NCBI GenBank assembly: GCA_051117555.1
Contig: JBNPEG010000013.1
Location: forward strand, 22,454-86,453
Direction: 5' to 3'
Length of the DNA: 64,000 bases
Source of the DNA: Elainellaceae cyanobacterium
GTDB taxonomy: Bacteria > Cyanobacteriota > Cyanobacteriia > CAZCXK01
The notes under the pieces: generated by a model
The model's database searches: none
Told to the model about the DNA's origin: nothing
Seen by the model: only the letters and a program-made list of their open reading frames with translations
Program-made: the position numbers and the translations under genes
In this document: piece after piece, positions 1-64,000 of the stretch
Layout: the number at the start of each line of letters is the position of its first letter
Position numbering within the stretch: position 1 is the first letter of the stretch

Positions 1-12
1 GATGGGAATAGG

Positions 13-50
13 GGTGGATGGGTGGATGGGTGGATGGGTGGATGGGTCGT
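13..50. repeat. Short tandem repeat, 8-nt unit GGTGGATG/GATGGGTG in about 4.5 copies, G-rich
   Basis: Read directly: ggggtggatgggtggatgggtggatgggtggatgggtcg. Resembles cyanobacterial short tandem repeats (STRR-like). Confidence 0.7.
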
Positions 51-240
51 TAAATCACAGAGTATACAATCAGAGAGCGTTTAGATTTTCGTGTAAGTGC
101 GACCGTCCTCGGTCGTATGTTCCTTACAAGGTGTTCCTTATGCGGTGTTCCTTAACGGTAGGGTCGCCGAGATGCTATGTTCCACATTGCCAGGGCAAAC
201 GCACTTAATTACACAAAATTCAGAACACACCCTCACTCCC

Positions 241-2055
241 TCACTTTCCCTCGTCTACTTTAATTTCTTCAATGTTCCATAAGCCCCAGCTAGGTAAGCC
301 AGAATATTTAAGTCCCTGGAGGCGATCGCGCGATGCCATCATGGCTAATCCATTTATTAGATGAATAACGGGTAACTGTTCTTGAACGATGCGCTGAAAA
401 TCAGCATAAATGATTTTCCGTTTGGCTTCATCGAGTTCACGCGCTCCTTGCTTAAAGAGTTGGTCGATGGCCTGTTCCCATTCACTGACAACCCATTCTG
501 TGACGGCGGGTTTACCCGGCTGCGGACCCAGATTAAACAGATGTGATCCTCCAGTGCTCATCCAAAGATTTGCGCCTTCGTGGGGTTCGACTCCGCCTGT
601 AAAGCCGATTAACAGGCTTTCCCATTCACGAGTGGTCAATACGTTAGCCACCAGCGTATTAAAGCTGATCGGGTTGAAGCTGACGCGAATTCCAATATCA
701 GCCAAGTTTGATTTAATTTGAGAGCCGACTCCTTCTCGCACCTCGTTTCCAGAATTGGTATTTAACACAAATTCAACCGGGTTATTATCTGCATCGAGCA
801 AACGACCCGTCAAATCATATTGAAACCCTGCTGATATCAGCAAGTCTTTTGCTTTGTCGATGCTGTAGTCATAGACTGGCAATCCCTCATCGGGAGATAG
901 GTAGTATGGACTTTGAACTGAAATCGGTGAATGTTGAAGGTCGCCAATGCCTCGGAAAATATTGTTAATCAGACGCGGGCGATCGATGGCATAGGCAACG
1001 GCTTGCCGAAATTCTAACGTGTTAAACCATCGAGACTTGACCGGATCAACGAGCGATCGCCCGTTTTCATTACTGCCTCGATTCAGGTTAAACGAAAGAA
1101 ACAGCGTACTTGAGCGAGGCCCTCCAATATGGATCGTAAAGTCACCGCGTTCTTCTTCTCGTTTTAACAACGAAAAGTCTTCAGGACGGAGAGCCCCTGC
1201 ATCTCCAAGGGCATCGAGTTCTCCAGATCGAAACCGCAGAAGCTGCGTGTCATCTGACTCTAAAAACTGCCAAATAATCCGATCGACGTAGGGAAACTGC
1301 TGCCCTTGAGGGTCTTGTTTCCAATAATATGGATTGCGGCGAAAGATGAGGCGCTGTGCTGGAACATAGCGTTCCATTTTATACGGTCCATTCACAATGA
1401 TTTGGTCTGGAGGGGTATCGGTCCCCCACGTGGAAATAAACGCCGGATTGCCATCCGCATCTAGCGTGTTGACTGCATCTTGAAGCACGTGCTGCGGAAG
1501 AATATTGACTCCATTGGGCCCGGCAACTGCTCTCAACAGCGGGGCAAACGGTTCTGGCAAGACAAATTCAATTTGGCGATCGCCCCGTTTGAGCACCTGC
1601 GGAAACAAGCGCTGTTCACCAATGCGAAAGGCATCTTTGGCATCCGTCGGAATCGCTTCATTAAAAACAACATCTTGATAGGTAAACACCACATCGTCTG
1701 CTGTGAGCGATTCCCCATCCGACCAGCGCAGCCCCTCCCGAAGCGTAAATATTACCCGTTGCTGATCGTCAGAAAATTCCCACGATTCGGCTAACGACGG
1801 CTCAATTGCTCCGGTCACGCCGTTTTCTTCAGTCAGCCCTCGGAAGCAAAATAGAAAAATATTCGGAAACTGCTGCCGCAATGCCGCATTGAACGTTTTC
1901 GGATCGCTGAGCGACGTTAGCACGAGTTGCGACCCATCAGCCACCGCTGTTGTTGGAGTCGAAAGGCGGCATCCTTCCAGCACGCCAGTTAACAGAATAG
2001 GAAGAATTAAGCCAATGAGCCAGCGTTGGACTAAGCGGATTCGGTAAAACGGCAT
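241..2055 (-). CDS. ABC transporter substrate-binding protein, family 5 (Opp/Dpp/Nik-type), lipoprotein; paralog 1 of 4
   Basis: 604 aa. N-terminal signal with lipobox (LTGVLEGC). Length and conserved blocks typical of SBP_bac_5 (RNPYYW, WGTDT, SPYYL motifs shared with paralogs 2-4). Confidence 0.85.
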   Translation of the reverse strand: MPFYRIRLVQRWLIGLILPILLTGVLEGCRLSTPTTAVADGSQLVLTSLSDPKTFNAALRQQFPNIFLFCFRGLTEENGVTGAIEPSLAESWEFSDDQQRVIFTLREGLRWSDGESLTADDVVFTYQDVVFNEAIPTDAKDAFRIGEQRLFPQVLKRGDRQIEFVLPEPFAPLLRAVAGPNGVNILPQHVLQDAVNTLDADGNPAFISTWGTDTPPDQIIVNGPYKMERYVPAQRLIFRRNPYYWKQDPQGQQFPYVDRIIWQFLESDDTQLLRFRSGELDALGDAGALRPEDFSLLKREEERGDFTIHIGGPRSSTLFLSFNLNRGSNENGRSLVDPVKSRWFNTLEFRQAVAYAIDRPRLINNIFRGIGDLQHSPISVQSPYYLSPDEGLPVYDYSIDKAKDLLISAGFQYDLTGRLLDADNNPVEFVLNTNSGNEVREGVGSQIKSNLADIGIRVSFNPISFNTLVANVLTTREWESLLIGFTGGVEPHEGANLWMSTGGSHLFNLGPQPGKPAVTEWVVSEWEQAIDQLFKQGARELDEAKRKIIYADFQRIVQEQLPVIHLINGLAMMASRDRLQGLKYSGLPSWGLWNIEEIKVDEGK

Positions 2056-2201
2056 TGTATCAAGACAGCATACAGACTATTCGACTAAAGCCCTACGGGC
2101 TCAGGTTTGTGTGGTGAACCCGCGCGGCGCGAGAGTTCACCACACGTTCAGCGTCCTAACGCGAGAGCGTAAGGCTATAAACAGTGGCTCTGTGTAGGAT
2201 T

Positions 2202-3983
2202 TTAATCAACCACTTTAATTTCATATACGTTCCACAATACGCTCTCTAGGTTGGTGTTGCCGAGTGACGAAAATTCTACCCCTTCAAGGCGATCGCGAAT
2301 CGCAGACATGGTTAATGGATTAATCAAATAAATACAAGGTAGATATTCTTGTGCCAATTGCTGGGATTGGGCATAAATCTCTTTCCGCTGCTCTTCGTCA
2401 AACTCTTGAGCCCCTTCGATGTAAAGCTGCCCGATCTTGGCTTCCCAATCGGCAACCACTCGCCCTTCAATGGGAGGCTGCCCCGGCTGGGACGCCAAAT
2501 TAAACATGTGTAAGCGACCGTCTGGAAGCCAGAAATTTGCGCCCCCGTGGGGCTCAACTCCGCCCGTAAAGGCGATCAAGACACATTCCCAATCTAGGGT
2601 GGTATCGAGCTTATCAATCAGAGTATTAAAGGCAATGGGCTGAAAATTGACCTGCATGCCAATTTCACCCAAGTCGCGCTTAATTTGTGCCCCGATCGCG
2701 CTGACTGTTTGCCCGCCCGCAGGTACGTTGAGAATGAATTCGACTAGGTTTCCTTCAGCGTCCAACAATTGTCCCTGAGGATTATATTGGAATCCAGCGC
2801 TTTGCAGGAGAGTTTTGGCGCGCTCAGGGTCATGGTCATAGGTCTGAAGCCCCTCTTCAGGAGACAGGTAATACGGGCTCTGAACTGAGATTGGAGAATG
2901 TTGGGGTTCACCAATACCGCGATAGAGATTGTTAATCATGGTTTGGCGATCGAGCCCATAGGCAACGGCTTGGCGAAATTCAACGGTGTTAAACCATCGG
3001 GACTTCACCGGATCGACCAATGGTTGACCGTTTCGACTGCCTTGATTGAGATTAAACGAGATAAACACGGTCCCCATGGCAGGTTCGCCAATCTCAATGT
3101 GAAAATTACTGCGGTCTTCTTCTCGCTTGAGCAAAGAAAAATTGGTGGGTGAAACGCCAATCGTGTCTAACCCTCCCGATCGAAACTGCATAATCGCCGT
3201 ATCGGATGACTCAACAATCTCCCAGATGAGCTGCTCTACATAGGGCAACGAATTGCCTTGAGCGTCTTTGCGCCAGTAGTAAGGATTGCGATCAAATACG
3301 ACGCGCTGATTGGGAGAATAGCTAGAGATGACATACGGACCGCTACACACGATTTGACGAGGGTCAGTATCGGTTCCCCAGGTGGTAAGAAAGCGAGGGT
3401 CGCCATCCGATCCGGTGTTGACGACCGACTCATAAAGCGCATGCTTAGGGATGATGGCAATGCCACCGCTAAATCGCAGCAAGGGGGCAAAGGGTTCTGG
3501 TGCGATGAACTGAACTCTGCGCTCGTCAACCTGACGCACTTCAGGCAACACGCCGCTCTCTCCGATTCGCAGAATGTCGCGGGTGCTCGTCGGGATGGCT
3601 TCATTGAAGATGACGTCGTTATATGTAAAGAGAATATCCTCCACGGTCAGAGGCTCTCCGTCTGACCACTTCAGTCCCTCACGCAGGGTATAGGTAATTC
3701 GCAGCCCGTCGTCGGAGATGTCCCATGATTCTGCCAGTTCAGGGACGAGCTCTCCGGTTATTCCATCTTGCTGGAGCAGAGCGTTATAGGTTAACCCAAA
3801 TACGTTGGGTGATTCTTCGCTGAGGATGTAGTTAAATGTTTTGGGGTCGGTGGTCACTGCAACCACAATCCGGCTAATTTCGGCTGCTTCAGTGCGATAC
3901 AACACAGACTCGCAGCCTCCAGTGGCGATCGCCATCAGCACTGCTAGCCCCACCAACAAAAGCCTGCGGAATCGTCTAACCAT
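2202..3983 (-). CDS. ABC transporter substrate-binding protein, family 5, lipoprotein; paralog 2
   Basis: 593 aa. Signal plus lipobox (ATGGC). Colinear similarity to neighbouring paralogs (DRNPYYW, TWGTDTDP, SPISVQSPYYLSP). Confidence 0.85.
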   Translation of the reverse strand: MVRRFRRLLLVGLAVLMAIATGGCESVLYRTEAAEISRIVVAVTTDPKTFNYILSEESPNVFGLTYNALLQQDGITGELVPELAESWDISDDGLRITYTLREGLKWSDGEPLTVEDILFTYNDVIFNEAIPTSTRDILRIGESGVLPEVRQVDERRVQFIAPEPFAPLLRFSGGIAIIPKHALYESVVNTGSDGDPRFLTTWGTDTDPRQIVCSGPYVISSYSPNQRVVFDRNPYYWRKDAQGNSLPYVEQLIWEIVESSDTAIMQFRSGGLDTIGVSPTNFSLLKREEDRSNFHIEIGEPAMGTVFISFNLNQGSRNGQPLVDPVKSRWFNTVEFRQAVAYGLDRQTMINNLYRGIGEPQHSPISVQSPYYLSPEEGLQTYDHDPERAKTLLQSAGFQYNPQGQLLDAEGNLVEFILNVPAGGQTVSAIGAQIKRDLGEIGMQVNFQPIAFNTLIDKLDTTLDWECVLIAFTGGVEPHGGANFWLPDGRLHMFNLASQPGQPPIEGRVVADWEAKIGQLYIEGAQEFDEEQRKEIYAQSQQLAQEYLPCIYLINPLTMSAIRDRLEGVEFSSLGNTNLESVLWNVYEIKVVD

Positions 3984-4084
3984 AGTGAATTAACCTAAAC
4001 GAGACGTATCTAAAATCATGACTCAGATTATCAACAGGGATTTCTGAGATCTTAAGTCAGATTTGAGAATTCCTGCGGAGAGGT

Positions 4085-5932
4085 TTACTCAAGGCGCAAC
4101 TCATACACATTCCAAAACAGCTTTCCTAACGCTGAATATTGAACGTCCTTGATTCGATTGCGAATCGCACCGAGCGCTAGCGGATTCACTAAATGAATGA
4201 ACGGCACATAATCCTGAATGAGCTGTTGCGCGTCTGCATAAATTTCTTTTCGTTTGTCTTCATCCAGTTCTTGAGACCCCGCAATATAGAGCCTACCGAT
4301 TTCAGCTTCCCAGTCCGTAACCTCTCGCCCCACCACCGAATCATCGTCGGATTTTAGATTGAAGTCATGAAATTGCCCGTCTGGAAGCCAGGTTGAAGCT
4401 CCACTATGGGGTTCGATGTCATCGGTGAAGCCAAGCACCTGAGCTTCCCAGTCCATCGTGGTCGTAATTTTGTCGACCAGCGTGTTAAACGTCATGGGTT
4501 GAAAATCAACCTGAATGCCGATGCGCGCCAAATCATATTTAATCTGGGAGCCTATGGATTCCCGGATTCGGTTGCCGGAGTTGGTTATTAGGGTAAATCT
4601 AACGCGATTCCCCTCGGCATCGAGTAATCGATTGTCGGCGTCATAGTAAAAGCCTGCTCCTCTCAGCAGGTCTTTGGATTTTTCGACGTTGTAGCGATAG
4701 ACCTTTAGGCCATCGTCCGGTGAAAGATAGTATGGGCTCTGAGAGGAAATGGGGGAATCTTGAAATTCTCCCAATCCTCGAAAAACGTTGTTAATCATTG
4801 TCTGGCGGTCGATTGAATGGGCGATCGCCTGTCTAAACGCCACGGTATTAAACCAGGCCGATTTGATTGGGTCAATCAGCGGCTCTCCGGTGTCTCGCCG
4901 CCGCCCCTTATTGAGGTTAAACGTGAGATAACTGGTGCTAATCGTCGGCCCTCCGTTATAAATCGTGAAGTCGCCTCGTCGTTCTTCTCGCTTCAGCAGA
5001 GAAAAATTTTCTGGACTGACTCCGACGACATCGAGCCCGCCCGATCGAAACTGCAACAGGGCATTGTCGGTTGATTCAACAATTTGTCGAATGATTCGCT
5101 CGACATAGGGCATGGCTTGATTTTGGTCGTCTGTTCGCCAATAGTAAGGATTGCGCCGAAAGATAACCCGCTGGCTCGGTTCGTACGTTTCGATCAGGTA
5201 GGGGCCATTGGTGACAATGTTGGCGGGGTTGGTGTCAGTGCCCCAGGTCGATAAAAACTCTGGGTTCCCTTCAGTATCTTGGGCCTCCACGTAGGGCTCA
5301 AGTGCGTGTTTCGGAACGATTGGCGTCTCTCCGGCTGCGCTAAGAAACGGGGCAAAGGGTTCAGGCACGGTAAATTCAACTTGGCGATCGCTCAGTTGTG
5401 TCACGGTTGGAAACGCTCTCGATTCTCCGATTCTCATCACATCGCGGAGCGTATTAGGAATGTTCTCGTTAAAGTAAACCGAGTTAAACGTAAACACGAC
5501 ATCCTCAACGGTGAGCGGCTCGCCATCTGACCAGCGCAACCCATCTCTGAGGGTAAAGACAATGCGGAGGCGATCGTCTGAAACCTCCCAAGATTCTGCT
5601 AATTCGGGTTCGAGTTCTCCGGTCATTCCATGTTGGCTCAGCATGCCGACATAGGTTAAATCGAAGACGTTTGGATATTCCTCATTGAGAACGACATTAA
5701 ACGTCTTTGGGTCGCTCAAAAAACTATCGACAATACGCGGCACTTGGGCCGCTTCGGTGCTAAACCAGCTTGGGCTACAGCTTCCGAGGGCGATCGCCAA
5801 TCCAGCCGCCACCATAAAACCAGCCAGCCGAACTGCTCGAAGCGAGCGAATCAACCCATTGACCCGACGTAGTGAAGGCAGCCTTGATTGACGAAACTTA
5901 GTCGACTTCAGCAATTTCCAACTCATAAACAT
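4085..5932 (-). CDS. ABC transporter substrate-binding protein, family 5, lipoprotein; paralog 3. True start probably internal near 5815-5833.
   Basis: 615-aa ORF with lipobox (ALGSC). The long N-terminal extension overlaps the 3' end of paralog 4 by 35 nt, so a later Met/Val start is likely. Confidence 0.8.
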   Translation of the reverse strand: MFMSWKLLKSTKFRQSRLPSLRRVNGLIRSLRAVRLAGFMVAAGLAIALGSCSPSWFSTEAAQVPRIVDSFLSDPKTFNVVLNEEYPNVFDLTYVGMLSQHGMTGELEPELAESWEVSDDRLRIVFTLRDGLRWSDGEPLTVEDVVFTFNSVYFNENIPNTLRDVMRIGESRAFPTVTQLSDRQVEFTVPEPFAPFLSAAGETPIVPKHALEPYVEAQDTEGNPEFLSTWGTDTNPANIVTNGPYLIETYEPSQRVIFRRNPYYWRTDDQNQAMPYVERIIRQIVESTDNALLQFRSGGLDVVGVSPENFSLLKREERRGDFTIYNGGPTISTSYLTFNLNKGRRRDTGEPLIDPIKSAWFNTVAFRQAIAHSIDRQTMINNVFRGLGEFQDSPISSQSPYYLSPDDGLKVYRYNVEKSKDLLRGAGFYYDADNRLLDAEGNRVRFTLITNSGNRIRESIGSQIKYDLARIGIQVDFQPMTFNTLVDKITTTMDWEAQVLGFTDDIEPHSGASTWLPDGQFHDFNLKSDDDSVVGREVTDWEAEIGRLYIAGSQELDEDKRKEIYADAQQLIQDYVPFIHLVNPLALGAIRNRIKDVQYSALGKLFWNVYELRLE

Positions 5933-7688
5933 TCCAAAGCGAACCGCCTAGCGCTGAGTATTTGACATTTTGAATGCGATCGCGCACTGCTGACAACGAG
6001 AGGGGGTTAACCAGATAAATAAACGGCAAATAGTCTTGAGTGATGATCTGGCTTTGGGCGTAGATCTCAGATCGCTCCTCTTCATCGAGAGTGCGCGCTG
6101 CATCCACATAAAGCTGGCCAATTTTCTCTTCCCAATCTGAAACTACTCGCCCTTCAATGGGCGGTTCTCCCGCTTGAGCAGGCTGATTAAATCGGTGCGA
6201 TCGCCCATTGGGTTGCCAAACATTTGCGCCATCATTGGGTTCAACTCCCCCTGTAAAACCCAGCAAATAGCATTCCCAATCAATCGTATTCGCAAGCTTA
6301 TCGATCAGCGTGCCAAACGCAATCGGATTAAAATCAACCTGAATACCGATTTTGCTCAAATCTTGCTTAATCTGCGCCCCCATCGACTCCCGAATCTTGT
6401 TCCCCGAATTTGTGATCAGCGTAAATCGCACGCGATTGCCATCGGCATCTAGTAATTGACCGTTTGGATCATACTGGAATCCGGCATCAAGTAAGAGTGT
6501 TCTAGCTATCTCTGGGTCGTAATCATAAACGGGTAAGCCCTCGGCGGGAGGCAGATAGTAGGGGCTTTGTACAGAAATTGGCGAATTTTGTAGCTCGGCT
6601 AGCCCTTGAAACGTGTTGTTAATCATGCGCTGGCGATCGATCGCATAGGCAACTGCCTGCCGAAAATTCACCGTGTTAAACCAGCGAGATTTAATAGGGT
6701 CAACCAGGGGTACGCCATTTCGTCTGCCCTGGTTGAGATTAAAAGCAATAAAACTCGTAGACGGAACAGGACCTCCCTCATAAATAGTGAAATCCCCTCT
6801 GCTTTCTTCACGCTTAAGCAGCGCAAAGTAGTCAGGAGAGATGCCTAATACATCAAGTCCGCCTGAGCGAAATTGAATCACTGATGCATCAGACGATTCA
6901 ACAATTTGCCAAATCAGTCGTTCGACATAGGGCATCGGGTTTCCCTGCTCATCGCGTCGCCAGTAGTGCAGATTTCGTTCAAATACTACACGCTGACTCG
7001 GCACATAACTCGCTAAACGATAAGGACCATTCGCAATAATGTCTGCCGGATCGGTGTCTGTCCCCCAGGCAGATACAAAGCGGGGGGTGCCGTCTGCGTC
7101 GAGTTCATCTACGGATCGCTGGAGCGCATGTTTGGGCAATATCTTAATCAAACCCACTGTTCGCAGAAAGGGTGCAAATGGCTCCGGCACCGTAAATTCT
7201 ACTCTCCGATCATCGAGGCTGCGAACCTTGGGGAGTTCTTGAGATTCTCCGATTCTCAACACATCCCGTGCACTCGATGGAATGGCTTCATTAAAAAGCA
7301 GATCGTTGTAAGTAAACTCAACATCTGCGGCAGTGAGTGGCTCTCCATCCGACCATTTCAATCCGTCTCGCAGGGTAAACGTAATCCGGAGATCGTCATC
7401 CGAAATCTCCCAGCTTTCTGCGAGGGCGGGTTCAATATCAGCCGTTAGCCCATTCTCCTCGACAAGCCCGTCATAGATGAGGCTAAACACGTTCGGCGCT
7501 GTGGTGTTGAGAACGTAATTAAATGTTTCAGGATCGCTGAGCGTACTGGTCACAATTTGAGGAGGCTGCGCCGCTCGTCCTGTAAATTGAGCTGTGTTGC
7601 ATGCCCCAATGGCGATCGCCGCTATAGGAACCAGCATCCAATACAGCCATCGCTGCCGCAATCCACGAATGATAGTCAGCTTAAACAC
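5898..7688 (-). CDS. ABC transporter substrate-binding protein, family 5, lipoprotein; paralog 4. GTG start overlaps queF stop.
   Basis: 596 aa with lipobox (AIGAC). Start codon reads GTG at 7686-7688, overlapping the TAG stop of queF (7688-7690) by 1 nt. Confidence 0.8.
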   Translation of the reverse strand: MFKLTIIRGLRQRWLYWMLVPIAAIAIGACNTAQFTGRAAQPPQIVTSTLSDPETFNYVLNTTAPNVFSLIYDGLVEENGLTADIEPALAESWEISDDDLRITFTLRDGLKWSDGEPLTAADVEFTYNDLLFNEAIPSSARDVLRIGESQELPKVRSLDDRRVEFTVPEPFAPFLRTVGLIKILPKHALQRSVDELDADGTPRFVSAWGTDTDPADIIANGPYRLASYVPSQRVVFERNLHYWRRDEQGNPMPYVERLIWQIVESSDASVIQFRSGGLDVLGISPDYFALLKREESRGDFTIYEGGPVPSTSFIAFNLNQGRRNGVPLVDPIKSRWFNTVNFRQAVAYAIDRQRMINNTFQGLAELQNSPISVQSPYYLPPAEGLPVYDYDPEIARTLLLDAGFQYDPNGQLLDADGNRVRFTLITNSGNKIRESMGAQIKQDLSKIGIQVDFNPIAFGTLIDKLANTIDWECYLLGFTGGVEPNDGANVWQPNGRSHRFNQPAQAGEPPIEGRVVSDWEEKIGQLYVDAARTLDEEERSEIYAQSQIITQDYLPFIYLVNPLSLSAVRDRIQNVKYSALGGSLWNVYELEIAEVD

Positions 7689-8119
7689 TAGGCTCCTTTT
7701 TGATGCTTAACCTCAATGACCGTATGAACATTCCCACGAGGCGCAAAATCCCCTTTTACCGTCACTTCAAGCGGATCACACGCAGCTACAAAATCATCCA
7801 GAATTTGATTAACGGATTCTTCATGAGAAATGTAGCGATCGCGATAGCTGTTGATATAGAGCTTGAGTGCTTTAAGTTCGACGACGTGATTGTCAGGAAT
7901 ATAGCTCAGATGAATCGTTGCAAAATCTGGATAGCCTGAAAATGGGCACTTACACGTAAATTCGGGCAACTCAATTTGAATGGTATATCGTCGCCCCATT
8001 CGAGGATTGGGAAACGTCGTTAGCGTACCTTCTGCGATCTGGCGTTCGCCGTATTTCGTTGGTGTCGGTAAATTGTCTCGCTCCGAAGAGATGTTTGACT
8101 GGGTAAATGATTGATTCAT
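7688..8119 (-). CDS. queF: NADPH-dependent 7-cyano-7-deazaguanine (preQ0) reductase QueF, type I
   Basis: 143 aa. Motif EFTCKCPFSGYPDFATIHLSYIPD and ELKALKLY match the unimodular QueF (YkvM) family closely. Confidence 0.9.
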   Translation of the reverse strand: MNQSFTQSNISSERDNLPTPTKYGERQIAEGTLTTFPNPRMGRRYTIQIELPEFTCKCPFSGYPDFATIHLSYIPDNHVVELKALKLYINSYRDRYISHEESVNQILDDFVAACDPLEVTVKGDFAPRGNVHTVIEVKHQKGA

Positions 8120-8402
8120 ACATTAAGACCTGTAAAACCTATGACACGATATCAAGTCGGTCATCTTCATCCTGTTGACTCAAACCACGCTCGGCTCGAA
8201 CGCTGAGCGTCTTTAAGGAACGCTATAGTGCTAGACGTAGACACGGTTGGTCAAAAGTTGTGTTGTAAATTACGGATATATAGCGATCTTAAATAGCTTG
8301 TGAATAACGAGTTAGGGCCATGTATTCGGTATGATGGCTCTAAATTTACACCCTTTATACCCATCCAATTACTGACATTAAGCCGACATTAAACTGAAAC
8401 CC

Positions 8403-9074
8403 ATGACCAACCTACCGTCTGAAACGACCCCCCACACTTCAGCAATCGGGCCTCAATCAGTTAGCGGTTCCTATGCACCTTCTGTGCCCCTTTCAGTTTA
8501 TCGAGAGTTGGCAGAAGAATTGCAGACGATTAGGGCTCAGCTAGAGACTGTAACTCAACACAATCAAACCCTGACTCAGCAGAATCAACAGCTGCATCAG
8601 CAGATTGACCAGGTGTTTCAATCGGCTCTATCCCTCCATCAACTGGTTAATGACCAAAACGAGCAAAATCAGCATGCCAAGCCGGATGAATCTGTTCTGC
8701 ACGTCTCTGATGAGATTACAGAAGAACTAAAGCGAGCCCTGCTGATGCAACCTCGTGCTGCCTCCTCCCCTCCCCGGTCAGACGCCGAACGAACTGAGTC
8801 TCCAACGATCATGCTTCCGTTTAGCTCTAATGAGGCTCATGGGGCTGCGGGAGCACTTTTTATAGACGAAAAATCTCAACGCGTTGCCAACTCATCAACG
8901 TCTACGCGAAGTTTTGGAGGGCTATGGCTTAAGCTAACCATTGTCGTCATTATCATTACGGCATTTTGTACAGGGTTTGGAGTGATTTGGTTTCTTCAAA
9001 AGCAAAATACCAATACTCCATCCCCCGTTTCCCGGGCAGTCGATTCTATTGAAGCGTCGATACGGCTGGAGTGA
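8403..9074 (+). CDS. Hypothetical protein, Gln-rich coiled coil with C-terminal transmembrane anchor
   Basis: 223 aa. QQNQQLHQQIDQ heptad-like region. Single hydrophobic segment LWLKLTIVVIIITAFCTGFGVIWFL near the C-terminus. Confidence 0.55.
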   Translation: MTNLPSETTPHTSAIGPQSVSGSYAPSVPLSVYRELAEELQTIRAQLETVTQHNQTLTQQNQQLHQQIDQVFQSALSLHQLVNDQNEQNQHAKPDESVLHVSDEITEELKRALLMQPRAASSPPRSDAERTESPTIMLPFSSNEAHGAAGALFIDEKSQRVANSSTSTRSFGGLWLKLTIVVIIITAFCTGFGVIWFLQKQNTNTPSPVSRAVDSIEASIRLE

Positions 9075-9123
9075 TTAAAGTAAAGCACGTCAAAACACGT
9101 CGACTGCGTTAGACAGAGATCGT

Positions 9124-10020
9124 TCAAAATTCTTGGCGTTCAAGCCATCCTAAAATCAATCGATTGACCTCATTCGGGCGTTCATCATGAGGGCAATGCC
9201 CTGTATCAGGAATGCTCTCAAATGTAATGCGATCGGGGTTTTGTTGAGCCATTTCTTGATAAAGCGTCGCGCCTGTGATGGGAGTCCATGGGTCAGCCTC
9301 GCCCCACACAATAAGCAACGGTTGGTGAATGCGAGGGAGCAGCTCAGATGGCTTTGGCCCCGGAGGAGCAGTCAGGATGGATGCAAAAACTTTGGAGGCT
9401 CCTGGGTCAGAGGCAGGCTCATAAATCAGATCGACGAGTTCATCGGTAATGGCTGAATGGTCACGATAAACCTGTTTGAGCGTTGAGCGCAATCGAGGCT
9501 TTTGACGAATGCGATCAAAGATAAATGGACCAATCACGGACGAGCTAATCAAGCTCGTAAATGCTCCCATAATCCATCGAAGGGGTGGATTCAATTCGTC
9601 GGGGCGATGATTTAGCCCGCCTGCACAGTTTAGCAATACCCCACCCGAGGCGATCGCTGGATGATTCGCAAGCACCATCATGGCGAGCAGGCCGCCAATA
9701 GAGTTGCCCACAAAGATTGCAGGTTGGTTAACATGATCATTCCAAAAATCTTTGAGCAGGGCTTCCCAAAGCTCTAGGTTGTAATCGAGCGGCGGCTTAT
9801 CAGAATGCCCGAAGCCAAGCAAATCTAGAGCAAATACGCGATATCCCTGGCTCGCCAATATCGGGATGTTTTTGCGCCAATGCCCAATCGATGCACCAAA
9901 ACCATGCACTAAGACGAGAGGTTGCCCTTCTCCGATAACGGTGTAGCGAAGCTGATGCCCCCGCCACATCCAATCAAAATTCTTAAATGCCTCAGAAGGT
10001 TGGATTTGCTGAGTAGTCAC
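9124..10020 (-). CDS. Alpha/beta-fold hydrolase
   Basis: 298 aa. HGFGAS oxyanion region and GNSIGG nucleophile elbow (GxSxG). C-terminal His in a DTGHCPHDE context. Confidence 0.8.
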   Translation of the reverse strand: MTTQQIQPSEAFKNFDWMWRGHQLRYTVIGEGQPLVLVHGFGASIGHWRKNIPILASQGYRVFALDLLGFGHSDKPPLDYNLELWEALLKDFWNDHVNQPAIFVGNSIGGLLAMMVLANHPAIASGGVLLNCAGGLNHRPDELNPPLRWIMGAFTSLISSSVIGPFIFDRIRQKPRLRSTLKQVYRDHSAITDELVDLIYEPASDPGASKVFASILTAPPGPKPSELLPRIHQPLLIVWGEADPWTPITGATLYQEMAQQNPDRITFESIPDTGHCPHDERPNEVNRLILGWLERQEF

Positions 10021-10748
10021 GATAACGATAGTTAATTAATGTTTCTTAACTTTATAGTATGACAAAGCGGATAGAGCAATTTGCCTACCAAGCACAGACA
10101 GCCTAAATTTGTGCAAACGTCTTGCCAACGCTGGGAAAGCGATATTAACTGGCAAACTGCTACGACTTAGGATGCGGCTTTCGCTGGGATAAACAGTTTA
10201 ACCAATCCAACGCGTGAGGGCCTTCAGCAAACCCTGTTGTCTCCAGATTCCTCATTCTCAGGGGCGACTGGGCTAGTGAAATCTCTGCCTTTGGGCGATC
10301 GCCATCAAGCCATCCACCTTGTTATCGTTGAGCCTAGACATTGACCGAGCTTTGGGTATGATTTTGGTTTAGTCGAATAATTAATAGTCGAGTAATTGAC
10401 GATAGATTAATAGATTGAAATATATAGATTTAGTAGATGCCCCTGATCTGCTGCCGCGATAATTTAGATTGGATGGCTCTGAGCCAGAGCTAATAGAATC
10501 AATGCATAGAGCGATCGCCAATAGCTGAGAAATGCACAACCCTGATTGAGCACTGGTGAATGAAATACGCTAGCGTTATTCTCAAATTCAGTATTTTTTG
10601 TAGCCGATCGCCATTCAAGACTTACTGAGATTTGCTGAATACCTAATGAAGATCTTGCACAGGGGAGACTGCGAACAAACTATTAAATAAAGGGCAACAC
10701 CGAATAAAACTACCAAAACCACTCCATATTGGATTCAGCGAGAAACTG

Positions 10749-10952
10749 CTAAGGGCTAGGGACAAGGCGAATTCGCCCTGCATCCATTTCTGACATCAGC
10801 AGTTCTAGTGCTTCATAGTCAACTTCAGAGATATAGCCAAGTCGGGTCAGCTCATAGTTGATTTCATTTTCAATATCAGGCGTGAGCTGCCTGATATGAA
10901 GAGCTTGTTCCACGAGCCGACGAATTACGCAGGTTGTTCTCATTGCAAACAC
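10749..10952 (-). CDS. Small hypothetical protein (67 aa) inside a 1.5-kb gene-poor gap
   Basis: The ORF exists and has no overlapping alternative. No recognisable family; coding status uncertain. Confidence 0.3.
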   Translation of the reverse strand: MFAMRTTCVIRRLVEQALHIRQLTPDIENEINYELTRLGYISEVDYEALELLMSEMDAGRIRLVPSP

Positions 10953-11561
10953 CGCCGTTGTTTTAACTAAGGGCGCAAGTAGCTATTCAAATTCTCGGCT
11001 GGATATTTCGTAGAAGAAGTGATCGAAGCTTGCGTAGTGAGTGATTCTAATCACAATCCCTGGATGTGGATAATTCGGAGATGGCGATTCTACTAACGTT
11101 CACTTCTTTCTACACTAGGTAAACGTAAGCTTTTCTCAACGATCTGGAGCCGAGATTTTTGATTGTCTCGTAATAGAGGCTGGTCTTCATTTACACATAA
11201 TCTTCATAAATGCCTCCTAGTATAAAGCGCTCATGAAGCTGATGACCGTCGATGCAGATGAAAGGTTTCATCTTGCTGTAGCGACTTATGAATTGCATCG
11301 GACTCGTCCATAATTCGTGTACTTGTATCTCAAAACCTCAAAGATTGTTAAAAATTTCAAAAAAATTTTAGTTCTAGCGGAAGTTTTGGGTGGATTGGTA
11401 TTTTCGAATACCTTATGTTTTTACAATTTACGGAAAACTTTATGTATCGTGCTTAATAAATGAAGATCCGGCAAAGCTGAAATTAATTTCGTTGGTTGCT
11501 GGAGAGCGTGCGGTTATCGTCTAAAAATTCAAGACTGATCCGCTGTTGTCGCTAGTTCTAT

Positions 11562-11909
11562 ATGGGATCGAAGATTATGCAAAACGTTCTTGCCCACTCT
11601 CAAACGGCTGTGTTTCAACCAGCTGGGCACATTAACGCATCTAATGCAGACACGTTAGAGAATCAGCTTGTGACGGCAATTTCGTCTGGTGAGTACTCAA
11701 CCGTGGTTGCGGATATGAGCCACGTTGAATCCTTAGATAGTGCTGGCTTGATGGCTCTAGTTTCAGCATTGAATCTTGCTCAGCGATCAGGGCAAGAGTT
11801 TTTCCTCTGCTGCGTTCCTCCTTCGATTCGCATTATCTTTGAGTTGACGCAGCTCAATCAAGCATTCGAAGTTTTAGATGAGCCCCCAGCATTAGCTATT
11901 GCTGCATAG
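11562..11909 (+). CDS. STAS-domain anti-sigma-factor antagonist (SpoIIAA-like)
   Basis: 115 aa. SVESLDSAGLMALV block with phosphorylatable Ser in the STAS consensus. Family size is right. Confidence 0.8.
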   Translation: MGSKIMQNVLAHSQTAVFQPAGHINASNADTLENQLVTAISSGEYSTVVADMSHVESLDSAGLMALVSALNLAQRSGQEFFLCCVPPSIRIIFELTQLNQAFEVLDEPPALAIAA

Positions 11910-12033
11910 TTGCAATAACGAAGACTCGCTTTCAGCAGATTTCTGAGTGGATGAATAAGCTTGACATCCTTGCCGAGTAGTGGATTTTGTTTCTCCAAAT
12001 GAGTGAGTTAGGACTGATTCTAATTCATAGTTA

Positions 12034-12059
12034 CTCCGCCCTAGGGTGGAGTTTTTTTT
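12034..12059 (+). terminator. Rho-independent terminator after the STAS gene
   Basis: ctccgccc-tag-gggtggag stem (7-8 bp, one G·U) followed by a T9 run. Confidence 0.6.
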
Positions 12060-12145
12060 AGCCGATTCGCTTCAAGCTGAGTAAGCACTCGTCCCGCTAT
12101 AGTGGACTCAACGACGTTGAATGATTAAAGCTGGCGATATACACC

Positions 12146-14848
12146 GTGGCAGTTGCAGTCGAAACTCTCTTAAACACCGACATTTCCCGACCTGCTCGTT
12201 ATCTGGGTAACGAGCTTGGGGCAATTCATAAGCCGTGGGATTCTGCTTCAATTCGTTGGGTGCTGACGTATCCTGAAGTCTATGAGGTAGGGGCTTCAAA
12301 CTTAGGACACATCATTCTCTATAGTGTCTTAAATGCACAGCCAAGACAGTCGTGCGATCGCACCTATCTTCCTGCCCCCGACCTAAGCAGCAAGCTTCGG
12401 GAAACCCAAACGCCTTTATTTGCCGTTGAGTCTAAGCGACCGCTGAGCGATTTTGACGTTTTAGGATTTAGCCTGAGCTACGAATTGGGTGCCACCAATA
12501 TTCTGGAGATGCTTAGCTTGGCTGGTATTCCGCTGACCTGGAGAGAAAGAGGCGCGTTAGGGGCTTGGCATGTCGGACACGGTAGCTTTCCCCTGATCTT
12601 TGCTGGAGGACAAACCGCAACCTCAAACCCAGAGCCATATGCAGAATTTTTTGACTTCATTGCTCTCGGAGACGGTGAGGAGCTGCTTCCTGAAATTGGG
12701 CTAGTTCTTGAAGAGGCAAAAGCCGCGGGATTAAGTCGTGAGGATACTTTGCTCGACCTAGCCCAGGTTCCAGGAGTCTACGTTCCTCGGTTTTATGACA
12801 TGACAAACGAGGGCGCTGTGCGGCCTAATCGTCCAGATGTGCCTGAGCGCATTTTGCGGCGGGTCGCAAGCCCAATGCCCGCCTATTCTATTGGGCCTGT
12901 TCCCTATATCGAAACGGTTCACGATCGCCTCACAATCGAGGTACGCCGAGGCTGCACACGAGGGTGCCGATTCTGCCAACCGGGGATGTTGACTCGCCCC
13001 GCCCGCGACGTGGCGCCTGATGAGGTCGTCGATACGATCGAACAGGGAATGCGAGCTACGGGATACAACGAATTTTCCTTACTTTCGCTGAGCTGCTCAG
13101 ACTATCTTTCCTTGCCTGCTGTTGGGTTAGAGATAAAAAATCGCCTCCAAGACGAAAACGTTTCGCTGTCTCTGCCGAGTCAACGGATCGATCGCTTTGA
13201 TGAAAATATTGCCAACATTATTGGCGGAACTCGTCAGAGCAGCTTAACGTTTGCGCCAGAGGCAGGCACTCAACGCATGCGCGATATCGTCAATAAGGGT
13301 CTCACCAATGAAGACCTGTTGCGAGGGGTTAAAACTGCCTACGAACAAGGCTGGAGCCGAGTTAAGCTCTACTTTATGATTGGGCTACCTGGCGAGACTG
13401 ACGCTGATGTTGTCGGTATCGCCGAAACGATGCGCTGGCTTCAGCGGGAATGTCGGCAGAAAGGACGGAAACCTCTCAGTTTTAATATCACCATTTCAAA
13501 TTTTACGCCCAAGCCTCACACGCCTTTTCAATGGCATTCTGTTTCGACACTAGAATTTGAGCGGAAGCAACAGCTTCTCAAGGACGAATTTCGCGGAATT
13601 CGTGGCTTAAAAGCGAATTTCACTGATTTGCGTATATCGGCGATGGAGGATTTTGTAGGCCGGGGCGATCGCCGACTGTCAGCGGTCATCCGTCGCGCTT
13701 GGGAACTCGGTGCCGGGATGGATTCATGGTGGGAAAGTCAGGATCGAGCGTTTGCTGCATGGACCCAGGCGATCGCTGAATCAGAGCTTACCTGGAAATA
13801 TCGCCAGATTGAAAACGGCGAATGGAATCTCTTTCAGACCGACAGCCCTCAACCTATCGCTCACCGTCCCCTCCCGTGGGATCACATCGACACTGGCATT
13901 GACAAAGAATGGCTCAAAGCCGATTTGGATCGGGCTCTAGAAGCAGCCACTGTTCCAGATTGTGCGTTTGAGGGATGTTCTCATTGTGGTGTATGTGGAA
14001 CAGATTTCGGACACAACGTTGTCGCGCCACCCCCTGCTATTCCTAATTTCAAAGGGCACTTTACACCCAATCAAGCAAGGGTTCAGCGATTACGAGTCTG
14101 GTTAGGAAAGCAGGATGAAATGGCACTGGTCAGCCATCTCGATCTTGTCCGGTTATTTGACCGGGCGGTTCGTCGAGCTGCCCTGCCGATTTCATTTACA
14201 GGTGGATTTCATCCGGGGCCTCGCATTTCTCCGGCTAACGCGTTGCCTCTGGGCGCGACAAGTTCAGGCGAGATTGTCGACTTTGAACTCACTCATCGGC
14301 TCGATCAGACTGAATTCCGTGAAAAATTATCAGCCCAACTTCCAGACACTATTCCAATTTATCGAATCGAGGAAGTTGAGGTGTCTTCCCCGTCCGCGAC
14401 CAAGCTGCTCGAACGCGCCGAATATCTGATTACGATTTATGCCCCAGCTAACGCCCCGGCTGTTGATTCAGACTCCTCTGTTGTTTCGATTGAAGATTGG
14501 CATGCTTGGGTCGATGCCGTAATGCAGGCTGAGGTGATCGAGTATGATCACACTACAAAATCAGGCAAAACCCGTACGGTCAATTTGCGCGATCGCCTCT
14601 TTGATCTTGAAATTATCTCTAATGTCAATAGCAGCTCCGAATCAGCCCAGACCCAGGCTTCAGCAAGTCAAGTAACACTCCGCTACGTTGGCAGTTGCCG
14701 CAATGACGGCACGTTACTCCGACCCAATCAAGTCGTGTACATGCTAGAGCAGTTAGCTCAGCACGAGTTGCAACTTGTAAGAATCCATCGAAATCGCTTG
14801 TTTTTAGCCCATGAGGTCAATTCTCAGACCCTTTTTAAGGTAATTTAA
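12146..14848 (+). CDS. B12-binding-domain radical SAM protein (TIGR03960-type) fused to radical-SAM-associated TIGR03936/DUF2344 domain
   Basis: 900 aa with GTG start. CxxxCxxC radical SAM motif RGCTRGCRFCQ. Domain order and length match the cyanobacterial fused form, which is commonly found next to rne. Confidence 0.8.
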   Translation: MAVAVETLLNTDISRPARYLGNELGAIHKPWDSASIRWVLTYPEVYEVGASNLGHIILYSVLNAQPRQSCDRTYLPAPDLSSKLRETQTPLFAVESKRPLSDFDVLGFSLSYELGATNILEMLSLAGIPLTWRERGALGAWHVGHGSFPLIFAGGQTATSNPEPYAEFFDFIALGDGEELLPEIGLVLEEAKAAGLSREDTLLDLAQVPGVYVPRFYDMTNEGAVRPNRPDVPERILRRVASPMPAYSIGPVPYIETVHDRLTIEVRRGCTRGCRFCQPGMLTRPARDVAPDEVVDTIEQGMRATGYNEFSLLSLSCSDYLSLPAVGLEIKNRLQDENVSLSLPSQRIDRFDENIANIIGGTRQSSLTFAPEAGTQRMRDIVNKGLTNEDLLRGVKTAYEQGWSRVKLYFMIGLPGETDADVVGIAETMRWLQRECRQKGRKPLSFNITISNFTPKPHTPFQWHSVSTLEFERKQQLLKDEFRGIRGLKANFTDLRISAMEDFVGRGDRRLSAVIRRAWELGAGMDSWWESQDRAFAAWTQAIAESELTWKYRQIENGEWNLFQTDSPQPIAHRPLPWDHIDTGIDKEWLKADLDRALEAATVPDCAFEGCSHCGVCGTDFGHNVVAPPPAIPNFKGHFTPNQARVQRLRVWLGKQDEMALVSHLDLVRLFDRAVRRAALPISFTGGFHPGPRISPANALPLGATSSGEIVDFELTHRLDQTEFREKLSAQLPDTIPIYRIEEVEVSSPSATKLLERAEYLITIYAPANAPAVDSDSSVVSIEDWHAWVDAVMQAEVIEYDHTTKSGKTRTVNLRDRLFDLEIISNVNSSSESAQTQASASQVTLRYVGSCRNDGTLLRPNQVVYMLEQLAQHELQLVRIHRNRLFLAHEVNSQTLFKVI

Positions 14849-15314
14849 AGGGGGCATTTTCCTTGAATGTGCCAAACTTAAGGAAATTTCACCTCGATAA
14901 ATTTCTGATTCCTACTGGCGGTATGGGCTCTCCGCGCTATAATGCTTTTCATAGAGAAGCTTCTGTCTATCGAGAGTCATGAGGATTGGTGATTGCTCGA
15001 TGGCAATGATTACTAATTAGGTGAAGCTTGCTTCTGTAGGGTTTTTCCAATGAGTCTGGCTAGGTTTATGCTTGACTTTTCAAGGGCAAGTGTTCTAGCT
15101 AGAAAGTAACGATAAATAACGATCGATAAGCATTACATCTGCATGTCATTAGTCTGAATGGATGATGTTTCAGTTCATAGATCCCAGGATAGGAGTAGCT
15201 TCGTTGCCTCCACAGTGGGTCAAGGATTTTCACCAATGTAGTCTTGCAGGTCAGCCAAGCGGGCAGGATGGAATGGTTCCCGCCCCTGACACTGTCAATA
15301 TTTGAGGAAGTTGA
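14849..15314 (+). promoter_or_regulatory. Long (~465 nt) non-coding leader / 5' UTR region upstream of rne
   Basis: No credible ORF. Contains a TATAAT hexamer at about 14937. Cyanobacterial rne is known to carry a long autoregulatory 5' UTR. Confidence 0.4.
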
Positions 15315-17411
15315 ATGCCCAAACAAATTATTATCGCCGAGCAGCATCGCATCGCCGCTGTCTTTTCGGAAGACCAGATCCAAGAACTGATTGTTGCGAC
15401 AGGCAGTCATCAGGTCGGTGACATTTATTTAGGAATTGTTGAAAACGTCTTACCCGGTATTGACGCCGCATTTGTCAATATCGGCGACACCGAGCGCAAT
15501 GGATTTATCCATGTTTCTGACCTGGGCCCATTGCGACTCAAGCGTTCAGCAGGTTCAATCACTGAGTTGCTAGCACCTCAACAGAAAGTGCTGGTGCAAA
15601 TCATGAAGGAACCCACTGGCAATAAGGGGCCTCGATTGACCGGCAATATAACGCTACCAGGGCGGTATTTGGTGCTGATGCCCTTCGGTCGGGGGGTCAA
15701 TCTTTCGAGGCGAATTCGCAATGAGAATGAGCGAAACCGTTTGCGGGCTTTAGCAATTCTCGTCAAGCCTGCTGGGATGGGGCTGCTTGTCCGTACTGAA
15801 GCAGAAGGAATAGCGGAAGAAGCCATCATCGAGGATTTAGAAGCTCTCCAGCGACAGTGGGAAAATATTCAACAGGAAGCCGTTACATCCCGTCCTCCCA
15901 AGTTGCTTAATCGGGATGATGACTTTATCCAGCGCGTTCTCCGTGACGTATACAGTGCGGATGTAAACCGAATCGTTGTTGACTCGCACACGGGCCTAAA
16001 ACGAGTCAAGCAGCATTTAATGTCTTGGAGTGGTGGAAAATCTCCTCAGGGAGTTCTCATTGACCACCATCGCGATCGCATCTCTATTTTGGAATACTTC
16101 CGGGTCAATGCAGCAATTCGAGAAGCACTTAAGCCCAGAGTTGATTTGCCGTCAGGGGGCTATATCATCATTGAAACGACCGAAGCCCTGACCGTCATCG
16201 ATGTCAACTCCGGATCATTTACCCGATCGAATACGTCTCGCGAAACCGTTCTGTGGACGAACTGTGAAGCGGCATCAGAAATTGCCCGACAACTGCGCCT
16301 CCGCAACGTAGCAGGTGTTATCGTTGTTGACTTCATCGATATGGACTCTCGGCGTGACCAGCTCCAAGTTCTTGAGCAGTTTACCCGAGAACTCAAAGCA
16401 GACAAAGCCCGCCCTCAAGTCGCTCAGCTATCTGAGCTAGGGTTAGTTGAGTTAACCCGTAAGCGTCAAGGACAAAATATTTACGAGTTGTTTGGACGAC
16501 CCTGTGCAACATGTGGCGGTTTGGGTCATCTAGTCCACTTGCCTGGTGATACCGAAACCGTGGTTCATGAGATTGTTGAACCACCGCGCACATACCCTGT
16601 TGTCGAATCTCGTAATCCGCAGCTTCGAGAGGTGCCTGATGCACAGGGAGAAGATTTTGAGCTAGAAACGTCGTCTGATTTGCAAGAGCTGGATTTGGTT
16701 AATCATCCGAGCTATCAAGAGCGGGGAGGCAATAATCGACGACGGCGGCGGCGGCGAGGAGATTTGCCCTCTCCACGATCTGGAAATGCTCGAGTTGCCG
16801 TTAATCTCGACGCAGACGAATCACCCGATGGATCAGACGATCGAACACCTGCACCACCGACGATAAAAGAGGGTCGCCCTGACCGCAGTGAACGGGGAGA
16901 CCGCGGCGATCGCCCTGACCGCAGTGAACGAGGCGACCGCAGCGATCGCAGTAAGTCGTCAAGTCGACGAGACAAAACTCCTGAGCCGCCTGAAGTGATT
17001 GCTATTGAGATGACCCAACAAGAGCAAGATGTTTATGCATTGATGGGTATTTCGCCTCTCGTTTTAGCAACCGAACCTGTGAAAGATTCAAAAAGCGTCA
17101 TTGTGAATGTGGTTTTGCCAGGACAGGTCAGTCGGTCTAATGGCAGCGGTGAATCAGATGAGCAACCATCCTTTGTCTTTGACCAGTCCGATTCCGCTGC
17201 GTCCTCTGAGTCAGATCAGTCCCCTCCGTCCTCAGAGTCTCAAACGAGCTTGACAGACGAATCAAATTCAGATCAGGACGAGGAGACATTTGATCAAACC
17301 GACCTGATTGGCGCTGAGTCTGTCAATGGTAATGGTGAGAGTGGAGCATCGGAGAATGGCACATCCACTCGCCGTCGCCGTCGCCGTCGTTCCTCAGCGG
17401 CTGATGCTTGA
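15315..17411 (+). CDS. rne: Ribonuclease E (cyanobacterial type) with Arg-rich C-terminal tail
   Basis: 698 aa. S1 and catalytic-domain N-terminus (GDIYLGIVENVLPGIDAAFVNIG). Zn-link CATCGG motif. Internal RRRRRRRG, a repeated RPDRSERGDR unit, and C-terminal RRRRRRRSS nonapeptide. Confidence 0.9.
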   Translation: MPKQIIIAEQHRIAAVFSEDQIQELIVATGSHQVGDIYLGIVENVLPGIDAAFVNIGDTERNGFIHVSDLGPLRLKRSAGSITELLAPQQKVLVQIMKEPTGNKGPRLTGNITLPGRYLVLMPFGRGVNLSRRIRNENERNRLRALAILVKPAGMGLLVRTEAEGIAEEAIIEDLEALQRQWENIQQEAVTSRPPKLLNRDDDFIQRVLRDVYSADVNRIVVDSHTGLKRVKQHLMSWSGGKSPQGVLIDHHRDRISILEYFRVNAAIREALKPRVDLPSGGYIIIETTEALTVIDVNSGSFTRSNTSRETVLWTNCEAASEIARQLRLRNVAGVIVVDFIDMDSRRDQLQVLEQFTRELKADKARPQVAQLSELGLVELTRKRQGQNIYELFGRPCATCGGLGHLVHLPGDTETVVHEIVEPPRTYPVVESRNPQLREVPDAQGEDFELETSSDLQELDLVNHPSYQERGGNNRRRRRRRGDLPSPRSGNARVAVNLDADESPDGSDDRTPAPPTIKEGRPDRSERGDRGDRPDRSERGDRSDRSKSSSRRDKTPEPPEVIAIEMTQQEQDVYALMGISPLVLATEPVKDSKSVIVNVVLPGQVSRSNGSGESDEQPSFVFDQSDSAASSESDQSPPSSESQTSLTDESNSDQDEETFDQTDLIGAESVNGNGESGASENGTSTRRRRRRRSSAADA

Positions 17412-17501
17412 TGGAGCTAAGAGGCCAATAGCTGGTAGCCAAATAGCTGATATCTAATAATTGATGGTTTGCTTGTATTGAGCGCCGATCGCTAAGCAAT
17501 C

Positions 17502-18191
17502 ATGTTTTTTGACTCTAGCCAATCCTTGTTACTCGATCAACTCAGTTTCTTAGACCAACTCAGCTTGCCCGACTCGTCTGACTTCATCGCGGGTGTTGAC
17601 GAGGTTGGTCGGGGGGCACTGTTTGGACCTGTGGTAGCAGCGGCTGTGATCTTGCCTTCGTCAGCTTTTAAGTCTCTTTCAGAGTTGGGAGTAACCGATA
17701 GCAAAAAGCTAACCCATGCTACACGTGAACAATTGACTATCTCGATTCAAGATATTGCAACTGACTGCAAAATTGGGATAGCATCTGTGCGCGAAATTGA
17801 TCGGCTCAATATTTTGTATGCATCCTTGTTAGCAATGAAACGGGCGATCCGACGGTTAAATCCACAGCCACAGGTATGCTTGATTGATGGAAATCAACGA
17901 ATCCCAGATCTATTAATTCATCAGCATACGTTAGTTAAAGGAGATGAGCACTCCATCGCGATCGCAGCTGCTAGTATCATTGCTAAAGTATGGCGCGATC
18001 GCCTCATCATCCGCATGGCGACTAAATACCCTCAATATGACTTAGCCGCTAATAAGGGATATGGAACCCCTAAACACCGTCTCGCCTTAGATGCATTTGG
18101 ACCTTGTCCTTACCACCGACGTTCATTTAAGCCCTGTCAAATTTTGCCGTCTTCACTGTCTGATGGCATCAGCCTGAGCCATCCGATTTAG
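17502..18191 (+). CDS. rnhB: Ribonuclease HII
   Basis: GVDEVGRGALFGPVVAAAVIL and DSKKL motifs. Conserved rne-rnhB adjacency. Confidence 0.9.
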   Translation: MFFDSSQSLLLDQLSFLDQLSLPDSSDFIAGVDEVGRGALFGPVVAAAVILPSSAFKSLSELGVTDSKKLTHATREQLTISIQDIATDCKIGIASVREIDRLNILYASLLAMKRAIRRLNPQPQVCLIDGNQRIPDLLIHQHTLVKGDEHSIAIAAASIIAKVWRDRLIIRMATKYPQYDLAANKGYGTPKHRLALDAFGPCPYHRRSFKPCQILPSSLSDGISLSHPI

Positions 18192-18222
18192 CGGTTAATC
18201 AGAGCTCTAGCCCGCAGGAACC

Positions 18223-18816
18223 TTAGGCTGTCGGGCTGTCTCTCAGGAGTGATGAAGATTCATTTGTAGAATCGCTATCTGCTTCTCCTTGAGCCATTGC
18301 CCATTTTCGATAATCAGACAGTAATTGATGCATTAATCGCTGTTTAATGCTCGTCAAGACACTTCTTAATAAACCATTTCCCGTTGCCTCTAAGAGTGGT
18401 TTCGGCGTGAGTCGAAGCGGTGGCGGTAACTCAACTTGCACAGACAAATCTGCTTGCCCGACCAAATAGGTTTCCCCATCTACGACCCGGGGAGAGAGCT
18501 CTCCAACTAAATCGAGATTAAAGCGCTGGTCAACGTAATCAATCCCTCGAATTTTACAACCCACTGATTCCAGGTGAACCGTGCCATCGGAATCAACCCA
18601 CAACCTCATATCTACGGTGGGCTGAATGCTAAACATCATAAAATTCCTAGAGCGCATCTTGAGGCGAAATACTTCTGCGCTAAGCCGTTCTGTTCGACTT
18701 GGATCAACTAAGGCCCCAATCAATCGATGAGGTTGACGCAAATAGTGTTGAATGGGAACAGGTTGTTCATGAACAGCAATCTTGACAGTTTGGGTAGAAG
18801 CGAATTGAACGGGCAT
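18223..18816 (-). CDS. Conserved hypothetical protein, probably DUF1997 family
   Basis: 197 aa. Assigned from memory of the family only. Acidic C-terminus. Confidence 0.45.
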   Translation of the reverse strand: MPVQFASTQTVKIAVHEQPVPIQHYLRQPHRLIGALVDPSRTERLSAEVFRLKMRSRNFMMFSIQPTVDMRLWVDSDGTVHLESVGCKIRGIDYVDQRFNLDLVGELSPRVVDGETYLVGQADLSVQVELPPPLRLTPKPLLEATGNGLLRSVLTSIKQRLMHQLLSDYRKWAMAQGEADSDSTNESSSLLRDSPTA

Positions 18817-19173
18817 TGAATTACTTACTCAGTGAAATGGCTGCCTCGGCATGAATTACCTTAACTAAATTTTACAATTTTTCCGAGGAATACCCTTGAT
18901 TCTACCGAGAATAGAGGCGCAAATACTCTCGGAAACGGGTATTAATTCATAAATATTGCGGTTTTGTAACTATTAGTGAAAAGCGTCTCATCGTTTTGAT
19001 TTGCTTGAGCCAATCCAGATCATTTGTAAAGTTAATCTTGGGTGGAATTTATCCGAGAGATGCGTATAGCAATATGCGCTTAAGTTGAGCACGGTGATGT
19101 GCCCCCCCGCTGCTGTATTTGACACAATTAGCGACTTGTTACAAATAAACTAATTCTAATCCGTGTAGACTAT

Positions 19174-20046
19174 ATGCCCATTTCTATTGCCTATCTAGGA
19201 CCGGCTGGAACCTACGCAGAGGCGGCTGCGCTAGCCTGTGCAGCATGGTTGACTCAAACTCAGGGAGAAGCTCCGCTGCTTATTCCTTATCCGAGTATCT
19301 TCCAAACTCTTCAGGCGACTGCGTCTCATCAGACTCAGTTGACAGTCGTTCCGGTCGAAAATTCTATCGAGGGAAGTGTCTCAATAACGCTAGACACTCT
19401 TTGGCAACTCGATATCCTCCGAATTCAGCAGGCTATCGTGCTTCCCATCTCTCACGCTTTATTGTCCCATGCTCCTTCAATTGAAGCGATTCAGTCAGTG
19501 CATTCTCATCCTCAAGCTCTTGCTCAATGTCAAGGATGGTTAGAAAAGCATCTGCCCACTGTGAAACTTATCCCGACAAGCTCTACTACTGAAGCATTAC
19601 AACATCTTGATCAAAACATGAGCGCCGGTGCGATCGCCTCTAAACGAGCTGCGCACCTCTATTGTCTGCCAATCTTAGCGCATCCGATCAATGATCACCC
19701 TGACAATTGCACTCGATTCTGGGTTATGGGACTGCAAAATTCCGAAACCGGAAATCATAGTTCGTTGGCGTTCAGTCTTCCTCAGAACGTGCCCGGATCT
19801 CTAGTCAAACTTCTACAGATCTTCGCAGATCGGAATATTAATCTCAGCCGAATTGAATCAAGACCAACCAAGCGATCGCTCGGAGAGTACCTTTTCTTTA
19901 TCGATGTAGAAGCCAGCCTAACCAGTGACGCTGTTCAGTCAGCCCTTCACGAACTTAGAGCACAAACTGAGACGCTTAAAATATTTGGAACCTACGACAT
20001 CATGGAAGCTCAGCCACCTTCCCAGATGATTGATCAATCAAACTAA
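19174..20046 (+). CDS. pheA: Prephenate dehydratase with C-terminal ACT domain
   Basis: 290 aa. IAYLGPAGTYAEAAA N-terminus. TRF(W/L)V and ESRP motifs of PDT. Confidence 0.85.
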   Translation: MPISIAYLGPAGTYAEAAALACAAWLTQTQGEAPLLIPYPSIFQTLQATASHQTQLTVVPVENSIEGSVSITLDTLWQLDILRIQQAIVLPISHALLSHAPSIEAIQSVHSHPQALAQCQGWLEKHLPTVKLIPTSSTTEALQHLDQNMSAGAIASKRAAHLYCLPILAHPINDHPDNCTRFWVMGLQNSETGNHSSLAFSLPQNVPGSLVKLLQIFADRNINLSRIESRPTKRSLGEYLFFIDVEASLTSDAVQSALHELRAQTETLKIFGTYDIMEAQPPSQMIDQSN

Positions 20047-20091
20047 TCAATCTGGCGAACTGATCTAACGGGCTAATCTGTCGATTAGATT

Positions 20092-20733
20092 TTACCGAAA
20101 TGCATCTTTGAGAGCAGTGCGCGCCGCGAGATGATTACGAGTTGAGGTTAAGATTTCAGCCTCTCGCTCAAGCCGAGCAGCCGTATTTTGCATTTCTAAC
20201 AACGATTGCTGTTCTGGAGCGACGCCGTAGAGATTATGAGCAATCCAGTAGGAGAGTTCGACGGGTCGATCAGGAATATCACTGGGCAATTCAATATCCT
20301 GTCCAGTGAGCTTAGCCGATAACCGCACCACATCTTGTAAAAGTTGGCTAACCTCAGTGGCTAAACCTCTCAGATCTCGCTCTGTCGGTTGGTCTTCAAT
20401 CCATTCGACTAGCCCCACGTAATAGGGTTTTTCACGCACATATTCCAATAAGCGAAATCGTTGTTGCCCTACGGTCATCATCTTCATGCGATCGTCTGGC
20501 AAACGATTGTATTGAACAATTTCTGCACAGCAACCCACGGTAGCGATTTTTCCGTCAGCCGGATCAAGCATCAAAACTCCAAAGCGGCGATCGGCTTTGA
20601 GAATTGTATTCATCATGATTCGGTAACGGAACTCAAAGATATGAAGGGGAAGCGGTCTGCCTGGAAACAGAACGACTTCTGGAAGTGGAAATAGGGGAAG
20701 TTCTCGGACAGCAATCGATGAAGGAGAAGCCAT
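20092..20733 (-). CDS. Lon N-terminal (LON substrate-binding) domain protein
   Basis: LPLFPLPEVVLFPGRPLPLHIFEFRYR matches the Lon N-domain. ORF extends to 20829, but MASPSS at 20733 is the more plausible start. Confidence 0.75.
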   Translation of the reverse strand: MASPSSIAVRELPLFPLPEVVLFPGRPLPLHIFEFRYRIMMNTILKADRRFGVLMLDPADGKIATVGCCAEIVQYNRLPDDRMKMMTVGQQRFRLLEYVREKPYYVGLVEWIEDQPTERDLRGLATEVSQLLQDVVRLSAKLTGQDIELPSDIPDRPVELSYWIAHNLYGVAPEQQSLLEMQNTAARLEREAEILTSTRNHLAARTALKDAFR

Positions 20734-21366
20734 TACACCTTTAGCCCATACGGGGATACGACATGTATAGATTTTGACCCTACCAATTGCTCCATAGCAG
20801 GCCAAGTTGATGCTTTTGATAACGAACATCTATACCTTAGTTTATCGCAAAGTTATAGGGTCTCGAAAGGTTATGACAAACAATTGAATGATTAAAATAA
20901 ACTCACGCGGATAGACTAAACCTAATCTACTAATTGAATCAGATCTATTTTCAGGGTATCAAAAAATACATTCTGGGTCAATTTTGTACTGATTAAGTGC
21001 AGTCTCGCCTACCTTAAAGCAATTCTGATAAGAGCTAACAATTCCTTGCTTCTAAGTTAAATAATTTTCTTATTAATTATTTTCGTTTTTTGAGACAAGT
21101 TTTTATTTCTTTGTGATATCTTTGCTAAAGCGACAGTAGAGACGCTTAAACAGTCTGGTCTGAGGCCGCCTAGATATGCTTATATGATTTGGGCGTTTTC
21201 GAATGATTAGCAAAGGCTAGATGCTGTAACTCTATTCGAGCAAATTTATTTCCCATTCTTACCGCTGCGGCTAGCAGCTATCAGTTTTCTCAGGTTCAAC
21301 CTCATTTCTGATAGTCAGTACCCTCAATCTCTGTACCTATTTAATCTCCTTGGTAAGGAATTTGAG

Positions 21367-21648
21367 ATGAACGTCGTAACTCTACTTGGACTAACCGCAG
21401 GAACTTTAACAACTCTTGCCTATTTGCCTCAGCTTTTCAAAACCTGGAAGTCAAAATCGGCAGATGATATTTCCTGGATAATGTTAATTACGCTATGCAT
21501 TGGCATTGGCATTGTCTTATGGCTGGTGTATGGAACCTATGTTCACGATGTGCCTGTCATTGCTGCCAATTTAACGACTCTCTTCTTTACTTCTCTAATT
21601 CTCACTCTAAAAATCCGATACAGGCGATATCGGGCTGTGGTCAAGTAA
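21367..21648 (+). CDS. SemiSWEET (PQ-loop) sugar transporter family protein
   Basis: 93 aa with 3 TM. TLAYLPQLFKTWKSKSADDIS, LWLVYG and KIRY blocks align closely with bacterial SemiSWEETs. Confidence 0.8.
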   Translation: MNVVTLLGLTAGTLTTLAYLPQLFKTWKSKSADDISWIMLITLCIGIGIVLWLVYGTYVHDVPVIAANLTTLFFTSLILTLKIRYRRYRAVVK

Positions 21649-22019
21649 ATTAATTGACCGTTCTTTGGGCACGATTGCGATCGCGAATGGATTAACTCCG
21701 AGACTTCTACAGCGCTCTATATAAGGGGATGCCTAGTACTGTTTGGCAAAAATAAGCCAACCATTTAGGTATGGGCATCTTGCCCGCGACGTGAGCGAGA
21801 CGCTCACACTACGGTTACTACGGTTATGAAACTTCTGCCATCTTGTACTAGGGCGGTTCATGCGTCGTTTTTGAGAGCAGCAGAGCATGCCGGGGGGTGC
21901 TCGCCAGTGGTTGGGTCTTGACGCAAACGCATACCCCTATAGATAAGGATATATCCCTGATAGGCAAGGCCGTTATTCTCAATTTCAAATCATGGGCACA
22001 CTGGACTAGTGCTGTATAG

Positions 22020-23162
22020 GTGTTTCAATTGATACAGGAAAGAGCATTCTGGCTAGGGTGGGCATGTCTTCCAGGAATCGGGCCAATTCTTATTCGACGG
22101 CTGCATCAGCACTTTGGCCTTCTCTCTGTGGCTTGGGCTGCCGATATTCCCGCGTTAGTAGAAGTAGAAGGAATTGGCTTTCAGACGGCGGAAGCGATCG
22201 CTCAAGAACGGTCAAAACTAGACCCAGAACAGCTTTTATCTCACCAGCTCCAAGACAATCCCCACTTTTTAACTCCAGCCGATTTCGATTATCCTCAACT
22301 GCTGCTCGAAATTCCAGATCCGCCTCCCGTTTTGTATTATCACGGGCAGATCGATTCAGCAGAAACTCAGGGAAACATTCAGGCGATCGCCCTCGTGGGA
22401 ACTCGTAATCCTACTGAGTACGGAAAACGGTGGACTCGCATCATTAGCAGAGCATTAGCCCAGACAGGGTTCACTGTCGTGTCAGGGTTAGCCGAGGGCA
22501 TCGACACGGTTGCCCATCAGTGTTGTTTAGAAGTCGGTGGACGAACCATCGCCATTTTGGGCACTGGTGTAGATGTCGTATATCCAGCATCGAATCGAAA
22601 GCTAGCTCAGGCGATTGGCAACCAAGGACTACTCTTGAGTGAATATCCGGCGAAGACGCAACCCGATCGGGCCAACTTCCCGCGTCGAAACCGCATCATT
22701 GCTGGGCTATGCCGCGCTACGTTAGTGCTAGAAGCACCTACAAAGTCAGGAGCGCTGATCACGGCCCAGCTTGCCAACGACTATGGACGAGATGTCTATG
22801 CGTTGCCTGGATCGCTTGATCAACGGAATTCGTTGGGCTGTCTCCATCTCATCGAAAAGGGCGCTCAATTGATTTTAGGAGAAAATCACTTACTAGACGC
22901 TTTAGGAACGTTGCCGCAGTTTCAAAAACGATTTGATGCGCCTTCTACTCCTAATCAATTGTCCTTGCTCAATCCATCCCCAATGCCACTAGAACCGGAT
23001 TTAGATTGCGTTTTGAGAGCAGTTGGTTTAGAGCCATCAGCCTTTGATTTGATCGTTCACGATTCTGGCTTGCCAACGTCCTCGGTGTCGAGTGCCCTCT
23101 TTCAATTAGAACTCATGGGATTGGTAAATCATCTTCCCGGAATGCTGTATCAGCGTTGCTAA
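22020..23162 (+). CDS. dprA: DNA processing protein DprA (Smf)
   Basis: 380 aa with GTG start. GTRNPTEYGKRWT, VVSGLAEGIDTVAHQ and ALPG blocks of the DprA Rossmann domain. Confidence 0.85.
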   Translation: MFQLIQERAFWLGWACLPGIGPILIRRLHQHFGLLSVAWAADIPALVEVEGIGFQTAEAIAQERSKLDPEQLLSHQLQDNPHFLTPADFDYPQLLLEIPDPPPVLYYHGQIDSAETQGNIQAIALVGTRNPTEYGKRWTRIISRALAQTGFTVVSGLAEGIDTVAHQCCLEVGGRTIAILGTGVDVVYPASNRKLAQAIGNQGLLLSEYPAKTQPDRANFPRRNRIIAGLCRATLVLEAPTKSGALITAQLANDYGRDVYALPGSLDQRNSLGCLHLIEKGAQLILGENHLLDALGTLPQFQKRFDAPSTPNQLSLLNPSPMPLEPDLDCVLRAVGLEPSAFDLIVHDSGLPTSSVSSALFQLELMGLVNHLPGMLYQRC

Positions 23163-24388
23163 GGTGATTCAGACGGGTGGCTCCGATGGAGAACAATCAT
23201 TGTCGAACCAATTACCGGACTGCGAGCAAGCAAATGGCCTTGAGGATCTAGAAGGTCTAGTGCTTTAAACTCTAAGTCGCTGGCTCTATTCAACATTTCA
23301 TTAGCAAGTTGGTCTTGGCGGGAATCAGGCAGCTCGTACCAGTTGTCACTGATATTGACTGTCAACCGGCTGCTGCGAAAGTTGGCCTGCACCGATTGAA
23401 TGAGCCCCTCTGCATATTGGCTAGTAATGTCTGCAACTTCATCCTGAATGGCTGCAATTAAGCTTTGTTCGGGAGTCAATTCTAAGGGAGGAGACGTCTC
23501 AGCCGCTCTCGTTTCAGATTGCTCACCTACCCGGTCTGACGGCGGCATCGAGGCGTCAGGCGTTTCTACTGCGATCGTTTTATCTGCTGTGCTCGGTTCT
23601 TGAATTGGAGAGGGTTGAACTCGTTCGGGAGCTTGAGCAGACGAAGAACCCGGCATTCCTCCGATCAACACGACGAGCAAGATAATAAGGGTGCTGGTCA
23701 CAATCGGAGGAGAGAAAACCGTTCGCCACGACTCAGGGAGGCGATCGCGCACCTGATTGAGCCGCCTAGACCACCAAATCCAGGCTTGCTGAAGTTTCGC
23801 CACACTTTGGTCGAGAACAGCCCACGTTTGAGATTGAGGGGTATCGTGAGAGCCAATTGCTGATGCCTCTGGGGCGGGAGACTCTAGGCGATGCGCTGCC
23901 CATTCGGAGGCTTCTGCTAATACGTTTAAAGTTCGAACACTTTGAGTTCTAAGAATCGGCAGAACTCGATGCCAAACATTTTGAGCGGTATTTAACGGAT
24001 TGCCCGCTTTTGCCTCAGGCGAGCGCGTCTTGGGTGACGCTGTTTGAGACCTATCGCTCTCAGTTTTGGCAGCGATCGCCTGCTCGTCTGAGGCATTGGC
24101 AGCATCGACAGCCGCGCCATTGCGAGGTTGGGAATTTGACGCGGCAGACTCGACCAATGGCGAGGGCGTCTCAATGCGCGCAATGCTCCATTGGATTGCA
24201 CGAGACAATCCATGAAATGCCCTGATGCTTTGAGTGCGGAGGATTGGCTGTGCAGTTTTCCAAATGCCCCGCAGACGATCGGGTAGAGCGATCGCTGGCC
24301 GAGAACGATGGGGCGATCGCTGACTATTCGATTCCGAAGTCGCCTGATTGCTATTCGATTCCGAAGCCTTAGACGAGTCGTTCGACAT
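23159..24388 (-). CDS. Hypothetical membrane protein with duplicated ~35-aa N-terminal motif
   Basis: 409 aa. Internal repeat (...PILRTQSIRAFHGLSRAIQWSIARIETPSP / ...PILRTQSVRTLNVLAEASEWAAHRLESPAP). One TM. 4-nt convergent overlap with dprA. Confidence 0.5.
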   Translation of the reverse strand: MSNDSSKASESNSNQATSESNSQRSPHRSRPAIALPDRLRGIWKTAQPILRTQSIRAFHGLSRAIQWSIARIETPSPLVESAASNSQPRNGAAVDAANASDEQAIAAKTESDRSQTASPKTRSPEAKAGNPLNTAQNVWHRVLPILRTQSVRTLNVLAEASEWAAHRLESPAPEASAIGSHDTPQSQTWAVLDQSVAKLQQAWIWWSRRLNQVRDRLPESWRTVFSPPIVTSTLIILLVVLIGGMPGSSSAQAPERVQPSPIQEPSTADKTIAVETPDASMPPSDRVGEQSETRAAETSPPLELTPEQSLIAAIQDEVADITSQYAEGLIQSVQANFRSSRLTVNISDNWYELPDSRQDQLANEMLNRASDLEFKALDLLDPQGHLLARSPVIGSTMIVLHRSHPSESP

Positions 24389-24519
24389 GATACCCTCTCC
24401 TTGGATAGTCCTGATTTATGCACTCCGTGGATCTGTTTCAAATCAGCCGGACTATCTTTGCAATCCCTTTATGGACAATCTATCACTTTGAGAGAAAAGA
24501 CCACGGAAACGGCCTTGGA

Positions 24520-25470
24520 TTACGACCCCAACGAGCGAGTCACCTCATCCAATTGAGCCCTATCATCCGCATCTAATTCCCAGCCTAAGGCAGCCGAATT
24601 CTGCCGGGCTTGCTTGGCATTCTTGGCTCCTGGAATGGGAATCACATTGCCTTGAGAAATCAGCCAGTTTAGCGAAATTTGAGCCGGTGTACGCTGATAT
24701 TTTTCGCCCAGGGTTTGCAAGTGCTGGATGATCGGAGAGAGCTTTTCTAGCCCGCTCTTGCTAAATCGAGGATCGAGCCAGCGAGCTCCGGTAGGTTTTT
24801 GATAGGTTTCTAGCGTATATTTTCCGGTCAGTAGCCCTTGCGCCAATGGACTATAGGCCAAAATCGTGATACCCAAACGCTGCGCTGTTTCTAACACGCC
24901 ATTTTGCTCGATTTTTCGCGACAAGAGTGAATATTCGACTTGATTGACCGCCAGCGGAATACCCTGATCAGCCAATAGGCGATGGGCGGTTTGCATTTGC
25001 TCTGCTGAATAATTGCTGACACCGACCGCCTGAATTCTGCCTCGTTTTACTTCATGGGCAAGAGTGCTCATGAGGGTGCCTTGTCCCATGAAAAAATCAA
25101 ATGGCCAATGAACTTGGTAAAGCGGAATACTGGAGACTCGGAGGCGTTCTAAGCTTGCGGTGAGCGCATCAATAATGGCATCTGCATTAAATCGCCAGGG
25201 AAGAGGAAGGTATTTAGTCGCGACCAAAACGGGTTGGTCAGTCTGATGCATGAATTGTCCGATTAATGTCTCAGACTCGCCAAATCCATAAATCTCTGCC
25301 GTGTCAAAGAAGTTTACGCCTGATTCTAGGGCCGCCTTAAACGCATCATAGAGCTCTGGTTCGCCATAGTCTTTTCCGTAGCTCCAAAACAGGCGATCGC
25401 CCCATGACCATGTTCCAATTCCTAACGCCGGGACAGTCGGACCCTCAGGCCCTAGTGTGAGTGTCTGCAC
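24520..25470 (-). CDS. Aldo/keto reductase family oxidoreductase
   Basis: 316 aa. LGIGTWSWGD N-terminal AKR signature. Confidence 0.85.
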   Translation of the reverse strand: MQTLTLGPEGPTVPALGIGTWSWGDRLFWSYGKDYGEPELYDAFKAALESGVNFFDTAEIYGFGESETLIGQFMHQTDQPVLVATKYLPLPWRFNADAIIDALTASLERLRVSSIPLYQVHWPFDFFMGQGTLMSTLAHEVKRGRIQAVGVSNYSAEQMQTAHRLLADQGIPLAVNQVEYSLLSRKIEQNGVLETAQRLGITILAYSPLAQGLLTGKYTLETYQKPTGARWLDPRFSKSGLEKLSPIIQHLQTLGEKYQRTPAQISLNWLISQGNVIPIPGAKNAKQARQNSAALGWELDADDRAQLDEVTRSLGS

Positions 25471-25567
25471 GATTCACATTCCTTTACAGTCTTCCTTTTT
25501 GATTATGAGAAGTTTTGCATCAGAATGCAGAAATCTTAGGGTGAAAACCTTAAGCGAAAAGGTATCG

Positions 25568-26443
25568 CTAAGCCGACACTGGAGTCAACGGCACCTTAGA
25601 TTTAATCCGCCCATTAATCAATTCATGCTCGACAACGAACACATTCGAGTGAAGATTTGCGATAATTTGCTTGCCTTCTTGAGTCAGAGATAAGTAGCCA
25701 ATCGCGTCTTGAATGTAGGGATACACGACATTCCAATAAAATTGAGGATAATTGCGACGCAAATCCCCCGGATCGTGATACCCAACCCGCTGGTTGAAGC
25801 CCGTTTCTTCAAATTCATAGAACAATGCGCTGACCTTGTTGAGATAGCGAGGGTCGCTAAGTTGCCCAATGAGGTCAGCCGCTCGAACCAGTCCTGGATA
25901 GTGGGTTGTATCTTGATGATCGCTATCATCAGGAACGGGAAAGCGGGTAAGTTCAATGTTTCTCTGGATGATCTCCGACTTTAGAAGTTCATTGCCTCTA
26001 AATCGTTCCTCAACAAACAACTTCCCCCGATCGACATGATACGGAGTCAAACTTGCATCCGTTGCGCCAGGAGATAATTCCTTCATCTCATTGGCAATTC
26101 CAGTCGCATAAAGCCCTTCTTGGTCACTCCGGCATACCCCTTTTACATAGCCGATGTCATGACACAACAGAGACACCATGAAGTGGAGCCAGTCTTCGCA
26201 GGTGACTCCACCCTCACGAATATGCTTCCCTCGAAGGATTTCTTGCCCAACTAACGTCACCAGAATCGTATGTTCAACATCATGATAGAGCGCATCACTG
26301 TTGGCAATATTTTCGAGTGCCATCCGACCTGACCACCCAATAATGTTGGCGTAGGCAGACTTTAGCCCTCCATAATTTTGCTCGTAACCATCTTGAAGTT
26401 CTTGAACGAAAGATTTGATTAAAGTTTGAGTTGGGTTAAACAT
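25568..26443 (-). CDS. HD-domain metal-dependent phosphohydrolase family protein
   Basis: HDVEHT ... LLCHDIGY, the H...HD motif. ORF extends to 26485, but start is probably MFNPTQ. Confidence 0.65.
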   Translation of the reverse strand: MFNPTQTLIKSFVQELQDGYEQNYGGLKSAYANIIGWSGRMALENIANSDALYHDVEHTILVTLVGQEILRGKHIREGGVTCEDWLHFMVSLLCHDIGYVKGVCRSDQEGLYATGIANEMKELSPGATDASLTPYHVDRGKLFVEERFRGNELLKSEIIQRNIELTRFPVPDDSDHQDTTHYPGLVRAADLIGQLSDPRYLNKVSALFYEFEETGFNQRVGYHDPGDLRRNYPQFYWNVVYPYIQDAIGYLSLTQEGKQIIANLHSNVFVVEHELINGRIKSKVPLTPVSA

Positions 26444-26714
26444 GGTGGTGCATTTCAAGGAGCGAGAGAGAACGAGCAAATCCACGTATTTAAACCTTAC
26501 CCATATCCAGATCTGTTGTTCTACGCAGGAAAAGACCTCGGTTTTGATCTAGATATGATTTAGCGGGCATCAATCATTAAGCCTGACTTTGAGTGATGGG
26601 AGTTTGACCAAAATGCGATCGCACGTGCATTAAATATTTCATATATTGCATTTGTATTGATTGTATGAATCTTTACGCCAAGTTGGGGTGACACTCGAAA
26701 GAGCAGCCCGTGAT

Positions 26715-27092
26715 CTAACGCACATCGCGCAAATCTCGACCAAACGGCAGAAGAGCGAGAACAATTAGCTTGACATGCTGCTTAGCAAACGGGATGCCGA
26801 TAATGGTGATCGCTAATATTACCGCTGCTACTACATGGGCGATCGCAATTTCCCAACCAAATAAAACTGCCCAAATAATATCGAAGATTAGCCTCAGTAA
26901 GCTGTCCGCATCTTTCTCGACAACGATTTCCTTTCCAAAAGGAGTAAAGGTCGCAAATCCAAGCTTAATTGCTTGTAATCCAAACGGAATGCCCACAATT
27001 GTTAAACAGGTGAGCAGTCCCCCCACAATGTAACCCAGTCCCGTAATTAAGCCGCCACAAATCAGCCAAATAATATTTCCTAACAGGCTCAC
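26715..27092 (-). CDS. YccF-family inner membrane protein (DUF307)
   Basis: 125 aa. Duplicated GIPFG/IGIPFA membrane repeats typical of YccF. Confidence 0.75.
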   Translation of the reverse strand: MSLLGNIIWLICGGLITGLGYIVGGLLTCLTIVGIPFGLQAIKLGFATFTPFGKEIVVEKDADSLLRLIFDIIWAVLFGWEIAIAHVVAAVILAITIIGIPFAKQHVKLIVLALLPFGRDLRDVR

Positions 27093-27280
27093 CAGAAGTT
27101 CTCCTAGACATTCTCTTAAACGATAGCCAACCAGGACTTGGGGAATTGAAATGTTATAAACTAACCTATCAGTCTTCGGTTAGTTAATGATGCAATGTAA
27201 GAGAGATTTCATAGTTTTTTCTTAGCTTGCCCCCTTCACGCAGGTAGCACTATTCGGCACGTCAATTCAGGGTAGACATT

Positions 27281-29152
27281 ATGGGTTTAATTGTTCAGAA
27301 ATATGGGGGGACGTCAGTCGGCTCAGTTGAGCGAATCCGAGCGGTTGCTCAGCGGGTATTCAACGCTGCTCAAGCAGGCCAGTCCATCGTAGTGGTTGTG
27401 TCTGCGATGGGTAAAACAACCGATCAACTCGTTAAATTAGCCAGCGAGATTTCTACAAATCCGAGTCATCGAGAAATGGACATGCTGCTCTCGACGGGAG
27501 AGCAAGTCTCGATCGCGCTCCTCAGTATGGCTCTCCAAGAATTGGGGCAACCTGCAATTTCAATGACCGGCGCTCAGGTTGGCATCGTTACAGAAGCGGC
27601 GCATACTCGGGCTCGAATTTTGCATATCCAAACTGAACGCGTCGAGCGTCATCTTAAAGACGGCAAAGTGGTTGTAGTCGCTGGGTTTCAGGGCATTACA
27701 GGCACCCACGATTTGGAAATCACGACGTTGGGACGAGGCGGTTCAGATACGTCAGCCGTTGCGCTTACCGCAGCATTAGGCGGAGAAGCTTGCGAAATCT
27801 ATACCGATGTTCCAGGAATTTTGACTACCGATCCGAGACTAGTGCCCGAGGCTCAGTTGATGCCTGAAATTACTGCCGACGAAATGCTAGAGCTCGCCAG
27901 CCTAGGTGCAAAAGTGCTTCATCCACGAGCCGTTGAGATTGCACGCAACTATGGGGTAACGCTAGTTGTTCGGTCTAGCTGGACTGATGATCCAGGAACG
28001 CGAGTCGTTTCCCCTATTCCGCAACCCCGATCACTCGAGGGGCTCGAAATTGCTCAACCTGTGGATGGGGTTGAAGTAGATGAAAATCAGGCAAAAATTG
28101 CGTTGTTGCGAGTGCCCGATCGCCCGGGTGTAGCGGCTCGTTTGTTTGGTGAAATCGCCTCACAACGGGTTGATATTGATCTCATCATTCAATCAATTCA
28201 TGAGGGCAACACCAACGATATCGCGTTTACGGTCAGTCGATTATCGCTGAGTCGAGCCGAAGCGGTTGCTGAGGCGATCGCCCCCGCCCTCCGGCACGAT
28301 CCCGCAAATTCAAATGAAGCAGAAGTTCTCATCGAACGCAATACCGCAAAGGTCAGTATTGCGGGTGCTGGGATGATTGGTCGTCCGGGGGTAGCTGCTC
28401 AGATGTTCATAGCGCTTGCCGATGCCGGAGTTAATATTCAGATGATTTCAACCTCAGAGGTTAAGGTAAGCTGCGCGATTGATCTGGCAGATTGCGATCG
28501 CGCGGTCGCTGCACTATGCACCATGTTTGACATTAAATCCTCTCCGGTGCGGGCTGATTCCAGTGGTTCCTCGCACCGATCGTCGCTTTCATCGTCGCAG
28601 CCCTCCGCTCAATCACCGGCCTATCAATCTAGCTCTCACGCATCAACGATCGTCAGAGGCGCAGCGCTTGACCTCAAACAAGCTCGACTCGCCATTCGCT
28701 ACGTGCCCGATCGCCCTGGCATGGCAGCAGAGATTTTTCGCCCCCTCGCCGAGCGTCATATTAGCGTTGATACCATCATTCAGTCTCAGCGATGCCGACT
28801 GATTGACGGCACCCCAACCCGTGATATCGCGTTTACAGTTGCTCAGGCGGATGCAGATACTGCCTATGAAATCTTGGATGCCCTTGCTCCTGAATTGGGG
28901 TGTCGTGAAATCGCCATAGACCGGGCGATCGCCAAGGTTAGCGTGGTGGGTGTGGGTATGATCGGAAGCCCCGGCGTAGCTGCTCGGATGTTTAACGCGC
29001 TTGCTGACGAGTCGATTAACATTCAGATGATTACAACGTCTGAAATCAAGATCAGCTGCGTCGTTGCCGAATCCGATGGAATACAAGCCCTTCAAGCCGT
29101 TCATGCGGCATTTAATCTATCGGGTTCCCAGACCCTTCAGGTTCCTGCTTAA
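27281..29152 (+). CDS. lysC: Aspartate kinase with duplicated regulatory (four ACT) domains
   Basis: 623 aa. KYGGTSVG N-terminus and catalytic domain, then two tandem ACT-pair modules separated by a Ser-rich linker. This is the cyanobacterial long form. Confidence 0.9.
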   Translation: MGLIVQKYGGTSVGSVERIRAVAQRVFNAAQAGQSIVVVVSAMGKTTDQLVKLASEISTNPSHREMDMLLSTGEQVSIALLSMALQELGQPAISMTGAQVGIVTEAAHTRARILHIQTERVERHLKDGKVVVVAGFQGITGTHDLEITTLGRGGSDTSAVALTAALGGEACEIYTDVPGILTTDPRLVPEAQLMPEITADEMLELASLGAKVLHPRAVEIARNYGVTLVVRSSWTDDPGTRVVSPIPQPRSLEGLEIAQPVDGVEVDENQAKIALLRVPDRPGVAARLFGEIASQRVDIDLIIQSIHEGNTNDIAFTVSRLSLSRAEAVAEAIAPALRHDPANSNEAEVLIERNTAKVSIAGAGMIGRPGVAAQMFIALADAGVNIQMISTSEVKVSCAIDLADCDRAVAALCTMFDIKSSPVRADSSGSSHRSSLSSSQPSAQSPAYQSSSHASTIVRGAALDLKQARLAIRYVPDRPGMAAEIFRPLAERHISVDTIIQSQRCRLIDGTPTRDIAFTVAQADADTAYEILDALAPELGCREIAIDRAIAKVSVVGVGMIGSPGVAARMFNALADESINIQMITTSEIKISCVVAESDGIQALQAVHAAFNLSGSQTLQVPA

Positions 29153-29184
29153 ATGCGTACGACATGATTTATAGCATCTAAGAC

Positions 29185-29793
29185 TTAGTTGTCTGGTGAG
29201 GATAAATCTCCATTAGGTTCTTCAGGCAACTGATTGAGATTCTCTGGCAGAGAATTTTGATCAAATTCGAAGGGCTCGACAGATCCGGGCTCATTCAATG
29301 AATCGTCTGGGCTACCAAATGGATCAGCCGGTAGCGGCTGTTCTAGATCAAAATTAAACTCCGGACTCTCAAGTTGATTTTCGTTACTCGATTCTGGCAA
29401 GGTTGCCAATGCGACGCGATCGCCCCCAACCGAGCGCAGCAAGTCTAGTACCTCGACTACATCTGCATAGCGAGCCGATCGAGAGGCATATAGAACGACT
29501 AGTCCGTCTGGGCTGTTTAGACGATAATCGAGCAGCAATTGAGTCAGCTGGTTCCGAGCAATCGGCTCTTGTTCGACATAGATCTGCCCAACCGGATCAA
29601 CGCTGACCACAAGCATTTCGCGCATTTGAGTGGTGCCCGTGGTCGCAGTGGGCAAATCGACATTGATTCCCATTTGCCGAGTCAATCCGACTGCCGCCAG
29701 AATAAAAAAAGTCAAGATGCAGAAGATGACATCAATCAGCGGAATGATTTCAATCCGCACCTCTTCACTGGGCGCATCTAAATTAATTTTCAT
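29185..29793 (-). CDS. exbD: Biopolymer transport protein ExbD/TolR with acidic C-terminal extension
   Basis: IPLIDVIFCILTFFI TM anchor typical of ExbD. Confidence 0.8.
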   Translation of the reverse strand: MKINLDAPSEEVRIEIIPLIDVIFCILTFFILAAVGLTRQMGINVDLPTATTGTTQMREMLVVSVDPVGQIYVEQEPIARNQLTQLLLDYRLNSPDGLVVLYASRSARYADVVEVLDLLRSVGGDRVALATLPESSNENQLESPEFNFDLEQPLPADPFGSPDDSLNEPGSVEPFEFDQNSLPENLNQLPEEPNGDLSSPDN

Positions 29794-29955
29794 AACATCC
29801 TGATGTTTCGATACTGCTAATTGCTACCAGAAATAGATGGGCTCGATTTTTTTTCTCGATTTTTTTCTCGATTTTAGATTCTTCAATGCCCAAACGCCTT
29901 AAATCTTGAATAGCCTACATTGCTCAGCCAAAAGATTGCTCAGCCAAAAGATTGC

Positions 29956-30609
29956 CTAAGTGTTGGATGGTTCTTTGCTCCGACTCCGGCTAGACCAATT
30001 TTTGCGATATAAGAGCTCTAACTCATTTCCAGACTGTCTAAATAACTTAACCTGACCTGATACGAGTCCTTGAAACAAGCGATAAAACACCAAAGTGACA
30101 ATCGCAACGATGAGACCTGCCGCAGTGCTGATCAACGCCTCTGCAATTCCTAATGTTACGCCTGCTGTCGACGACGTTCCTAAATCACCCAATCGAATAG
30201 AGCCCAGAGAGTTAATCAGTCCCAAAACCGTCCCCAATAGACCTAGGAGAGGAGATAGCGCAATAACTGCTTCTAAGATCTTGTCACCGCGCCGCATTGT
30301 TGCTAATTCTTCATCGGCGGCAGTCTGTAAGGCGAGCTGGAAAATTTCAGGTTCGGGGTCGTCTAACTCTAGAGCCGAATATAGAAATCTCCCGATGGGC
30401 TGATCCCCGGATTTTCGCGCGATCTCGGTCGCTGCACTCCACTCTCGACGAGCTGCCTCCAAGATGCGCCCGACGATTTCACGCTCGCGAGTGAGAATCT
30501 TCGACCAAAACCAAACTCGTTCGATAATGGTGCTTAACGCCAAAACCGATAGGATGAGCAGGGGCACCATAGCGATGCCACCCCTAGTAAATAACTCAAT
30601 GATGTTCAC
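29956..30609 (-). CDS. exbB: MotA/TolQ/ExbB proton-channel protein
   Basis: 3 TM with ExbB C-terminal blocks ([17 protein letters not shown]). ORF extends to 30657, but an internal GTG/Met start is likely. Confidence 0.75.
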
Positions 30610-30929
30610 AGCGTGTCTTTTCCTCCGTACATGCTCGCAGCACTCCAAGCTACTCAATTCGTTAGGTCACATTCATGATTCAATCAACCATCTTATTGGA
30701 GAAGCTTGACATACTGCTCAATCTTTATAGCGGAATCTTTAATGTCCTTATTAGAGTTCTAGGCTTTATATGCGGCATCCGAAAACTAAACTCGTGAGGT
30801 TAAAATTTCTGAAGCTTCATCAAAATGAGGCTCGGTTCTACTGGGATGATAGACCATCACCATTCAAATGTTCATTCCCTGGGATTCAATCCATTCGCTA
30901 GAGTTGAGATGTAGACGGAGGACGCTCAT

Positions 30930-31238
30930 ATGCAACTATTTGGCTGGTATCGCCACCTCATTCGTAATCCTCGTTATCGGTGGTGGATGATTATAGGTAG
31001 CTTGATCTATCTGCTAAGCCCCCTCGATATTTCTCCTGATCTACTTCCAATCGTTGGTCAAGTTGATGATGTCGTGGTTATGACGTTGCTGTTTTCTGAG
31101 GTGTTCCGTCTGGTTCTAAACCGAGGACAGATTGTAGAGGGCGATCGCTCTAGTGAGCAAAATCCGAATCGCACCTCATATCAAAGTGCTGAAGACGACG
31201 TCAAAACGGTCGATGTGAAAGCGGTTTCAATGGACTAA
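30930..31238 (+). CDS. DUF1232 (YkvA-like) membrane protein
   Basis: LIYLLSPLDISPDLLPIVGQVDD motif. Confidence 0.7.
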   Translation: MQLFGWYRHLIRNPRYRWWMIIGSLIYLLSPLDISPDLLPIVGQVDDVVVMTLLFSEVFRLVLNRGQIVEGDRSSEQNPNRTSYQSAEDDVKTVDVKAVSMD

Positions 31239-31339
31239 ATCGTGTTTATGTATTCCCACTTCTAATCCGCGTCCGTAGTATTAGGGAAATGCCGCATTAG
31301 AATAAGAAGAATGTTCGATAAGAGTTTTGCAAGATTTTT

Positions 31340-32428
31340 ATGTCAGTTTTAGCGCCAATTGCCGTTCTTGCACTGTTGATTGTGGTTCACGAGTTGGGGC
31401 ATTTCATGGCAGCCCGGCTCCAAGGAATTCACGTCAACCGGTTTTCGATTGGGTTTGGGCCTGTCCTTTGGAAATATCAAGGCATTGAAACCGAATACGC
31501 GGTTCGCGCCATCCCACTGGGCGGGTTTGTTGGGTTTCCTGACGACGATCCAGATAGTGAAATTCCAGATAATGACCCAGACTTACTGAGAAACCGTCCT
31601 ATTCTAGACCGGGCGATCGTAATCAGTGCGGGAGTCATTGCAAATCTTCTGTTTGCATACCTCGTATTTGTGGCTCAATTTGGTGCGTTGGGGGTGCCGC
31701 AAGCGTCTGAACCGGGTGTCTTAATTCCACAGCTTGCATCGGAGATTAATAGCGTTGCAGCAGAAGCAGGAATTGAGCCCGGAGATGTTGTGCTCAGCGC
31801 CAATGGCAACCCCTTTGATCAGTCTCTTGATGTCATCGAAGATTTCAAGACTACGATTGAGCAGAACGCGGGCAACCCGATTCGGCTTGGCATTCAACGA
31901 GATGATGAACGCCTATCTATTACTATTGTTCCTCGTGAGAGTGCTGACGGTCGCGGACAAATTGGCGTTGGGCTAAGCCATAACGGAACGATTGAATTTC
32001 GACGAGCAAGTAGCATTCTAGAAGTGTTCACGTTGGCAGCAAACGAATTTCAGAATATTTTTGTGGCCATCTTGCAGGGATTCAAGACGCTGATAACAAA
32101 CTTCTCTGAGGTTGCGGGTCAAGTTGCAGGACCAGTTGGTATCGTCGACCAGGGTGCCAAGTTTGCTCGTGCTGACATTACCAGTCTATTTCCGTTTACG
32201 GCTGCAATTAGTATTAACCTAGCAATCATTAATATCTTGCCTCTTCCTGCTCTTGACGGGGGGCAGCTCACCTTCCTGTTAATTGAAGGGCTTCGAGGTA
32301 AGCCTCTCCCCAATCGCATTCAGGAAAATGTTATGCAGACTGGCATTGTTCTATTGCTTGGTTTGGGGGTCTTACTCATTGTTCGGGATACGACTCAGTT
32401 AGATGTGTTTCAAAATATTTTTCGGTGA
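31340..32428 (+). CDS. Site-2 protease (M50, RseP-like) with PDZ domain
   Basis: HELGHF zinc motif in TM1. PDZ-like middle domain. C-terminal LDGG motif. Confidence 0.85.
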   Translation: MSVLAPIAVLALLIVVHELGHFMAARLQGIHVNRFSIGFGPVLWKYQGIETEYAVRAIPLGGFVGFPDDDPDSEIPDNDPDLLRNRPILDRAIVISAGVIANLLFAYLVFVAQFGALGVPQASEPGVLIPQLASEINSVAAEAGIEPGDVVLSANGNPFDQSLDVIEDFKTTIEQNAGNPIRLGIQRDDERLSITIVPRESADGRGQIGVGLSHNGTIEFRRASSILEVFTLAANEFQNIFVAILQGFKTLITNFSEVAGQVAGPVGIVDQGAKFARADITSLFPFTAAISINLAIINILPLPALDGGQLTFLLIEGLRGKPLPNRIQENVMQTGIVLLLGLGVLLIVRDTTQLDVFQNIFR

Positions 32429-33123
32429 GCACCCGTAAGTTGCCTGCTAAAAAACAGCGATCGCTGGAGATTTTAGTCCGGCTCAAGCGCACCTATCCGG
32501 ATGCGACCTGCTCATTGACGTATCACACTCCGGTTCAGTTGTTGATTGCGACCATGCTGTCAGCTCAATGCACGGATGAGCGAGTCAATCAAGTGACGCC
32601 AGAGCTGTTTCGTCGGTTTCCAGATGCCGAGGCGATCGCCAGTTCTGATCTCAGCGACATCGAAACTCTGGTTCGCTCGACAGGGTTTTACCGAAATAAA
32701 TCGAAGAATATTCAAGCCACGTGCCGTATGCTGGTCTCCGAGTTTGGGGGAGACGTGCCAATGCTCATGGACGACTTGCTCAAGCTGCCAGGAGTTGCCC
32801 GTAAAACAGCCAATGTAGTCTTAGCTAATGCCTATGGCATCAATGCCGGAGTAACCGTTGATACTCATGTTAAGCGACTGAGTACTCGGTTGGGCTTAAC
32901 CAAGCAGACCGATCCGGTTCGTATCGAGCGAGACTTGATGAAACTGCTACCGCAGCCTGATTGGGAGAATTGGTCAATTCGCTTGATTTATCACGGTCGT
33001 GCCGTTTGCACCGCTCGAAATCCGGCGTGCGATCGCTGCATCTTGGCAGATTTATGCCCGTCTGTTGATGTGTCAAAAATTTCGCCGTCTGCGCCTCCAG
33101 CAATCACCTTTTCTCAATCCTAA
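32425..33123 (+). CDS. nth: Endonuclease III
   Basis: LIATMLSAQCTDERVN HhH-GPD block. C-terminal CX6CX2CX5C cluster (CTARNPACDRCILADLC). Confidence 0.9.
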   Translation: MSTRKLPAKKQRSLEILVRLKRTYPDATCSLTYHTPVQLLIATMLSAQCTDERVNQVTPELFRRFPDAEAIASSDLSDIETLVRSTGFYRNKSKNIQATCRMLVSEFGGDVPMLMDDLLKLPGVARKTANVVLANAYGINAGVTVDTHVKRLSTRLGLTKQTDPVRIERDLMKLLPQPDWENWSIRLIYHGRAVCTARNPACDRCILADLCPSVDVSKISPSAPPAITFSQS

Positions 33124-33293
33124 AATTTATACTGAGGGGGCTCAAAGCTCCGTATATCAAGGATTAGAATTGACAAACGAGCAGCATGTCTCCAGTGGTC
33201 TTACAAAATGGTCTTACAATAGGCGGATGGCGATCGCTCAAAGTTTCGCTATTATAAGAAATGCTGTCTAAATTTCCGAATTGCTGTCCATAG

Positions 33294-33611
33294 TTGGGAA
33301 CGGAGTCCATGGCTAAGAAAAGTATGATCGCGCGGGACGAAAAGCGCAAAAAAATTGTCAAAAAGTATGCGCAGAAGCGCAGCGAGCTAAAAGAACAATT
33401 TGCAAACGCTGCGTCCCAGCAAGAAAAGTTAGAAATTCATCGTAAAATTCAGCAGTTGCCGCGTAATAGCGCTCCGAGCCGAGTTCGCAATCGTTGCTGG
33501 CTAACGGGTCGTTCTAGAGGATATTATCGCGACTTTGGATTGTGCCGAAATGCGCTACGTGAAATGGCTCATCAAGGTTTGCTTCCGGGTGTTGTAAAGT
33601 CAAGTTGGTAA
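33294..33611 (+). CDS. rpsN: 30S ribosomal protein S14
   Basis: [15 protein letters not shown] ... [19 protein letters not shown]. Confidence 0.9.
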
Positions 33612-33731
33612 ATCATGGAAGCGATTGCTGATACCGGTTGCCGGTAGTATAGATTGGGCTTGTGCCCTGCTTGATGCGGCACTTGATTTTATTCGCTCAA
33701 TCGTTTCGCTCAGTCGACATCATTTTTTTAA

Positions 33732-33769
33732 TTGAGCCCATGTGCCCCGATATCGGCATGTGGGCTCAA
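33732..33769. repeat. 15-bp-stem hairpin / near-perfect palindrome centred on GATATC
   Basis: ttgagcccatgtgcc/ggcatgtgggctcaa arms (2 G·U in RNA), preceded by T7 on the + strand. Not a canonical terminator in either orientation. Confidence 0.5.
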
Positions 33770-34031
33770 TGAGTAGACATCCCTCTCCCATCGTGTCAGT
33801 CAAAGAATATCTGAAACGCCGAAAATTTGTTGTTGGGCAATGCTCAGTTGAATCTACGGGAATTGAACTTCAAGCGTGAAATTAGTTGTGAAGTTTCTAT
33901 TCTCTATTCGGGTTAAAACAGGGCTATAACGACTCGGATGCGCGTTAAGCGTATCTGCGAGAAGGAGGGACATACTGTGTCTACATCTCGGCACTCAACT
34001 CAAGAGCGTGTCGGTATAATCCGGTAATTTT

Positions 34032-34367
34032 TTACTGCCCACAGCAGCGATCAATCCCAAGGCTATCTAGCAGGAGATCGCTGACTGCATTGGCGACAGC
34101 AAACTCGCTGTAGAAGCTTTTCGAGAAATCAAACGCTTGCATCTCAGTTAGAATTGCAATCACAAGAGCACCGACGTCATTCTCGCCCTCTAGGCGCTGG
34201 CGGATAAAGACTTGAGACGCTTGATGTGCGATCTTTTGATTGACAGGTTCTGGAAGAAATTCACGATCGAGCCAGGTATGAAGCGCGTCTCGAAGCCATA
34301 CTCCCTCTTGATGAGCGTCTTTGGGAGGCGGCAAGGTGATGGGAGGAATCGGTTCAGACATTGGCAT
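34032..34367 (-). CDS. Conserved hypothetical protein (small, cyanobacterial-type)
   Basis: 111 aa, no recognisable motif. The overlapping antisense ORF was judged less likely. Confidence 0.45.
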   Translation of the reverse strand: MPMSEPIPPITLPPPKDAHQEGVWLRDALHTWLDREFLPEPVNQKIAHQASQVFIRQRLEGENDVGALVIAILTEMQAFDFSKSFYSEFAVANAVSDLLLDSLGIDRCCGQ

Positions 34368-34512
34368 CTAATCGATTAAAATATCTTCTACACGCGGCTT
34401 GGCGATCGCAAGCACTGTAGTCAAGTTTTCAGGTACGGTATCTAGGAACTGTACTATCACTATACAACTCATAGACGAGCCTCTCCAGTTCCTGGTTTTT
34501 TAACAGAGCCAT

Positions 34513-35091
34513 ATGCAATTTAATGTTCCTGCTATCGTCGAAGGATACGCTCAAGGCTACTTCTTGATGGCTGACGAAAGCGGCACGCAACTGAGCTGGT
34601 ATTCGAGCCGAGAAAGAGCCCTCATTCCGCTCGACCATCGGTTTCGATATCCGCGATCGCTCCAGCGTGTCCTGAATCAAGACCGCTTCACCGTTGCCGT
34701 CAACCGTGACTTCGAGGCGGTCATAGACGGCTGTGCCAATCGAGATACAACCTGGATTTCGTCCGAACTTAAGGAAATCTACAAGGCACTTTATCGAACG
34801 GGTTGGGCCTATAGCTTTGAGACGTGGCAAGGCGACGAGCTAGCAGGGGGGATTTTAGGGCTAGTGATTGGGGGTGCATTTATCGGTGAGTCGATGTTCT
34901 ATCGAATTCCGGACGGGTCTAAGGTGGCGATGGTCAAGTTGGTTGAGCGGCTGCGATCGCGCCAGTTTGTCTTATTCGATGCTCAGATGAATAATCCTCA
35001 TCTTAAGCGATTTGGGGCGTATATCATGGCAAATGAAGAGTATCAGCGACTGCTAGAAAAAGCAGTACAGCGACGATGTACTATCAAATAA
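34513..35091 (+). CDS. aat: Leucyl/phenylalanyl-tRNA--protein transferase
   Basis: 192 aa. [21 protein letters not shown] and HLKRFGA blocks of L/F-transferase. Confidence 0.85.
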
Positions 35092-35156
35092 ACTTTCTCA
35101 AATCAAGAGCGCGTGTTTGTGTTTAATCCCGTTTGCACACCGCTCTATTGTTAGTA

Positions 35157-36065
35157 TTAGCGCACTGCAAACCGACGCACTGCTAGCAAACTGCCCATTA
35201 ACCCCACCGATCCTCCGAGAGCAAGCAATGTTAGCGGAAGTAAAATCGTTTGTTGGGGCGTTAATCTTAGACCATCGGCAAGAAATTGAATGAAATCAGG
35301 CTGCTGAGTCACTAATCGGCTTACAAATCGTTGAATGCCGATGATAAATCCCCACGAAATCATAGCGCCTGCAAGACCAAAGGTGATGCCTTGAAGAATG
35401 AATGGAAAATAAATCCAGAGGGCTGTAGCTCCAACAAGCTGCATTACTTCGATTTCACGCCGTCGAGCCATCACAATCAGTCGAATTGTAGTAGTGATCA
35501 CGGCGATCGCTGTTAACGTGAGGACGGTCGTAATGATAAAGCTGACCCAATTAAGCCCCTGGTTAAGTTGGGCAATCCGTCTGACGGCTTCATCTACATA
35601 TTGCACATCATCGACGCCTTGCATCTGTCTCATCTTTTCTGCTAAGGCAGGCACGACCTCTGAATTAGATGCTTTGACTTTCAGCTCATCCACTAAGGGG
35701 TTGCCATTAAGTTGCTGTGTTGCCCCTGGAATATCAGAGAGGCCCATATCATGAATCAATTCTTCCCATGCCTTTTCCTTAGAAACTGCGGTGACGGCTG
35801 TAACTTCTGGCATTGATTCGACAAATGGCTGCAAATTTTCGGCTCGCACTCCCGCATCTAAATAGACCGATACCTCAAGCTGGCTGCCAAACTGGTTTAG
35901 GAGTTGCTCAAGTTGCCAGGAGGCGTGCAGGCTGATTCCAAATAGAAATAAAAGCACCGTTACCGTGCTCACGGCTGCCCAGTTCATCCATCCGCCCCGC
36001 TTTAGACCCAGTAATGTCTCTCGAAGCAAATAGTCGGCTTTCGTGATAAATTCTAGCAACCGCAC
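35157..36065 (-). CDS. ftsX: Cell-division ABC transporter permease FtsX-like
   Basis: RETLLGLKRGGWMNWAAVSTV N-terminus. Periplasmic domain. IEVMQLVGAT motif. 4 TM. Confidence 0.85.
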   Translation of the reverse strand: MRLLEFITKADYLLRETLLGLKRGGWMNWAAVSTVTVLLFLFGISLHASWQLEQLLNQFGSQLEVSVYLDAGVRAENLQPFVESMPEVTAVTAVSKEKAWEELIHDMGLSDIPGATQQLNGNPLVDELKVKASNSEVVPALAEKMRQMQGVDDVQYVDEAVRRIAQLNQGLNWVSFIITTVLTLTAIAVITTTIRLIVMARRREIEVMQLVGATALWIYFPFILQGITFGLAGAMISWGFIIGIQRFVSRLVTQQPDFIQFLADGLRLTPQQTILLPLTLLALGGSVGLMGSLLAVRRFAVR

Positions 36066-36285
36066 ACCTCCGTCCTATGACTATTATGACTATACGGTTA
36101 AAAATACGGTTAAAAATCAGGACTTATCTTATCTCGCTATTCGCTAAATGAACAGACTCATTCAGCCGGTTAACTCAATGCGTGGTTTCTTGCCATTAAA
36201 AGGCGAGGCGATCGCATCATTTCGGATACCCACCATAGTCTGAGACGACATGATTGACTAATATAGAAATACATCACACGTTTAA

Positions 36286-36879
36286 TTGCTGCTGTTCATC
36301 AATACAAGCTCTATGACTTCTCAAATTCTGGTTGAAAAGAAAAAGCTGGCCAAGCCTCCATTAGAGCTACATTATCTGGGCGATCGCTTACTGCGCCAGC
36401 CGACAAAGCGCATTGCTAAAGTTGATGATGACGCACGGCAGCTAGCTCGTGATATGTTGCAAACGATGTATAGCGAAGATGGCATTGGTTTAGCAGCGCC
36501 CCAGATTGGCATCAATAAGCAGATGCTAGTCGTTGATTGCGAGCCTGATAACTCGGCAAATCCGCCGTTGGTTTTAATTAATCCGGTAATTCGCAAATCC
36601 AGTCGAGACGTGTGCGTTATCCAAGAAGGCTGTCTCAGCATTCCAGGCGTTTTTCTAGATGTGACACGCCCTGAGGTTATTGAGGTTGCCTATAAAGATG
36701 AAAGCGGTCGCCCTAAACGGTTGACGGTCAATGGGTTGCTTGCCCGCGTGATTCAGCATGAAATTGACCATCTAAACGGGGTTATGTTTGTAGATCGAGT
36801 CGACAATGCTCTAGCCCTCAATCAGGAACTGGCAAAACACGGATTTTCGGTTGAAGCCGTAAAGCCATTTGAAGGCTAA
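36286..36879 (+). CDS. def: Peptide deformylase
   Basis: GIGLAAPQIG, EGCLSIPG and HEIDHLNG motifs. Confidence 0.9.
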   Translation: MLLFINTSSMTSQILVEKKKLAKPPLELHYLGDRLLRQPTKRIAKVDDDARQLARDMLQTMYSEDGIGLAAPQIGINKQMLVVDCEPDNSANPPLVLINPVIRKSSRDVCVIQEGCLSIPGVFLDVTRPEVIEVAYKDESGRPKRLTVNGLLARVIQHEIDHLNGVMFVDRVDNALALNQELAKHGFSVEAVKPFEG

Positions 36880-37044
36880 ATTTGAACTTGATTGATCTGA
36901 GGTGTTGACGTCTCGGCTTTGTTGGTTAAGCTAGTTAAGGCGATTCAAGTTTAAGAATGCTCATGATAGGCAGGGAAGATTCTTCTCCTGCCGTATGAGT
37001 GTGATTCTCACTGATTACACTACATTGCATAAGGCTGGCTGTTT

Positions 37045-37239
37045 GTGACCCCTAAAAGCGGTTTGTTTCTCGCAGGCTCTTGTATAATGGCGATCGCCGC
37101 CGTCGGTTCAGTCTTTGAACTCTCCTCTGGAACACCACAGCTCGGCAGCTCGATTACAACTGTAATTTTGATTCTAAGTATTCCGTTGGCTGGCATTCTT
37201 TTTTATGCGGCTGTGCGAGATGCACGCGCGAATCAGTGA
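37045..37239 (+). CDS. Small hypothetical membrane protein (64 aa, 2 TM)
   Basis: Hydrophobic ORF only. Confidence 0.3.
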   Translation: MTPKSGLFLAGSCIMAIAAVGSVFELSSGTPQLGSSITTVILILSIPLAGILFYAAVRDARANQ

Positions 37240-37369
37240 GCGTGAATATTAGTCATAATCTGAAGTTCCTTGCTTATTACTAGCAATATCGTCCTGGGTG
37301 CTACTCCGCATCTAACGTTGCCGGTTTGCTGTTCATTCTGCTCACATCCTCGCTACGGCATCCTCAACG

Positions 37370-38764
37370 ATGACCGAACCTTATCATCAAACTACAGCTT
37401 TGCTTTGGCGGCTTTTCCCCGGGAGCCGAAAGCGATCAGAATACCACCATCTATCATCTGATAGAGAGTTTACGGTGGGACGCGACCCTCGATGTGATGT
37501 AACCTTCGATTACTTGATTCATAGCGAGGTGTCTCGTCAACACCTAAAAATTTGCTCCTTGCCCAACGCTTTCGGACTGTGGCAAGTTTGTGATCTCAAC
37601 AGTTCAAATGGCACGTATGTTAATGGCGAGCGCGTGCGTGATTGCCGTATTTTGAATCACGGCGATATTATTTCACTCGGTCGTCGAGGTCCTCAATTTA
37701 TCTTTGAATTGCAGTTTTATCAACCGTTTCAGCAAGACCCTTCCCATTTTCTTGACTCTCCTGAACTGACCACAAAAGCATCGACAAGCCGTGCTATCTC
37801 TCGATCTGGATCACGTCCATCTAATCCGTTTAACGCGACTGACCCCGCAACTCTAACTCAGCTCTTCCCTATCATTTCTACAGGGCGCGAGCTGGCGCAA
37901 AAAGCTCACTTGATACCGGTCATCATTACCATTTCGTTTGTTGTTCTGATGTTTGCCGCTGTGGGTCAGACAGAATGGTTTAACTTTTTGTTAGCAGCCT
38001 ACATATCAGGGGCTGCTTATTATTTTGTGTATCGTCTTTGCGATAAGCGAAAGCCATGGTGGCTCATTGTCGCGTCAGCAACGATAACCGCGCTTTTATT
38101 GGTCAGCCCACTTCTTCAAGGATTTTTGTGGTTTTTTCGAGGAGTATTACCTGGGCAACCTCAAAGCGATTCAACCTCAGTTAATCTCATCAGCTTAGTG
38201 TTCCAAATGTTCATTGGAGCTGGGCTGATGGAAGAACTCATTAAGGCAATTCCGGTGCTCTTGGCCTATGTGATTGGGATGACTGTAAAGTCAACTCATC
38301 GTCAAGAGCAAATTGGGATTCGTGAACCTTTAGACGGTATTTTGCTAGGTACAGCCTCGGCAATCGGTTTTACACTAGTCGAGACGTTGGGTCAATACAT
38401 TCCTGCTATGGTCAACAGTGTCGCAGCGGGAGGGGAGACAGGAGATCTGATGGGACTACAACTTCTGATTCCTCGCATTCTTGGCTCAGTCTCAGGGCAC
38501 ATGGCATATAGCGGGTACTTCGGTTATTTCATTGGGCTGAGCGCATTTAAACCCCGCCAACGATGGAAAATTTTAGGCATTGGCTATTTAAGCTCATCGG
38601 TCTTGCATGCCCTCTGGAATGTGATGGGGTTCATTAACCCCATCGTTTTAGCTTTAGTAGGCGTGCTTTCATATGCATTTTTAGGCGCAGCCATTCTTAA
38701 AGCTAGAACGTTTTCTTTACATGAGTCGCAGCAAGGGGATAGTCACTCTACACACATGCCTTAA
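37370..38764 (+). CDS. FHA-domain protein fused to PrsW-family membrane protease domain
   Basis: N-terminal FHA (FTVGRDPRCDVTF...SRQH...NGTYVNGERV). C-terminal 6-8 TM with PrsW-like EELIKAIPV...HALWN blocks. Confidence 0.7.
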   Translation: MTEPYHQTTALLWRLFPGSRKRSEYHHLSSDREFTVGRDPRCDVTFDYLIHSEVSRQHLKICSLPNAFGLWQVCDLNSSNGTYVNGERVRDCRILNHGDIISLGRRGPQFIFELQFYQPFQQDPSHFLDSPELTTKASTSRAISRSGSRPSNPFNATDPATLTQLFPIISTGRELAQKAHLIPVIITISFVVLMFAAVGQTEWFNFLLAAYISGAAYYFVYRLCDKRKPWWLIVASATITALLLVSPLLQGFLWFFRGVLPGQPQSDSTSVNLISLVFQMFIGAGLMEELIKAIPVLLAYVIGMTVKSTHRQEQIGIREPLDGILLGTASAIGFTLVETLGQYIPAMVNSVAAGGETGDLMGLQLLIPRILGSVSGHMAYSGYFGYFIGLSAFKPRQRWKILGIGYLSSSVLHALWNVMGFINPIVLALVGVLSYAFLGAAILKARTFSLHESQQGDSHSTHMP

Positions 38765-38846
38765 CAAGAAAAACGGGATTTAGAGAAAAATGAAATTTAG
38801 AAACATCCCTACTGACCCGCGCAATCACAGCATTAGCGATCGCCAC

Positions 38847-39500
38847 TTACTGCTCTGATGAATTTCTAGCCGGAAGTTGGGCAATGGCATATCGAGCGAT
38901 CGCCAAACTGAGTCGAGCCTGCTCTACACCCGACAAGTCAGTCCAGGCGGCATAGCGGACCGATCGAAGCGCAGCTTCGAGTTGATCTGTGTTCGAGCCT
39001 CTCATTGAGAACGCCAAGGGACGTGCTAAAACCTGCAAATCATCATCCCCCCAATTGGGCAATAGATCATTGACACACCGAACAAGCTGTTCTGCTAAGG
39101 ACAAATTTGCTGTCAATACGCGCTGAGCCTGCTCAGCAATGCTGAGCAAAACCGGTTGAGGGACTCGAGTCCCGAAGCGGGATACTAGCTCGGTGTGAAG
39201 TTCTTGAACTTGCTCAGGCGAGGATGCTGTGTCCCAGATTTGGTCTAATTGAGCGAAAAAGCGTTGACTCCGACTTGCGATGTCCTCTGTTGGCCAATCC
39301 GAAGCAACAGACTGCTCTAATTCTTCGAAATACGCATCTGCTTCTACTTGGCTTGGTTCCCACGGATAGGAAGAATCAACATTAAAGATAAGCTTCACGA
39401 GTTCTAGCTCTGCTTCTGCTTGAAATCGAGAAATCGGGGTGTTTGAGGAATCGCTGTTCATCGGGCTGCTCCTAAAATATGCATCAACCAAACCTGACAT
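38847..39500 (-). CDS. Hypothetical acidic protein, last gene of the CHAT/PP2C cluster
   Basis: 217 aa. No recognisable domain. Lies 61 nt downstream of the CHAT-FHA gene, co-oriented. Confidence 0.5.
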   Translation of the reverse strand: MSGLVDAYFRSSPMNSDSSNTPISRFQAEAELELVKLIFNVDSSYPWEPSQVEADAYFEELEQSVASDWPTEDIASRSQRFFAQLDQIWDTASSPEQVQELHTELVSRFGTRVPQPVLLSIAEQAQRVLTANLSLAEQLVRCVNDLLPNWGDDDLQVLARPLAFSMRGSNTDQLEAALRSVRYAAWTDLSGVEQARLSLAIARYAIAQLPARNSSEQ

Positions 39501-39561
39501 CAGTAGCTACACCATCGCATTAAAGCGTTCCGTAACTCATACGTAATTTACGAAAATTGTT

Positions 39562-41232
39562 TCAGGTTTCAGGGGAGGATGTTGACCCATCGATTACAAA
39601 TTCAAGCACTTGGCTTTGAGAACTTCCAAACTTGAGCTGAGTTTTTGACTGGAGCTGAACCTCTTGCCGATGCACTTTCTGCCATCCGTTGACGCCTAAG
39701 ACCAAGGTGCCAAAGCGAGAGAAATCTCGTAAATAAAATGAGGGTTCCCGTTGCCCTGCTAAAAATGTATCTCGATAAAAAATCTCGGCGTGCTTTCGAG
39801 AAACGCCCGGATCGTGCAAGACCAAATCATTTCCTTCCCATTTTCCGACTCGCATGATGCCACCTTGAATTCGCCATACCTGAGGATGTGAGCCCAGAGA
39901 ACGAATCGATGCAGCCGGAGTGTTGCGACCAATCCAGGTGGATGAATTGACAGGAATCTCAGTGACTCCTTCCGAAAGCGGACGCATTAATTCTCCATTA
40001 AACTCTGGGTGCATATAAAGCACGGGCAGAGTCCAAGCAGGCTGATTAAATTTATAGAGTGTCAACAAATGCTGACGGGCGATCGCCACTGCCCGATCGA
40101 CGGATGACCGATCAACCAGCGCTTGGGCAAAGACGTCGATAAAACTCAATGCTTCTCGGTCGGCAATAGAGTCCCGCATTGCCAGCACGGCTGGAACTCC
40201 GTGGTGAATCAGAACTTCAGCCAGACTGCTGCGCGGAACCGCGTCCTGAGAGACACGATCAGATTGAGCGCCCCAGCAGGCATTGAAAACTGCTAGCTTA
40301 ACTTGACAGCGTGTCAGGACCTGTGCCAATTCCGTGCCATTGATGGTGGCATCCGGTCGAAGAAATAGCAAGCCCCCACTTGGAGCAGGTTCGCCATGAC
40401 CTGAATAGAATAAAACATTATAGCGACGAGTTTCGAGTTGGTCGATGAGTTCTGCTTCAGTGGGTTGCACGAGCGTTGTCACAGAAGACAACATCGGCGA
40501 ATCAAAGTTTTCTCCATGTCGCGATGTTGACTGTTCTAAAATCCCAGTGAGCGTTTCCGCTTCCTGTTCAAGTTCAAGGACGGATTTGGCTGCACCAACA
40601 TCTGCTGAGGGTCTAGCGATCGCTTCATCTTGACCCAAAACCAACAAAATATCGAGGGACTGATCTGATCGTAAGGGGGGTAAGGGATCAACTGCGCTTG
40701 TCGTGCGACTAAATAAAATCTGCTGACTCAGAGAGACGGCTTGTTTACCCGGCTCCGGCTGCATGATTTCCCAGGGAAGGCTAATCAAATTTGGATCTCG
40801 AATCTCCAGGCGTAATCGCAGGGGTTTACCCTGACCAATTGCGATTCCCTGGCTTTGGCGAAAGCTGCCTTGGATCGGTCCATCAACGAGCCATTGCCAA
40901 AGGCTTACTCCTAAATACTGCATCAGGCGACTGCTGTAACTCGTCGTCTGCCCCGATGGCATCATATCTGTACCATTGAAGACAGGCGGCAGGACAGCAA
41001 AGGCATCCATGTTGAAGGCAACCTGAGACATGCCATCAGAGTTTTGAGTTGTAGCGAACATGCTCTGCCATGCTTGCCAAGCCTGTGTTAGCGAATCAGT
41101 CCACAAACGGTCGTAGTGAACATAGCCCTCTGGTGAAGGGGCACGCAACACCCAGATTGCGTAATGGTCTGGATCGGCAGCTTGTAAGCGAGCGATCGCC
41201 AGGCTTAAGCAGGGAATCTCAAACAACGGCAT
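39562..41232 (-). CDS. CHAT-domain (caspase-like) protease fused to C-terminal FHA domain
   Basis: His/Cys dyad context YSGHG ... FNACWGA. C-terminal FHA (GKWEGNDLVLHDPGVSRKHAEI...GTLVLGVNGW). Confidence 0.75.
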   Translation of the reverse strand: MPLFEIPCLSLAIARLQAADPDHYAIWVLRAPSPEGYVHYDRLWTDSLTQAWQAWQSMFATTQNSDGMSQVAFNMDAFAVLPPVFNGTDMMPSGQTTSYSSRLMQYLGVSLWQWLVDGPIQGSFRQSQGIAIGQGKPLRLRLEIRDPNLISLPWEIMQPEPGKQAVSLSQQILFSRTTSAVDPLPPLRSDQSLDILLVLGQDEAIARPSADVGAAKSVLELEQEAETLTGILEQSTSRHGENFDSPMLSSVTTLVQPTEAELIDQLETRRYNVLFYSGHGEPAPSGGLLFLRPDATINGTELAQVLTRCQVKLAVFNACWGAQSDRVSQDAVPRSSLAEVLIHHGVPAVLAMRDSIADREALSFIDVFAQALVDRSSVDRAVAIARQHLLTLYKFNQPAWTLPVLYMHPEFNGELMRPLSEGVTEIPVNSSTWIGRNTPAASIRSLGSHPQVWRIQGGIMRVGKWEGNDLVLHDPGVSRKHAEIFYRDTFLAGQREPSFYLRDFSRFGTLVLGVNGWQKVHRQEVQLQSKTQLKFGSSQSQVLEFVIDGSTSSPET

Positions 41233-41336
41233 GTATGTACAACGTAAACCTCATGAATTCGCGTATTTACTTAAAAGTCTATCGGGTCTGATAGCAGAGG
41301 TGAAAGTTAAAAGAGTACCAAAATCATGGATCGATG

Positions 41337-43892
41337 TTAACGACATTCACCGAGTTGGGATGCAGTCAGATTTGGGTTAGGCAATACAAGTGGAGACACT
41401 TGAGTTTCTTGAATCCACCCAACATCACCGGGTTCTAATAATCGAGGTGATAAAGGAACTGAAGCACTTGGATTGGGTTCTGGAGAATCGGACGAGGATG
41501 ACACACTATTGTCAGGAACATCTGTCAAACCCGGGACAGAGCATACTTTCAGACGAACCCATCGCCCTTGCTCTTGAAATTCCTGCTTTCCTAATACCTG
41601 TAAAATACTCCCTGCTGGAATCGTACCCGCAACGAGAATCTCACGATTATCTACCGAATCGCCAGACTGGGATGGCAATGAATTGGTCGCATTGGGAGAA
41701 ATTGGGCGCCTCGAATGAGATGCCGATTCGCTCGGTGCTGCGGGAAATGAGCGATCGCCAGGATGGGGAACCAATTGCAATGGCTGGTCTAATGTTAAAT
41801 CATCTGCCCCGGTTGATCGGCTCACCTGGATTAGAGAACCGACATCAATAGAGATAGGACTGACAGTGGGGCTGGGATCAGAATCAGGCGGTAGTGTAAC
41901 CTCTGATACTGGGTCTTGAGAGATCTGACGGATATTAAATAATGAGCTGAGCCGATTGCCCAACGAGGGGATCAAGAGATAAATCAATGTTCCGCCCAAC
42001 CCCACCAGTAGAATAATTCCAAGCAGCAGGGGAGCGACTCGTTGCCGTCTAGATGGCGTCGATGAAATCACTTGAGTAGTGTCTGCAGACGAAACGGGCT
42101 CTTTAGTCGGAGACTCGGATTGAAACTCGGTTTGAGCAGATGGAGGCGATTGAATTTGGGTGGGCTGGGATGCCTGCACCCGAGTTTGGGGTGAGACGGA
42201 CGTTGGCTGACCAACCTGGTCAGACGGAAGGGCGATCGCCCGCGTTTGCCTCGGTTGATAGTAAATCAGCCCGACCGTGACATTATCGTAGCCATTGTGG
42301 GTATTGGCGATCGCAATCAGCTGTTGAGCGACGTCAGCCAAATTATATTTGTTCTCAATCGCAGGCAAAATAACGGTTTCCCAGAATGTCTCGACGCGAT
42401 CGTTATCGCTTAGACCATCTGAACAAAAGAGAAAAATGCTGTCTTCATCAACCAGGAAACGTTGAACCGTTGGATGGAGTGAAACAGATGGCCCCATTCC
42501 CAGCGCCTGCACTAGTGATCCTGAGCTGGGGTGCTGGAGGGCGCTACGGTAGGTGTTGTAGCCCAGTCGAACCTCTCGGGAGGCAATGTCATCATCCTGA
42601 GTAATCTGATGACATCCCCGGTGAGTAATCCAGTAGGCTCGACTGTCGCCGATATGGGTGACATACAGCTCAGACCCCAACATCAAACCCATGACAAGGG
42701 TTGTTCCCATCCGCTCTCGCTCGCGTCGATGCTGCGCGTCGTTATGTTGGCTAATCAAGTCATTCGCCACGCACACGCTCGTCGACAACTCTAGCTGCAG
42801 TTGATCGGAGGCTAAGGTTTCAAATTCAATGTGCTCTAGGCGCTGTTTGATCGACTCAATTGCCAAGTGGGAGGCTACGTCTCCGCCTTGATGCCCGCCA
42901 ATGCCGTCACACACAATCAGAAAAGCGTCTTCATGACTGACATCAGAGCGATCGCTAATTGAATATGTCTTTTGGGTGCCACTTGGGGGGTAACATGCGT
43001 CCTCATTTTGGTGGCGACTTGGGCCCTGATCGGTATAGCTGACAACCTCTACCTGTTGAGATTGAGACTGTTCTGCAATCCTCACCGCCTGATCGAGTCG
43101 ATCGATCAATTGCTCAGGCTGATGAATTTGCCCTCGGATCATCAGTTGGCAAAGCGAGATTAAAAACGATGAAATCTCAGGCTCAGCGTCTTTTGCCAAG
43201 CTCAACCAGCGATGCCCAAGTTGGTCTAGGGACGGAGCCGGATTGCCCATATCGGATCGCAGTTCGAGCAATCGGACAATGGATCCCTCAACTCGCAATA
43301 AATCTGGAATTAGAACACTCGATGCCGCCTGTTCGTCAATGAGAGGTTGCCATAATCGGGCAATTTGCCAGAGCCAGTTTAATTGACGCATTGCGGAGGC
43401 GCTTAGCCACGCATCAACCAGAGACGGCAGACATTGCACATCCGATGTGCGGGATTTTGACACGCTGGTAGTATCTGAGTCGTCAAATCTCTGATGCTGT
43501 GTTGATGGCTGAGTAGACTTAGATAAACTCTCTGCAATAGGGGCATGCTCCAAGACGATAATCTCACCCGCTGCGTCTGATTCAGATTCGATTGGGATGG
43601 CTCCATATATCTGAGGAACATGTAATTGGTAGGGAGAGAGCCGCAAATATGGAAGCAGAGCATAAGAGATTTCACGGGGCTCATCCGGTGGTAACCCCGG
43701 TTTAGTATCCAAAAAAATGCGATCGCCCTTATACAAATAGCGATTTAAAAAAATTTCACCAGCAGCACACGCCCTTCCCTCCAAATTGAGCGCCCAAAGG
43801 TATCGCTTCACGAGAGGGGTTTGACATTTTTGACAGAATCTGCTGCTCTCTGAGTTAGGAGCTTGGCACGTATAGTTAGAACAATAGAGCAT
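41337..43892 (-). CDS. Multi-domain PPM/PP2C Ser/Thr phosphatase: N-terminal double CxxC zinc ribbon, unknown middle domain, PP2C, one TM, C-terminal SH3-like domain
   Basis: CSNYTCQ...CQKCQT zinc ribbon. PP2C motifs DGIGGHQGG, HIGDSRAYW and SDGLSDN. TM LLLGIILLVGLGGTLIYLLI. Confidence 0.75.
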   Translation of the reverse strand: MLYCSNYTCQAPNSESSRFCQKCQTPLVKRYLWALNLEGRACAAGEIFLNRYLYKGDRIFLDTKPGLPPDEPREISYALLPYLRLSPYQLHVPQIYGAIPIESESDAAGEIIVLEHAPIAESLSKSTQPSTQHQRFDDSDTTSVSKSRTSDVQCLPSLVDAWLSASAMRQLNWLWQIARLWQPLIDEQAASSVLIPDLLRVEGSIVRLLELRSDMGNPAPSLDQLGHRWLSLAKDAEPEISSFLISLCQLMIRGQIHQPEQLIDRLDQAVRIAEQSQSQQVEVVSYTDQGPSRHQNEDACYPPSGTQKTYSISDRSDVSHEDAFLIVCDGIGGHQGGDVASHLAIESIKQRLEHIEFETLASDQLQLELSTSVCVANDLISQHNDAQHRRERERMGTTLVMGLMLGSELYVTHIGDSRAYWITHRGCHQITQDDDIASREVRLGYNTYRSALQHPSSGSLVQALGMGPSVSLHPTVQRFLVDEDSIFLFCSDGLSDNDRVETFWETVILPAIENKYNLADVAQQLIAIANTHNGYDNVTVGLIYYQPRQTRAIALPSDQVGQPTSVSPQTRVQASQPTQIQSPPSAQTEFQSESPTKEPVSSADTTQVISSTPSRRQRVAPLLLGIILLVGLGGTLIYLLIPSLGNRLSSLFNIRQISQDPVSEVTLPPDSDPSPTVSPISIDVGSLIQVSRSTGADDLTLDQPLQLVPHPGDRSFPAAPSESASHSRRPISPNATNSLPSQSGDSVDNREILVAGTIPAGSILQVLGKQEFQEQGRWVRLKVCSVPGLTDVPDNSVSSSSDSPEPNPSASVPLSPRLLEPGDVGWIQETQVSPLVLPNPNLTASQLGECR

Positions 43893-44198
43893 GGCTGTGG
43901 CACTTTGCCTGAAGCCAGAAATATAAGGGGGATGGTTTTACCAGAATAGCTTAGTAGACTACCTGTATAGAACTATTGCTCCCAAATCAACCAATCAATT
44001 TGAAGCGGCTGCCCTTTCAACCATAGAATCCATCAAGCGTCGGGGCTGGTTAACGGGCACAGTCCCAGACACGGATTGCAAATTCCCCTATCTGGCCATT
44101 TGCAGACTGAGATGCTTCTCAGACTTAAGTGGCGATTTTGAACATAATCTCTCCAAACAAGTTCTCCAGGTTGATCAGAAGAGCATCTCAAAAGATCG

Positions 44199-44552
44199 TT
44201 ATTCTAAGTGGGAATCGTCACTACCTGAAACGCGAGGTAATCCAAAGCTGTAATTGCGGACTCTACTCTTTAGGTTATAAGCCAGCTTCCCATCATGGAG
44301 GAGCGATCGCACGAAGTGTTCTAAATCTGAACCAATCCTGCGCAAGTTGTAGTCAGTTAGTTCAGCACCTTCATAGATATCAACAAGCTCGTCAAACTTT
44401 CGGTAAACGTCTTGAAGAGCCTCATCGTTCCAATTCAACTCATTATCTGGATCAACATCTAGGGTTAGCTTATCTACGCTAGGAACGAGCTCATCTTTCT
44501 CAAGCTCAGCGCTATAAAGGCGGATATGACGGGTTGTAGACTTGAGCAGCAT
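44199..44552 (-). CDS. Hypothetical acidic protein upstream of PP2C gene
   Basis: 117 aa. No known family. Chosen over the overlapping + strand ORF on composition. Confidence 0.4.
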   Translation of the reverse strand: MLLKSTTRHIRLYSAELEKDELVPSVDKLTLDVDPDNELNWNDEALQDVYRKFDELVDIYEGAELTDYNLRRIGSDLEHFVRSLLHDGKLAYNLKSRVRNYSFGLPRVSGSDDSHLE

Positions 44553-44983
44553 ATAAGTATCGAGAGGAATACGGCAGCTAAAATCTTATTGTATAGGCTT
44601 ATTGAGGCGATCGCGCTCGTCTAGGCATTCTCCACTCGTTAGTATTTCTAATTGTCTAGATTAGGACTCACGAAACTGGCAATGCACCCCTTATTCCCCT
44701 TTCAACTCCTTGGGTGATCCATAAGACGTAATGCAATCTATCAGAAATCAACATTGAGCCTATTCATTTAGCCGTCTCAGTTCAACGATTCGATGAAAGC
44801 GCCAAGGTTCTCAGTCAACTCACTCTCATTCGGTTTGCTTCAGGAACTCAGCGTGCTCAAATTAAATCTAGTTAGACTAAAGATGCTGAGGTTCATCAAT
44901 ACCACAAACTTTGGCAAGCTTTCTCATAGAGAAAGTCAAGTTCCAGCAGTTCTTAAGACTAAGCTAGTTGCAGCGGTGCAAAG

Positions 44984-45676
44984 ATGAGCTCAAAAAATTT
45001 ACCTCGAATTGCCAAGGGTGCACTCGCTATCGCGATGCTCTTGATGCTGTTTTCTCTATGGCGCAATGCGTCTCGCCTTATGGGAAATTTCAGCTCGGTG
45101 TTCAATCTACAGACATCTGAGCCAGCCATTGATCCGCGATCGCTCGTCATCGACCAGGTTCGAGGTGTGAGTGAGCTGACAACGGCTGTTTATGCAATGG
45201 AATCGGTTGTTCCCGCAAGTCGCGATCGCACCCTCGGAAATTACGTAATCGGTCGCACCACACTGCTTTACATTGCCTATGGAGAGGTTCGGGCAGGAGT
45301 TGATCTCAGTGAAATTAATGATGGAGATATCCAAATCAATGACGAAGCACTTGCCCTACGCCTTCCTCCGCCCGAAATCTTAGACAGCAAAATCGATGTT
45401 AACCGCTCCCGAGTCTATGATTATGATCGCGGATTTCTTGGGCTAGGCCCCGATTCAGCGCCTCAGCTCCAAGAACTTGCACAACGCGAAACACTCCAGC
45501 GTATCGTCGAAGCTGCGTGTGATAATGGGGTTCTCGGTGAAGCAAATGAACGTGCCGAATCCGTCGTTACCCAACTTTTGACAACTGCTGGTTATCAAAC
45601 GATCACAATCGAAACTCAACCTCCCCCCCCTGATACCTGTGAAGTTTCTGGTTCTGTTGCGTTAGATAGCCAGTAA
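44984..45676 (+). CDS. DUF4230-family membrane-anchored protein
   Basis: 230 aa. N-terminal TM. Assigned from memory of the family only. PPPP near the C-terminus. Confidence 0.5.
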   Translation: MSSKNLPRIAKGALAIAMLLMLFSLWRNASRLMGNFSSVFNLQTSEPAIDPRSLVIDQVRGVSELTTAVYAMESVVPASRDRTLGNYVIGRTTLLYIAYGEVRAGVDLSEINDGDIQINDEALALRLPPPEILDSKIDVNRSRVYDYDRGFLGLGPDSAPQLQELAQRETLQRIVEAACDNGVLGEANERAESVVTQLLTTAGYQTITIETQPPPPDTCEVSGSVALDSQ

Positions 45677-45953
45677 ATGTCTATAGCACTCTATATGCGC
45701 AATACCCTAGCTTTGTAGAGATTTAAAGAACTGAATACAGTAATTTTTAATGGCATCAAGTGCGGGATTGATAGCGCAGGGAGCATGGACTCAAACCATC
45801 CTACTCAACTTGAGCAAACGCTACTACATAGTAAAAATACGGATGTTTTTCCTAATAGTTTAAGGGATTAAAAAATAGAAAAAATACTGAGATTATTAAG
45901 ACATTTGATGGGCATTCTGAAGCTGTGTAATAGAGCAGCAGAGGAATGAGTTC

Positions 45954-48728
45954 ATGCCTAGAGATCGTGCAAAAAATTTCCTAAAACGAGCAAAAAAAGT
46001 TACTCTAAATAATTCTTCAAGCAGATTCAAAGACTTCATTGGCGATGGAGATGATGACGATTTGTATCGGGTTAGAGTAACAAATCGCAGCAGTTTTGAC
46101 CTTAAACTTTCCGGACTAAAGTCCAATGCTGATGTTGAAATCTACACATTAAAAGGCTCGAGGCGGAAAGTCCTTAGACAGATTGGTACAACAGATTTTA
46201 GCGATTTATCCAAGCAAGATATTCGAAAAAATCTTCAGATGCTGACTCGTTCTCGCAAAGGCGGTAAGCGAAACGAAGCCGTTTCAACCGAACTCGATGC
46301 AGGTGAATATTATGTTCGGGTTAAGCCTCGCAACAGTAAGCGTCACAGTACGAAATATCAATTGCTCTTATCTGCCGAGGATATCGTTGTCCCCGCACCC
46401 ATTGGGGGGAGCAACCTCCCTGATGGGACGACTACTCCTGATGTCACCGCTCCTCCAACTAGCTCACCCCCCCCTGCCACATCTCCTACTGACACGGGTA
46501 TCACCGTTCCACCGTCTGATGGAAACAACACGCCTTTAGACGCTCAGTTGATTCAGGTTGACTTTAGAACTAGACAATATACAGGATATGTCGGAGACAC
46601 GGATACGGATGACTATTTCAAATTTTCACTTCAAAATGGTGGAGATTTTACTCTGACCATGTTTGGCTTGAGCGCTGATGCGGACGTCGAATTGCTAGGC
46701 AGTGACGGTCAAATTCTCTCCCTTGATACTCAAAACCGTTCAGCACTTTCAGCGCTCATCGGCACTAACAATGAGACGATTAACTATCGTTTGGATGTCG
46801 GCGGAGATTATCTCATCCGAGTTTATCAAGGGATTGCAGGGCAAAATACCGATTACACGTTTGATGTCGCAGTTGTTCCAGGCCCTGATGGTGCAGGAAA
46901 TACCCCTGAAACTGCCCGTGTTCTGCGCGGCACCGATGGGGAAAGGGGGTTTGTCAACGAGTTCCAAAATACAACACTCACTGAGTTTAAACGCTTTTCA
47001 GATTTTGTGGGAGGAGCTGATTTAGCTGACTACTACAAAATTACGTTTGAAGCAAACGATTTCTTCTTGAGCCTCGATTTGAATGACCTGCAAGCTGATC
47101 TCGATATCGAACTCCTTGTAGAAAAAGGCGGTACGTTGCAAGCGGTTGCGAACGGTAAGTCTGAGAGGTCAGGCACAGCATCAGAAGCATTTGGTGGAAG
47201 CTTTGCACCTGGAACTTACTATCTAAAGGTGGCACCCAAGAGCGGAAATCCTGATATTGGCTCTTTTTACAATCTAGACATATCGGGCGTGTTGCTTGAT
47301 GGCATCCCCGCTTTGACGCGCGATATCAAAATTGATACATCAGGATCAAGCAGCCCCTCATCCGACGTCAGAGAGATTACCGGTGTTACCAGCGGTGAGG
47401 TTTATTTCGTTGCGAATGACGGCTCCGGTGAGGCAATTTGGGTGAGCGACGGAACGTTTGATACAACGAATAAGTTAGACACAGGTGGCAAAACCTTCAC
47501 CCAAATCTCAAACTTAACAGATGTTGGTGGCGTTATTTTCTTTGCAGCCGATGGTGGGGATGGCAATGGCGTCGAGCTTTGGCAGGTTGACGGTGGTGCA
47601 ATCAGTCTAGTTGCCAATATCAACGAAAATACGGCGACTACCGGCGGTAATGCATCGTTTATCTCCTCTAACCCAAGAAATCTTGCTAATTTCAACGGTA
47701 CGCTGTACTTTATAGCTGCATCTGATGGGGTCAATGAACAGCTCTATAAGTACGCACCGAGCGATGCAGCCCCGCAAGCCATTACGACTCAAGATGTCTC
47801 AAGCGTTGCTGAACTCACTGATTTTGATGGCACGCTTTACTTCACGGCGACTAATAATATCAATGGACTTCAGCTTTATCGTATCAATAGCAGTGGTGCT
47901 GCTGAAATCGTCGATATCCCCGTTCCGACCAGCCAAGGAGATCCGAGTACCTTTCCGACAGACTTGACAGTCGTTGAAAAAGTGGTCGGAGGAGCTGTTG
48001 AAAAAACTCTCTACTTCACGGCGGTTGGTAATTCGGGTGGTACTGACACAGGACGCGAAATCTGGAAGATTACCAGTCCTACTGGCACTGCTCAGATGGT
48101 GGAAGAAATTCGTTCTGGATTTGAAAGTGCTGAACCGATGGAGCTAATCGCGTTGAACGATACGCTATTCTTCGTGGCTCAACGCTCTGCTGGTGGTAAT
48201 CAAACCGAGCTTTGGAAGCTAGAGGGAGATACTCCCGTGATGGTGACGAATAGCACTGGAGTAGTAGGCTATCAACCTGACCAACTGACTGTTGTTGGCA
48301 ACACGCTGTATTTCACGGCTGAAGACAGCAATGGCCGCGAACTCTGGAAAACTGATGGAACGACCTTTTCCCAGGTTTTGGATATTAATCTAGGTTCTGG
48401 CAGTTCGACGCCACAAAACCTCATTGCTGTAGGCGATACCCTATACTTCACCGCAGATAATGGCGTCACGGATGGACCGGATGCGATTGGGCGCGAACTC
48501 TGGAAGACAGACGGAACAGCAGAAAACACTGTCAATGTTGATGACATTTGGGTTGGTACTCAAAGCTCGATTCCGAGCAATCCAGAGTTTGTCAACGTTA
48601 ATGGACGACTCTTCTTTACGGCGAGTAACGGTAACGAAACGGTAACTACAATGGTTAACGGACAAGATGTTGTTGTTGGGAAGGGGGTTGAGCTATGGGT
48701 TGTCGGTCAGGAGATTCCTGCCTTATAA
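45954..48728 (+). CDS. Large repeat protein: four PPC (pre-peptidase C-terminal) domains followed by about seven ELWxxDGT repeats; no signal peptide
   Basis: 924 aa. SD gaggaa 7 nt upstream of ATG. Repeated D(Y)YKF...ADLD(V/I)ELL PPC units. RELWKTDGT, TELWKLEGDT and VELWQVDGG repeats (TIGR04534-like). Confidence 0.7.
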   Translation: MPRDRAKNFLKRAKKVTLNNSSSRFKDFIGDGDDDDLYRVRVTNRSSFDLKLSGLKSNADVEIYTLKGSRRKVLRQIGTTDFSDLSKQDIRKNLQMLTRSRKGGKRNEAVSTELDAGEYYVRVKPRNSKRHSTKYQLLLSAEDIVVPAPIGGSNLPDGTTTPDVTAPPTSSPPPATSPTDTGITVPPSDGNNTPLDAQLIQVDFRTRQYTGYVGDTDTDDYFKFSLQNGGDFTLTMFGLSADADVELLGSDGQILSLDTQNRSALSALIGTNNETINYRLDVGGDYLIRVYQGIAGQNTDYTFDVAVVPGPDGAGNTPETARVLRGTDGERGFVNEFQNTTLTEFKRFSDFVGGADLADYYKITFEANDFFLSLDLNDLQADLDIELLVEKGGTLQAVANGKSERSGTASEAFGGSFAPGTYYLKVAPKSGNPDIGSFYNLDISGVLLDGIPALTRDIKIDTSGSSSPSSDVREITGVTSGEVYFVANDGSGEAIWVSDGTFDTTNKLDTGGKTFTQISNLTDVGGVIFFAADGGDGNGVELWQVDGGAISLVANINENTATTGGNASFISSNPRNLANFNGTLYFIAASDGVNEQLYKYAPSDAAPQAITTQDVSSVAELTDFDGTLYFTATNNINGLQLYRINSSGAAEIVDIPVPTSQGDPSTFPTDLTVVEKVVGGAVEKTLYFTAVGNSGGTDTGREIWKITSPTGTAQMVEEIRSGFESAEPMELIALNDTLFFVAQRSAGGNQTELWKLEGDTPVMVTNSTGVVGYQPDQLTVVGNTLYFTAEDSNGRELWKTDGTTFSQVLDINLGSGSSTPQNLIAVGDTLYFTADNGVTDGPDAIGRELWKTDGTAENTVNVDDIWVGTQSSIPSNPEFVNVNGRLFFTASNGNETVTTMVNGQDVVVGKGVELWVVGQEIPAL

Positions 48729-48860
48729 CCAGTAGCGATATCAGCACAATCTAGGACACAAAACAGCGATCGCCCCGAATATAAGGGCGATCGCTGTTTT
48801 ATTAACCATCAGGATAGTCAATCTTAGCTATCCGGTTACGCATTTTCTTTGCGGAGGTTC

Positions 48861-50069
48861 TCAATGATGATGATCATGAGGGTGACCATCATGATGATGG
48901 TGATGACCATGCCCATGGTCATGCGTGTGAATGGCACGAGGTTGAACTGTTGCAAGCTGCGGATTGACCACCATCGCTTGCTCATTTAGCAAGTCGGCAA
49001 TATGTGTATTTGCCCAATCTGCCGCCATTTTGAGAAATTCAGGATGGTCATTCACACAGGGCATTTGCACATAGGTCACATCGGGTCGTTGACGCTGAAG
49101 GCTACCCATAATGTGCTCAACATCGAGCAGCGTTTCATGATTTTCGGTTGCAAACCCAATTGGCATAAAGACAAGCGCAGTTGCACCTAAATCCATTAGG
49201 TTCTTCCCGGCCAATTCAGCATTCGGCTGAGTCCATTTGATTAGCGGAGTTTGGTGATTGAGCCAGCCTACTGAGATTAGGGGAAAACGATAGATGAGAC
49301 GTTCTCGAACTCGTTCATAAAGAGCTTGACTCTCCGTGATGCCAGACGTAAAGCCCTTCGCCTCATGAGGACAGCCATGATTCATTAACACGATGCCAAT
49401 CTGAGACGGAAGATGAGCAACTGCAAGATCCTGCTTGATTTTGTCTTCAACCATTTGGGCGACAAGGCCAATATAAGCTTCCTCGTCATAGAAAGACGGG
49501 ATGTAGCGTATACCCTTTACCCAATGCTCAGTTCCCTCGGCAAGCTCTGACAACGCAGCGTTAACTTGCTCGACTGCAATACCGCTCGTGAAAATTGAAT
49601 CGACGACAAGGAGTGGATAAATCAACAATTTATCGAACCCTTGCGCTTTAATCTCGGCAAGCACCTGATCAGGAAGATGCGGTGCGCAGAAGTTAAATGC
49701 CTTAAATACTTTGACGCGATCGCCCCACACCGATTGCAAATTTTGTTCGATCCCAGCACGTTGCTGTTCAAAGATTGCGTTATGAGGAGAAATAAAATTT
49801 CCGTGCTGGTGACTCCATTCATGGAGATCAAACTTAGCTAGAAGCTTGGCCAGAGGCGGATAAATCCAAGTTGGAACGGGAGCAAATTTCGCAGTCAGCA
49901 AGTTGAGCGCCTGCTCATTATAGTTCGCAAAGTCTTCGTAGCTCTCAACCTCGCCATACCCCATCAGCAAAACCGCTACTCGGTCATCCGTAGATCCAGA
50001 ATTAGGGGTTTGAGCAGAATTGGGATTTTGATCTAAAGACTTCTCAGGGGTCGCAACCACGCTTTGCAC
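48861..50069 (-). CDS. Ferrochelatase-family (class II) chelatase with poly-His C-terminal tail
   Basis: 402 aa. LLMGYGEVES and IGFATENHETLLDVEH blocks resemble HemH/CbiK. C-terminal HTHDHGHGHHHHHDGHPHDHHH. Confidence 0.6.
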   Translation of the reverse strand: MQSVVATPEKSLDQNPNSAQTPNSGSTDDRVAVLLMGYGEVESYEDFANYNEQALNLLTAKFAPVPTWIYPPLAKLLAKFDLHEWSHQHGNFISPHNAIFEQQRAGIEQNLQSVWGDRVKVFKAFNFCAPHLPDQVLAEIKAQGFDKLLIYPLLVVDSIFTSGIAVEQVNAALSELAEGTEHWVKGIRYIPSFYDEEAYIGLVAQMVEDKIKQDLAVAHLPSQIGIVLMNHGCPHEAKGFTSGITESQALYERVRERLIYRFPLISVGWLNHQTPLIKWTQPNAELAGKNLMDLGATALVFMPIGFATENHETLLDVEHIMGSLQRQRPDVTYVQMPCVNDHPEFLKMAADWANTHIADLLNEQAMVVNPQLATVQPRAIHTHDHGHGHHHHHDGHPHDHHH

Positions 50070-50382
50070 CTCGGTATTCAGTCGAATAATGTTCTTTTCA
50101 ATAACGTCAGGACGTTGTAGTCATCTAGCTAGGCAGTTCGCTAAGTCATGCACGTTGACCTGCATATTGAATAGCGTTCGACATGAGCGTATCAGCACTA
50201 TGACGAATTTGACTACTATGGCCCTCTGTCATCTCACATAGGATAACATCCCCCCAATAGGGATGTGGGCAAAATCTAGATGGAAAAAGCTTTAGAAAAG
50301 ACAAAATGTATGACTAAGAACTTTTTCTCGTTACGATAACGCCGACCGAGGCCGATATTTTACAGTCAATCGCCTGCTCAGG

Positions 50383-51189
50383 CTATAGAACTAAAGACAT
50401 AGCTGGCTCTGCGATTAACACATTGCGAGCGGCAGACAACAAATCTTTATGGATGCGAGTCGGATGAAATCTAGACAAATACGCTTTGCTACGGATACCG
50501 CAGGTTAAGGCAAACGTGGGAATTTCGTGAGCTTGCCCCGCTAGAACATCTGCCTCGGTATCGCCAATCATCCAACATTGTCCTTGTGCCGTAGATACGC
50601 CGTGGTGGGCGATCGCCGTTTCGAGTAGGTGAGTTTTGTGCGTTGCACAATTCTGATAAGCAGATTTGCGATCTTGAGACCCATAGACGCCTGCAAAGAG
50701 ATGCAACAAACCATGGTGTTCTAGTAAACAATTCAACTGGGTTTGATGACGTAGGCTAACTAGTATCAGCTTGACATGATGCATATAAAGAAGCTCAAGC
50801 GCGCGCCTCACACCTGGCTGTAACTGGTCTTGATGAAGCAAACTCGGTTGATTCACAATCGCTTGAACTTTCTCAAGAAATATATCAATCTGACTGCCTT
50901 GCAGCCCTGAATGCGCTGCAATATCAGAATCTGGGATGCGATTGCACTTCATTTGCCAAAACTGATGTTTTGTAAGGCGATGCAGCGATCGCCCCTGATG
51001 CTGACTTTGAAGTACCGAGTTCACGTGATCTAATGCCGAGCAGTAGGTACTGTAGTATCGTTCAGAAACGTCGACAATCGGCCCATCGAAGTCGCAAAAA
51101 ACGGTGCGTGGACTCTCTGTCCGCAAGGGAGCATTGCTCTGATAGCTCTTACGGCGTTCTAGATAGTGACATGCTGCGGCGTTGAGCAT
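50383..51189 (-). CDS. HAD-superfamily hydrolase
   Basis: FCDFDGPIVD motif I. GDTEADV motif IV. Confidence 0.7.
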   Translation of the reverse strand: MLNAAACHYLERRKSYQSNAPLRTESPRTVFCDFDGPIVDVSERYYSTYCSALDHVNSVLQSQHQGRSLHRLTKHQFWQMKCNRIPDSDIAAHSGLQGSQIDIFLEKVQAIVNQPSLLHQDQLQPGVRRALELLYMHHVKLILVSLRHQTQLNCLLEHHGLLHLFAGVYGSQDRKSAYQNCATHKTHLLETAIAHHGVSTAQGQCWMIGDTEADVLAGQAHEIPTFALTCGIRSKAYLSRFHPTRIHKDLLSAARNVLIAEPAMSLVL

Positions 51190-51434
51190 TGTAGGAAAGA
51201 TTTAGAAATAATTAAGTGCGTAATTCTTCTTTACATTAAAGAATTAACCAATAAGTCGTCAATGATTTGAGGCTGCTAAACAGTTAGAAAAACTTATATA
51301 TATAATCGGTTTATCAGACGTTGTGTCGTCGAGCAACGAATATATAGCGGTAGGTGCTTGGGTCAAGTGCCCAAGGGGCTGTGGCGGTTGCTATCAGTAT
51401 GAAACGTCATGAAACGTCTCGCAGCCGATACTCT

Positions 51435-51887
51435 TCACTCAGCTTCCCGCTCCAGAAGCAGGGTTACAGGCCCGTCATTTTCGATAAACACTTGCATCAT
51501 GGCACCAAACTGCCCCGTCTCCACCCGTAACCCACTTGTTTGTCGCAGCATGTCGACGAATCGGTCATAGAGTGATTCTGCAAGGTGCGGAGGGCTTGCT
51601 TGGTCAAACGAGGGGCGTCGTCCTCTACGACAGTCACCATAAAGAGTGAATTGACTGATTACGAGTATCTCGGCGCCAATATCGCGAACTGAATACTCAA
51701 AGCGATCGCTCTCTTTGCTAGGAAAAATCCTCAAGTCCAAACATTTACGCACCATCCAATCAAGTTCAGCCTCGGTATCTGATGCAGCCACACCTACCAA
51801 AAGGTTTAATCCTCGTCCAATCTTGCCAACACAGGTACCCGCAACGGTGACTTGGGAGGAGGAAACTCGTTGAACAACTACGCGCAT
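51435..51887 (-). CDS. dtd: D-aminoacyl-tRNA deacylase
   Basis: MRVVVQRV N-terminus. SQFTLYGD and C-terminal GPVT motifs. Confidence 0.9.
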
Positions 51888-51918
51888 ACGAATTGTGGAG
51901 TACTACTCGACTTATGTC

Positions 51919-52734
51919 TTAAGAATTACGGCTCAGTGCGGTCATCATAGCGTGCTGACTAACCGCTTGATAGATTCCATCTAGATGTTGGCGAACGGTT
52001 TGTGCATCTGTTGCGGCGAGCGGCATCTTACCTAAAACATCCAAGATCGTTTGTCCGCCAGAGGGTGTGATGACCACCAGACTTGGATCAAGGGGGGCAG
52101 AATAGTCCCAAAAGTGATGGAGAGTCAGCGAATGTGGCACTGCGTCCTCGTCTGACGTAACAGGTTGGCTCTCTTCGGTTTCAAATGATTCGGAAGCTGA
52201 CGATGCCCCGCTTCGCTTTTGCCTTAGTGCATCCAAAATCTGGGCACGAGTTCGCCCCCGAAGTTGAAATAGCACAAAGGGATCCTCTCGGAAAAAGTCA
52301 CCGAGCTGATAATATACGGCGGCGATGTGTTTGCAAGGATTTTTGGGATCGGGACAGCTACATCGAGAATGAACATCTGACAAGGCAAATGGGAATAAGC
52401 TCACTCCATTTGAAGTAAAGACCTCTTCGATATCATCAGGCATTTCACCCGCCAAAAGCTTGGCAGAATATACAGCCTTCTGAGCCATCGTATCAATGAC
52501 AAAATCCCAATCTTCGTCGCTGAAGGGATCTATAGAAATCGAGAGAGTATAGGGCTCTGGAGCGGTTCCTTGAACTTTAGCTTGAACCTTTTCACCCTGA
52601 AAATCGATGCTGAGAATGTTGCCCTCTCTAGCGTAGATACGACCTCTTTCTAGCCGCTTCTTAAATCGGTAAGAGTTGAGCAAATCAACCCACCGCTGTA
52701 CCCACCATTCTTGATTTTCTAACTCGTAACTCAT
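51919..52734 (-). CDS. SWIM zinc-finger domain protein
   Basis: CSCPDPKNPCKHIAAV matches the SWIM CxCxnCxH signature. Confidence 0.75.
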   Translation of the reverse strand: MSYELENQEWWVQRWVDLLNSYRFKKRLERGRIYAREGNILSIDFQGEKVQAKVQGTAPEPYTLSISIDPFSDEDWDFVIDTMAQKAVYSAKLLAGEMPDDIEEVFTSNGVSLFPFALSDVHSRCSCPDPKNPCKHIAAVYYQLGDFFREDPFVLFQLRGRTRAQILDALRQKRSGASSASESFETEESQPVTSDEDAVPHSLTLHHFWDYSAPLDPSLVVITPSGGQTILDVLGKMPLAATDAQTVRQHLDGIYQAVSQHAMMTALSRNS

Positions 52735-53099
52735 CTACTACAGACCTGGGCTAACGTTTGTCCAGAGGTTCCAAGCGCATCAAGCGCATTTGTCTGAGCA
52801 GTTTGAAGCGTATCTCCCAATCCCCACGCCATTGACTGGTCGTTGTGAACAAGTGCTGCGCATTGGTTCTTAAACCAAATCCGAATATTGCAATCTGATT
52901 GACCGCATTGCCTGAGAGCTTCTCGTTCGGCGACGACTCTGCTGCCATAATCAAACGTTACGCCCCATGCCCCAGTTGTGGGAGACATGGCGATCGCCCC
53001 AAACCTATCTGCCGCTATCGCAGGAAACGCAGCAATACTGCTACCTAAGGTGATCAGCACCATTACAGCACTAAATCGGTTGTATCGCTTAAAATTCAT
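52731..53099 (-). CDS. Secreted DUF4189-domain protein
   Basis: Signal peptide. GAIAMSPTTGAWG...C...C...F.NQCAAL pattern. 4-nt overlap with the SWIM gene. Confidence 0.6.
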   Translation of the reverse strand: MNFKRYNRFSAVMVLITLGSSIAAFPAIAADRFGAIAMSPTTGAWGVTFDYGSRVVAEREALRQCGQSDCNIRIWFKNQCAALVHNDQSMAWGLGDTLQTAQTNALDALGTSGQTLAQVCSR

Positions 53100-53251
53100 T
53101 GGAATCTGGACTTCAACATATGTAAACAGGGAAAAACAGGGGAAAGGAATAGAGCGATCGCGCTCTTTAGCCGCCGCGCGCTGTCTTAACTACTACTCTA
53201 ACAAGAGGACTTCATTCATCTGTTCTGAGGTTCCTCAACCGTCTACTGATT

Positions 53252-54451
53252 CTATTCTGGTTTCTTAGACTTGCTTGACGAAGGATTGCCAGCGATCGAT
53301 TGCTCTGTTTTCGTCAAAATATCGGGAACTAAGATTTCGCTGAATCCAGCAGTAAAGGCGAGCACAATATACAAATATTTTTGAGGAGTGCCCGATTGAA
53401 TGCTGGGAAATGCCACAATATTGGTCTCAAACAGCGCCACAATGAAAATCGCAAATGCAGTGCCGATGATCGGCTTAAAAAATCCAGAGAAAAAGGGAGC
53501 CATCGATTTTGCCCGATTTTGAGCATCAACCGAGCGCAACCGCACCATGACGCTTACTACGCTGCCAATACTGCCAGAGACGACGACGAGAAAAAATCGC
53601 TGCACTTCTTCGCGGGTAAATAAGGGTTGTTCAGAACCAAGCCCCCCACCCCTGTCTGCCGGTTGAACCTCGATCCGACCGGAGGCTGAGGGAGCAGGCG
53701 TAATAATCCCTGACTGGGGAGATCCAGATTGCGGAGGTTGCCCCGAGGTGACCGTATTGTCCTCAATATCGTCGGTAGGACCCAAGGGCGATTCTTGAGC
53801 TTGCTGAGCTGCAAGGTCAAACCCTAGATCGAAGCCGAGGTTGAATCCAGCACTGTAGTCTTCTTCGATACGCGATCGCACAGAAACAAACAGCAGCGTC
53901 GCCATGACAGGGGTAATCACAAAGATGATAAAAAACCATGTCAGCCCCGATATGAGCTGGCTAGCAGGCGAGCCATTCGCACTCAAAATTGCCCAAAGAG
54001 GCGATCGATAATAGCGAATCTCCCCTGCAATGCTCTTCCGAATTTTGCGGGCTAGGAGCACATTGCCCGGCATCTCTTTGGGAGTTGAGAACCCCGGTAA
54101 TTTTCTCAGCCAACGACGAATGCCAGTTTCATACATCGGTTTTGCTGGCTCGCTGTCAATCCCATCCTTGGATTCGGGGTCTGCCATCAACAGAGAGGCG
54201 GCAAAACGCGCCATATGCAGCAGATCGATATTGTTAGTCAAATCAATATACGGCAGCAGCTCGAGCAGTACCCCGAGTTCTCGATAAACAGGCTCGCTTA
54301 GCCGCTTGGAGAAAATTTTGTCTTGAATAGTTTGGATGAGATCTTTGACTCCCTGACCAATTTGTTGATCAATATCATCGACCTCCATAGCAGAGTCTAG
54401 TGGGGCGTCTGAATTCGAGCGGTCTGAGTCATAGAGTGGCTGGTGGGTCAT
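53252..54451 (-). CDS. Hypothetical polytopic membrane protein
   Basis: 399 aa. Several TM segments. GFNLGFDLGFDL repeat. No known family. Confidence 0.5.
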   Translation of the reverse strand: MTHQPLYDSDRSNSDAPLDSAMEVDDIDQQIGQGVKDLIQTIQDKIFSKRLSEPVYRELGVLLELLPYIDLTNNIDLLHMARFAASLLMADPESKDGIDSEPAKPMYETGIRRWLRKLPGFSTPKEMPGNVLLARKIRKSIAGEIRYYRSPLWAILSANGSPASQLISGLTWFFIIFVITPVMATLLFVSVRSRIEEDYSAGFNLGFDLGFDLAAQQAQESPLGPTDDIEDNTVTSGQPPQSGSPQSGIITPAPSASGRIEVQPADRGGGLGSEQPLFTREEVQRFFLVVVSGSIGSVVSVMVRLRSVDAQNRAKSMAPFFSGFFKPIIGTAFAIFIVALFETNIVAFPSIQSGTPQKYLYIVLAFTAGFSEILVPDILTKTEQSIAGNPSSSKSKKPE

Positions 54452-54567
54452 AGTAGCCTGCCTCCCTCAGCGTACTGGTTGCTCTAAGGCTAATCCGTGG
54501 ATACACGGTGAAGATGGCTGGTTACGGATTTGGAAACCCAAAAATCTGATTTGTCAAGGCAGAAATT

Positions 54568-56379
54568 CTAGAAATTTTGCTGGACGTATTCTAGAATACC
54601 ACGGGCGATCGCCTGAGCCATGCGACTTTGAAACCCAGGATCGGCTAGTAGGGGAGCGTCTTGGCCTCCCGTGACGAATCCGGTTTCCAATAGCACTGCG
54701 GGCATAGATGTATTGCGAATGACATAAAATCGAGCCCGCCGAACACCGCGATCGGGGCGTCCGGTCAGTTGCACCATGTTGCGGTGAATAATCTGCGCCA
54801 TGCGATACCCCCGATCGGAATAGTAATAGGTTTCGATGCCATTGACATCAGGGCGGCTCAAATTAATCGCATTGGCATGAATACTGATAAAAATATCTGC
54901 ATTCACCCGCTCAGCGATTTGCACGCGAGGTTCTAAGTCAAGATCGCGATCGTCTTGGCGCGTCATGACAACTGACATCCCCTGCTGCTGAAGGATTTGC
55001 ACGACTTGCCGTGAAATGGGTAAGACTACATCTTTTTCTCGCAAGCCACCAATGCCAACCGCTCCTGGATCAGGCCCCCCATGCCCTGGATCAATGACAA
55101 TCACCACTTGACTATTCGGTATCGTGGAGGGCACAGTAGGCAGCGTGACCGGATTTCCAGGCGAATAGACAGGCGGCGTTGGCGTAACGGGAACCGATTG
55201 CTGAAGCGGCAGCGCCAGGAGTTGCTGACTCGGTTGGCTAATTTCGCCAATCTGCGCCCTCGCCGCAGGCTGTAGCGAAATAATGACCGTATCGTTTTCT
55301 TCCTGGCGCAATCGCACTCGCAAAAGGGGGCTATTTGCACCAAGGCGTGGATCCGCAATCTGGTCTGCTAAGCGAGCATTAGGAATTGTAATTTGATAAT
55401 CTGTTGTAGCTCGATCCCAACCGCCGGTAAAGGTCTCTATAGGGCGATCGGCTCGAATTAAAAGCTGAGTTCCGCCGTTTGCCAACTCGATGGACTGAAT
55501 CGTTGCGGGTTGTTGAACTGGCTCAGCGGCTGTGCGAGGAATCTGGAGAGAACTGGGAGGGCGATTTTGGATTGGTTCTCCTCCTTGAGGAATTACGACA
55601 ACCCCGCCAAACGTGCTCACCGTAGCCTGTAGATCTACCTCTCGATCTGCCAAGTCCAGCGTTACCCTAGCCCGTGGGGGCGACTCGTCTTCTTGACTCA
55701 GCTCAATACGATTGACTCCAAAGCTATCGAGGTTCAGCTCTCGCTGAGCGAGTTGGCTGGACAACGCCGTATCTTCAAAATCAATCGTGACTTGTTCTTG
55801 TCGGCGGTTCCGCTCAACCTCGATCTCAGGCGTTGCGCCGCTCGTCCGCACAAAAATACCATCTGGCGTAACCCGGATACCCTCTAAAACCGTTGCTGCT
55901 CCGGGTACGATCGGTGATGTGTCTCCCGATGTAACCATTGCTAGAGGTGAAGACTCGTCTGTTTCTGCTACTGATTCATCAAGCGGCTGAGGATCTGGAA
56001 TTTCGACCACCCACTGAGTTGGAGTCGCGCCACGCACCCGGACTTGCTGCGGATCAATGGTATAGCCTTCATTAAGCTCAACCACAATTCGAGTCGTTTG
56101 CGCATCAAATTGTCCTACGCGGACTTCTCGAATCGCCCCTTCTCCGGCTTGATTCACCAATGGCTGACCAAAACTCGTTCCGGGCAGGTCAATCACCAAG
56201 CGCGTTGGATTGGGAATGAGTTGGGCTCTAGGTTGGACGGCGGTATCGGTCGTAAAAATCAGGCGATTTTCATCCGCATTGAAACGCCAAAATTGCAATC
56301 GTGCTGCCTCAGCAGGAGAGGACAACAGCAAAACGCCTATAACACCCAATAAACTTGGGAAAATCCCGTGCAATCTCAC
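54568..56379 (-). CDS. amiC: N-acetylmuramoyl-L-alanine amidase (AmiC-like) with N-terminal AMIN domains
   Basis: Signal peptide. AMIN-like ARLQFWRFNADENRLIFTTD. C-terminal Amidase_3 (IDPGHGG...SIHANA). Confidence 0.85.
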   Translation of the reverse strand: MRLHGIFPSLLGVIGVLLLSSPAEAARLQFWRFNADENRLIFTTDTAVQPRAQLIPNPTRLVIDLPGTSFGQPLVNQAGEGAIREVRVGQFDAQTTRIVVELNEGYTIDPQQVRVRGATPTQWVVEIPDPQPLDESVAETDESSPLAMVTSGDTSPIVPGAATVLEGIRVTPDGIFVRTSGATPEIEVERNRRQEQVTIDFEDTALSSQLAQRELNLDSFGVNRIELSQEDESPPRARVTLDLADREVDLQATVSTFGGVVVIPQGGEPIQNRPPSSLQIPRTAAEPVQQPATIQSIELANGGTQLLIRADRPIETFTGGWDRATTDYQITIPNARLADQIADPRLGANSPLLRVRLRQEENDTVIISLQPAARAQIGEISQPSQQLLALPLQQSVPVTPTPPVYSPGNPVTLPTVPSTIPNSQVVIVIDPGHGGPDPGAVGIGGLREKDVVLPISRQVVQILQQQGMSVVMTRQDDRDLDLEPRVQIAERVNADIFISIHANAINLSRPDVNGIETYYYSDRGYRMAQIIHRNMVQLTGRPDRGVRRARFYVIRNTSMPAVLLETGFVTGGQDAPLLADPGFQSRMAQAIARGILEYVQQNF

Positions 56380-56760
56380 AGTTACGGCTTCTCCTTACGG
56401 TTTCTGGAACGTCACTGCCCTGAACAGCACAAAACTGGGAGTTCGCAGTGCAAATGCAGGTCAGTCAACTTTGGCGACATAAAATGTGTGTGAATGTTAG
56501 ACCCGCTTCATAGACGAGATGATTTTACTTCGTAGCTCAATATACACTAGCCGAAAAACGTATCTCAGAAGTTTTTTCAAAATTGTTTGAATAGCTCTCC
56601 CAATCTCGACAGAATCTCAATAGAATCTCAGCGGACAACGTAGAATTGGGCTGGGCTTCAGCATTCAGACACATCTTTCTATGACTAAACGCAACGACCA
56701 GGATCGTTTGTCAACTCTGGTTAGGTTCGCATGTTTCTCTTAGGATGATGAATAGTCGTT

Positions 56761-57921
56761 TTGGAGCTTCATCCAAGGATTAGTCTGCCTGTGACTAAAT
56801 CGAGCGCATCAACGCCCCCGCAAGAGTCTCTATCTCGCACACCCCTTTATCCGCTTCACATCGAACTGCAAGCCCGAATGACTCCATTTTCAGGGTGGGA
56901 AATGCCTGTGCAGTATAGCGGAATCCGTCCTGAGCATGACGCAGTTCGGCAAACGGCGGGCATGTTTGATATTTCTCACATGGGCAAATTCTATCTGGTA
57001 GGCAAGGCGGCCATCGATCAGCTTCAGATTCTTGTTCCGTCTGATTTGAGCCGTTTAACGCCCGGCGAGGCTCAATATACGGTTTTAGCAAACTCAGACG
57101 GTGGCATCATCGATGATTTGATCATCTACTATCAGGGCAAAAGCGCCACAGGCGAGCAAACGGTGATGGTGATTGTCAATGCGGCGACCACTGAGAAAGA
57201 CCGAGACTGGATGCTGAGTCATCTGGATAGAGATCAGATTGAATTTCAAGACCTGTCATCTCGGAAAGTGTTGATTGCAGTCCAAGGGCCTGAGGCGGTT
57301 GCCAAATTGCAATCTCTGGTGGACGAAGATTTATCAACCGTTGGGCGCTTTGGGCATTTAGAGGGAACTGTGCTCGGTCGGCCTGCATTTCTGGCTCGAA
57401 CTGGATATACCGGGGAAGACGGCTTCGAGGTGATGGTTGATCCGGAGGTAGGACAAGACCTTTGGCGATCGCTCCTGTCGGCTAGCGTAACCCCGTGTGG
57501 GCTGGGTGCACGAGATACCTTGCGGTTAGAAGCAGCCATGGCGCTTTATGGACAAGACATTGACGATACAATCACTCCCATCGAAGCGGGGCTAAGCTGG
57601 CTGGTGCATCTCGACAACAAAGGAGACTTTATCGGGCGTTCGGTGATTGAGCGGCACAAGAAAGAAGGCCCACCACGCCGACTGGTGGGGCTCCAAATGC
57701 AAGGGCGCAACATTGCTCGTCATGGATATCCGGTGGTGTATGGGGGCGATCGCCTTGGTGAGGTCACGAGCGGCACGCTCTCTCCAACCTTGGGATACCC
57801 GATCGCGCTAGCCTATGTTCCGACAGAGCTATCTAGCGTTGGGCAAGAGCTCGGGGTTGAAATTCGCGGCAAAACGCATCCATGTAAGGTGGTTAAGCGG
57901 CCATTCTATCGGAGAGCGTGA
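56761..57921 (+). CDS. gcvT: Glycine cleavage system T protein (aminomethyltransferase)
   Basis: [23 protein letters not shown] and FDISHMGKF blocks. The first ~25 aa of the ORF may be 5' of the true start. Confidence 0.9.
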
Positions 57922-58045
57922 AAAACAGACCATCAACTTCCATCAATCTTTAAGATATAGCAATTTGCAATTGCGTCAATTACAGAAATGGTGGTGTGAG
58001 ACGCGCCGCGCCCCACACCACCGTGCTTAGCTCAAGCGCATACCG

Positions 58046-58993
58046 CTATATTTCAGCAGGAAATCCGGCAATTTCAGTGACCGTATAAAGCGGGCGAGCT
58101 TTCACTTCTTCATAGATACGCCCGATATATTCGCCTAAAATGCCGATACAAATGAGCTGGACTGCCCCAAAAAAGAGAATTGCCATGATGATTGTGGCAT
58201 AGCCCGTCAATGGCGAGTTGGGTTGAAGAAAGCGCCAATAGACAACTAGCACCATCATCAAGAGAGCAACGGCTGCTGAAAATAAGCCGATATACGTTGC
58301 AATGCGCAGCGGAATTTTTGAAAAGGAAACCAAGCTATCGATCGCCAGCGCAAGGGATTTGCCAAACGTATATTTAACGGGTCCGGCGTATCGAGGCGAA
58401 CGATTATAGCGCACGGCTGTTTGTCGAAAGCCAATCCAGGCGCGTAATCCTCGAATATATCGATTGCGTTCAGGCATCGCGTTTAGTGCATCCACGACCC
58501 GCCGATCCATGAGACAAAAATCTCCGGTGTCCGTAGGAATGTCTACATCAGCGAGTCGCTGGAGGAGGCGATAAAACAAATGAGCGGTGAGACGTTTGAA
58601 CCAATTCTCCCGCTGCCGAGTAGTCCGCTGAGCATACACAACCTGATATCCGTTTTGCCACTGATGCAGCATATCTGGAATTAGCTCTGGAGGATCTTGC
58701 AAGTCGGCATCTAGAACGACCACAATCTGACCCCGTGCAAAATTAAGTCCAGCCGTGACAGCCGTTTGATGACCGAAGTTGCGGGCAAAATTGAGATAGC
58801 AAACCCTGGAATCGTGGTGTCTCAATTCTCGAATAATGAGCAAGGAGCGATCGCCACTGCCGTCGTTAACGAAGATAAATTCAGCGATTCCCTCTAATCG
58901 ATTGATGACATCGCAAAGCCGTCGATAGAGTTCGTGCAATGAGTCTTCTTCGTTATAGACCGGGATCACGAGAGAATAGCTCACCTCACTCAT
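58046..58993 (-). CDS. GT2-family polyprenyl-phosphate glycosyltransferase (DPM1/ArnC-like)
   Basis: [10 protein letters not shown]...VNDGSGD. DAD motif. C-terminal TM helices. Confidence 0.8.
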
Positions 58994-60762
58994 GGATGGG
59001 GCCCCGCGACATTGTGCCAGCGGGTCAGTAAGGGAGCTGCATTCAGCAATGTTTGAGTATACGGGTGTTGAGGATTCGAGAAAATTTCATCGGTAGTTCC
59101 GTATTCAACAATTTGACCCGCTTGCATCACTGCAATGCGATCGCAAAAGTATCGGGCAACCCAAAGATCGTGGGTGATAAACAAATAGGTCAGGTCGAAC
59201 TCTTGCTTTAGCTCTAGCATGAGTTCTAACACTTGACTCTGAATGCTGGCATCGAGCATGCTCACGGGTTCATCGCAGATAAGCAATTTAGGTCGAGTGA
59301 TGAGCGCCCGGGCGATCGCCACTCGCTGCTGCTGCCCGCCGGAAAGCTCATTTGGATAGCGATGATAAAACTCATCCGGTGGCGTCAACCCAACTCGCTC
59401 TAGCATGGCGTTCACGTGGGCAGCGATGTTGTCTCCGTGTGCCAACTGATGAATCAGCAATGGACTGGCAATGCCTTGTCCCACAGTCATGAGTGGATTT
59501 AAGCAGGCATGGGGATCTTGAAAAATCATCTGCATCTGCCGACGCTGTCGCCGCATTTCATCTGGCGATAACGCTGTTAGGTCTTGTTGGAGAAACTCGA
59601 CGGTGCCTGATGTGGGGTGTACGAGCCGCAAAATTGTCCGCGATAATGTGCTTTTCCCACAGCCCGACTCACCCACCAAGCCCAAAATCTCACCCGGAAA
59701 AATATCAAGGCTGACATCATCGACGGCTTTAATTGTGCGATCGCTCGTCTGTGAAAAGAGCCGAGCGATAAAATTTTGCTCTAAGGTGTAATGCTGCTTG
59801 AGATGGCGAATGCTCAGAAGCGGTGGAGAAGACGATGAAATGGATGAATTAGCTGAGCGAATTTGAGGTGACGATGGGGCGATCGCTCCATCACGCGCTC
59901 TGCTGCCTTCTCTGCCCTCGCTGCCGCTTTCTCCGCGTTGGAGGTGTAGTGCGGCGGATAACAGCGATTGGGTATAGGAATGTTGGGGGTTGGTGAGGAC
60001 AGACTCGACCGTTCCAGTTTCAACGATCTTACCGTCATACATGACAGCAATGCGATCGCAATATTCGCCGACGAGCGTCAAATCATGGGAGATTAACATC
60101 AACGCCATCTGACGCTCCCGGCAGAGGCGGGTCAGTTCCTTTAAAATCTGTGCCGAAACCGTGACATCTAAGCTAGTCGTGGGCTCGTCTGCAACAATCA
60201 ACTTTGGATTTAGAAGTAACGCTAGGGCGATCGCCACGCGCTGCCGCATCCCTCCGCTAAACTCGTGAGGATATTGTCCCCACCGACTTGCCGGAATATT
60301 CACAGCATCTAAAATCTCAATGCCACGCTGCCTGGCATCTTGGCGAGAAAGGTGAGGGTCATGAGCGAGCAGAGTCTCAATGCAGTGGTTGCCAATGGTC
60401 ATCAGCGGGTCGAGGCGCGTCATTGGGTCTTGAAAAATAAGGGCGATCGCTTCTCCGCGAAATGTGCGGAGCGCATCAGCCGATAGATCAAAAACCGATT
60501 GCCCCTTAAATAAAACCGTTCCCTCAATGTGAGTGGATGACGGCAATAGTCGCATCGCAGCGCGTCCGAGCGTGGATTTTCCGCAGCCTGATTCTCCAAC
60601 TAATCCAAGCCTTTCTCCAGGCATCAGAGTTAGCGAGACATCATCGACTGCCCAAGTCTGAGGTGACGCAGCGACTGACTGCTTAGCAGATGACAGATTT
60701 TGAGGACTCGTTTGCGGATAAGCGACCCGAACGTGTTCGATGCAAAAGAGAGCATTGCTCAT
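58990..60762 (-). CDS. ABC transporter ATP-binding protein with two fused ATPase domains (Dpp/Opp D+F type)
   Basis: 590 aa. Two Walker A (GESGCGKST x2). Two LSGG signatures. Opp/Dpp C-terminal oligopeptide-ABC extension. 4-nt overlap with the GT2 gene. Confidence 0.85.
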
Positions 60763-60984
60763 GAAGATCCAGGTTTTAAACCTGCACTAGCACGGCTATC
60801 GACGGTGTGTCGCTCTATTATATGGGGTCAGTTTACAGAAGAGAATCCATACTCTGCTCATATCCAGTTTTAGCTAGCAAATTATCCTGATGAGCCGCGT
60901 TTTGGCTGAAAAATTAGGCAACTGAGGGTAGATAGATCAAATCAATCCTGTCTCCCAATTGCCATGCTTGGCTAAGACACATTC

Positions 60985-62388
60985 ATGAAGTCTAAACGTC
61001 GCGTTTCCCTGATTCCCCTTTTGTCTTCGCTTTTAATTGCAGCACTTGCCGCTGATTTGCAAGTGAGAACGAGAGGAAAGGGCCTATTCATCCTGCTCTG
61101 CACCGCAATTATGATGGGCGGGATCTTTGTTGTTTCGCCCCATCCGTCTCTATCACAGCCTGCGCAGCCTGAGACAGCGACTCCTTCACAAGAGTCAATC
61201 ATGTTGGGTTTTCTAGACGAACATCCCTATGAACTCCAGCATTGGATTGAAGATGTTGTTCAGGAAAGCAGCGCTATTCAGAATTCATTTCAGTCTAAAC
61301 TCGACCAACGATTTGGACTAACTCTCGATTTGCTGAAAGTTCTCAGTGCTGAGCTAATCATTATTTTGCCAGCCATTATTGGGCTATTGGCGCTTCTGTT
61401 TTATCGCAATGGTAAAAAGATTGCAGATGACGTCACCCATCAACTCCATGATGAAGAACAACGGATTGAGCAAAAATTAACTGATTTGCAAGATCAATCG
61501 TCTCAATTAAAGCGTGATTTAGAGCAACTCCAAATTGAAATATTTCATCGCTCATCCGATTATCCCTATCCACTGACGCTAGAAGGTTTAGGAAATCAGC
61601 GCGTCATTCAAAATTTTTCCCGTTTTAGTGCCCCTCGACCTGCCCTCGAATCGGGACGTAGCCGCGAATCTGAATCGCTTTCCTCTAGCTTGGATCAAGA
61701 TGTCGTGGCGCTGAGCTGCCCGATCGAGGTTACGACTGAGACGCTAACCGATAAATCAGATAGTGTTGTTCAAGACCCAGCACCCAGTACCGAATTGCCT
61801 GAGTGGTCGAGTCCTGAGGTATTGGAACAGGATGAATCAGCAGAATGTTTGGATTACCCGGCATCCATGGAGGCTGAACCTGAGACTAAATTGCTGGGTT
61901 CCTGCAATTCAGATGCATTAACTGAGGCCGAAAATTCTGATTTTGACGATTCGCACGAGTTGGCAAATGATGATTCTGCGGAGCCTCCTGATGTAAATTC
62001 AATGCCTGACGATATTCTGTCTGAACTCGTCGAGGCGGATGTGGTGACGGGGCATGAAGAATCAGTCGAAGCCTATATGAAACGGGGTAATGCATCGTTT
62101 CTGCGATATCAGTATCGGGAAGCGATTGCGTGGTACGAACGGGCGATCGCCATTTCTCCCGACCATTATTTAGCCTGGTTTGGCAAGGGGTTTGCACTTG
62201 CCCAATTGCATCAGTATCAGCAGGCACTTGCAGCCTATGATCGCGTTATTCAGAACCGGGAAGATTATCACTTAGCCTGGTATAACCGGGGCAAGGTTCT
62301 CGAAGAACTCCAGCAATTCGGAGAAGCACTTGCCTCGTATAATCGAGCCCTTGAATTGAAGCCGAACTGCTTAGATGCTCCGCTATAG
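60985..62388 (+). CDS. TPR-repeat protein with N-terminal signal/TM, coiled coil and acidic linker
   Basis: C-terminal 34-aa TPR units (AWFGKGFALAQL..., AWYNRGKVLEEL...). Confidence 0.7.
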   Translation: MKSKRRVSLIPLLSSLLIAALAADLQVRTRGKGLFILLCTAIMMGGIFVVSPHPSLSQPAQPETATPSQESIMLGFLDEHPYELQHWIEDVVQESSAIQNSFQSKLDQRFGLTLDLLKVLSAELIIILPAIIGLLALLFYRNGKKIADDVTHQLHDEEQRIEQKLTDLQDQSSQLKRDLEQLQIEIFHRSSDYPYPLTLEGLGNQRVIQNFSRFSAPRPALESGRSRESESLSSSLDQDVVALSCPIEVTTETLTDKSDSVVQDPAPSTELPEWSSPEVLEQDESAECLDYPASMEAEPETKLLGSCNSDALTEAENSDFDDSHELANDDSAEPPDVNSMPDDILSELVEADVVTGHEESVEAYMKRGNASFLRYQYREAIAWYERAIAISPDHYLAWFGKGFALAQLHQYQQALAAYDRVIQNREDYHLAWYNRGKVLEELQQFGEALASYNRALELKPNCLDAPL

Positions 62389-62584
62389 AGCATCCCCATA
62401 AGCATAGCTACGTTTCTTTGCTGAACACCCTAAAGAAGAATGTCTCTAAATCAAAGAATTTCAAATCCCCGGCATCTTTGAGATTCCGGGGACTTAGGGG
62501 ATCTATAAAGAAGAAACCAATCGTGTTTCAGCGCTATTCTATAAACACCCTATAAACCCAGGGTGTTTACGAATGGGCAAGCCG

Positions 62585-63781
62585 CTATTTGCGAATGGGG
62601 GTTCCACATGGATAGGTCGCCACAGGCTCTCTCCCGGCGGTAGGTTTTCTCTGAGTCGGTTGAATAAAAGACCGTTCAGATTGCTGCGCCTGCGCGGTTA
62701 AGTAATCACGTCGCAGCGTTTCGAGCCATTCTTCACGACGGTCATACAAGCGCTTTAAGGGTCTGGGCGGGCATTGGTTGATGACATATGCCGTCAAGAT
62801 AGGCAATGCAATGGTGTTATCGGTGTAACACACAATCGTGCTGGGAAGTTCATCTGGGTCAACTTTTCCCCAGCTTACGGCTTCGCTCGGAGTAGCCCCC
62901 GATAAACCGCCCGTGTCAGGGCGAGCATCCGTAATTTGAATAAAGTAGTCATGCCCGCGTTCTTCTAGCCCCAGCACCTCATGGATTTGAGGCTGAGTTT
63001 GTAAGAGAAAGTTTTTAGGACTCCCACCGCCGATGATAATAGCAGCACTCTTTCCTTCTCCGTCTGGCGAATCAGTCTGGCGCGCACTGTAGGCGATCGC
63101 CGCCGTCTCATTAACATCGATGGATGGATCGATAACCAACTCGGAGCCTTCTAGCGCCAACGCTGCAACATTCATCCCAATCGAACTATCGCCAGGTGAT
63201 GACGTATAAATCGGGACGCCACACTCATAAGCCGTTGCCAGCAAACTAGAGTTTTTTACCCCAATCTGCTGTTCAACGTGATGCACGGCCTGCCCTAACA
63301 GATAGTGGAACTCTGCCGTTCCCATACGCTTTTGGAATGGCTCAGCCTTGATCACGTTGCGAATAAACGCATCAGTTTCTAATAAAACATCGTAGCCAAA
63401 TACAATATCGTAGATGCGAATACGGCCTTCTTGCCGAAGTTTGACATCATCTACAAACGGATGGCTAGAGTATAAATCGAGCCCCAGTCCGTAGTGGATA
63501 TCGTGATAAAGATTAGCTCCAGTGCTGATGATCCAATCAATCATGCCACTCCGAATTAGAGGCGCAAGAACAGAAATTCCATATCCTGCAGGCGTCATCG
63601 CGCCAGACAAGCTTAGCCCTACGGTGACTCCCTCTCTCATCACGTTTCGGCTCAGCAAATGACAGATTTCCCGTAGGCGAGCCGAGTTATAGGCTGTGAA
63701 ATAGTGATCAATCAAATCAACTACGCTGACATTCGCGGAAATTGGATCGGGCGCGATTTTGCGGCTAGGCACTTTAGACAT
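62585..63781 (-). CDS. Deoxyhypusine synthase-like protein
   Basis: DHS-family blocks ([25 protein letters not shown]). ORF runs to 63862, but the LILILIL segment arises from a 12-nt tandem duplication, so start is probably MSKVPS at 63781. Confidence 0.8.
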
Positions 63782-63939
63782 GGAAAGACTCCTATCGTAA
63801 ATATTGAGTATCAAGATGAGTATCAAGATGAGCGTTAGAAGATTGGGGTTGATGGAAGACAAGAGCCGTCATCCAAAATTCAAACGCGCATGCTTGAGAA
63901 CCTGAAAAATTAGGCAGTCTACAGCAATCCCAAATGGGT

Positions 63940-63980
63940 TGTGAGTGGTGGGGCAGGCGCCACCCGCCCCACCACTCACA
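63940..63980. repeat. Perfect 14-15-bp-stem hairpin
   Basis: gtgagtggtggggc / gccccaccactcac arms with 11-nt loop. No flanking T-run. Confidence 0.6.
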
Positions 63981-64000
63981 CACAATTCACAAGCGATTTA

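Follow-up and report, generated by a model that had tools for sequence, protein, structure and literature searches.

What can four substrate-binding proteins (SBPs) encoded in a row be doing when no gene for the rest of a transporter lies beside them? The question is raised by a filamentous cyanobacterium in which such an array is found between queF and larB. We analyzed a 64-kb stretch of its DNA (the window), with larB just off the edge. As the initial annotation had described, four genes for family-5 SBPs of about 600 aa (593 to 615 aa) follow one another head to tail, all on the minus strand (Table 1). The gaps between them, previously given as -35, about 100, and about 147 nt, measured -35 nt between SBP4 and SBP3, 101 nt between SBP3 and SBP2, and 146 nt between SBP2 and SBP1. 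Counted from the second ATG of SBP3 (5926), the position called as its start in L087, a close relative (93% identical), the overlap is -29 nt. The queF stop codon and the SBP4 GTG start have one base in common (TAGTG), with an SD-like AAAGGAG just 5'. NCBI places the start of SBP4 at M18, which would cost the signal peptide its charged n-region.

Table 1. Features of the SBP locus and of the candidate ATPase gene in the 64-kb window.
Feature	Coordinates	Strand	Description
queF	7688..8119	-	143 aa; preQ0 reductase (unimodular, NADPH-dependent); opens the co-oriented run
SBP4	5898..7688	-	596 aa; PF00496 E 2.7e-83; lipobox AIGAC; GTG start
SBP3	4085..5932	-	615 aa; PF00496 E 1.1e-78; lipobox ALGSC
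SBP2	2202..3983	-	593 aa; PF00496 E 7.1e-79; lipobox ATGGC
SBP1	241..2055	-	604 aa; PF00496 E 1.8e-72; atypical lipobox L-E-G-C; last SBP before larB
Palindrome, 18-bp arms	2109..2145		SBP2-SBP1 spacer; repeat search
Spacer 3' of SBP1	1..240	-	Short tandem repeats (TRF); aligns to the L087 SBP1-larB spacer
Fused DppD/DppF-type double ATPase	58990..60762	-	2x PF00005 + 2x PF08352 oligo_HPY
Divergent 223-aa ORF	8403..9074	+	Function without assignment; beside the SBP locus in Leptolyngbya-like relatives

The array consists of full-length family-5 SBPs (cluster C, Opp/Dpp/Nik type) that are members of one cyanobacteria-wide clade. All four matched PF00496 (SBP_bac_5) at 245 to 281 bits against a gathering cut-off of 32.4, with E values from 1e-72 to 1e-83. 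None reached an NCBIfam equivalog cut-off, the scores being 140 to 166 bits for Opp4A (cut-off 650), 67 to 93 bits for DppA (cut-off 1005), and 50 to 61 bits for OppA (cut-off 947). The AF2 model of SBP4 (pLDDT 84.8) has the large bilobed fold of cluster-C SBPs. Foldseek matched it to solved proteins of this cluster with target-normalized TM scores of 0.7 to 0.89, at an identity of only ~20% to every solved SBP; for AppA, CtaP, NikZ, NikA, and DppA the E values were 1e-35 to 1e-41 and the TM scores 0.8 to 0.89. These fold neighbors bind peptides, Ni-His, sugars, pectin, sialic acid, or opines. A cysteine closes the hydrophobic N-terminal segment in each of the four SBPs, and the aligned column is Cys in 94 of the 98 family members, which upholds their assignment as lipoproteins. 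The SBP1 lipobox departs from the others by a Glu at position -2, where its L087 ortholog reads L-G-G-C.

The paralogs had been thought to be substantially diverged, and their pairwise alignment and phylogeny had been proposed as a check. The four SBPs are 53 to 61% identical in protein and 58 to 63% in DNA, so they are neither a recent amplification nor an assembly artefact. The low dN/dS ratios relative to the L087 orthologs (0.07 for SBP4, 0.08 for SBP3, 0.04 for SBP2, and 0.105 for SBP1) likewise speak against a recent amplification artefact and point to strong purifying selection. In the tree, SBP1 clustered with L084_14242, L031_11894, L052, L057, and L059, and its clade takes in orthologs from FACHB-1407, Hormoscilla, and others, indicating that SBP1 belongs to an older, widely distributed paralog clade. 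For each of the other three, SBP2 to SBP4, L082 has a one-to-one ortholog in the corresponding position (L082_13941 in the case of SBP2), ~78 to 80% identical. The divergence is thus both substantial and old. Copy number, which the initial annotation had suggested comparing between strains, varies among the relatives (4, 4, 3, 3, and 1); arrays of 1 to 4 copies are present in them and, independently, in Nostocales.

That no permease or ATPase gene adjoins the array was borne out. BPD_transp_1 was absent from every ORF of at least 150 aa in the 64-kb window, and two DppB-type tblastn probes, which do find permeases in other loci, gave no match there. As only 240 nt left of SBP1 fall inside the window, that flank was examined by proxy in L087, where larB and a protein kinase gene come 3' of the array and no transporter gene lies within 10 kb. 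The fused double ATPase noticed earlier at a distance of ~51 kb is indeed there (Table 1). Its oligo_HPY C-terminal region is typical of Dpp/Opp/Nik systems; its neighbors encode a GT2 glycosyltransferase on one side and a TPR protein on the other, and no permease adjoins it. Its orthologs are ~70% identical across cyanobacterial orders, and the one in FACHB-1407 is solitary as well.

The initial annotation had drawn attention to this lack of partners, which is nothing special but the rule. A permease was found nearby in only 2 of the 72 cyanobacterial loci of the SBP family. In L038 and L065, a DppB-type permease gene stands close to that of a family member and is itself solitary, as such permease genes are in contigs of the cyanobacterial type. 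A classical operon was also sought in distant relatives, the Chloroflexota loci (SBPs 38 to 39% identical), but the neighbors there are unrelated genes and include no permease. Dispersal and sharing of ABC transporter parts have been established by experiment in Anabaena (Table 1 of PMC4500139). An array without adjacent partners is the ordinary arrangement for cyanobacteria, in which transporter parts are usually scattered. What stood of the earlier interpretation is a set of old, diverged lipoprotein paralogs with no adjacent transporter; their orphan state as a distinguishing trait did not.

The reading that we prefer, with a probability of roughly 60%, is that the four lipid-anchored receptors feed one Dpp/Opp-type importer encoded in trans. 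Each SBP would be exported, acylated on its conserved cysteine, and anchored on the outside of the plasma membrane, where it would capture a ligand of its own from within one related class. All four would then dock on a single ABC translocator of the Dpp/Opp type, with the permeases and the fused double ATPase encoded elsewhere; the ATPase in Table 1 is the obvious candidate, a partner assigned by type only. The array would have grown in situ, by tandem duplications at one constant chromosomal site 5' of larB, queF having come to stand in front of it in this lineage, and at least queF, SBP4, and SBP3 would be read as one transcript.

Known systems offer parallels to this arrangement. In Borrelia burgdorferi, several OppA paralogs are thought to serve one translocator, OppBCDF, and to widen its substrate range; these paralogs, OppA1-5, are diverged family-5 lipoproteins like those of the window, some in tandem (PMC5736914). 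The pneumococcal AmiA/AliA/AliB set is of the same sort. In Borrelia, however, peptide binding has been demonstrated and three of the oppA genes stand directly beside those for the permease and the ATPase, whereas the cyanobacterial array has no permease near and a fused double ATPase 51 kb away. Dispersal of the kind proposed here is found in Anabaena PCC 7120, in which the N-I system (natA/B/C/D/E) has its binding-protein, permease, and ATPase genes spread over several loci and the BgtA ATPase is common to N-II and Bgt (PMC4500139). Unlike the window array, these are experimentally proven amino-acid transporters with a single binding protein each, from other SBP families. Escherichia coli DppABCDF and NikABCDE and Campylobacter NikZ share the Pfam family, the cluster-C fold, and the oligo_HPY ATPase type; the window SBPs differ from them in being only ~20% identical, in reaching no equivalog cut-off, in lacking the double-histidine prong of NikZ, and in having no transporter operon. 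Synechocystis Sll1699 and Slr1740, annotated as oligopeptide-binding and detected in plasma-membrane proteomes (PMC7880944), are cyanobacterial family-5 SBPs of uncharacterized function (PMC7880944, PMC5053081), compared here with the window SBPs at the level of the family.

The ligands are most likely short peptides or peptide-like compounds. Three residues after a conserved Trp, DppA Asp408 and OppA Asp419 anchor the peptide alpha-amino group. A weak local alignment to GbpA/DppA (E 0.006) tentatively sets the Asp of SBP2 and SBP3, the Asn of SBP4, and the Thr of SBP1 opposite this residue; the same weakly aligned position holds Glu or Asp in most of the SBP family. The conserved larB neighbor, for its part, hints at nickel rather than peptides.

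The 143-aa ORF in front of the array is a type II (unimodular) QueF (143.8 bits with TIGR03139, cut-off 86.9; PF14489 also matched). queF lies directly 5' of the first SBP gene in L081, L087, L082, and L084 and one gene away in L085, and the junction is a 1-nt overlap in the window, an 8-nt gap in L087, and a 4-nt overlap in FACHB-1407. Together with the SBP4/SBP3 overlap, which is kept in L087 at -29 nt, these spacings make co-transcription plausible, in agreement with the single operon that had been proposed. Promoter and terminator scans of the locus were uninformative on the operon limits because matches were no more frequent than in shuffled sequence. The queF-SBP linkage, tight as it is, is restricted to Elainellaceae/Oculatellaceae-like relatives: among 80 genome loci that represent the wider SBP family, none has queF within 10 kb. 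This restriction weighs against the idea that the SBPs next to queF salvage preQ0, preQ1, or queuine, with QueF converting the imported preQ0. Such a role would account for queF adjoining or overlapping the first SBP gene in five related genomes, and the discovery of new transporter families for Q precursors is anticipated (PMC11130926). However, the known or candidate Q transporters in that work include no family-5 SBP, an Rfam search at E <= 1 for riboswitches in front of queF, of the preQ1 or any other class, found none, and large cluster-C cavities and several paralogs do not point to a small nucleobase ligand. We regard this salvage role as extremely improbable.

On the other side of the array, larB is the most frequent neighbor of the SBP family. 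It lies directly 3' and co-directional, with gaps of 11 to 200 nt, in ~40 of the 64 cyanobacterial loci with room for it, spanning several orders, and it also follows the array in L087. The LarB model NF033503 scored 297 bits in L001 and 291 bits in L084 (cut-off 175), and the L087 neighbor carries AIRC. The 240 nt at positions 1 to 240 of the window align to the L087 spacer between SBP1 and larB, and larB is predicted to lie ~55 nt past the window edge. This neighbor, more widely conserved than queF, was out of view of the initial annotation. In L026, L028, and L033, SBP-larB gaps of 11 to 13 nt leave no room for separate signals. The SBP would be a conserved periplasmic partner, its gene probably co-transcribed with larB. 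These observations count in favor of a rival reading: the family would be NikA-like receptors that capture Ni(II) or its chelates for import and serve production of the nickel-pincer nucleotide cofactor, a pathway that the co-transcribed larB would start; the paralogs would recognize different chelators. nickel_nikA is the second-best NCBIfam match, and the best fold matches include NikZ and CcNikZ-II, the latter with the highest target-normalized TM score (0.89). The lar locus of Lactobacillus plantarum contains a nickel transporter. Cyanobacteria produce the nickel-pincer cofactor (PMC11796402).

Nevertheless, we consider a nickel receptor unlikely. The GHHG double-histidine prong near the C terminus, which is the signature of NikZ (bioRxiv 10.1101/2022.10.03.510666), is absent from the four SBPs: the segments opposite it in CcNikZ-II (8efz) are ALGGS, ALGKL, LGNTN, and LPSWG, with His in 0 of 4, and a NikZ-type site was rejected. 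Scores against the NikA equivalog TIGR02294 (88 to 115 bits) are far under the cut-off of 393. As for the NikA residues His416, the nickel ligand, and Arg137, the HMMER alignments cover the C-terminal lobe, NikA 397-422 around His416 included, unreliably. A W-x6-H-x-F spacing common to the SBPs and NikA was taken as no evidence because it involves His405, which is not a nickel ligand. Sets of 3 to 4 paralogs are more typical of peptide or oligosaccharide receptors, and many loci, L082 and L085 among them, do not have larB next to the SBP gene. Clustering also returned ispF, trmD, cphB, cphA, and argH as recurrent neighbors, which we treated as inherited synteny rather than function; since the same block keeps the unrelated ispF, trmD, and cphBA 5' of the SBP gene, the SBP-larB adjacency may be inherited synteny too. 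An alpha/beta-hydrolase "cluster" among the neighbors has only ~30% identity within a very large superfamily. That the clade is coupled to the nickel-pincer nucleotide pathway, importing nickel or a chelate for the cofactor made by LarB/LarE/LarC, with paralogs taking different nickel complexes, seems to us quite unlikely. A further possibility is that the SBPs import nothing and act as periplasmic sensors or chaperone-like binders that signal to membrane kinases or chemoreceptors. They are orphans in nearly all loci, including those of the Chloroflexota relatives, Ser/Thr kinase genes come after the locus in L087 and L038, the fold neighbor SPH1118 is a chemotaxis-linked pectin binder, and SBPs that feed signaling proteins are documented (PMC8050422). 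Yet the kinase adjacency did not recur in the neighbor clustering, the same taxa have conserved a Dpp-type ATPase that matches and a DppB-like permease, both likewise solitary, and scattered ABC parts are already known in cyanobacteria (PMC4500139). We hold a role outside transport to be very unlikely.

The spacers contain further elements. The SBP2-SBP1 spacer, only 54 nt long in L087, folds at -54.9 kcal/mol (z = -4.2), and its palindrome, which occurs once in the window, gives a strong stem-loop in RNA that no U-tail follows; L081, a Logan contig, stops close to it. In the spacer 3' of SBP1, TRF found an 8-nt repeat, GGGTGGAT, in 4.5 copies and a 14-nt unit in 2.6 copies. The divergent 223-aa ORF has no Pfam or NCBIfam match, and its homologs are found beside the SBP in L003, L026, L082, L084, and L085.

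Tandem orphan SBP paralogs that use a translocator encoded elsewhere are an already familiar pattern, and the finding as posed matters little, apart from a lesson for annotation: the lack of a partner nearby does not mean the lack of a transporter, nor should one function be given to all four genes. A by-product may outweigh it, namely, the presence of a family-5 SBP gene immediately 5' of larB across many cyanobacterial orders. As most cyanobacteria are devoid of LarA, the protein that uses the nickel-pincer cofactor there is still unidentified (PMC11796402). If their coupling is true, the conserved SBP-larB pair would be a genetic handle on the question of the cofactor's user in cyanobacteria.

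At the left end of the window, five co-oriented open reading frames (ORFs), queF followed by four substrate-binding protein (SBP) genes, take up 8.1 kb of the minus strand. PF00496 matched all four SBPs (E values of 1e-72 to 1e-83), and the spacings between their genes reported in the initial annotation were correct, at -35, 101 and 146 nt. SBP4 starts at a GTG that overlaps the queF stop by one base (TAGTG) and is preceded by AAAGGAG at a distance of five bases. The NCBI start for the identical SBP4 protein (P0001, 579 aa) lies 17 residues downstream of this GTG, which we prefer because the NCBI start would cost the signal peptide its positively charged n-region. No riboswitch was found upstream of queF. 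A 223-aa ORF divergent from queF matched no Pfam or NCBIfam model; its homologs adjoin the SBP locus in five other loci (L003, L026, L082, L084 and L085), and not all of these genomes have queF at that place.

Coordinates of the features discussed, in the window and in other loci carrying family members
Locus	Feature	Position	Strand	Description
Window	Tandem repeats downstream of SBP1	1-47, 118-154, 226-245		8-nt GGGTGGAT x4.5, 14-nt unit x2.6, 8-nt CACTCCCT x2.5
Window	SBP1	241-2055	minus	604 aa; PF00496 SBP_bac_5
Window	SBP2-SBP1 spacer	2056-2201
Window	Palindrome	2109-2145		18-nt arms
Window	SBP2	2202-3983	minus	593 aa; PF00496 SBP_bac_5
Window	SBP3	4085-5932	minus	615 aa; PF00496 SBP_bac_5
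Window	SBP4	5898-7688	minus	596 aa; PF00496 SBP_bac_5
Window	queF	7688-8119	minus	143 aa; unimodular preQ0 reductase, TIGR03139 143.8 bits (cut-off 86.9)
Window	223-aa ORF	8403-9074	plus
Window	Signalling gene cluster	37370-43892
Window	Glycosyltransferase and fused ATPase	58046-60762
Window	Fused double ATPase	58990-60762		2x ABC_tran, 2x oligo_HPY
L001	Block with cyanophycin genes	3668-9073
L001	larB	14593-15369
L038	Permease-linked SBP locus	6609-9738
L065	Permease-linked SBP locus	463-3346
L082	Genes after the three-SBP array	16065-19694
L084	larB	16100-16894
L087	larB	12220-13005

The SBP N-termini are hydrophobic and end in a cysteine, in the contexts AIGAC (SBP4), ALGSC (SBP3), ATGGC (SBP2) and an atypical LEGC (SBP1). 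In an alignment of 98 members of the family, the lipobox cysteine column was filled in 94; the strict lipobox pattern was present in 80, and most others carried an L-N-[AGS]-C variant. The AlphaFold2 model of SBP4 (pLDDT 84.8, pTM 0.79) matched solved cluster-C binding proteins in Foldseek (E values of 1e-35 to 1e-41), its nearest folds being those of AppA, CtaP, NikZ, MelB, SPH1118 and DppA, each about 20% identical.

Pairwise alignment bore out the initial annotation in that the paralogs are not near-identical: they share 53-61% identity at the protein level and 58-63% at the DNA level, which rules out an assembly artefact or a recent amplification. SBP1-4 are real, maintained proteins; dN/dS values against the orthologs of L087, a second Elainellaceae MAG, were 0.070 (SBP4), 0.081 (SBP3), 0.044 (SBP2) and 0.105 (SBP1). 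The window's proteins themselves match entries of an Elainellaceae cyanobacterium MAG at 100% identity. The L087 locus comprises an alpha/beta-hydrolase gene, a 222-aa ORF, queF, four SBP genes whose products are 91-96% identical to those of the window, an AIRC-domain gene of the LarB type and a protein kinase gene. Copy number varied between close relatives (4, 4, 3, 3 and 1). The JGI contig L082 has queF and three SBPs (orthologs about 78-80% identical), Oscillatoria sp. FACHB-1407 (L084) has queF, three SBPs and larB, with a 4-nt overlap between queF and the first SBP gene, and Oculatella sp. FACHB-28 (L085) has queF, an inserted 287-aa ORF and one SBP. The L082 array is followed by GATase_4, DinB_2+FGE-sulfatase and Methyltransf_33 genes, a set resembling ergothioneine egtC/egtB/egtD, and larB is not there.

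In a neighbour-joining tree of the 98 members rooted on Chloroflexota relatives, SBP2, SBP3 and SBP4 each paired with the L082 gene of equal array position. SBP1 grouped apart from these, in a clade shared with the third FACHB-1407 SBP, the second SBP of a Hormoscilla genome and single genes of other MAGs, and among the genome loci the Nostocales had their own two- and three-copy arrays, built from different clades. These groupings indicate repeated, long-past tandem expansion in this slot.

The SBP2-SBP1 spacer (RNA folding z-score of -4.2) contains a perfect-looking palindrome predicted to form a very stable RNA hairpin, with no U-tail. It is missing from the corresponding 54-nt spacer of L087, and the short-read contig L081 stops close by. 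Candidate explanations are insertion of a palindromic element and a signal for processing or stability of the RNA. Short tandem repeats lie downstream of SBP1, and the L087 spacer holds a similar tract with a different copy number. The 240 nt between SBP1 and the left window edge could be aligned to the SBP1-larB spacer of L087 as far as the repeat tract that precedes the start codon of larB by about 55 nt; judging from this alignment, larB almost certainly begins just past the edge.

No binding-protein-dependent permease domain was detected among window ORFs of at least 150 aa, and neither E. coli DppB nor a cyanobacterial permease, used as probes, matched the window. The DppB probe did work at two other loci, where its hits proved to be genuine BPD_transp_1 permeases. 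The 10 kb downstream of the L087 array, the best available proxy for the region left of ours, held no permease or ATPase gene, in keeping with the initial description of an array without transporter partners. The orphan state is not remarkable: it is the norm for the family, and the array is an ordinary find. With flanks of up to 10 kb, a permease lay nearby in only 2 of 72 cyanobacterial genome loci (L038 and L065), and no transporter genes lay beside the SBP in the Chloroflexota relatives (38-39% identical). In both permease-linked loci, the only such linkage seen for the family, an L-asparaginase II gene (PF06089) precedes the SBP gene, and a single DppB-like permease gene followed by a pentapeptide-repeat gene is divergent from it, with no second permease or ATPase. 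Metagenome relatives of this permease (65-83% identity) are likewise solitary; in a more distant permease group, the gene immediately upstream codes for a different SBP. The fused Dpp-type double ATPase of the window shows about 70% identity between cyanobacterial orders, and in FACHB-1407 it likewise stands alone. A downstream family-2 glycosyltransferase gene overlaps it by 4 nt, suggesting co-translation despite functionally unrelated products. The window also holds a signalling gene cluster, coding for FHA and PrsW-protease, CHAT and FHA, and a large PP2C phosphatase.

Clustering of every ORF up to 5 kb from an SBP gene, across the cyanobacterial loci, gave as the commonest neighbour, at 41 loci, a protein of about 260 aa. 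It scored as LarB (NF033503, 297 and 291 bits; cut-off 175), which catalyses the first step in making the nickel-pincer nucleotide cofactor. In some 40 of the 64 cyanobacterial loci with room, larB comes directly 3' of the last SBP gene, co-oriented and 11-200 nt away; these loci belong to Nostocales, Gloeocapsopsis, Coleofasciculus, Dactylococcopsis, Elainellaceae, Leptolyngbyaceae and FACHB-1407. In three loci the gaps were 11-13 nt, too short for separate transcription signals. Because ispF, trmD, cyanophycinase and cyanophycin synthetase genes recur upstream, mainly in Nostocales, the pattern is partly plain inherited synteny; the SBP-larB pair persists in lineages, that of the window among them, where other genes have taken the place of this block. 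A conserved run of cphA (cyanophycin synthetase), cphB (cyanophycinase), trmD, ispF, SBP and larB is found in L001 and in about 25-35 further loci, chiefly of Nostocales, and NUDIX hydrolase, alpha/beta-hydrolase and argH genes often follow it. With cyanophycin genes next to a dipeptide-type SBP, beta-Asp-Arg would be a conceivable ligand.

The family has a conserved signature, EP[NH]xGAN[VL]W-x2-[ED]-G-x2-H-x-F-N, of which the Chloroflexota relatives keep a looser form, W-x6-H. Under a weak alignment to GbpA/DppA (E value of 0.006), the third residue after the signature Trp would correspond to the Asp anchoring the peptide amino group in DppA and OppA. Most family members carry Glu or Asp at this position; it is Asp in both SBP2 and SBP3, while SBP4 has Asn and SBP1 has Thr. 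This pattern is consistent with peptide-type binding and paralog diversification, without proving either. By sequence, the nearest solved structures were a putative OppA (5ipw), B. subtilis AppA and CcNikZ-II. With larB as neighbour, the main alternative is that the SBPs are receptors for nickel or a nickel chelate linked to the LarB pathway. We consider this improbable. SBP1-4 approached no NCBIfam equivalog cut-off (Opp4A was best, with 140-166 bits against 650, and nickel_nikA next, with 88-115 against 393), and the segments aligned to the GHHG double-histidine prong that is the NikZ signature (bioRxiv 10.1101/2022.10.03.510666) contain no histidine in any of the four.

Given the missing transporter neighbours, a sensing, non-transport role may also be considered, but it is less probable than a nickel receptor. 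The same absence fits the scattered, partly common transporter parts of Anabaena, where experiments have established that the N-I transporter genes are spread over several loci and that two systems use the BgtA ATPase (PMC4500139). A role in queuosine-precursor salvage, to which the adjoining queF would point, is very improbable, queF lying near an SBP gene in none of 80 genome loci and its linkage being confined to Elainellaceae/Oculatellaceae-like relatives. In the window array, queF, Nik/Opp-family SBPs and a nickel-cofactor gene (presumed larB) adjoin; E. coli cells that lose queuosine express nikABCDE at a lower level and are more resistant to nickel (PMC9508795), a parallel that is probably coincidence.

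The best-supported reading, to which we assign a probability of roughly 60%, is that SBP1-4 act as lipid-anchored receptors, each with a related but distinct ligand, probably peptides or peptide-like compounds. They would hand these to one Dpp/Opp-type translocator encoded in trans and powered by the fused ATPase, much as multiple family-5 receptors serve one translocator in the Borrelia Opp model (PMC5736914). The array would have grown by tandem duplication upstream of larB, and at least queF-SBP4-SBP3, whose gene overlaps are conserved, would be co-transcribed.

No description of the conserved SBP-larB pair was found in the searchable literature. Cyanobacteria make the nickel-pincer cofactor and most are reported to lack LarA, so that its user in these organisms is open (PMC11796402). 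The pair bears on this point.

Follow-up and report, generated by a model that had tools for sequence, protein, structure and literature searches.

The region around the CHAT-FHA gene is best explained as a vertically inherited regulatory-proteolysis module of cyanobacteria, not as a defence system, and we put the prospects of this explanation being correct as a whole at about even. Its core would be a soluble, HetF-like CHAT cysteine protease with a divergent FHA domain, acting with a dedicated partner protein of 204 amino acids. A gene for a membrane phosphatase precedes this pair in about 60% of lineages, while a gene for an FHA-PrsW protease is a frequent neighbour whose membership of the module is unproven. 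The module is probably under Ser/Thr phospho-control, and its likeliest physiological role would be in cell division or envelope homeostasis.

Organisation of the locus

The window, by which we mean the whole 64-kb stretch of DNA that was analysed, carries the five open reading frames discussed here between 37370 and 44552, and the list of open reading frames agrees with the positions given for them in an earlier, sequence-only reading of this DNA. Three lie in a run on the minus strand: the phosphatase gene (41337..43892, 851 aa), the CHAT-FHA gene (39562..41232, 556 aa) and the partner gene (38847..39461), with gaps of 104 bp between the phosphatase and CHAT genes and of 61 bp between the CHAT gene and the partner reading frame, which reaches 39500. 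The FHA-PrsW gene (37370..38764, plus strand, 464 aa) is convergent with the end of the partner gene. A further minus-strand gene at 44199-44552 encodes NdhM, a subunit of NDH-1 (Pfam, 3.2e-51). It had been counted as one of two small acidic proteins of no known family, a description that holds for the partner only. A single operon from 44552 to 38847 had also been suggested; strand and spacing make one transcription unit of phosphatase, CHAT and partner genes plausible, but NdhM sits 306 bp upstream of the phosphatase gene and has an unrelated function. Scans for consensus promoters and terminators gave background levels only, and Rfam placed no RNA element in the window.

The surroundings are those of a housekeeping region. 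Pfam scans of the open reading frames in the window identify Aat, FtsX, Def, NdhM, a ferrochelatase-like protein, RNase E and others among the flanking genes, and find no mobile-element genes near the cluster; GC content is uniform, with no anomaly. An RseP-like M50 protease, considered for a possible site-1/site-2 protease pairing, is encoded 5 kb away, and was seen in just 4 loci, its position being beyond most of the flanks that were fetched. Motif regular expressions and Pfam scans of 33 reading frames revealed no Hanks kinase in the window, and a kinase motif occurs within 10 kb in just one of 80 related loci. The earlier description of the cluster as kinase-less is thus right with regard to an active Hanks kinase, but passes over the predicted pseudokinase domain within the phosphatase itself.

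The CHAT-FHA protease

In the CHAT-FHA protein, a HetF-like domain of the CHAT caspase fold, which belongs to the clan CD cysteine proteases (residues 109-396, approximately 40045-40908, minus strand; Pfam PF12770, 5.9e-22, score 78.9 bits, cutoff 24), is followed by a divergent FHA domain (residues 461-536, 39625-39852, minus strand; PF00498, 2e-12, score 47.8 bits, cutoff 20.7). The catalytic dyad is intact, comprising His279 (YxGHG) and Cys319 (FNACWG), and these GHG and FNACWG motifs are present in 118 of 120 homologues and invariant in the alignment (A1). The NCBIfam HetF model NF045509 matches at 1.3e-48 over some 320 residues, covering the CHAT part only; since the score is 166 bits and the cutoff of this equivalog is 1200, the protein is not HetF itself. 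No transmembrane segments are predicted and Pfam detects no TPR at the C-terminus, where the FHA domain stands. In a profile search against PDB sequences the CHAT domain had no matches at all and the FHA part alone was recognised, through similarity to the FHA domain of Dun1.

The FHA domain of this protein retains SxxH, but only 67 of 120 homologues have the Arg of GR (the protein encoded in the window has Lys), and in 107 of 120 a Tyr, Phe or Trp stands in for the Asn of NG, with an invariant Arg one position ahead of the lost Asn. Without the canonical Arg and Asn, the domain may not bind phospho-Thr at all. The linker preceding it carries a motif, x-T-E-[IL]-P, at residues ~422-427, which is shared by at least 101 of the 120 homologues.

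More than 1400 homologues of CHAT-FHA were found, and 565 candidate loci in the species genomes scanned. Identity is 55-75% over many cyanobacterial families, with a median of 61% across 78 species loci, and this breadth, together with the number of loci, is what a core gene passed on by vertical descent would show. No orthologues in Synechocystis, Synechococcus elongatus or Anabaena were identified among the closest 120 homologues or the best 80 loci.

The partner protein

An alignment of homologues (A3) indicates that the most likely start of the partner is Met14 (39461), which gives a protein of 204 aa. It is acidic, with a pI of 4.4, and appears from sequence searches to belong to an orphan family without a name: Pfam, NCBIfam and PADLOC contain no matching family, and a profile search of 1.84 billion representatives returned 297 clusters that comprise only the family itself, all of whose named members are cyanobacterial. 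The 150 clusters listed span 118 to 287 aa, the majority ~190-230, which leaves no room for a multidomain fusion in any of them. The AF2 model, whose low confidence (pLDDT 54) does not suit it to a fold search, contains helices only, and the fold is predicted to be all-alpha; no enzymatic motif was found. Conservation is seen at the C-terminus (DLQVLARPxAxxMR ... EQARLSLAIARY), and Arg160, Arg167, Arg196 and Arg203 are invariant in the alignment. The same alignment contains no invariant Thr, and consequently the partner offers no obvious ligand for an FHA domain.

The phosphatase

From its N-terminus the phosphatase, on the minus strand, consists of a 4-Cys zinc ribbon (43809-43892), a predicted pseudokinase domain (residues 30-280, ~43053-43805), a PP2C domain (residues 285-545, ~42258-43040), a linker rich in Ser, Pro and Gln, a single predicted transmembrane helix (residues 623-641, 41970-42026) and, outside the cytoplasm, a C-terminal module that is conserved in homologues and contains two invariant Cys (~41340-41630). 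Both PP2C profiles pass their Pfam cutoffs (PP2C_2, 6.9e-10, 39.2 bits; PP2C, 5.5e-09, 36.5 bits). In 30 sequences the metal-binding residues D298, D329, D492 and D536 do not vary, the motifs NEDA, CDGIGG, SDGLSD and DNVT are present in most of 120 homologues, and the domain is apparently active. The four N-terminal Cys are invariant in 30 of 30 homologues, and the ribbon has weak matches to DZR in Pfam and to '4Cys_prefix_kin' in NCBIfam. NCBIfam PRK14559 is matched in two stretches (1.3e-76), at a score of 258.7 that is below the cutoff of 374. PGAP annotation cuts off the zinc ribbon.

Between ribbon and PP2C domain, the predicted structure has a kinase-like bilobal fold for which the best Foldseek match is PknG of M. 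tuberculosis, albeit with modest TM-scores of 0.36-0.46. Pfam does not detect Pkinase in this protein, nor did a profile search against PDB sequences find a kinase. As the catalytic Lys, HRD and DFG are not conserved in 30 homologues, we regard the domain, on the basis of its modelled fold, as a pseudokinase. The zinc ribbon, PP2C domain and transmembrane helix had all been recognised correctly in the sequence-only reading; for the SH3-like C-terminus proposed there, Pfam finds no SH3 match in the whole protein or in the C-terminal 187 aa searched alone (E<=1). A small beta module would be consistent with the pattern conserved at this end, G-S-[IV]-L-x-V-L ... W-[VI]-x-L-x-V-C ... G-W-I, which has the two invariant Cys and also a variable insert. 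The phosphatase of Neosynechococcus, at 630 aa, has neither the transmembrane helix nor this module.

The FHA-PrsW protease

The convergent gene encodes a canonical cytoplasmic FHA domain (37472-37681, plus strand; PF00498, 5.6e-19), a linker rich in Ser and Thr, and a multi-pass glutamic protease domain of the PrsW/CPBP type (38051-38686, plus strand; PF13367, 2e-35, score 122.6 bits, cutoff 23.5), with transmembrane segments starting at residue ~181. The protease motifs EELIK and HALWN (EExxK and HxxxN) are intact, as are GR, SxxH (SRQH) and SxNG (SSNGT) when the FHA domain is aligned with those of GarA and OdhI, and 27 of 29 homologues retain both sets. The best NCBIfam match of the FHA domain is FhaB/FipA; the PrsW equivalog NF033739 scores 24.7 bits and its cutoff of 225 is not reached. 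Pfam scans of the window found no sigma or anti-sigma genes nearby. Both FHA-protease fusions are as first described, but the accompanying proposal that phospho-Thr gates both proteases is supported only in part: the FHA domain of PrsW is canonical, while the CHAT protein, with its non-canonical pocket, may not be gated in this way.

Conservation of the neighbourhood

Gene order was compared in the best 80 of the 565 candidate loci, from 80 cyanobacterial species genomes, and counts refer to those loci with enough flanking sequence. In 76 of 77 loci the gene immediately after CHAT-FHA is that of the partner, a linkage beyond chance, and the pair survives where every other neighbour is different, as in Microcoleus (L075), in locus L081, in Neosynechococcus (L083) and in Thermocoleostomius (L084). 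The phosphatase gene adjoins the pair in 37 of 63 loci and FHA-PrsW does so in 30 of 64, but neither keeps its place better than do ndhM and def, two genes of unrelated function. NdhM is present in 26 of the 29 phosphatase loci (both occur in 26 loci, neither in 20, the phosphatase alone in three and NdhM alone in one), and def with a 64-aa reading frame accompanies PrsW in 29 of 29, all three being absent from 31 loci. Since the phosphatase tracks NdhM and PrsW tracks def, inherited synteny explains their positions as well as function does. Phosphatase and PrsW genes occur in all four combinations of presence and absence (21/8/5/19), and the four-gene set is complete in 21 of the 53 loci where both flanks are visible. 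The genes do co-occur in related genomes and domain searches recover CHAT, FHA and PrsW alike, yet the single integrated system that had been envisaged has partial support, tight linkage being seen for CHAT-FHA and its partner only.

Comparison with known systems

The nearest characterised relative of the CHAT domain is HetF of Anabaena sp. PCC 7120, an Arg-specific protease that cleaves one small dedicated substrate, PatU3, after Arg117 (PMC9457339). Here too there is a CHAT domain recognised by the HetF model, a His/Cys dyad and one specific small protein, whose four invariant Arg recall the specificity of HetF for cleavage after Arg. HetF, however, has the architecture CHAT-TM-periplasmic TPR, interacts with FtsI and has a role in the divisome (PMC8406250), whereas the protein described here is soluble, with an FHA domain at its C-terminus. 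Nor is PatU3 encoded beside hetF, unlike the partner, which besides its adjacency has no detectable similarity to named families.

FHA proteins are likewise found with a PP2C phosphatase in the actinobacterial FhaA/FhaB(FipA)-PstP-RodA-PbpA-PknA-PknB cluster and in PpkA-PppA-Fha1 of Pseudomonas, and PstP shares the arrangement PP2C-TM-extracellular domain with our phosphatase (PMC6213207). Those clusters have active Hanks kinases of their own, in contrast to the 64 kb examined here, where instead both FHA domains belong to proteases and a predicted pseudokinase is part of the phosphatase. FHA-PrsW has PF13367 with EExxK and HxxxN in common with PrsW of Bacillus subtilis, the site-1 protease of the anti-sigma factor RsiW, but that protein does not possess an N-terminal cytoplasmic FHA domain, and there is no adjacent sigma or anti-sigma gene in our case. 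A four-Cys zinc module directly before a kinase fold is known from the rubredoxin-kinase PknG and from the '4-Cys prefix' kinases, which in cyanobacteria are Ser/Thr kinases of the SpkB type; these differ from the present protein, whose kinase-like domain is a predicted pseudokinase joined to a PP2C that is apparently active. The phosphatases of PRK14559 are matched below their cutoff, as noted above.

A proposed model for regulated proteolysis

In the explanation we prefer, the phosphatase, probably expressed from one transcription unit with the pair, would sense an envelope or periplasmic cue. Its dead kinase domain might dock to a Hanks kinase encoded elsewhere, or to the substrates of that kinase, and its PP2C domain would strip the phospho-Thr marks that are read by one or both FHA domains. 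A candidate for such a mark is the T-E-[IL]-P motif ahead of the CHAT protein's own FHA domain; in GarA and OdhI, the FHA domain reads the protein's own phosphorylated N-terminus. By analogy with HetF and PatU3, the partner may be a substrate, inhibitor or adaptor of CHAT-FHA, and its four invariant Arg are candidate cleavage sites. FHA-PrsW, which has a canonical phospho-Thr reader, may respond to the same kinase. A more specific version we advance only tentatively: that this is a widely conserved switch, not described before, in which an atypical FHA domain, possibly by reading the protein's own T-E-[IL]-P, would let the transmembrane pseudokinase-PP2C sensor control a CHAT protease paralogous to HetF, cleavage of the obligate, co-encoded partner would regulate division, filament integrity or cell fate, and FHA-PrsW, embedded in the membrane, would provide a second output of the same kinase.

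It is possible, if rather doubtful, that CHAT-FHA and its partner alone form the functional unit, while the phosphatase and PrsW serve unrelated pathways and have been kept in place as parts of an ancestral block, NdhM-PP2C-CHAT-unknown-PrsW-64aa-def. The co-presence of the phosphatase with NdhM, and of PrsW with def and the 64-aa reading frame, is what this would predict, as are the occurrence of phosphatase and PrsW in every combination, the location of PrsW on the opposite strand, one locus (L040) in which the 64-aa reading frame and def adjoin the partner without PrsW, and the unlikeness of the two FHA domains, one canonical and one divergent. Yet PP2C phosphatases classically work together with FHA readers, as is established for FhaA/FhaB-PstP in M. 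tuberculosis and PppA-Fha1 in Pseudomonas, and the phosphatase gene is still directly upstream and on the same strand in five loci from which NdhM has gone (L006, L021, L025, L080 and Neosynechococcus L083). That three Ser/Thr-signalling proteins should be adjacent by chance is also improbable, an argument weakened by the fact that large-genome cyanobacteria hold many such genes.

The model originally put forward for the cluster, a kinase-less system in which phospho-Thr switches both proteases through their FHA domains, PP2C resets them and the outcome is a stress, defence or cell-death effector, seems to us unlikely. All the catalytic domains that it names are present with intact active sites, the four-gene set recurs as described and the FHA domain of PrsW is canonical; moreover, CHAT proteases are effectors in some defence systems, and there is a weak match to SAVED_CHAT (E 0.003) in PADLOC. 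But no match to PADLOC-DB 2.0 was significant, the best having E-values of 0.003-0.008 at 12-15 bits, and the flanks are housekeeping genes, not a defence island, so that a defence role lacks support; the uniform GC content and core-gene-like conservation agree with this. The FHA pocket of the CHAT protein is non-canonical, the linkage of PrsW is indistinguishable from synteny, and HetF is a regulator of development and division, not a defence effector. Very unlikely, in our estimation, is a protease-inhibitor pair resembling toxin and antidote, in which the partner would silence a lethal CHAT protease until its release brought about cell death in filaments. In its favour, proteases of the caspase fold have been linked to cell death elsewhere, CHAT-FHA and its partner are obligately linked, and the partner is small, acidic, helical by prediction and devoid of enzymatic motifs; set against this, the order of protease before partner is unlike typical toxin-antitoxin or immunity pairs, and conservation is high and uniform, with no signs of mobility and no mobile-element genes close by in the window.

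CHAT-FHA is a second HetF-like protease, present in many cyanobacterial lineages, unicellular ones such as Neosynechococcus included. HetF ties cell division to differentiation and is, to our knowledge, the sole cyanobacterial CHAT protease with a known substrate. Full-text literature searches found no paper joining CHAT, FHA and cyanobacteria, and those on PrsW-FHA, pseudokinase-PP2C and HetF-FHA returned nothing on the cluster. The locus would offer a compact and testable system for the control of regulated proteolysis by Ser/Thr phosphorylation in cyanobacteria, and for the role of bacterial pseudokinase domains. The analysis also corrects existing annotation, with respect to the phosphatase zinc ribbon in PGAP and the unnamed orphan family of the partner. 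Finally, All1758, reportedly described by Tom and Callahan in 2012 as a PP2C of Anabaena, is possibly an orthologue of the phosphatase.

Gene order and the conserved core

The sequence-only reading described two FHA-fused proteases gated by phosphothreonine, with a PP2C phosphatase as reset and no kinase; the observation itself is largely correct, apart from four points (NdhM, SH3, the pseudokinase and the extent of the operon), and its interpretation partly supported. Both fusions are real: profile searches find CHAT (5.9e-22) and FHA (2e-12) domains in one protein of 556 aa (CHAT-FHA; 39562-41232, minus strand), and FHA (5.6e-19) and PrsW-protease (2e-35) domains in another of 464 aa (FHA-PrsW; 37370-38764, plus strand). 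The combination, for which the sequence-only reading knew of no precedent, is described in no paper of the literature searched. We regard this as a real, conserved and undescribed module, the firm core of which is CHAT-FHA and its small partner.

CHAT-FHA has more than 1400 homologues, the best 120 of which share its architecture, and identity is approximately 60% across named groups that include Elainellaceae, Leptolyngbyaceae, Oculatellaceae, Coleofasciculaceae, Desertifilum, Microcoleus, Chroococcidiopsis, Waterburya and Neosynechococcus; the protein at locus L001 is 92% identical. With each species represented by a single genome, scanning gave 565 loci with a CHAT-FHA relative, from which the best 80 were taken with 10-kb flanks and their neighbours scored by tblastn of the window proteins, counting only loci with sufficient flank. 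The partner lies directly downstream of CHAT-FHA in 76 of 77 loci, the PP2C gene upstream on the same strand in 37 of 63, FHA-PrsW convergent nearby in 30 of 64, and NdhM nearby in 28 of 53. The core pair is kept where all other neighbours change: it is flanked by an oxidoreductase and a glycosyltransferase in Microcoleus vaginatus, has a 630-aa PP2C upstream without PrsW in Neosynechococcus, and has PrsW without PP2C in Thermocoleostomius. In several Microcoleus genomes, too, CHAT-FHA is not preceded by a PP2C gene.

Conservation of the neighbourhood across cyanobacteria holds for the pair, whereas for the PP2C and FHA-PrsW genes a functional linkage cannot be distinguished from shared descent of an ancestral block that includes unrelated housekeeping genes. 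The PP2C gene and NdhM are both present in 26 loci and both absent from 20 (PP2C alone in 3, NdhM alone in 1); FHA-PrsW, def and a 64-aa ORF occur all together in 29 loci and are all missing from 31. Because PP2C tracks NdhM and FHA-PrsW tracks def with the small ORF, synteny can establish a functional linkage for CHAT-FHA and its partner alone. Every one of the four combinations of PP2C and FHA-PrsW presence was found (21/8/5/19). The phosphatase has additional support, lying 104 bp upstream of CHAT-FHA on the same strand and being retained in place at several loci without NdhM, and PP2C-FHA partnerships are well established in other systems; we consider it a probable member of the module, and FHA-PrsW a possible one. 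The 64-aa ORF (37045-37239, plus strand), between def and FHA-PrsW, has two predicted TM helices and no family, is 66-94% identical among relatives and occurs in 29 of 29 loci with PrsW and def; it could act with PrsW as a small membrane partner, or merely belong to the def block.

The partner (38847-39500, minus strand) has no family match in Pfam, NCBIfam or PADLOC. Homologue alignments place its start at Met14, giving 204 aa as opposed to the 217 aa of the longer ORF, and the public annotation of a near-identical MAG agrees (P0121, 100% identical). It is acidic (pI 4.4) and all-helical in a poor model (pLDDT 54), with no invariant Thr and four invariant Arg; conservation is strong at the C-terminus. 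Searched by profile, 1.84 billion representative proteins gave only 297 matching clusters; the 150 listed span 118-287 aa, mostly about 190-230, none being long enough for a multidomain fusion, and the few named members are cyanobacterial hypothetical proteins. Of the two 'small acidic unknowns' originally proposed, this one stands, but the other (44199-44552, minus strand) is NdhM (Pfam, 3.2e-51), an NDH-1 subunit of cyanobacteria and plastids. The minus-strand operon drawn from 44552 to 38847 likewise required correction in its extent.

Active sites and possible phospho-recognition

Both active-site residues of the CHAT domain, the His of YxGHG and the Cys of FNACWG, are invariant in the homologue alignment (A1) and present in 118 of 120 homologues, and the EELIK and HALWN motifs of the PrsW domain are kept in 27 of 29. 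The suggestion that both proteases are gated by phosphothreonine fits FHA-PrsW, whose FHA is canonical and keeps GR, SxxH and S-x-N-G in alignment with GarA and OdhI. The FHA of CHAT-FHA is non-canonical when aligned with such domains; phospho-gating of the CHAT protease would rest on an atypical reader. There, the GR Arg position is K in the window protein and R in only 67 of 120 homologues, and the NG Asn position is Y/F/W in 107 of 120; SxxH and the Arg immediately preceding the lost Asn are both invariant. A single-sequence search matched no solved structure. The top profile match is the Dun1 FHA, which likewise reads S-R-N-G-T, and in which the Arg before NG helps to bind a second phosphate, a parallel we offer only as a lead. 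An x-T-E-[IL]-P motif just upstream of the FHA, conserved in at least 101 of 120 homologues, is a candidate phospho-acceptor. Some Microcoleus-type homologues (P0117, P0110; loci L055-L057, L063-L076, L081) carry a low-complexity FHA insert of 25-55 residues between the S-R-Y-G-T strand and the following strand.

The phosphatase (41337-43892, minus strand; P0241 is 100% identical) matches PP2C_2/PP2C, PRK14559 (NCBIfam, 1.3e-76), Stp1 (5e-47) and, weakly, zinc-ribbon models. Its deposited annotation, 824 aa from Val28, omits a four-Cys zinc ribbon; since all four Cys are invariant in 30 of 30 homologues, 851 aa is the right reading. The zinc ribbon and PP2C domain originally reported are present, as is the TM helix, here placed at residues 623-641, whereas the SH3 domain is not matched by profile scans of the whole protein or of its last 187 residues. 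No active kinase is evident in the window, as was claimed, a Hanks catalytic-loop regex matching in none of six frames and Pfam scans of 33 ORFs finding no Pkinase domain; what was missed is a kinase-like part of the phosphatase itself. Because Lys, HRD and DFG are none of them conserved among 30 homologues, and a PDB search with the sequence profile found no kinase, this part is a predicted pseudokinase, and the protein runs from zinc ribbon through pseudokinase, PP2C and TM to an extracytoplasmic module in which two Cys are invariant. Conservation of the PP2C metal-binding motifs across homologues makes an active phosphatase probable.

Relation to known systems

The closest functional analogue of CHAT-FHA is HetF. 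The resemblance of the CHAT domain to HetF is specific (1.3e-48), but the score of 166 bits falls far below the equivalog cutoff of 1200, and the TM and TPR parts of HetF are missing. HetF is a proven protease: by cutting a single small protein, PatU3, after Arg117, it couples cell division to heterocyst differentiation (PMC9457339), and it resides in the divisome with FtsI (PMC8406250). Because of this analogy, we infer that the partner may be a substrate, inhibitor or adaptor of CHAT-FHA. Division and septal-wall genes lie nearby, FtsX (35157-36065, minus strand; seen in 13 of 80 loci) two genes from PrsW, and an AmiC-like AMIN-Amidase_3 protein (54568-56379, minus strand) 10 kb away; in view of the divisome role of HetF this is suggestive, but the linkage is weak.

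The actinobacterial FhaA/FhaB-PstP-PknA/B and Pseudomonas PpkA-PppA-Fha1 clusters follow the same FHA-plus-PP2C logic (PMC6213207), but carry their own kinases, whereas a kinase motif lies within 10 kb in only 1 of 80 loci here (best 80 of 565). HetF-type regulatory proteolysis would, if every functional step holds, be joined to Hanks-type phospho-signalling in a compact, testable system with a pseudokinase-phosphatase fusion. At the Neosynechococcus sphagnicola locus (L083), where the 630-aa PP2C is too short for the TM helix and C-terminal module, a STAS gene (anti-sigma antagonist-like) and short RsbW-like fragments of HATPase_c_2, perhaps from a disrupted gene, at 6877-7875 lie just upstream of the PP2C-CHAT-FHA-partner trio, which hints at partner-switching signalling close by.

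FHA-PrsW belongs to the PrsW family but is not an equivalog of the Bacillus subtilis protein (24.7 against 225 bits), and no anti-sigma gene lies near it in the window. The B. subtilis enzyme cuts first (site 1) and is followed by the M50 protease RasP (site 2). A PDZ-containing, RseP-like site-2 protease of the M50 type (31340-32428, plus strand) lies 5 kb upstream of FHA-PrsW, a position outside most flanks examined and seen in only 4 loci.

A role in defence or cell death, as first suggested, is unlikely, because PADLOC gave no significant match (best E-values 0.003-0.008), GC is flat across the window, conservation is core-gene-like, and the neighbouring genes are those for Aat, FtsX, Def, NdhM, DUF4230, a ferrochelatase-like protein, RNase E, DprA, aspartate kinase and the AmiC-like amidase. 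The DUF4230 protein (44984-45676, plus strand) sits beside a 924-aa protein with three PPC (pre-peptidase C-terminal) domains and a region of beta-propeller-like repeats (45954-48728, plus strand); both belong to the block conserved in 9-16 related loci, the larger at approximately 30% identity. Elsewhere in the window are an unusual array of four tandem paralogues encoding SBP_bac_5 solute-binding proteins of 593-615 aa each (241-7688, minus strand) and an oligopeptide-type ABC ATPase (58990-60762).

Follow-up and report, generated by a model that had tools for sequence, protein, structure and literature searches.

Genes at the locus

The window, i.e., the whole 64-kb stretch of DNA that was analyzed, contains a gene encoding a CHAT protease with a C-terminal FHA domain (CHAT-FHA below). 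This gene and its neighbors are arranged as follows:

37045..37239, plus strand: small 64-aa two-TM protein with two hydrophobic segments, upstream of FHA-PrsW, traced by tblastn
37370..38764, plus strand: FHA-PrsW intramembrane protease, 464 aa (Pfam PrsW E 2e-35, FHA E 5.6e-19)
38847..39461, minus strand: orphan partner gene, 204 aa counted from Met14 of a 217-aa ORF (start at 39500); pI 4.35
39562..41232, minus strand: CHAT-FHA protease gene, an ORF of 556 aa (61.6 kDa, pI 5.4) with 1489 homologs
41337..43892, minus strand: membrane PP2C phosphatase, 851 aa, the upstream neighbor of CHAT-FHA (Pfam PP2C/PP2C_2, NCBIfam)

The CHAT-FHA ORF begins with ATG, and the choice of this start codon is supported by the orthologous proteins, which open at the same Met.

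The adjacent PP2C gene, already noticed in the sequence-only reading of this DNA, is confirmed. Its product scores above the cutoffs of both Pfam models (PP2C_2, 39.2 bits; PP2C, 36.5 bits) and matches the NCBIfam models PRK14559 (E 1.3e-76) and Stp1 (E 5e-47). It consists of an N-terminal 4-Cys zinc ribbon, a stretch of ~250 residues that match no domain, the PP2C domain (~285-545), in which the metal-binding motifs DGIGG(329), GDSR(415), DG(492), and DNVT(536) are intact, a TM helix (618-645), and a C-terminal region of ~200 aa. A PP2C gene precedes CHAT-FHA on the same strand in 34 of the 60 loci with enough flank. The adjacency is missing in Microcoleus, Microcystis, and Gloeothece, and in Chroococcales both PP2C and the partner gene have lost their adjacency. 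Thus, the association with PP2C is frequent but facultative.

The FHA-PrsW gene, convergent with the partner gene, is present in 28 of 68 genome loci and 29 of 56 metagenome loci. Its FHA domain has a canonical pocket (GR...SRQH...SSNGT) and weakly matches the FhaB/FipA and OdhI models. The small two-TM protein gave tblastn matches at 29 of 80 loci, all of which also have FHA-PrsW and Def. The context of CHAT-FHA is a housekeeping one, including def, ftsX, ndhM, ferrochelatase, and other genes, and the synteny with def, ftsX, ndhM, and DUF4230 is common to several orders. No kinase gene was found within the 64-kb window.

The CHAT-FHA protein and its relation to HetF

The following features were assigned to the CHAT-FHA protein:

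41053..41232, minus strand: N-terminal ~60 residues, a region of HetF-type beta-hairpin with the motif PCLSLAIARL (ortholog conservation)
40045..40908, minus strand: CHAT domain (clan CD, caspase-like), residues 109-396 (Pfam PF12770)
40396..40398, minus strand: codon of catalytic His279 in YSGHG (276-280), kept in 250/250 orthologs and 60/60 HetF-family proteins
40276..40278, minus strand: codon of catalytic Cys319 in FNACWG (316-321), kept in 250/250 orthologs and aligned to HetF Cys295
39961..39963, minus strand: codon of Thr424, a candidate phosphosite in the linker motif [ED]-G-[IVM]-T-[EQ]-[LI]-P
39625..39852, minus strand: FHA domain, residues 461-536 (Pfam PF00498, Foldseek)

Both domains proposed in the sequence-only reading score above the Pfam gathering cutoffs: PF12770 with E 5.9e-22 and 78.9 bits (cutoff 24; profile positions 5-273 of 289), and PF00498 with E 2e-12 and 47.8 bits (cutoff 20.7). 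Foldseek agrees on both folds. In the AF2 model, pLDDT is 60-89 for the CHAT core (residues ~190-400) and ~86 for the FHA domain; the N-terminal third is poorly modeled (below 50). The top Foldseek match of the model is the SAVED-CHAT filament 8tl0 (E 3.5e-8, probability 1.00, 16% identity), and the FHA part matches dozens of FHA domains of known structure (E 1e-7 to 1e-5, TMt 0.6-0.79). A search of the PDB with the full-length sequence gave nothing significant. No TM segment was predicted from hydrophobicity, and TPR repeats are absent too. CHAT-FHA is a predicted clan-CD CHAT protease with an FHA tail.

What had been described as an unknown N-terminal region of ~250 aa belongs mostly to the CHAT module, since the Pfam CHAT match starts at residue 109 and similarity to the HetF family at ~90. 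Residues 1-60 match the equivalent hairpin of HetF N-termini ('EFxISVTPV..EYLVRTE'), and neither LPWE nor R176 varies in either family.

The catalytic dyad is intact. In an alignment with 60 HetF-family proteins, His279 and Cys319 fall on the His and Cys that are invariant there, so that the dyad indicated earlier from its motifs occupies the CHAT catalytic positions. In the HetF-family alignment, the catalytic Cys of P0273 is at position 295, the same number as Cys295 of HetF, which is an experimentally validated catalytic residue (PMC9457339). In a smaller alignment of 139 orthologs, His279 is kept in all 139 and Cys319 in 138. Glu301 is found in 250 of 250 orthologs, and Gly278 and Asn317 are near-invariant beside the dyad and Glu301 (139-250 orthologs). 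An acidic residue after a conserved Gly is retained in both families, being Asp in HetF and Glu301 in CHAT-FHA.

In the best reading, CHAT-FHA is predicted to be a catalytically competent, soluble cysteine protease, probably with specificity for Arg. A pseudo-protease scaffold, in which the CHAT fold is kept for binding alone and phosphoproteins are recruited via FHA, would agree with the dyad flanks, which differ from those of HetF (GHG vs GHS, NACWG vs NSCRG), and with catalysis in this family being a prediction from sequence. However, the near-invariance of the dyad and its neighbors Gly278, Asn317, and Glu301 across 139-250 orthologs is the pattern expected from purifying selection on catalysis, and we consider such a scaffold very improbable.

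The FHA-fused architecture had been regarded as unusual; it instead characterizes a large family that is vertically conserved in cyanobacteria. Both domains are present in all of the best 120 of the 1489 homologs. The protein is encoded in at least 586 cyanobacterial species-level genomes, reaching Microcystis, Gloeothece PCC 7424, Crocosphaera, and Spirulina, and identity to the query is 55-92% over 80 species loci. Its members carry only the generic database name 'CHAT domain-containing protein', a cluster look-up of relatives returned neither informative names nor a model-organism ortholog, and a literature search on the family found no publication or experimental data. Thus, CHAT-FHA is a widespread, unstudied family of cyanobacteria.

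The NCBIfam equivalog model of HetF, NF045509, scores 166 bits on CHAT-FHA against a cutoff of 1200 and covers only model positions 63-386 of 836. CHAT-FHA has neither the TM segment nor the C-terminal TPRs of HetF and ends in an FHA domain instead. The next-best clusters in a representative search are HetF-type CHAT+TPR proteins (33-39% identity). Judging from these sequence comparisons, CHAT-FHA is a sister family of HetF, a cyanobacterial protease of cell division and heterocysts, in which FHA appears to have replaced the TM+TPR tail. Longer relatives (P0246, P0247, P0249), considered as candidate Rosetta-stone fusions, differ only by N- or C-terminal extensions or insertions. In another relative, P0256, the same CHAT core is combined with a SAV_2336 N-terminal domain instead of FHA. 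None of the four is fused to the partner or to PP2C.

CHAT proteases are common in conflict systems, and CHAT-FHA could be an anti-phage or abortive-infection effector similar to Craspase or SAVED-CHAT, with the partner as toxin or target and FHA sensing infection-triggered phosphorylation. The best structural match being a CRISPR-associated SAVED-CHAT protease, a faint PADLOC SAVED_CHAT match (E 0.003), and the domain swap in P0256 point in this direction. However, a search of PADLOC-DB 2.0 with four proteins of the locus gave nothing significant (best E 0.003-0.007, 12-15 bits), and no mobile-element or defense genes flank CHAT-FHA in the window. The protein is strongly conserved among the 80 species loci, its housekeeping neighborhood is syntenic over several orders, and its nearest sequence relatives are of the HetF type, a family in which the member that has been studied functions in cell division. 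We discarded the defense interpretation on the lack of PADLOC matches and the housekeeping synteny, and consider it improbable, if slightly less so than a catalytically dead scaffold.

The orphan partner, the FHA pocket, and Thr424

The orphan gene lies directly downstream of CHAT-FHA on the same strand in 74 of 75 genome loci and, reciprocally, in 59 of 61 metagenome loci, so that CHAT-FHA and its partner are tightly linked, more so than CHAT-FHA and PP2C (74/75 vs 34/60 loci). The start of the partner was placed at Met14, where its homologs begin. The protein is acidic and all-helical, with nine predicted helices (AF2 pLDDT 69). No family was found for it in Pfam, NCBIfam, or PADLOC, all its homologs are named 'hypothetical', and its AF2 model matched no PDB fold (best E 0.65). 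The sequence-only reading was silent on this gene, the strongest clue at the locus. Several elements of the partner are invariant: the loop M-R-G, containing Arg154 (codon 39000-39002), where pLDDT dips between helices; further Arg residues; and the C-terminus ARLSLAIARY. Between the two genes, no site resembling a terminator was detected; a promoter and terminator scan of the operon was uninformative because its counts did not exceed those in shuffled sequence. Most likely, the partner is a substrate or regulator of CHAT-FHA.

A six-frame translation of the window contains the string LSLAIAR just twice: at residues 9-15 of the protease (nt 41188-41208, minus strand) and at the partner C-terminus (nt 38892-38912), with a chance probability of ~6.5e-4 as estimated by shuffling. 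It was rejected as a shared or self-cleavage site. In ~20% of partner-bearing orthologs, the protease copy ends in Pro, Ser, Gln, or His instead of Arg; this copy corresponds to strand 1 of the HetF-type hairpin, the partner copy is predicted to be helical, and hhalign yielded only a 10-column match with a probability of 3%.

The FHA consensus comprises Gly and Arg (loop 2), Ser and His (loop 3), and Asn (loop 4), with Arg, Ser, and Asn contacting the phosphopeptide (PMC4037201). By alignment to Dun1 and EmbR, with family statistics from 139 and 250 orthologs, the pocket residues of CHAT-FHA are G463, K464 (canonical Arg), S478, H481, R506, and F507 (canonical Asn). S478 (94-100%), H481 (100%), and G463 are conserved, and R506, at the 'Asn-1' position aligned to Dun1 Arg102, is found in 249 of 250 orthologs (99.6%). 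Position 464, Lys in the query, is R in 195 of the 250 orthologs (78%), S in 22, and K in 18; position 507, Phe in the query, is F in 108, Y in 103 (F/Y 211, 84%), and N in 19. Since two of the three peptide-contact positions are non-consensus, FHA binding may be weak, altered, or phospho-independent.

The linker between the two domains provides a putative phosphosite. Thr424 is retained in 248 of 250 orthologs and Pro427 in 99%, and the surrounding linker is variable with low pLDDT. FHA domains usually prefer I, L, V, or D at pT+3; the corresponding residue here is Pro, a misfit that counts against binding of Thr424 by FHA. The partner was rejected as an unlikely pThr ligand of FHA because its family alignment contains no invariant Thr. 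Hence, the phospho-regulated proteolysis suggested in the first reading is a reasonable hypothesis, weaker than assumed there because two FHA contact residues are non-canonical and the window encodes no kinase.

These observations bear on a different explanation, in which FHA would be phospho-independent and serve as a docking surface only, as in YscD/EscD-type FHA folds. CHAT-FHA and the partner would then form a constitutive protease-inhibitor or protease-chaperone complex, with the partner blocking protease activity until its own degradation or displacement, similarly to securin and separase, and the proximity of PP2C would reflect genome history. The variable canonical Arg (with S, K, and N also observed), the aromatic residue in place of Asn, a weak Pfam match to Yop-YscD_cpl (E 0.0012), the partner linkage being far tighter than that of PP2C, and the lack of an invariant Thr in the partner are all consistent with this explanation, as is the relationship of CHAT to separase C50 (PMC9457339). 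On the other hand, the residues at pThr-recognition positions (Ser478, His481, Arg506) are strongly conserved, most orthologs still have Arg at position 464, for which Lys is a conservative replacement, and there is no easy alternative explanation for a Thr424 that is almost invariant within a disordered linker. Besides, about half of the loci, from several orders, have both PP2C and the second FHA protein. We consider the docking complex rather unlikely.

Proposed mechanism and comparison with known systems

The explanation that covers the observations best is a two-gene unit of CHAT-FHA and its acidic helical orphan partner, likely gated by Thr phosphorylation and reset by PP2C; we put our confidence in it, taken as a whole, at about even. 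The partner would serve as a substrate, or as a regulator of the securin kind, with cleavage following a conserved Arg; Arg154 in the invariant Met-Arg-Gly loop is the most promising site. Arg cleavage is proposed because HetF cuts PatU3 after Arg117 and the acidic residue following the conserved Gly is kept. A Ser/Thr kinase encoded at an unlinked locus would phosphorylate a Thr, for which Thr424 of the linker is the prime candidate. Binding of pThr by FHA would occur either in cis, as in GarA, or in trans, as in the dimerization of Chk2; in the latter case, the caspase-type protease may be activated by proximity. The upstream membrane PP2C would reset the switch. Phosphorylation-based signaling is suggested by PP2C in 34/60 loci and FHA-PrsW in 28/68, as well as by the conserved FHA residues Gly, Ser, His, and Arg506 and by Thr424.

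A more specific version, in which dimerization via pThr424 and FHA activates the protease and the partner is cleaved, would make the pair a phospho-gated protease-substrate (or separase-securin-like) switch, sister to HetF-PatU3. Here, Arg cleavage of the partner would set free or eliminate a regulator that acts on cell division or on the envelope, and the membrane PP2C and FHA-PrsW would belong to the same circuit. This detailed version is tentative, and in full it is possible rather than probable.

Many cyanobacteria, among them bloom formers (Microcystis) and crust formers (Microcoleus), carry a second HetF-like protease, predicted to be soluble and equipped with a putative phosphopeptide-reader domain, and in most filamentous lineages examined the adjacent orphan protein is its obvious candidate substrate. 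The locus offers a genetically tractable entry into the targets of Ser/Thr phosphorylation in cyanobacteria and into the regulation of bacterial caspase-like proteases outside defense systems. If the proposed mechanism is true, FHA joins SAVED and TPR as sensor domains gating CHAT proteases; if the family is a constitutive housekeeping protease, the significance is modest.

For the protease part, the closest relative by sequence is HetF (Alr3546) of Anabaena sp. PCC 7120, which has 33-39% identity over CHAT-FHA residues ~90-420 and shares the His/Cys dyad, the N-terminal hairpin, and the motifs LPWE and R176. Proteolysis by the CHAT domain is proven for HetF, which cleaves a dedicated regulator, PatU3, after Arg117 (PMC9457339). 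In 2021-2022, the two were shown to form a one-substrate system controlling cell division and differentiation in cyanobacteria. By analogy, HetF-PatU3 may serve as a working model for CHAT-FHA and its partner, with several differences. HetF, a divisome component, is ~800-1100 aa long and has periplasmic TPRs as well as a TM segment, whereas CHAT-FHA has 556 aa, is predicted to be soluble, and ends in FHA. The patU3 and hetF genes are not adjacent, unlike CHAT-FHA and its partner, and the PatU3-type cleavage site 'YRSPE' is absent from the partner sequence.

Separase (MEROPS C50) is a clan CD protease of eukaryotes that cuts after Arg and is regulated by phosphorylation. Securin, its dedicated fast-evolving partner, acts as both pseudosubstrate inhibitor and chaperone. 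The resemblance of this pair to CHAT-FHA and its partner is an analogy only, as separase is much larger and no sequence relationship to the partner is detectable.

SAVED-CHAT (8tl0) and TPR-CHAT/Csx29 (Craspase) have the caspase-like fold in common with CHAT-FHA, and also the general design of a CHAT protease with a sensor domain and a dedicated protein substrate, for which there is only a candidate here. In these systems, the sensors are SAVED or TPR, they answer cyclic oligoadenylate or target RNA, and the locus is a defense one; in contrast, CHAT-FHA has an appended FHA domain, a housekeeping context, and no PADLOC membership.

The actinobacterial fhaA-fhaB-pstP cluster, as in Mtb, likewise has two FHA proteins beside a membrane-anchored PP2C. 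However, in cyanobacteria the FHA domains are parts of protease fusions (CHAT, PrsW), the pocket of CHAT-FHA is non-canonical, and the locus encodes no kinase, RodA, or PBP. Precedents for an interaction of Thr424 with FHA are provided by pThr-FHA switches acting in cis (GarA) and in trans (Chk2); by analogy, GarA/OdhI and Chk2/Rad53 may model this contact. Finally, the best PDB sequence match to the FHA domain of CHAT-FHA is that of Dun1 (2jqj/2jql, E 0.08), which shares the unusual loop-4 arginine in 'S-R-x-G-T' (Arg102, equivalent to Arg506), a pThr-recognition residue in Dun1. Dun1 retains the canonical Arg and Asn, whereas the CHAT-FHA family has Lys/Arg/Ser and Phe/Tyr at these positions.

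The CHAT-FHA protease and its relation to HetF

The sequence-only reading predicted a CHAT protease with a C-terminal FHA domain, and a Pfam search finds both domains far above their gathering cutoffs: CHAT (PF12770) at residues 109-396 (E 5.9e-22) and FHA (PF00498) at residues 461-536 (E 2e-12).

39562..41232, minus strand: CHAT-FHA open reading frame, 556 codons

The motifs YSGHG (276-280) and FNACWG (316-321) mark the putative dyad His279/Cys319. When CHAT-FHA is aligned with 12 orthologs plus 60 HetF-family members of the representative search, these two columns are invariant His and Cys in all sequences, which places the dyad at the CHAT catalytic positions. In one protein from the searches, P0273, the aligned Cys is residue 295, the same number as the catalytic Cys of the Anabaena protease HetF, mutation of which abolishes cleavage of the substrate PatU3 (PMC9457339). 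All 139 orthologs of one set keep His279 and 138 of them keep Cys319, both are kept in 250/250 of a larger set, and Gly278, Asn317, and Glu301 are as invariant as the dyad. The HetF-type protease domain is intact and under strong purifying selection; beside this invariance, the alternative that CHAT-FHA is a pseudo-enzyme carries little weight. Glu301 stands where HetF has an invariant Asp. HetF cuts PatU3 after Arg117 (PMC9457339), and a basic P1 preference would fit the conserved acidic Glu301. The AlphaFold2 model, based on an alignment of 24 orthologs, is of moderate confidence only (overall pLDDT 58.7): the caspase core (residues ~190-400) and the FHA domain (~86) are modeled well and residues 1-190 poorly. 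With this model, Foldseek matched dozens of FHA structures as well as the SAVED-CHAT protease filament 8tl0 (E 3.5e-8).

The family is large. The CHAT-FHA search gave 1489 matches at E<=1e-5 among scored candidates, the best 120 of which share 57-92% identity over the full length and all have both domains. With each species represented by one genome, at least 586 genomes encode a relative, and a search seeded with a divergent member also reached Microcystis, Gloeothece PCC 7424, Crocosphaera, Aphanothece, Spirulina, and Oscillatoria. The database names are all generic ('CHAT domain-containing protein', 'FHA domain containing protein', 'hypothetical'), and a literature search for a characterized family member found none. 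Thus, the fusion that had seemed unusual from the sequence is already visible in databases; its domains are well known, the gene described here is an ordinary member of the family, and the architecture is not a surprise in kind.

An all-against-all representative search yielded ~25 clusters of full-length orthologs, followed by hundreds of proteins of 750-1100 aa that align at 33-39% identity over residues ~90-420 only. These longer relatives have a CHAT+TPR architecture and score 730-840 bits with the NCBIfam HetF model. CHAT-FHA scores 166 bits against a cutoff of 1200 bits, and a search of the protein for a TM segment and TPR found neither; CHAT-FHA is therefore a separate sister family of HetF rather than HetF itself. 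Both families have an invariant LPWE and Arg176, and they also have in common an N-terminal hairpin pattern ('EFxISVTPV...EYLVRTE' in HetF, 'CLSLAIARL...HYAIWVLRA' in CHAT-FHA). Accordingly, the N-terminus of ~250 aa previously described as unknown is largely the front half of a HetF-type CHAT module. The same core, including the hairpin ('LNFCLAIDRL...HFAIWVL'), occurs under a different sensor in P0256, a protein of 978 aa from the representative search that has a SAV_2336 N-terminal domain ahead of the core (NCBIfam NF041121, E 5e-132) and no FHA domain.

Conserved gene neighborhood

The genes around CHAT-FHA are as follows.

36286-36879, plus strand: def, co-conserved with FHA-PrsW
37045-37239, plus strand: 64-aa two-TM protein, co-conserved with FHA-PrsW
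37370-38764, plus strand: FHA-PrsW, convergent with the partner gene
38847..39500, minus strand: partner open reading frame, directly 3' of CHAT-FHA
41337-43892, minus strand: multidomain PP2C of 851 aa, 5' of CHAT-FHA

Neighboring proteins of the window were compared by tblastn with the 80 best species loci, and the counts were corrected for available flank. The partner gene lies directly 3' of CHAT-FHA on the same strand in 74/75 loci, the PP2C 5' on the same strand in 34/60, and FHA-PrsW in convergent orientation in 28/68. In the reciprocal survey of metagenome contigs, starting from the partner, CHAT-FHA is directly 5' in 59/61 and FHA-PrsW is present in 29/56. In most filamentous lineages, the genes for CHAT-FHA and the partner look like an obligate pair, and a membrane PP2C and another protease fused to FHA are often located beside them; in Microcoleus, the pair alone is retained. 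The partner is absent from one locus (L010). On metagenome contig FQKF010067315.1, the partner, FHA-PrsW, def, and ftsX are kept, and aroH-like and sppA-like genes occupy the usual place of CHAT-FHA; hence the partner can persist beside FHA-PrsW without an adjacent CHAT-FHA. In the Chroococcales Gloeothece citriformis PCC 7424 and Microcystis aeruginosa (L081-L084), CHAT-FHA adjoins neither the partner nor the PP2C. In PCC 7424 it comes after a 438-aa gene with weak NB-ARC/GerE matches; in Microcystis it comes after holA, and its N-terminal motif is degenerate (PSLNLAISSL).

The PP2C phosphatase noted beside the protease in the sequence-only reading is indeed there. It begins with a four-Cys zinc ribbon (weak match to the '4Cys_prefix_kin' model) and ~250 residues without a family match, and its phosphatase domain is followed by a Pro/Ser/Gln-rich linker, one TM helix (618-645), and a C-terminal region of ~200 aa without a family match. 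FHA-PrsW joins a canonical FHA domain to a PrsW-type intramembrane protease; a literature search for this fusion found nothing. Together with the 64-aa protein and def it is co-conserved in ~40-50% of loci, and both genes are always present in species loci where FHA-PrsW is found.

Elsewhere the window carries ordinary chromosomal genes (ftsX, def, ndhM, ferrochelatase, RNase E, dprA, aspartokinase, an AmiC-type amidase, etc.), and the context of CHAT-FHA is housekeeping. Kinase, mobile, and defense genes were sought within the 64 kb and none was found, and a PADLOC search gave only noise; a role of CHAT-FHA as a defense effector is accorded little weight. Other features of the window are listed below.

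241-7688, minus strand: four tandem ORFs of ~600 aa; the two examined belong to solute-binding protein family 5 (SBP_bac_5), suggesting an array of paralogs of the oligopeptide/nickel-binding type
8403-9074, plus strand: ORF of 223 aa, no Pfam match at E<=1e-5
23159-24388, minus strand: ORF of 409 aa, no Pfam match at E<=1e-5
35157-36065, minus strand: ftsX
53252-54451, minus strand: ORF of 399 aa, no Pfam match at E<=1e-5
54568-56379, minus strand: AmiC-type amidase (AMIN + Amidase_3)
58990-60762: oligopeptide-type ABC ATPase

The ftsX and amidase genes belong to cell division and peptidoglycan metabolism, and ftsX is syntenic with the CHAT-FHA cluster in 11/80 loci. Given the divisome role of HetF, this proximity is suggestive, not evidence.

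The partner protein and the shared heptapeptide

Homologs of the partner begin at Met14 of its ORF, which is also the annotated start rather than the first ATG, giving 204 aa (38847-39461, minus strand). The protein (P0121) is 100% identical to hypothetical protein ACFE0J_02185 of an Elainellaceae cyanobacterium MAG at NCBI, and the best CHAT-FHA match (92%) comes from a sister MAG of that entry; the window is probably part of this Elainellaceae genome. All 299 homologs detected are 'hypothetical' and none has a Pfam domain; searches of the partner against Pfam, NCBIfam, and PADLOC found no family. The protein is acidic (pI 4.35) and contains 14 Arg and a single Lys. Its AlphaFold2 model, built from 90 sequences, has nine predicted helices (pLDDT 69), and Foldseek found no PDB relative of the model (best E 0.65). 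Invariant positions include ARP, M-R-G, and the C-terminal ARLSLAIARY, and Arg154 of M-R-G falls in a pLDDT dip between two helices. The partner is a credible Arg-site substrate or bound regulator of the protease. As FHA domains are pThr-specific (PMC4037201) and the partner family has no invariant Thr, the partner cannot credibly serve as the pThr ligand of the FHA domain.

Six-frame translation of the window yields just two copies of the heptapeptide LSLAIAR.

38892-38912, minus strand: partner copy, residues 184-190
41188-41208, minus strand: protease copy, CHAT-FHA residues 9-15

Each copy ranks among the most conserved parts of its family, and a shared 7-mer arose in 13 of 20000 composition-matched shuffles (~6.5e-4). 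Homology was rejected, hhalign pairing just 10 columns with a probability of 3%. A common site of cleavage after Arg is unlikely because the protease copy does not strictly keep its Arg (R 202, P 27, S 7 of 250). The heptapeptide may serve both proteins for docking, or two amphipathic segments may have come to match by chance.

FHA pocket and proposed mechanism

Five conserved residues make up the FHA consensus: Gly, Arg, Ser, His, and Asn. Three of them (Arg, Ser, and Asn) contact the phosphopeptide, and Arg102 of Dun1 is among the primary pThr-recognition residues (PMC4037201).

FHA consensus positions in CHAT-FHA and their conservation among orthologs
Gly: Gly463, conserved in 139/139
Arg ('IGR' in EmbR and Dun1): Lys464; R 195, S 22, K 18 of 250
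Ser: Ser478; S 236 of 250
His: His481; H 250 of 250
Asn-1 (Dun1 Arg102): Arg506; R 249 of 250
Asn: Phe507; F 108, Y 103, N 19 of 250

The FHA fold is certain, and a non-standard phosphate-binding pocket is plausible. Unlike this pocket, that of FHA-PrsW is fully canonical (GR, SRQH, SSNGT). With such a pocket, a phospho-independent complex of protease and partner also has to be weighed; we consider it rather improbable.

Sequence variability and low pLDDT mark the CHAT-FHA linker except at [ED]-G-[IVM]-T-[EQ]-[LI]-P, where Thr424 is kept in 248/250 and Pro427 is 99% conserved. From this conservation only, Thr424 is proposed as a candidate phosphosite bound by the FHA domain in cis or in trans; Pro at +3 is atypical for an FHA ligand. 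GarA/OdhI provide a precedent for engagement in cis, and Chk2 in trans.

In the phospho-dependent scenario, a trans-encoded Ser/Thr kinase and the PP2C would control whether a Thr, possibly Thr424, is phosphorylated, and recognition of this pThr by the FHA domain would activate or target a protease that may be Arg-specific, like HetF, with the partner as its substrate or a securin-like regulator. We give this overall picture an even chance. The family comes with an orphan partner whose predicted fold has no PDB match, and it is a good, testable lead for cyanobacterial signaling and protease biology. Its nearest studied relative is HetF, from which CHAT-FHA differs in both regulatory domain and topology.
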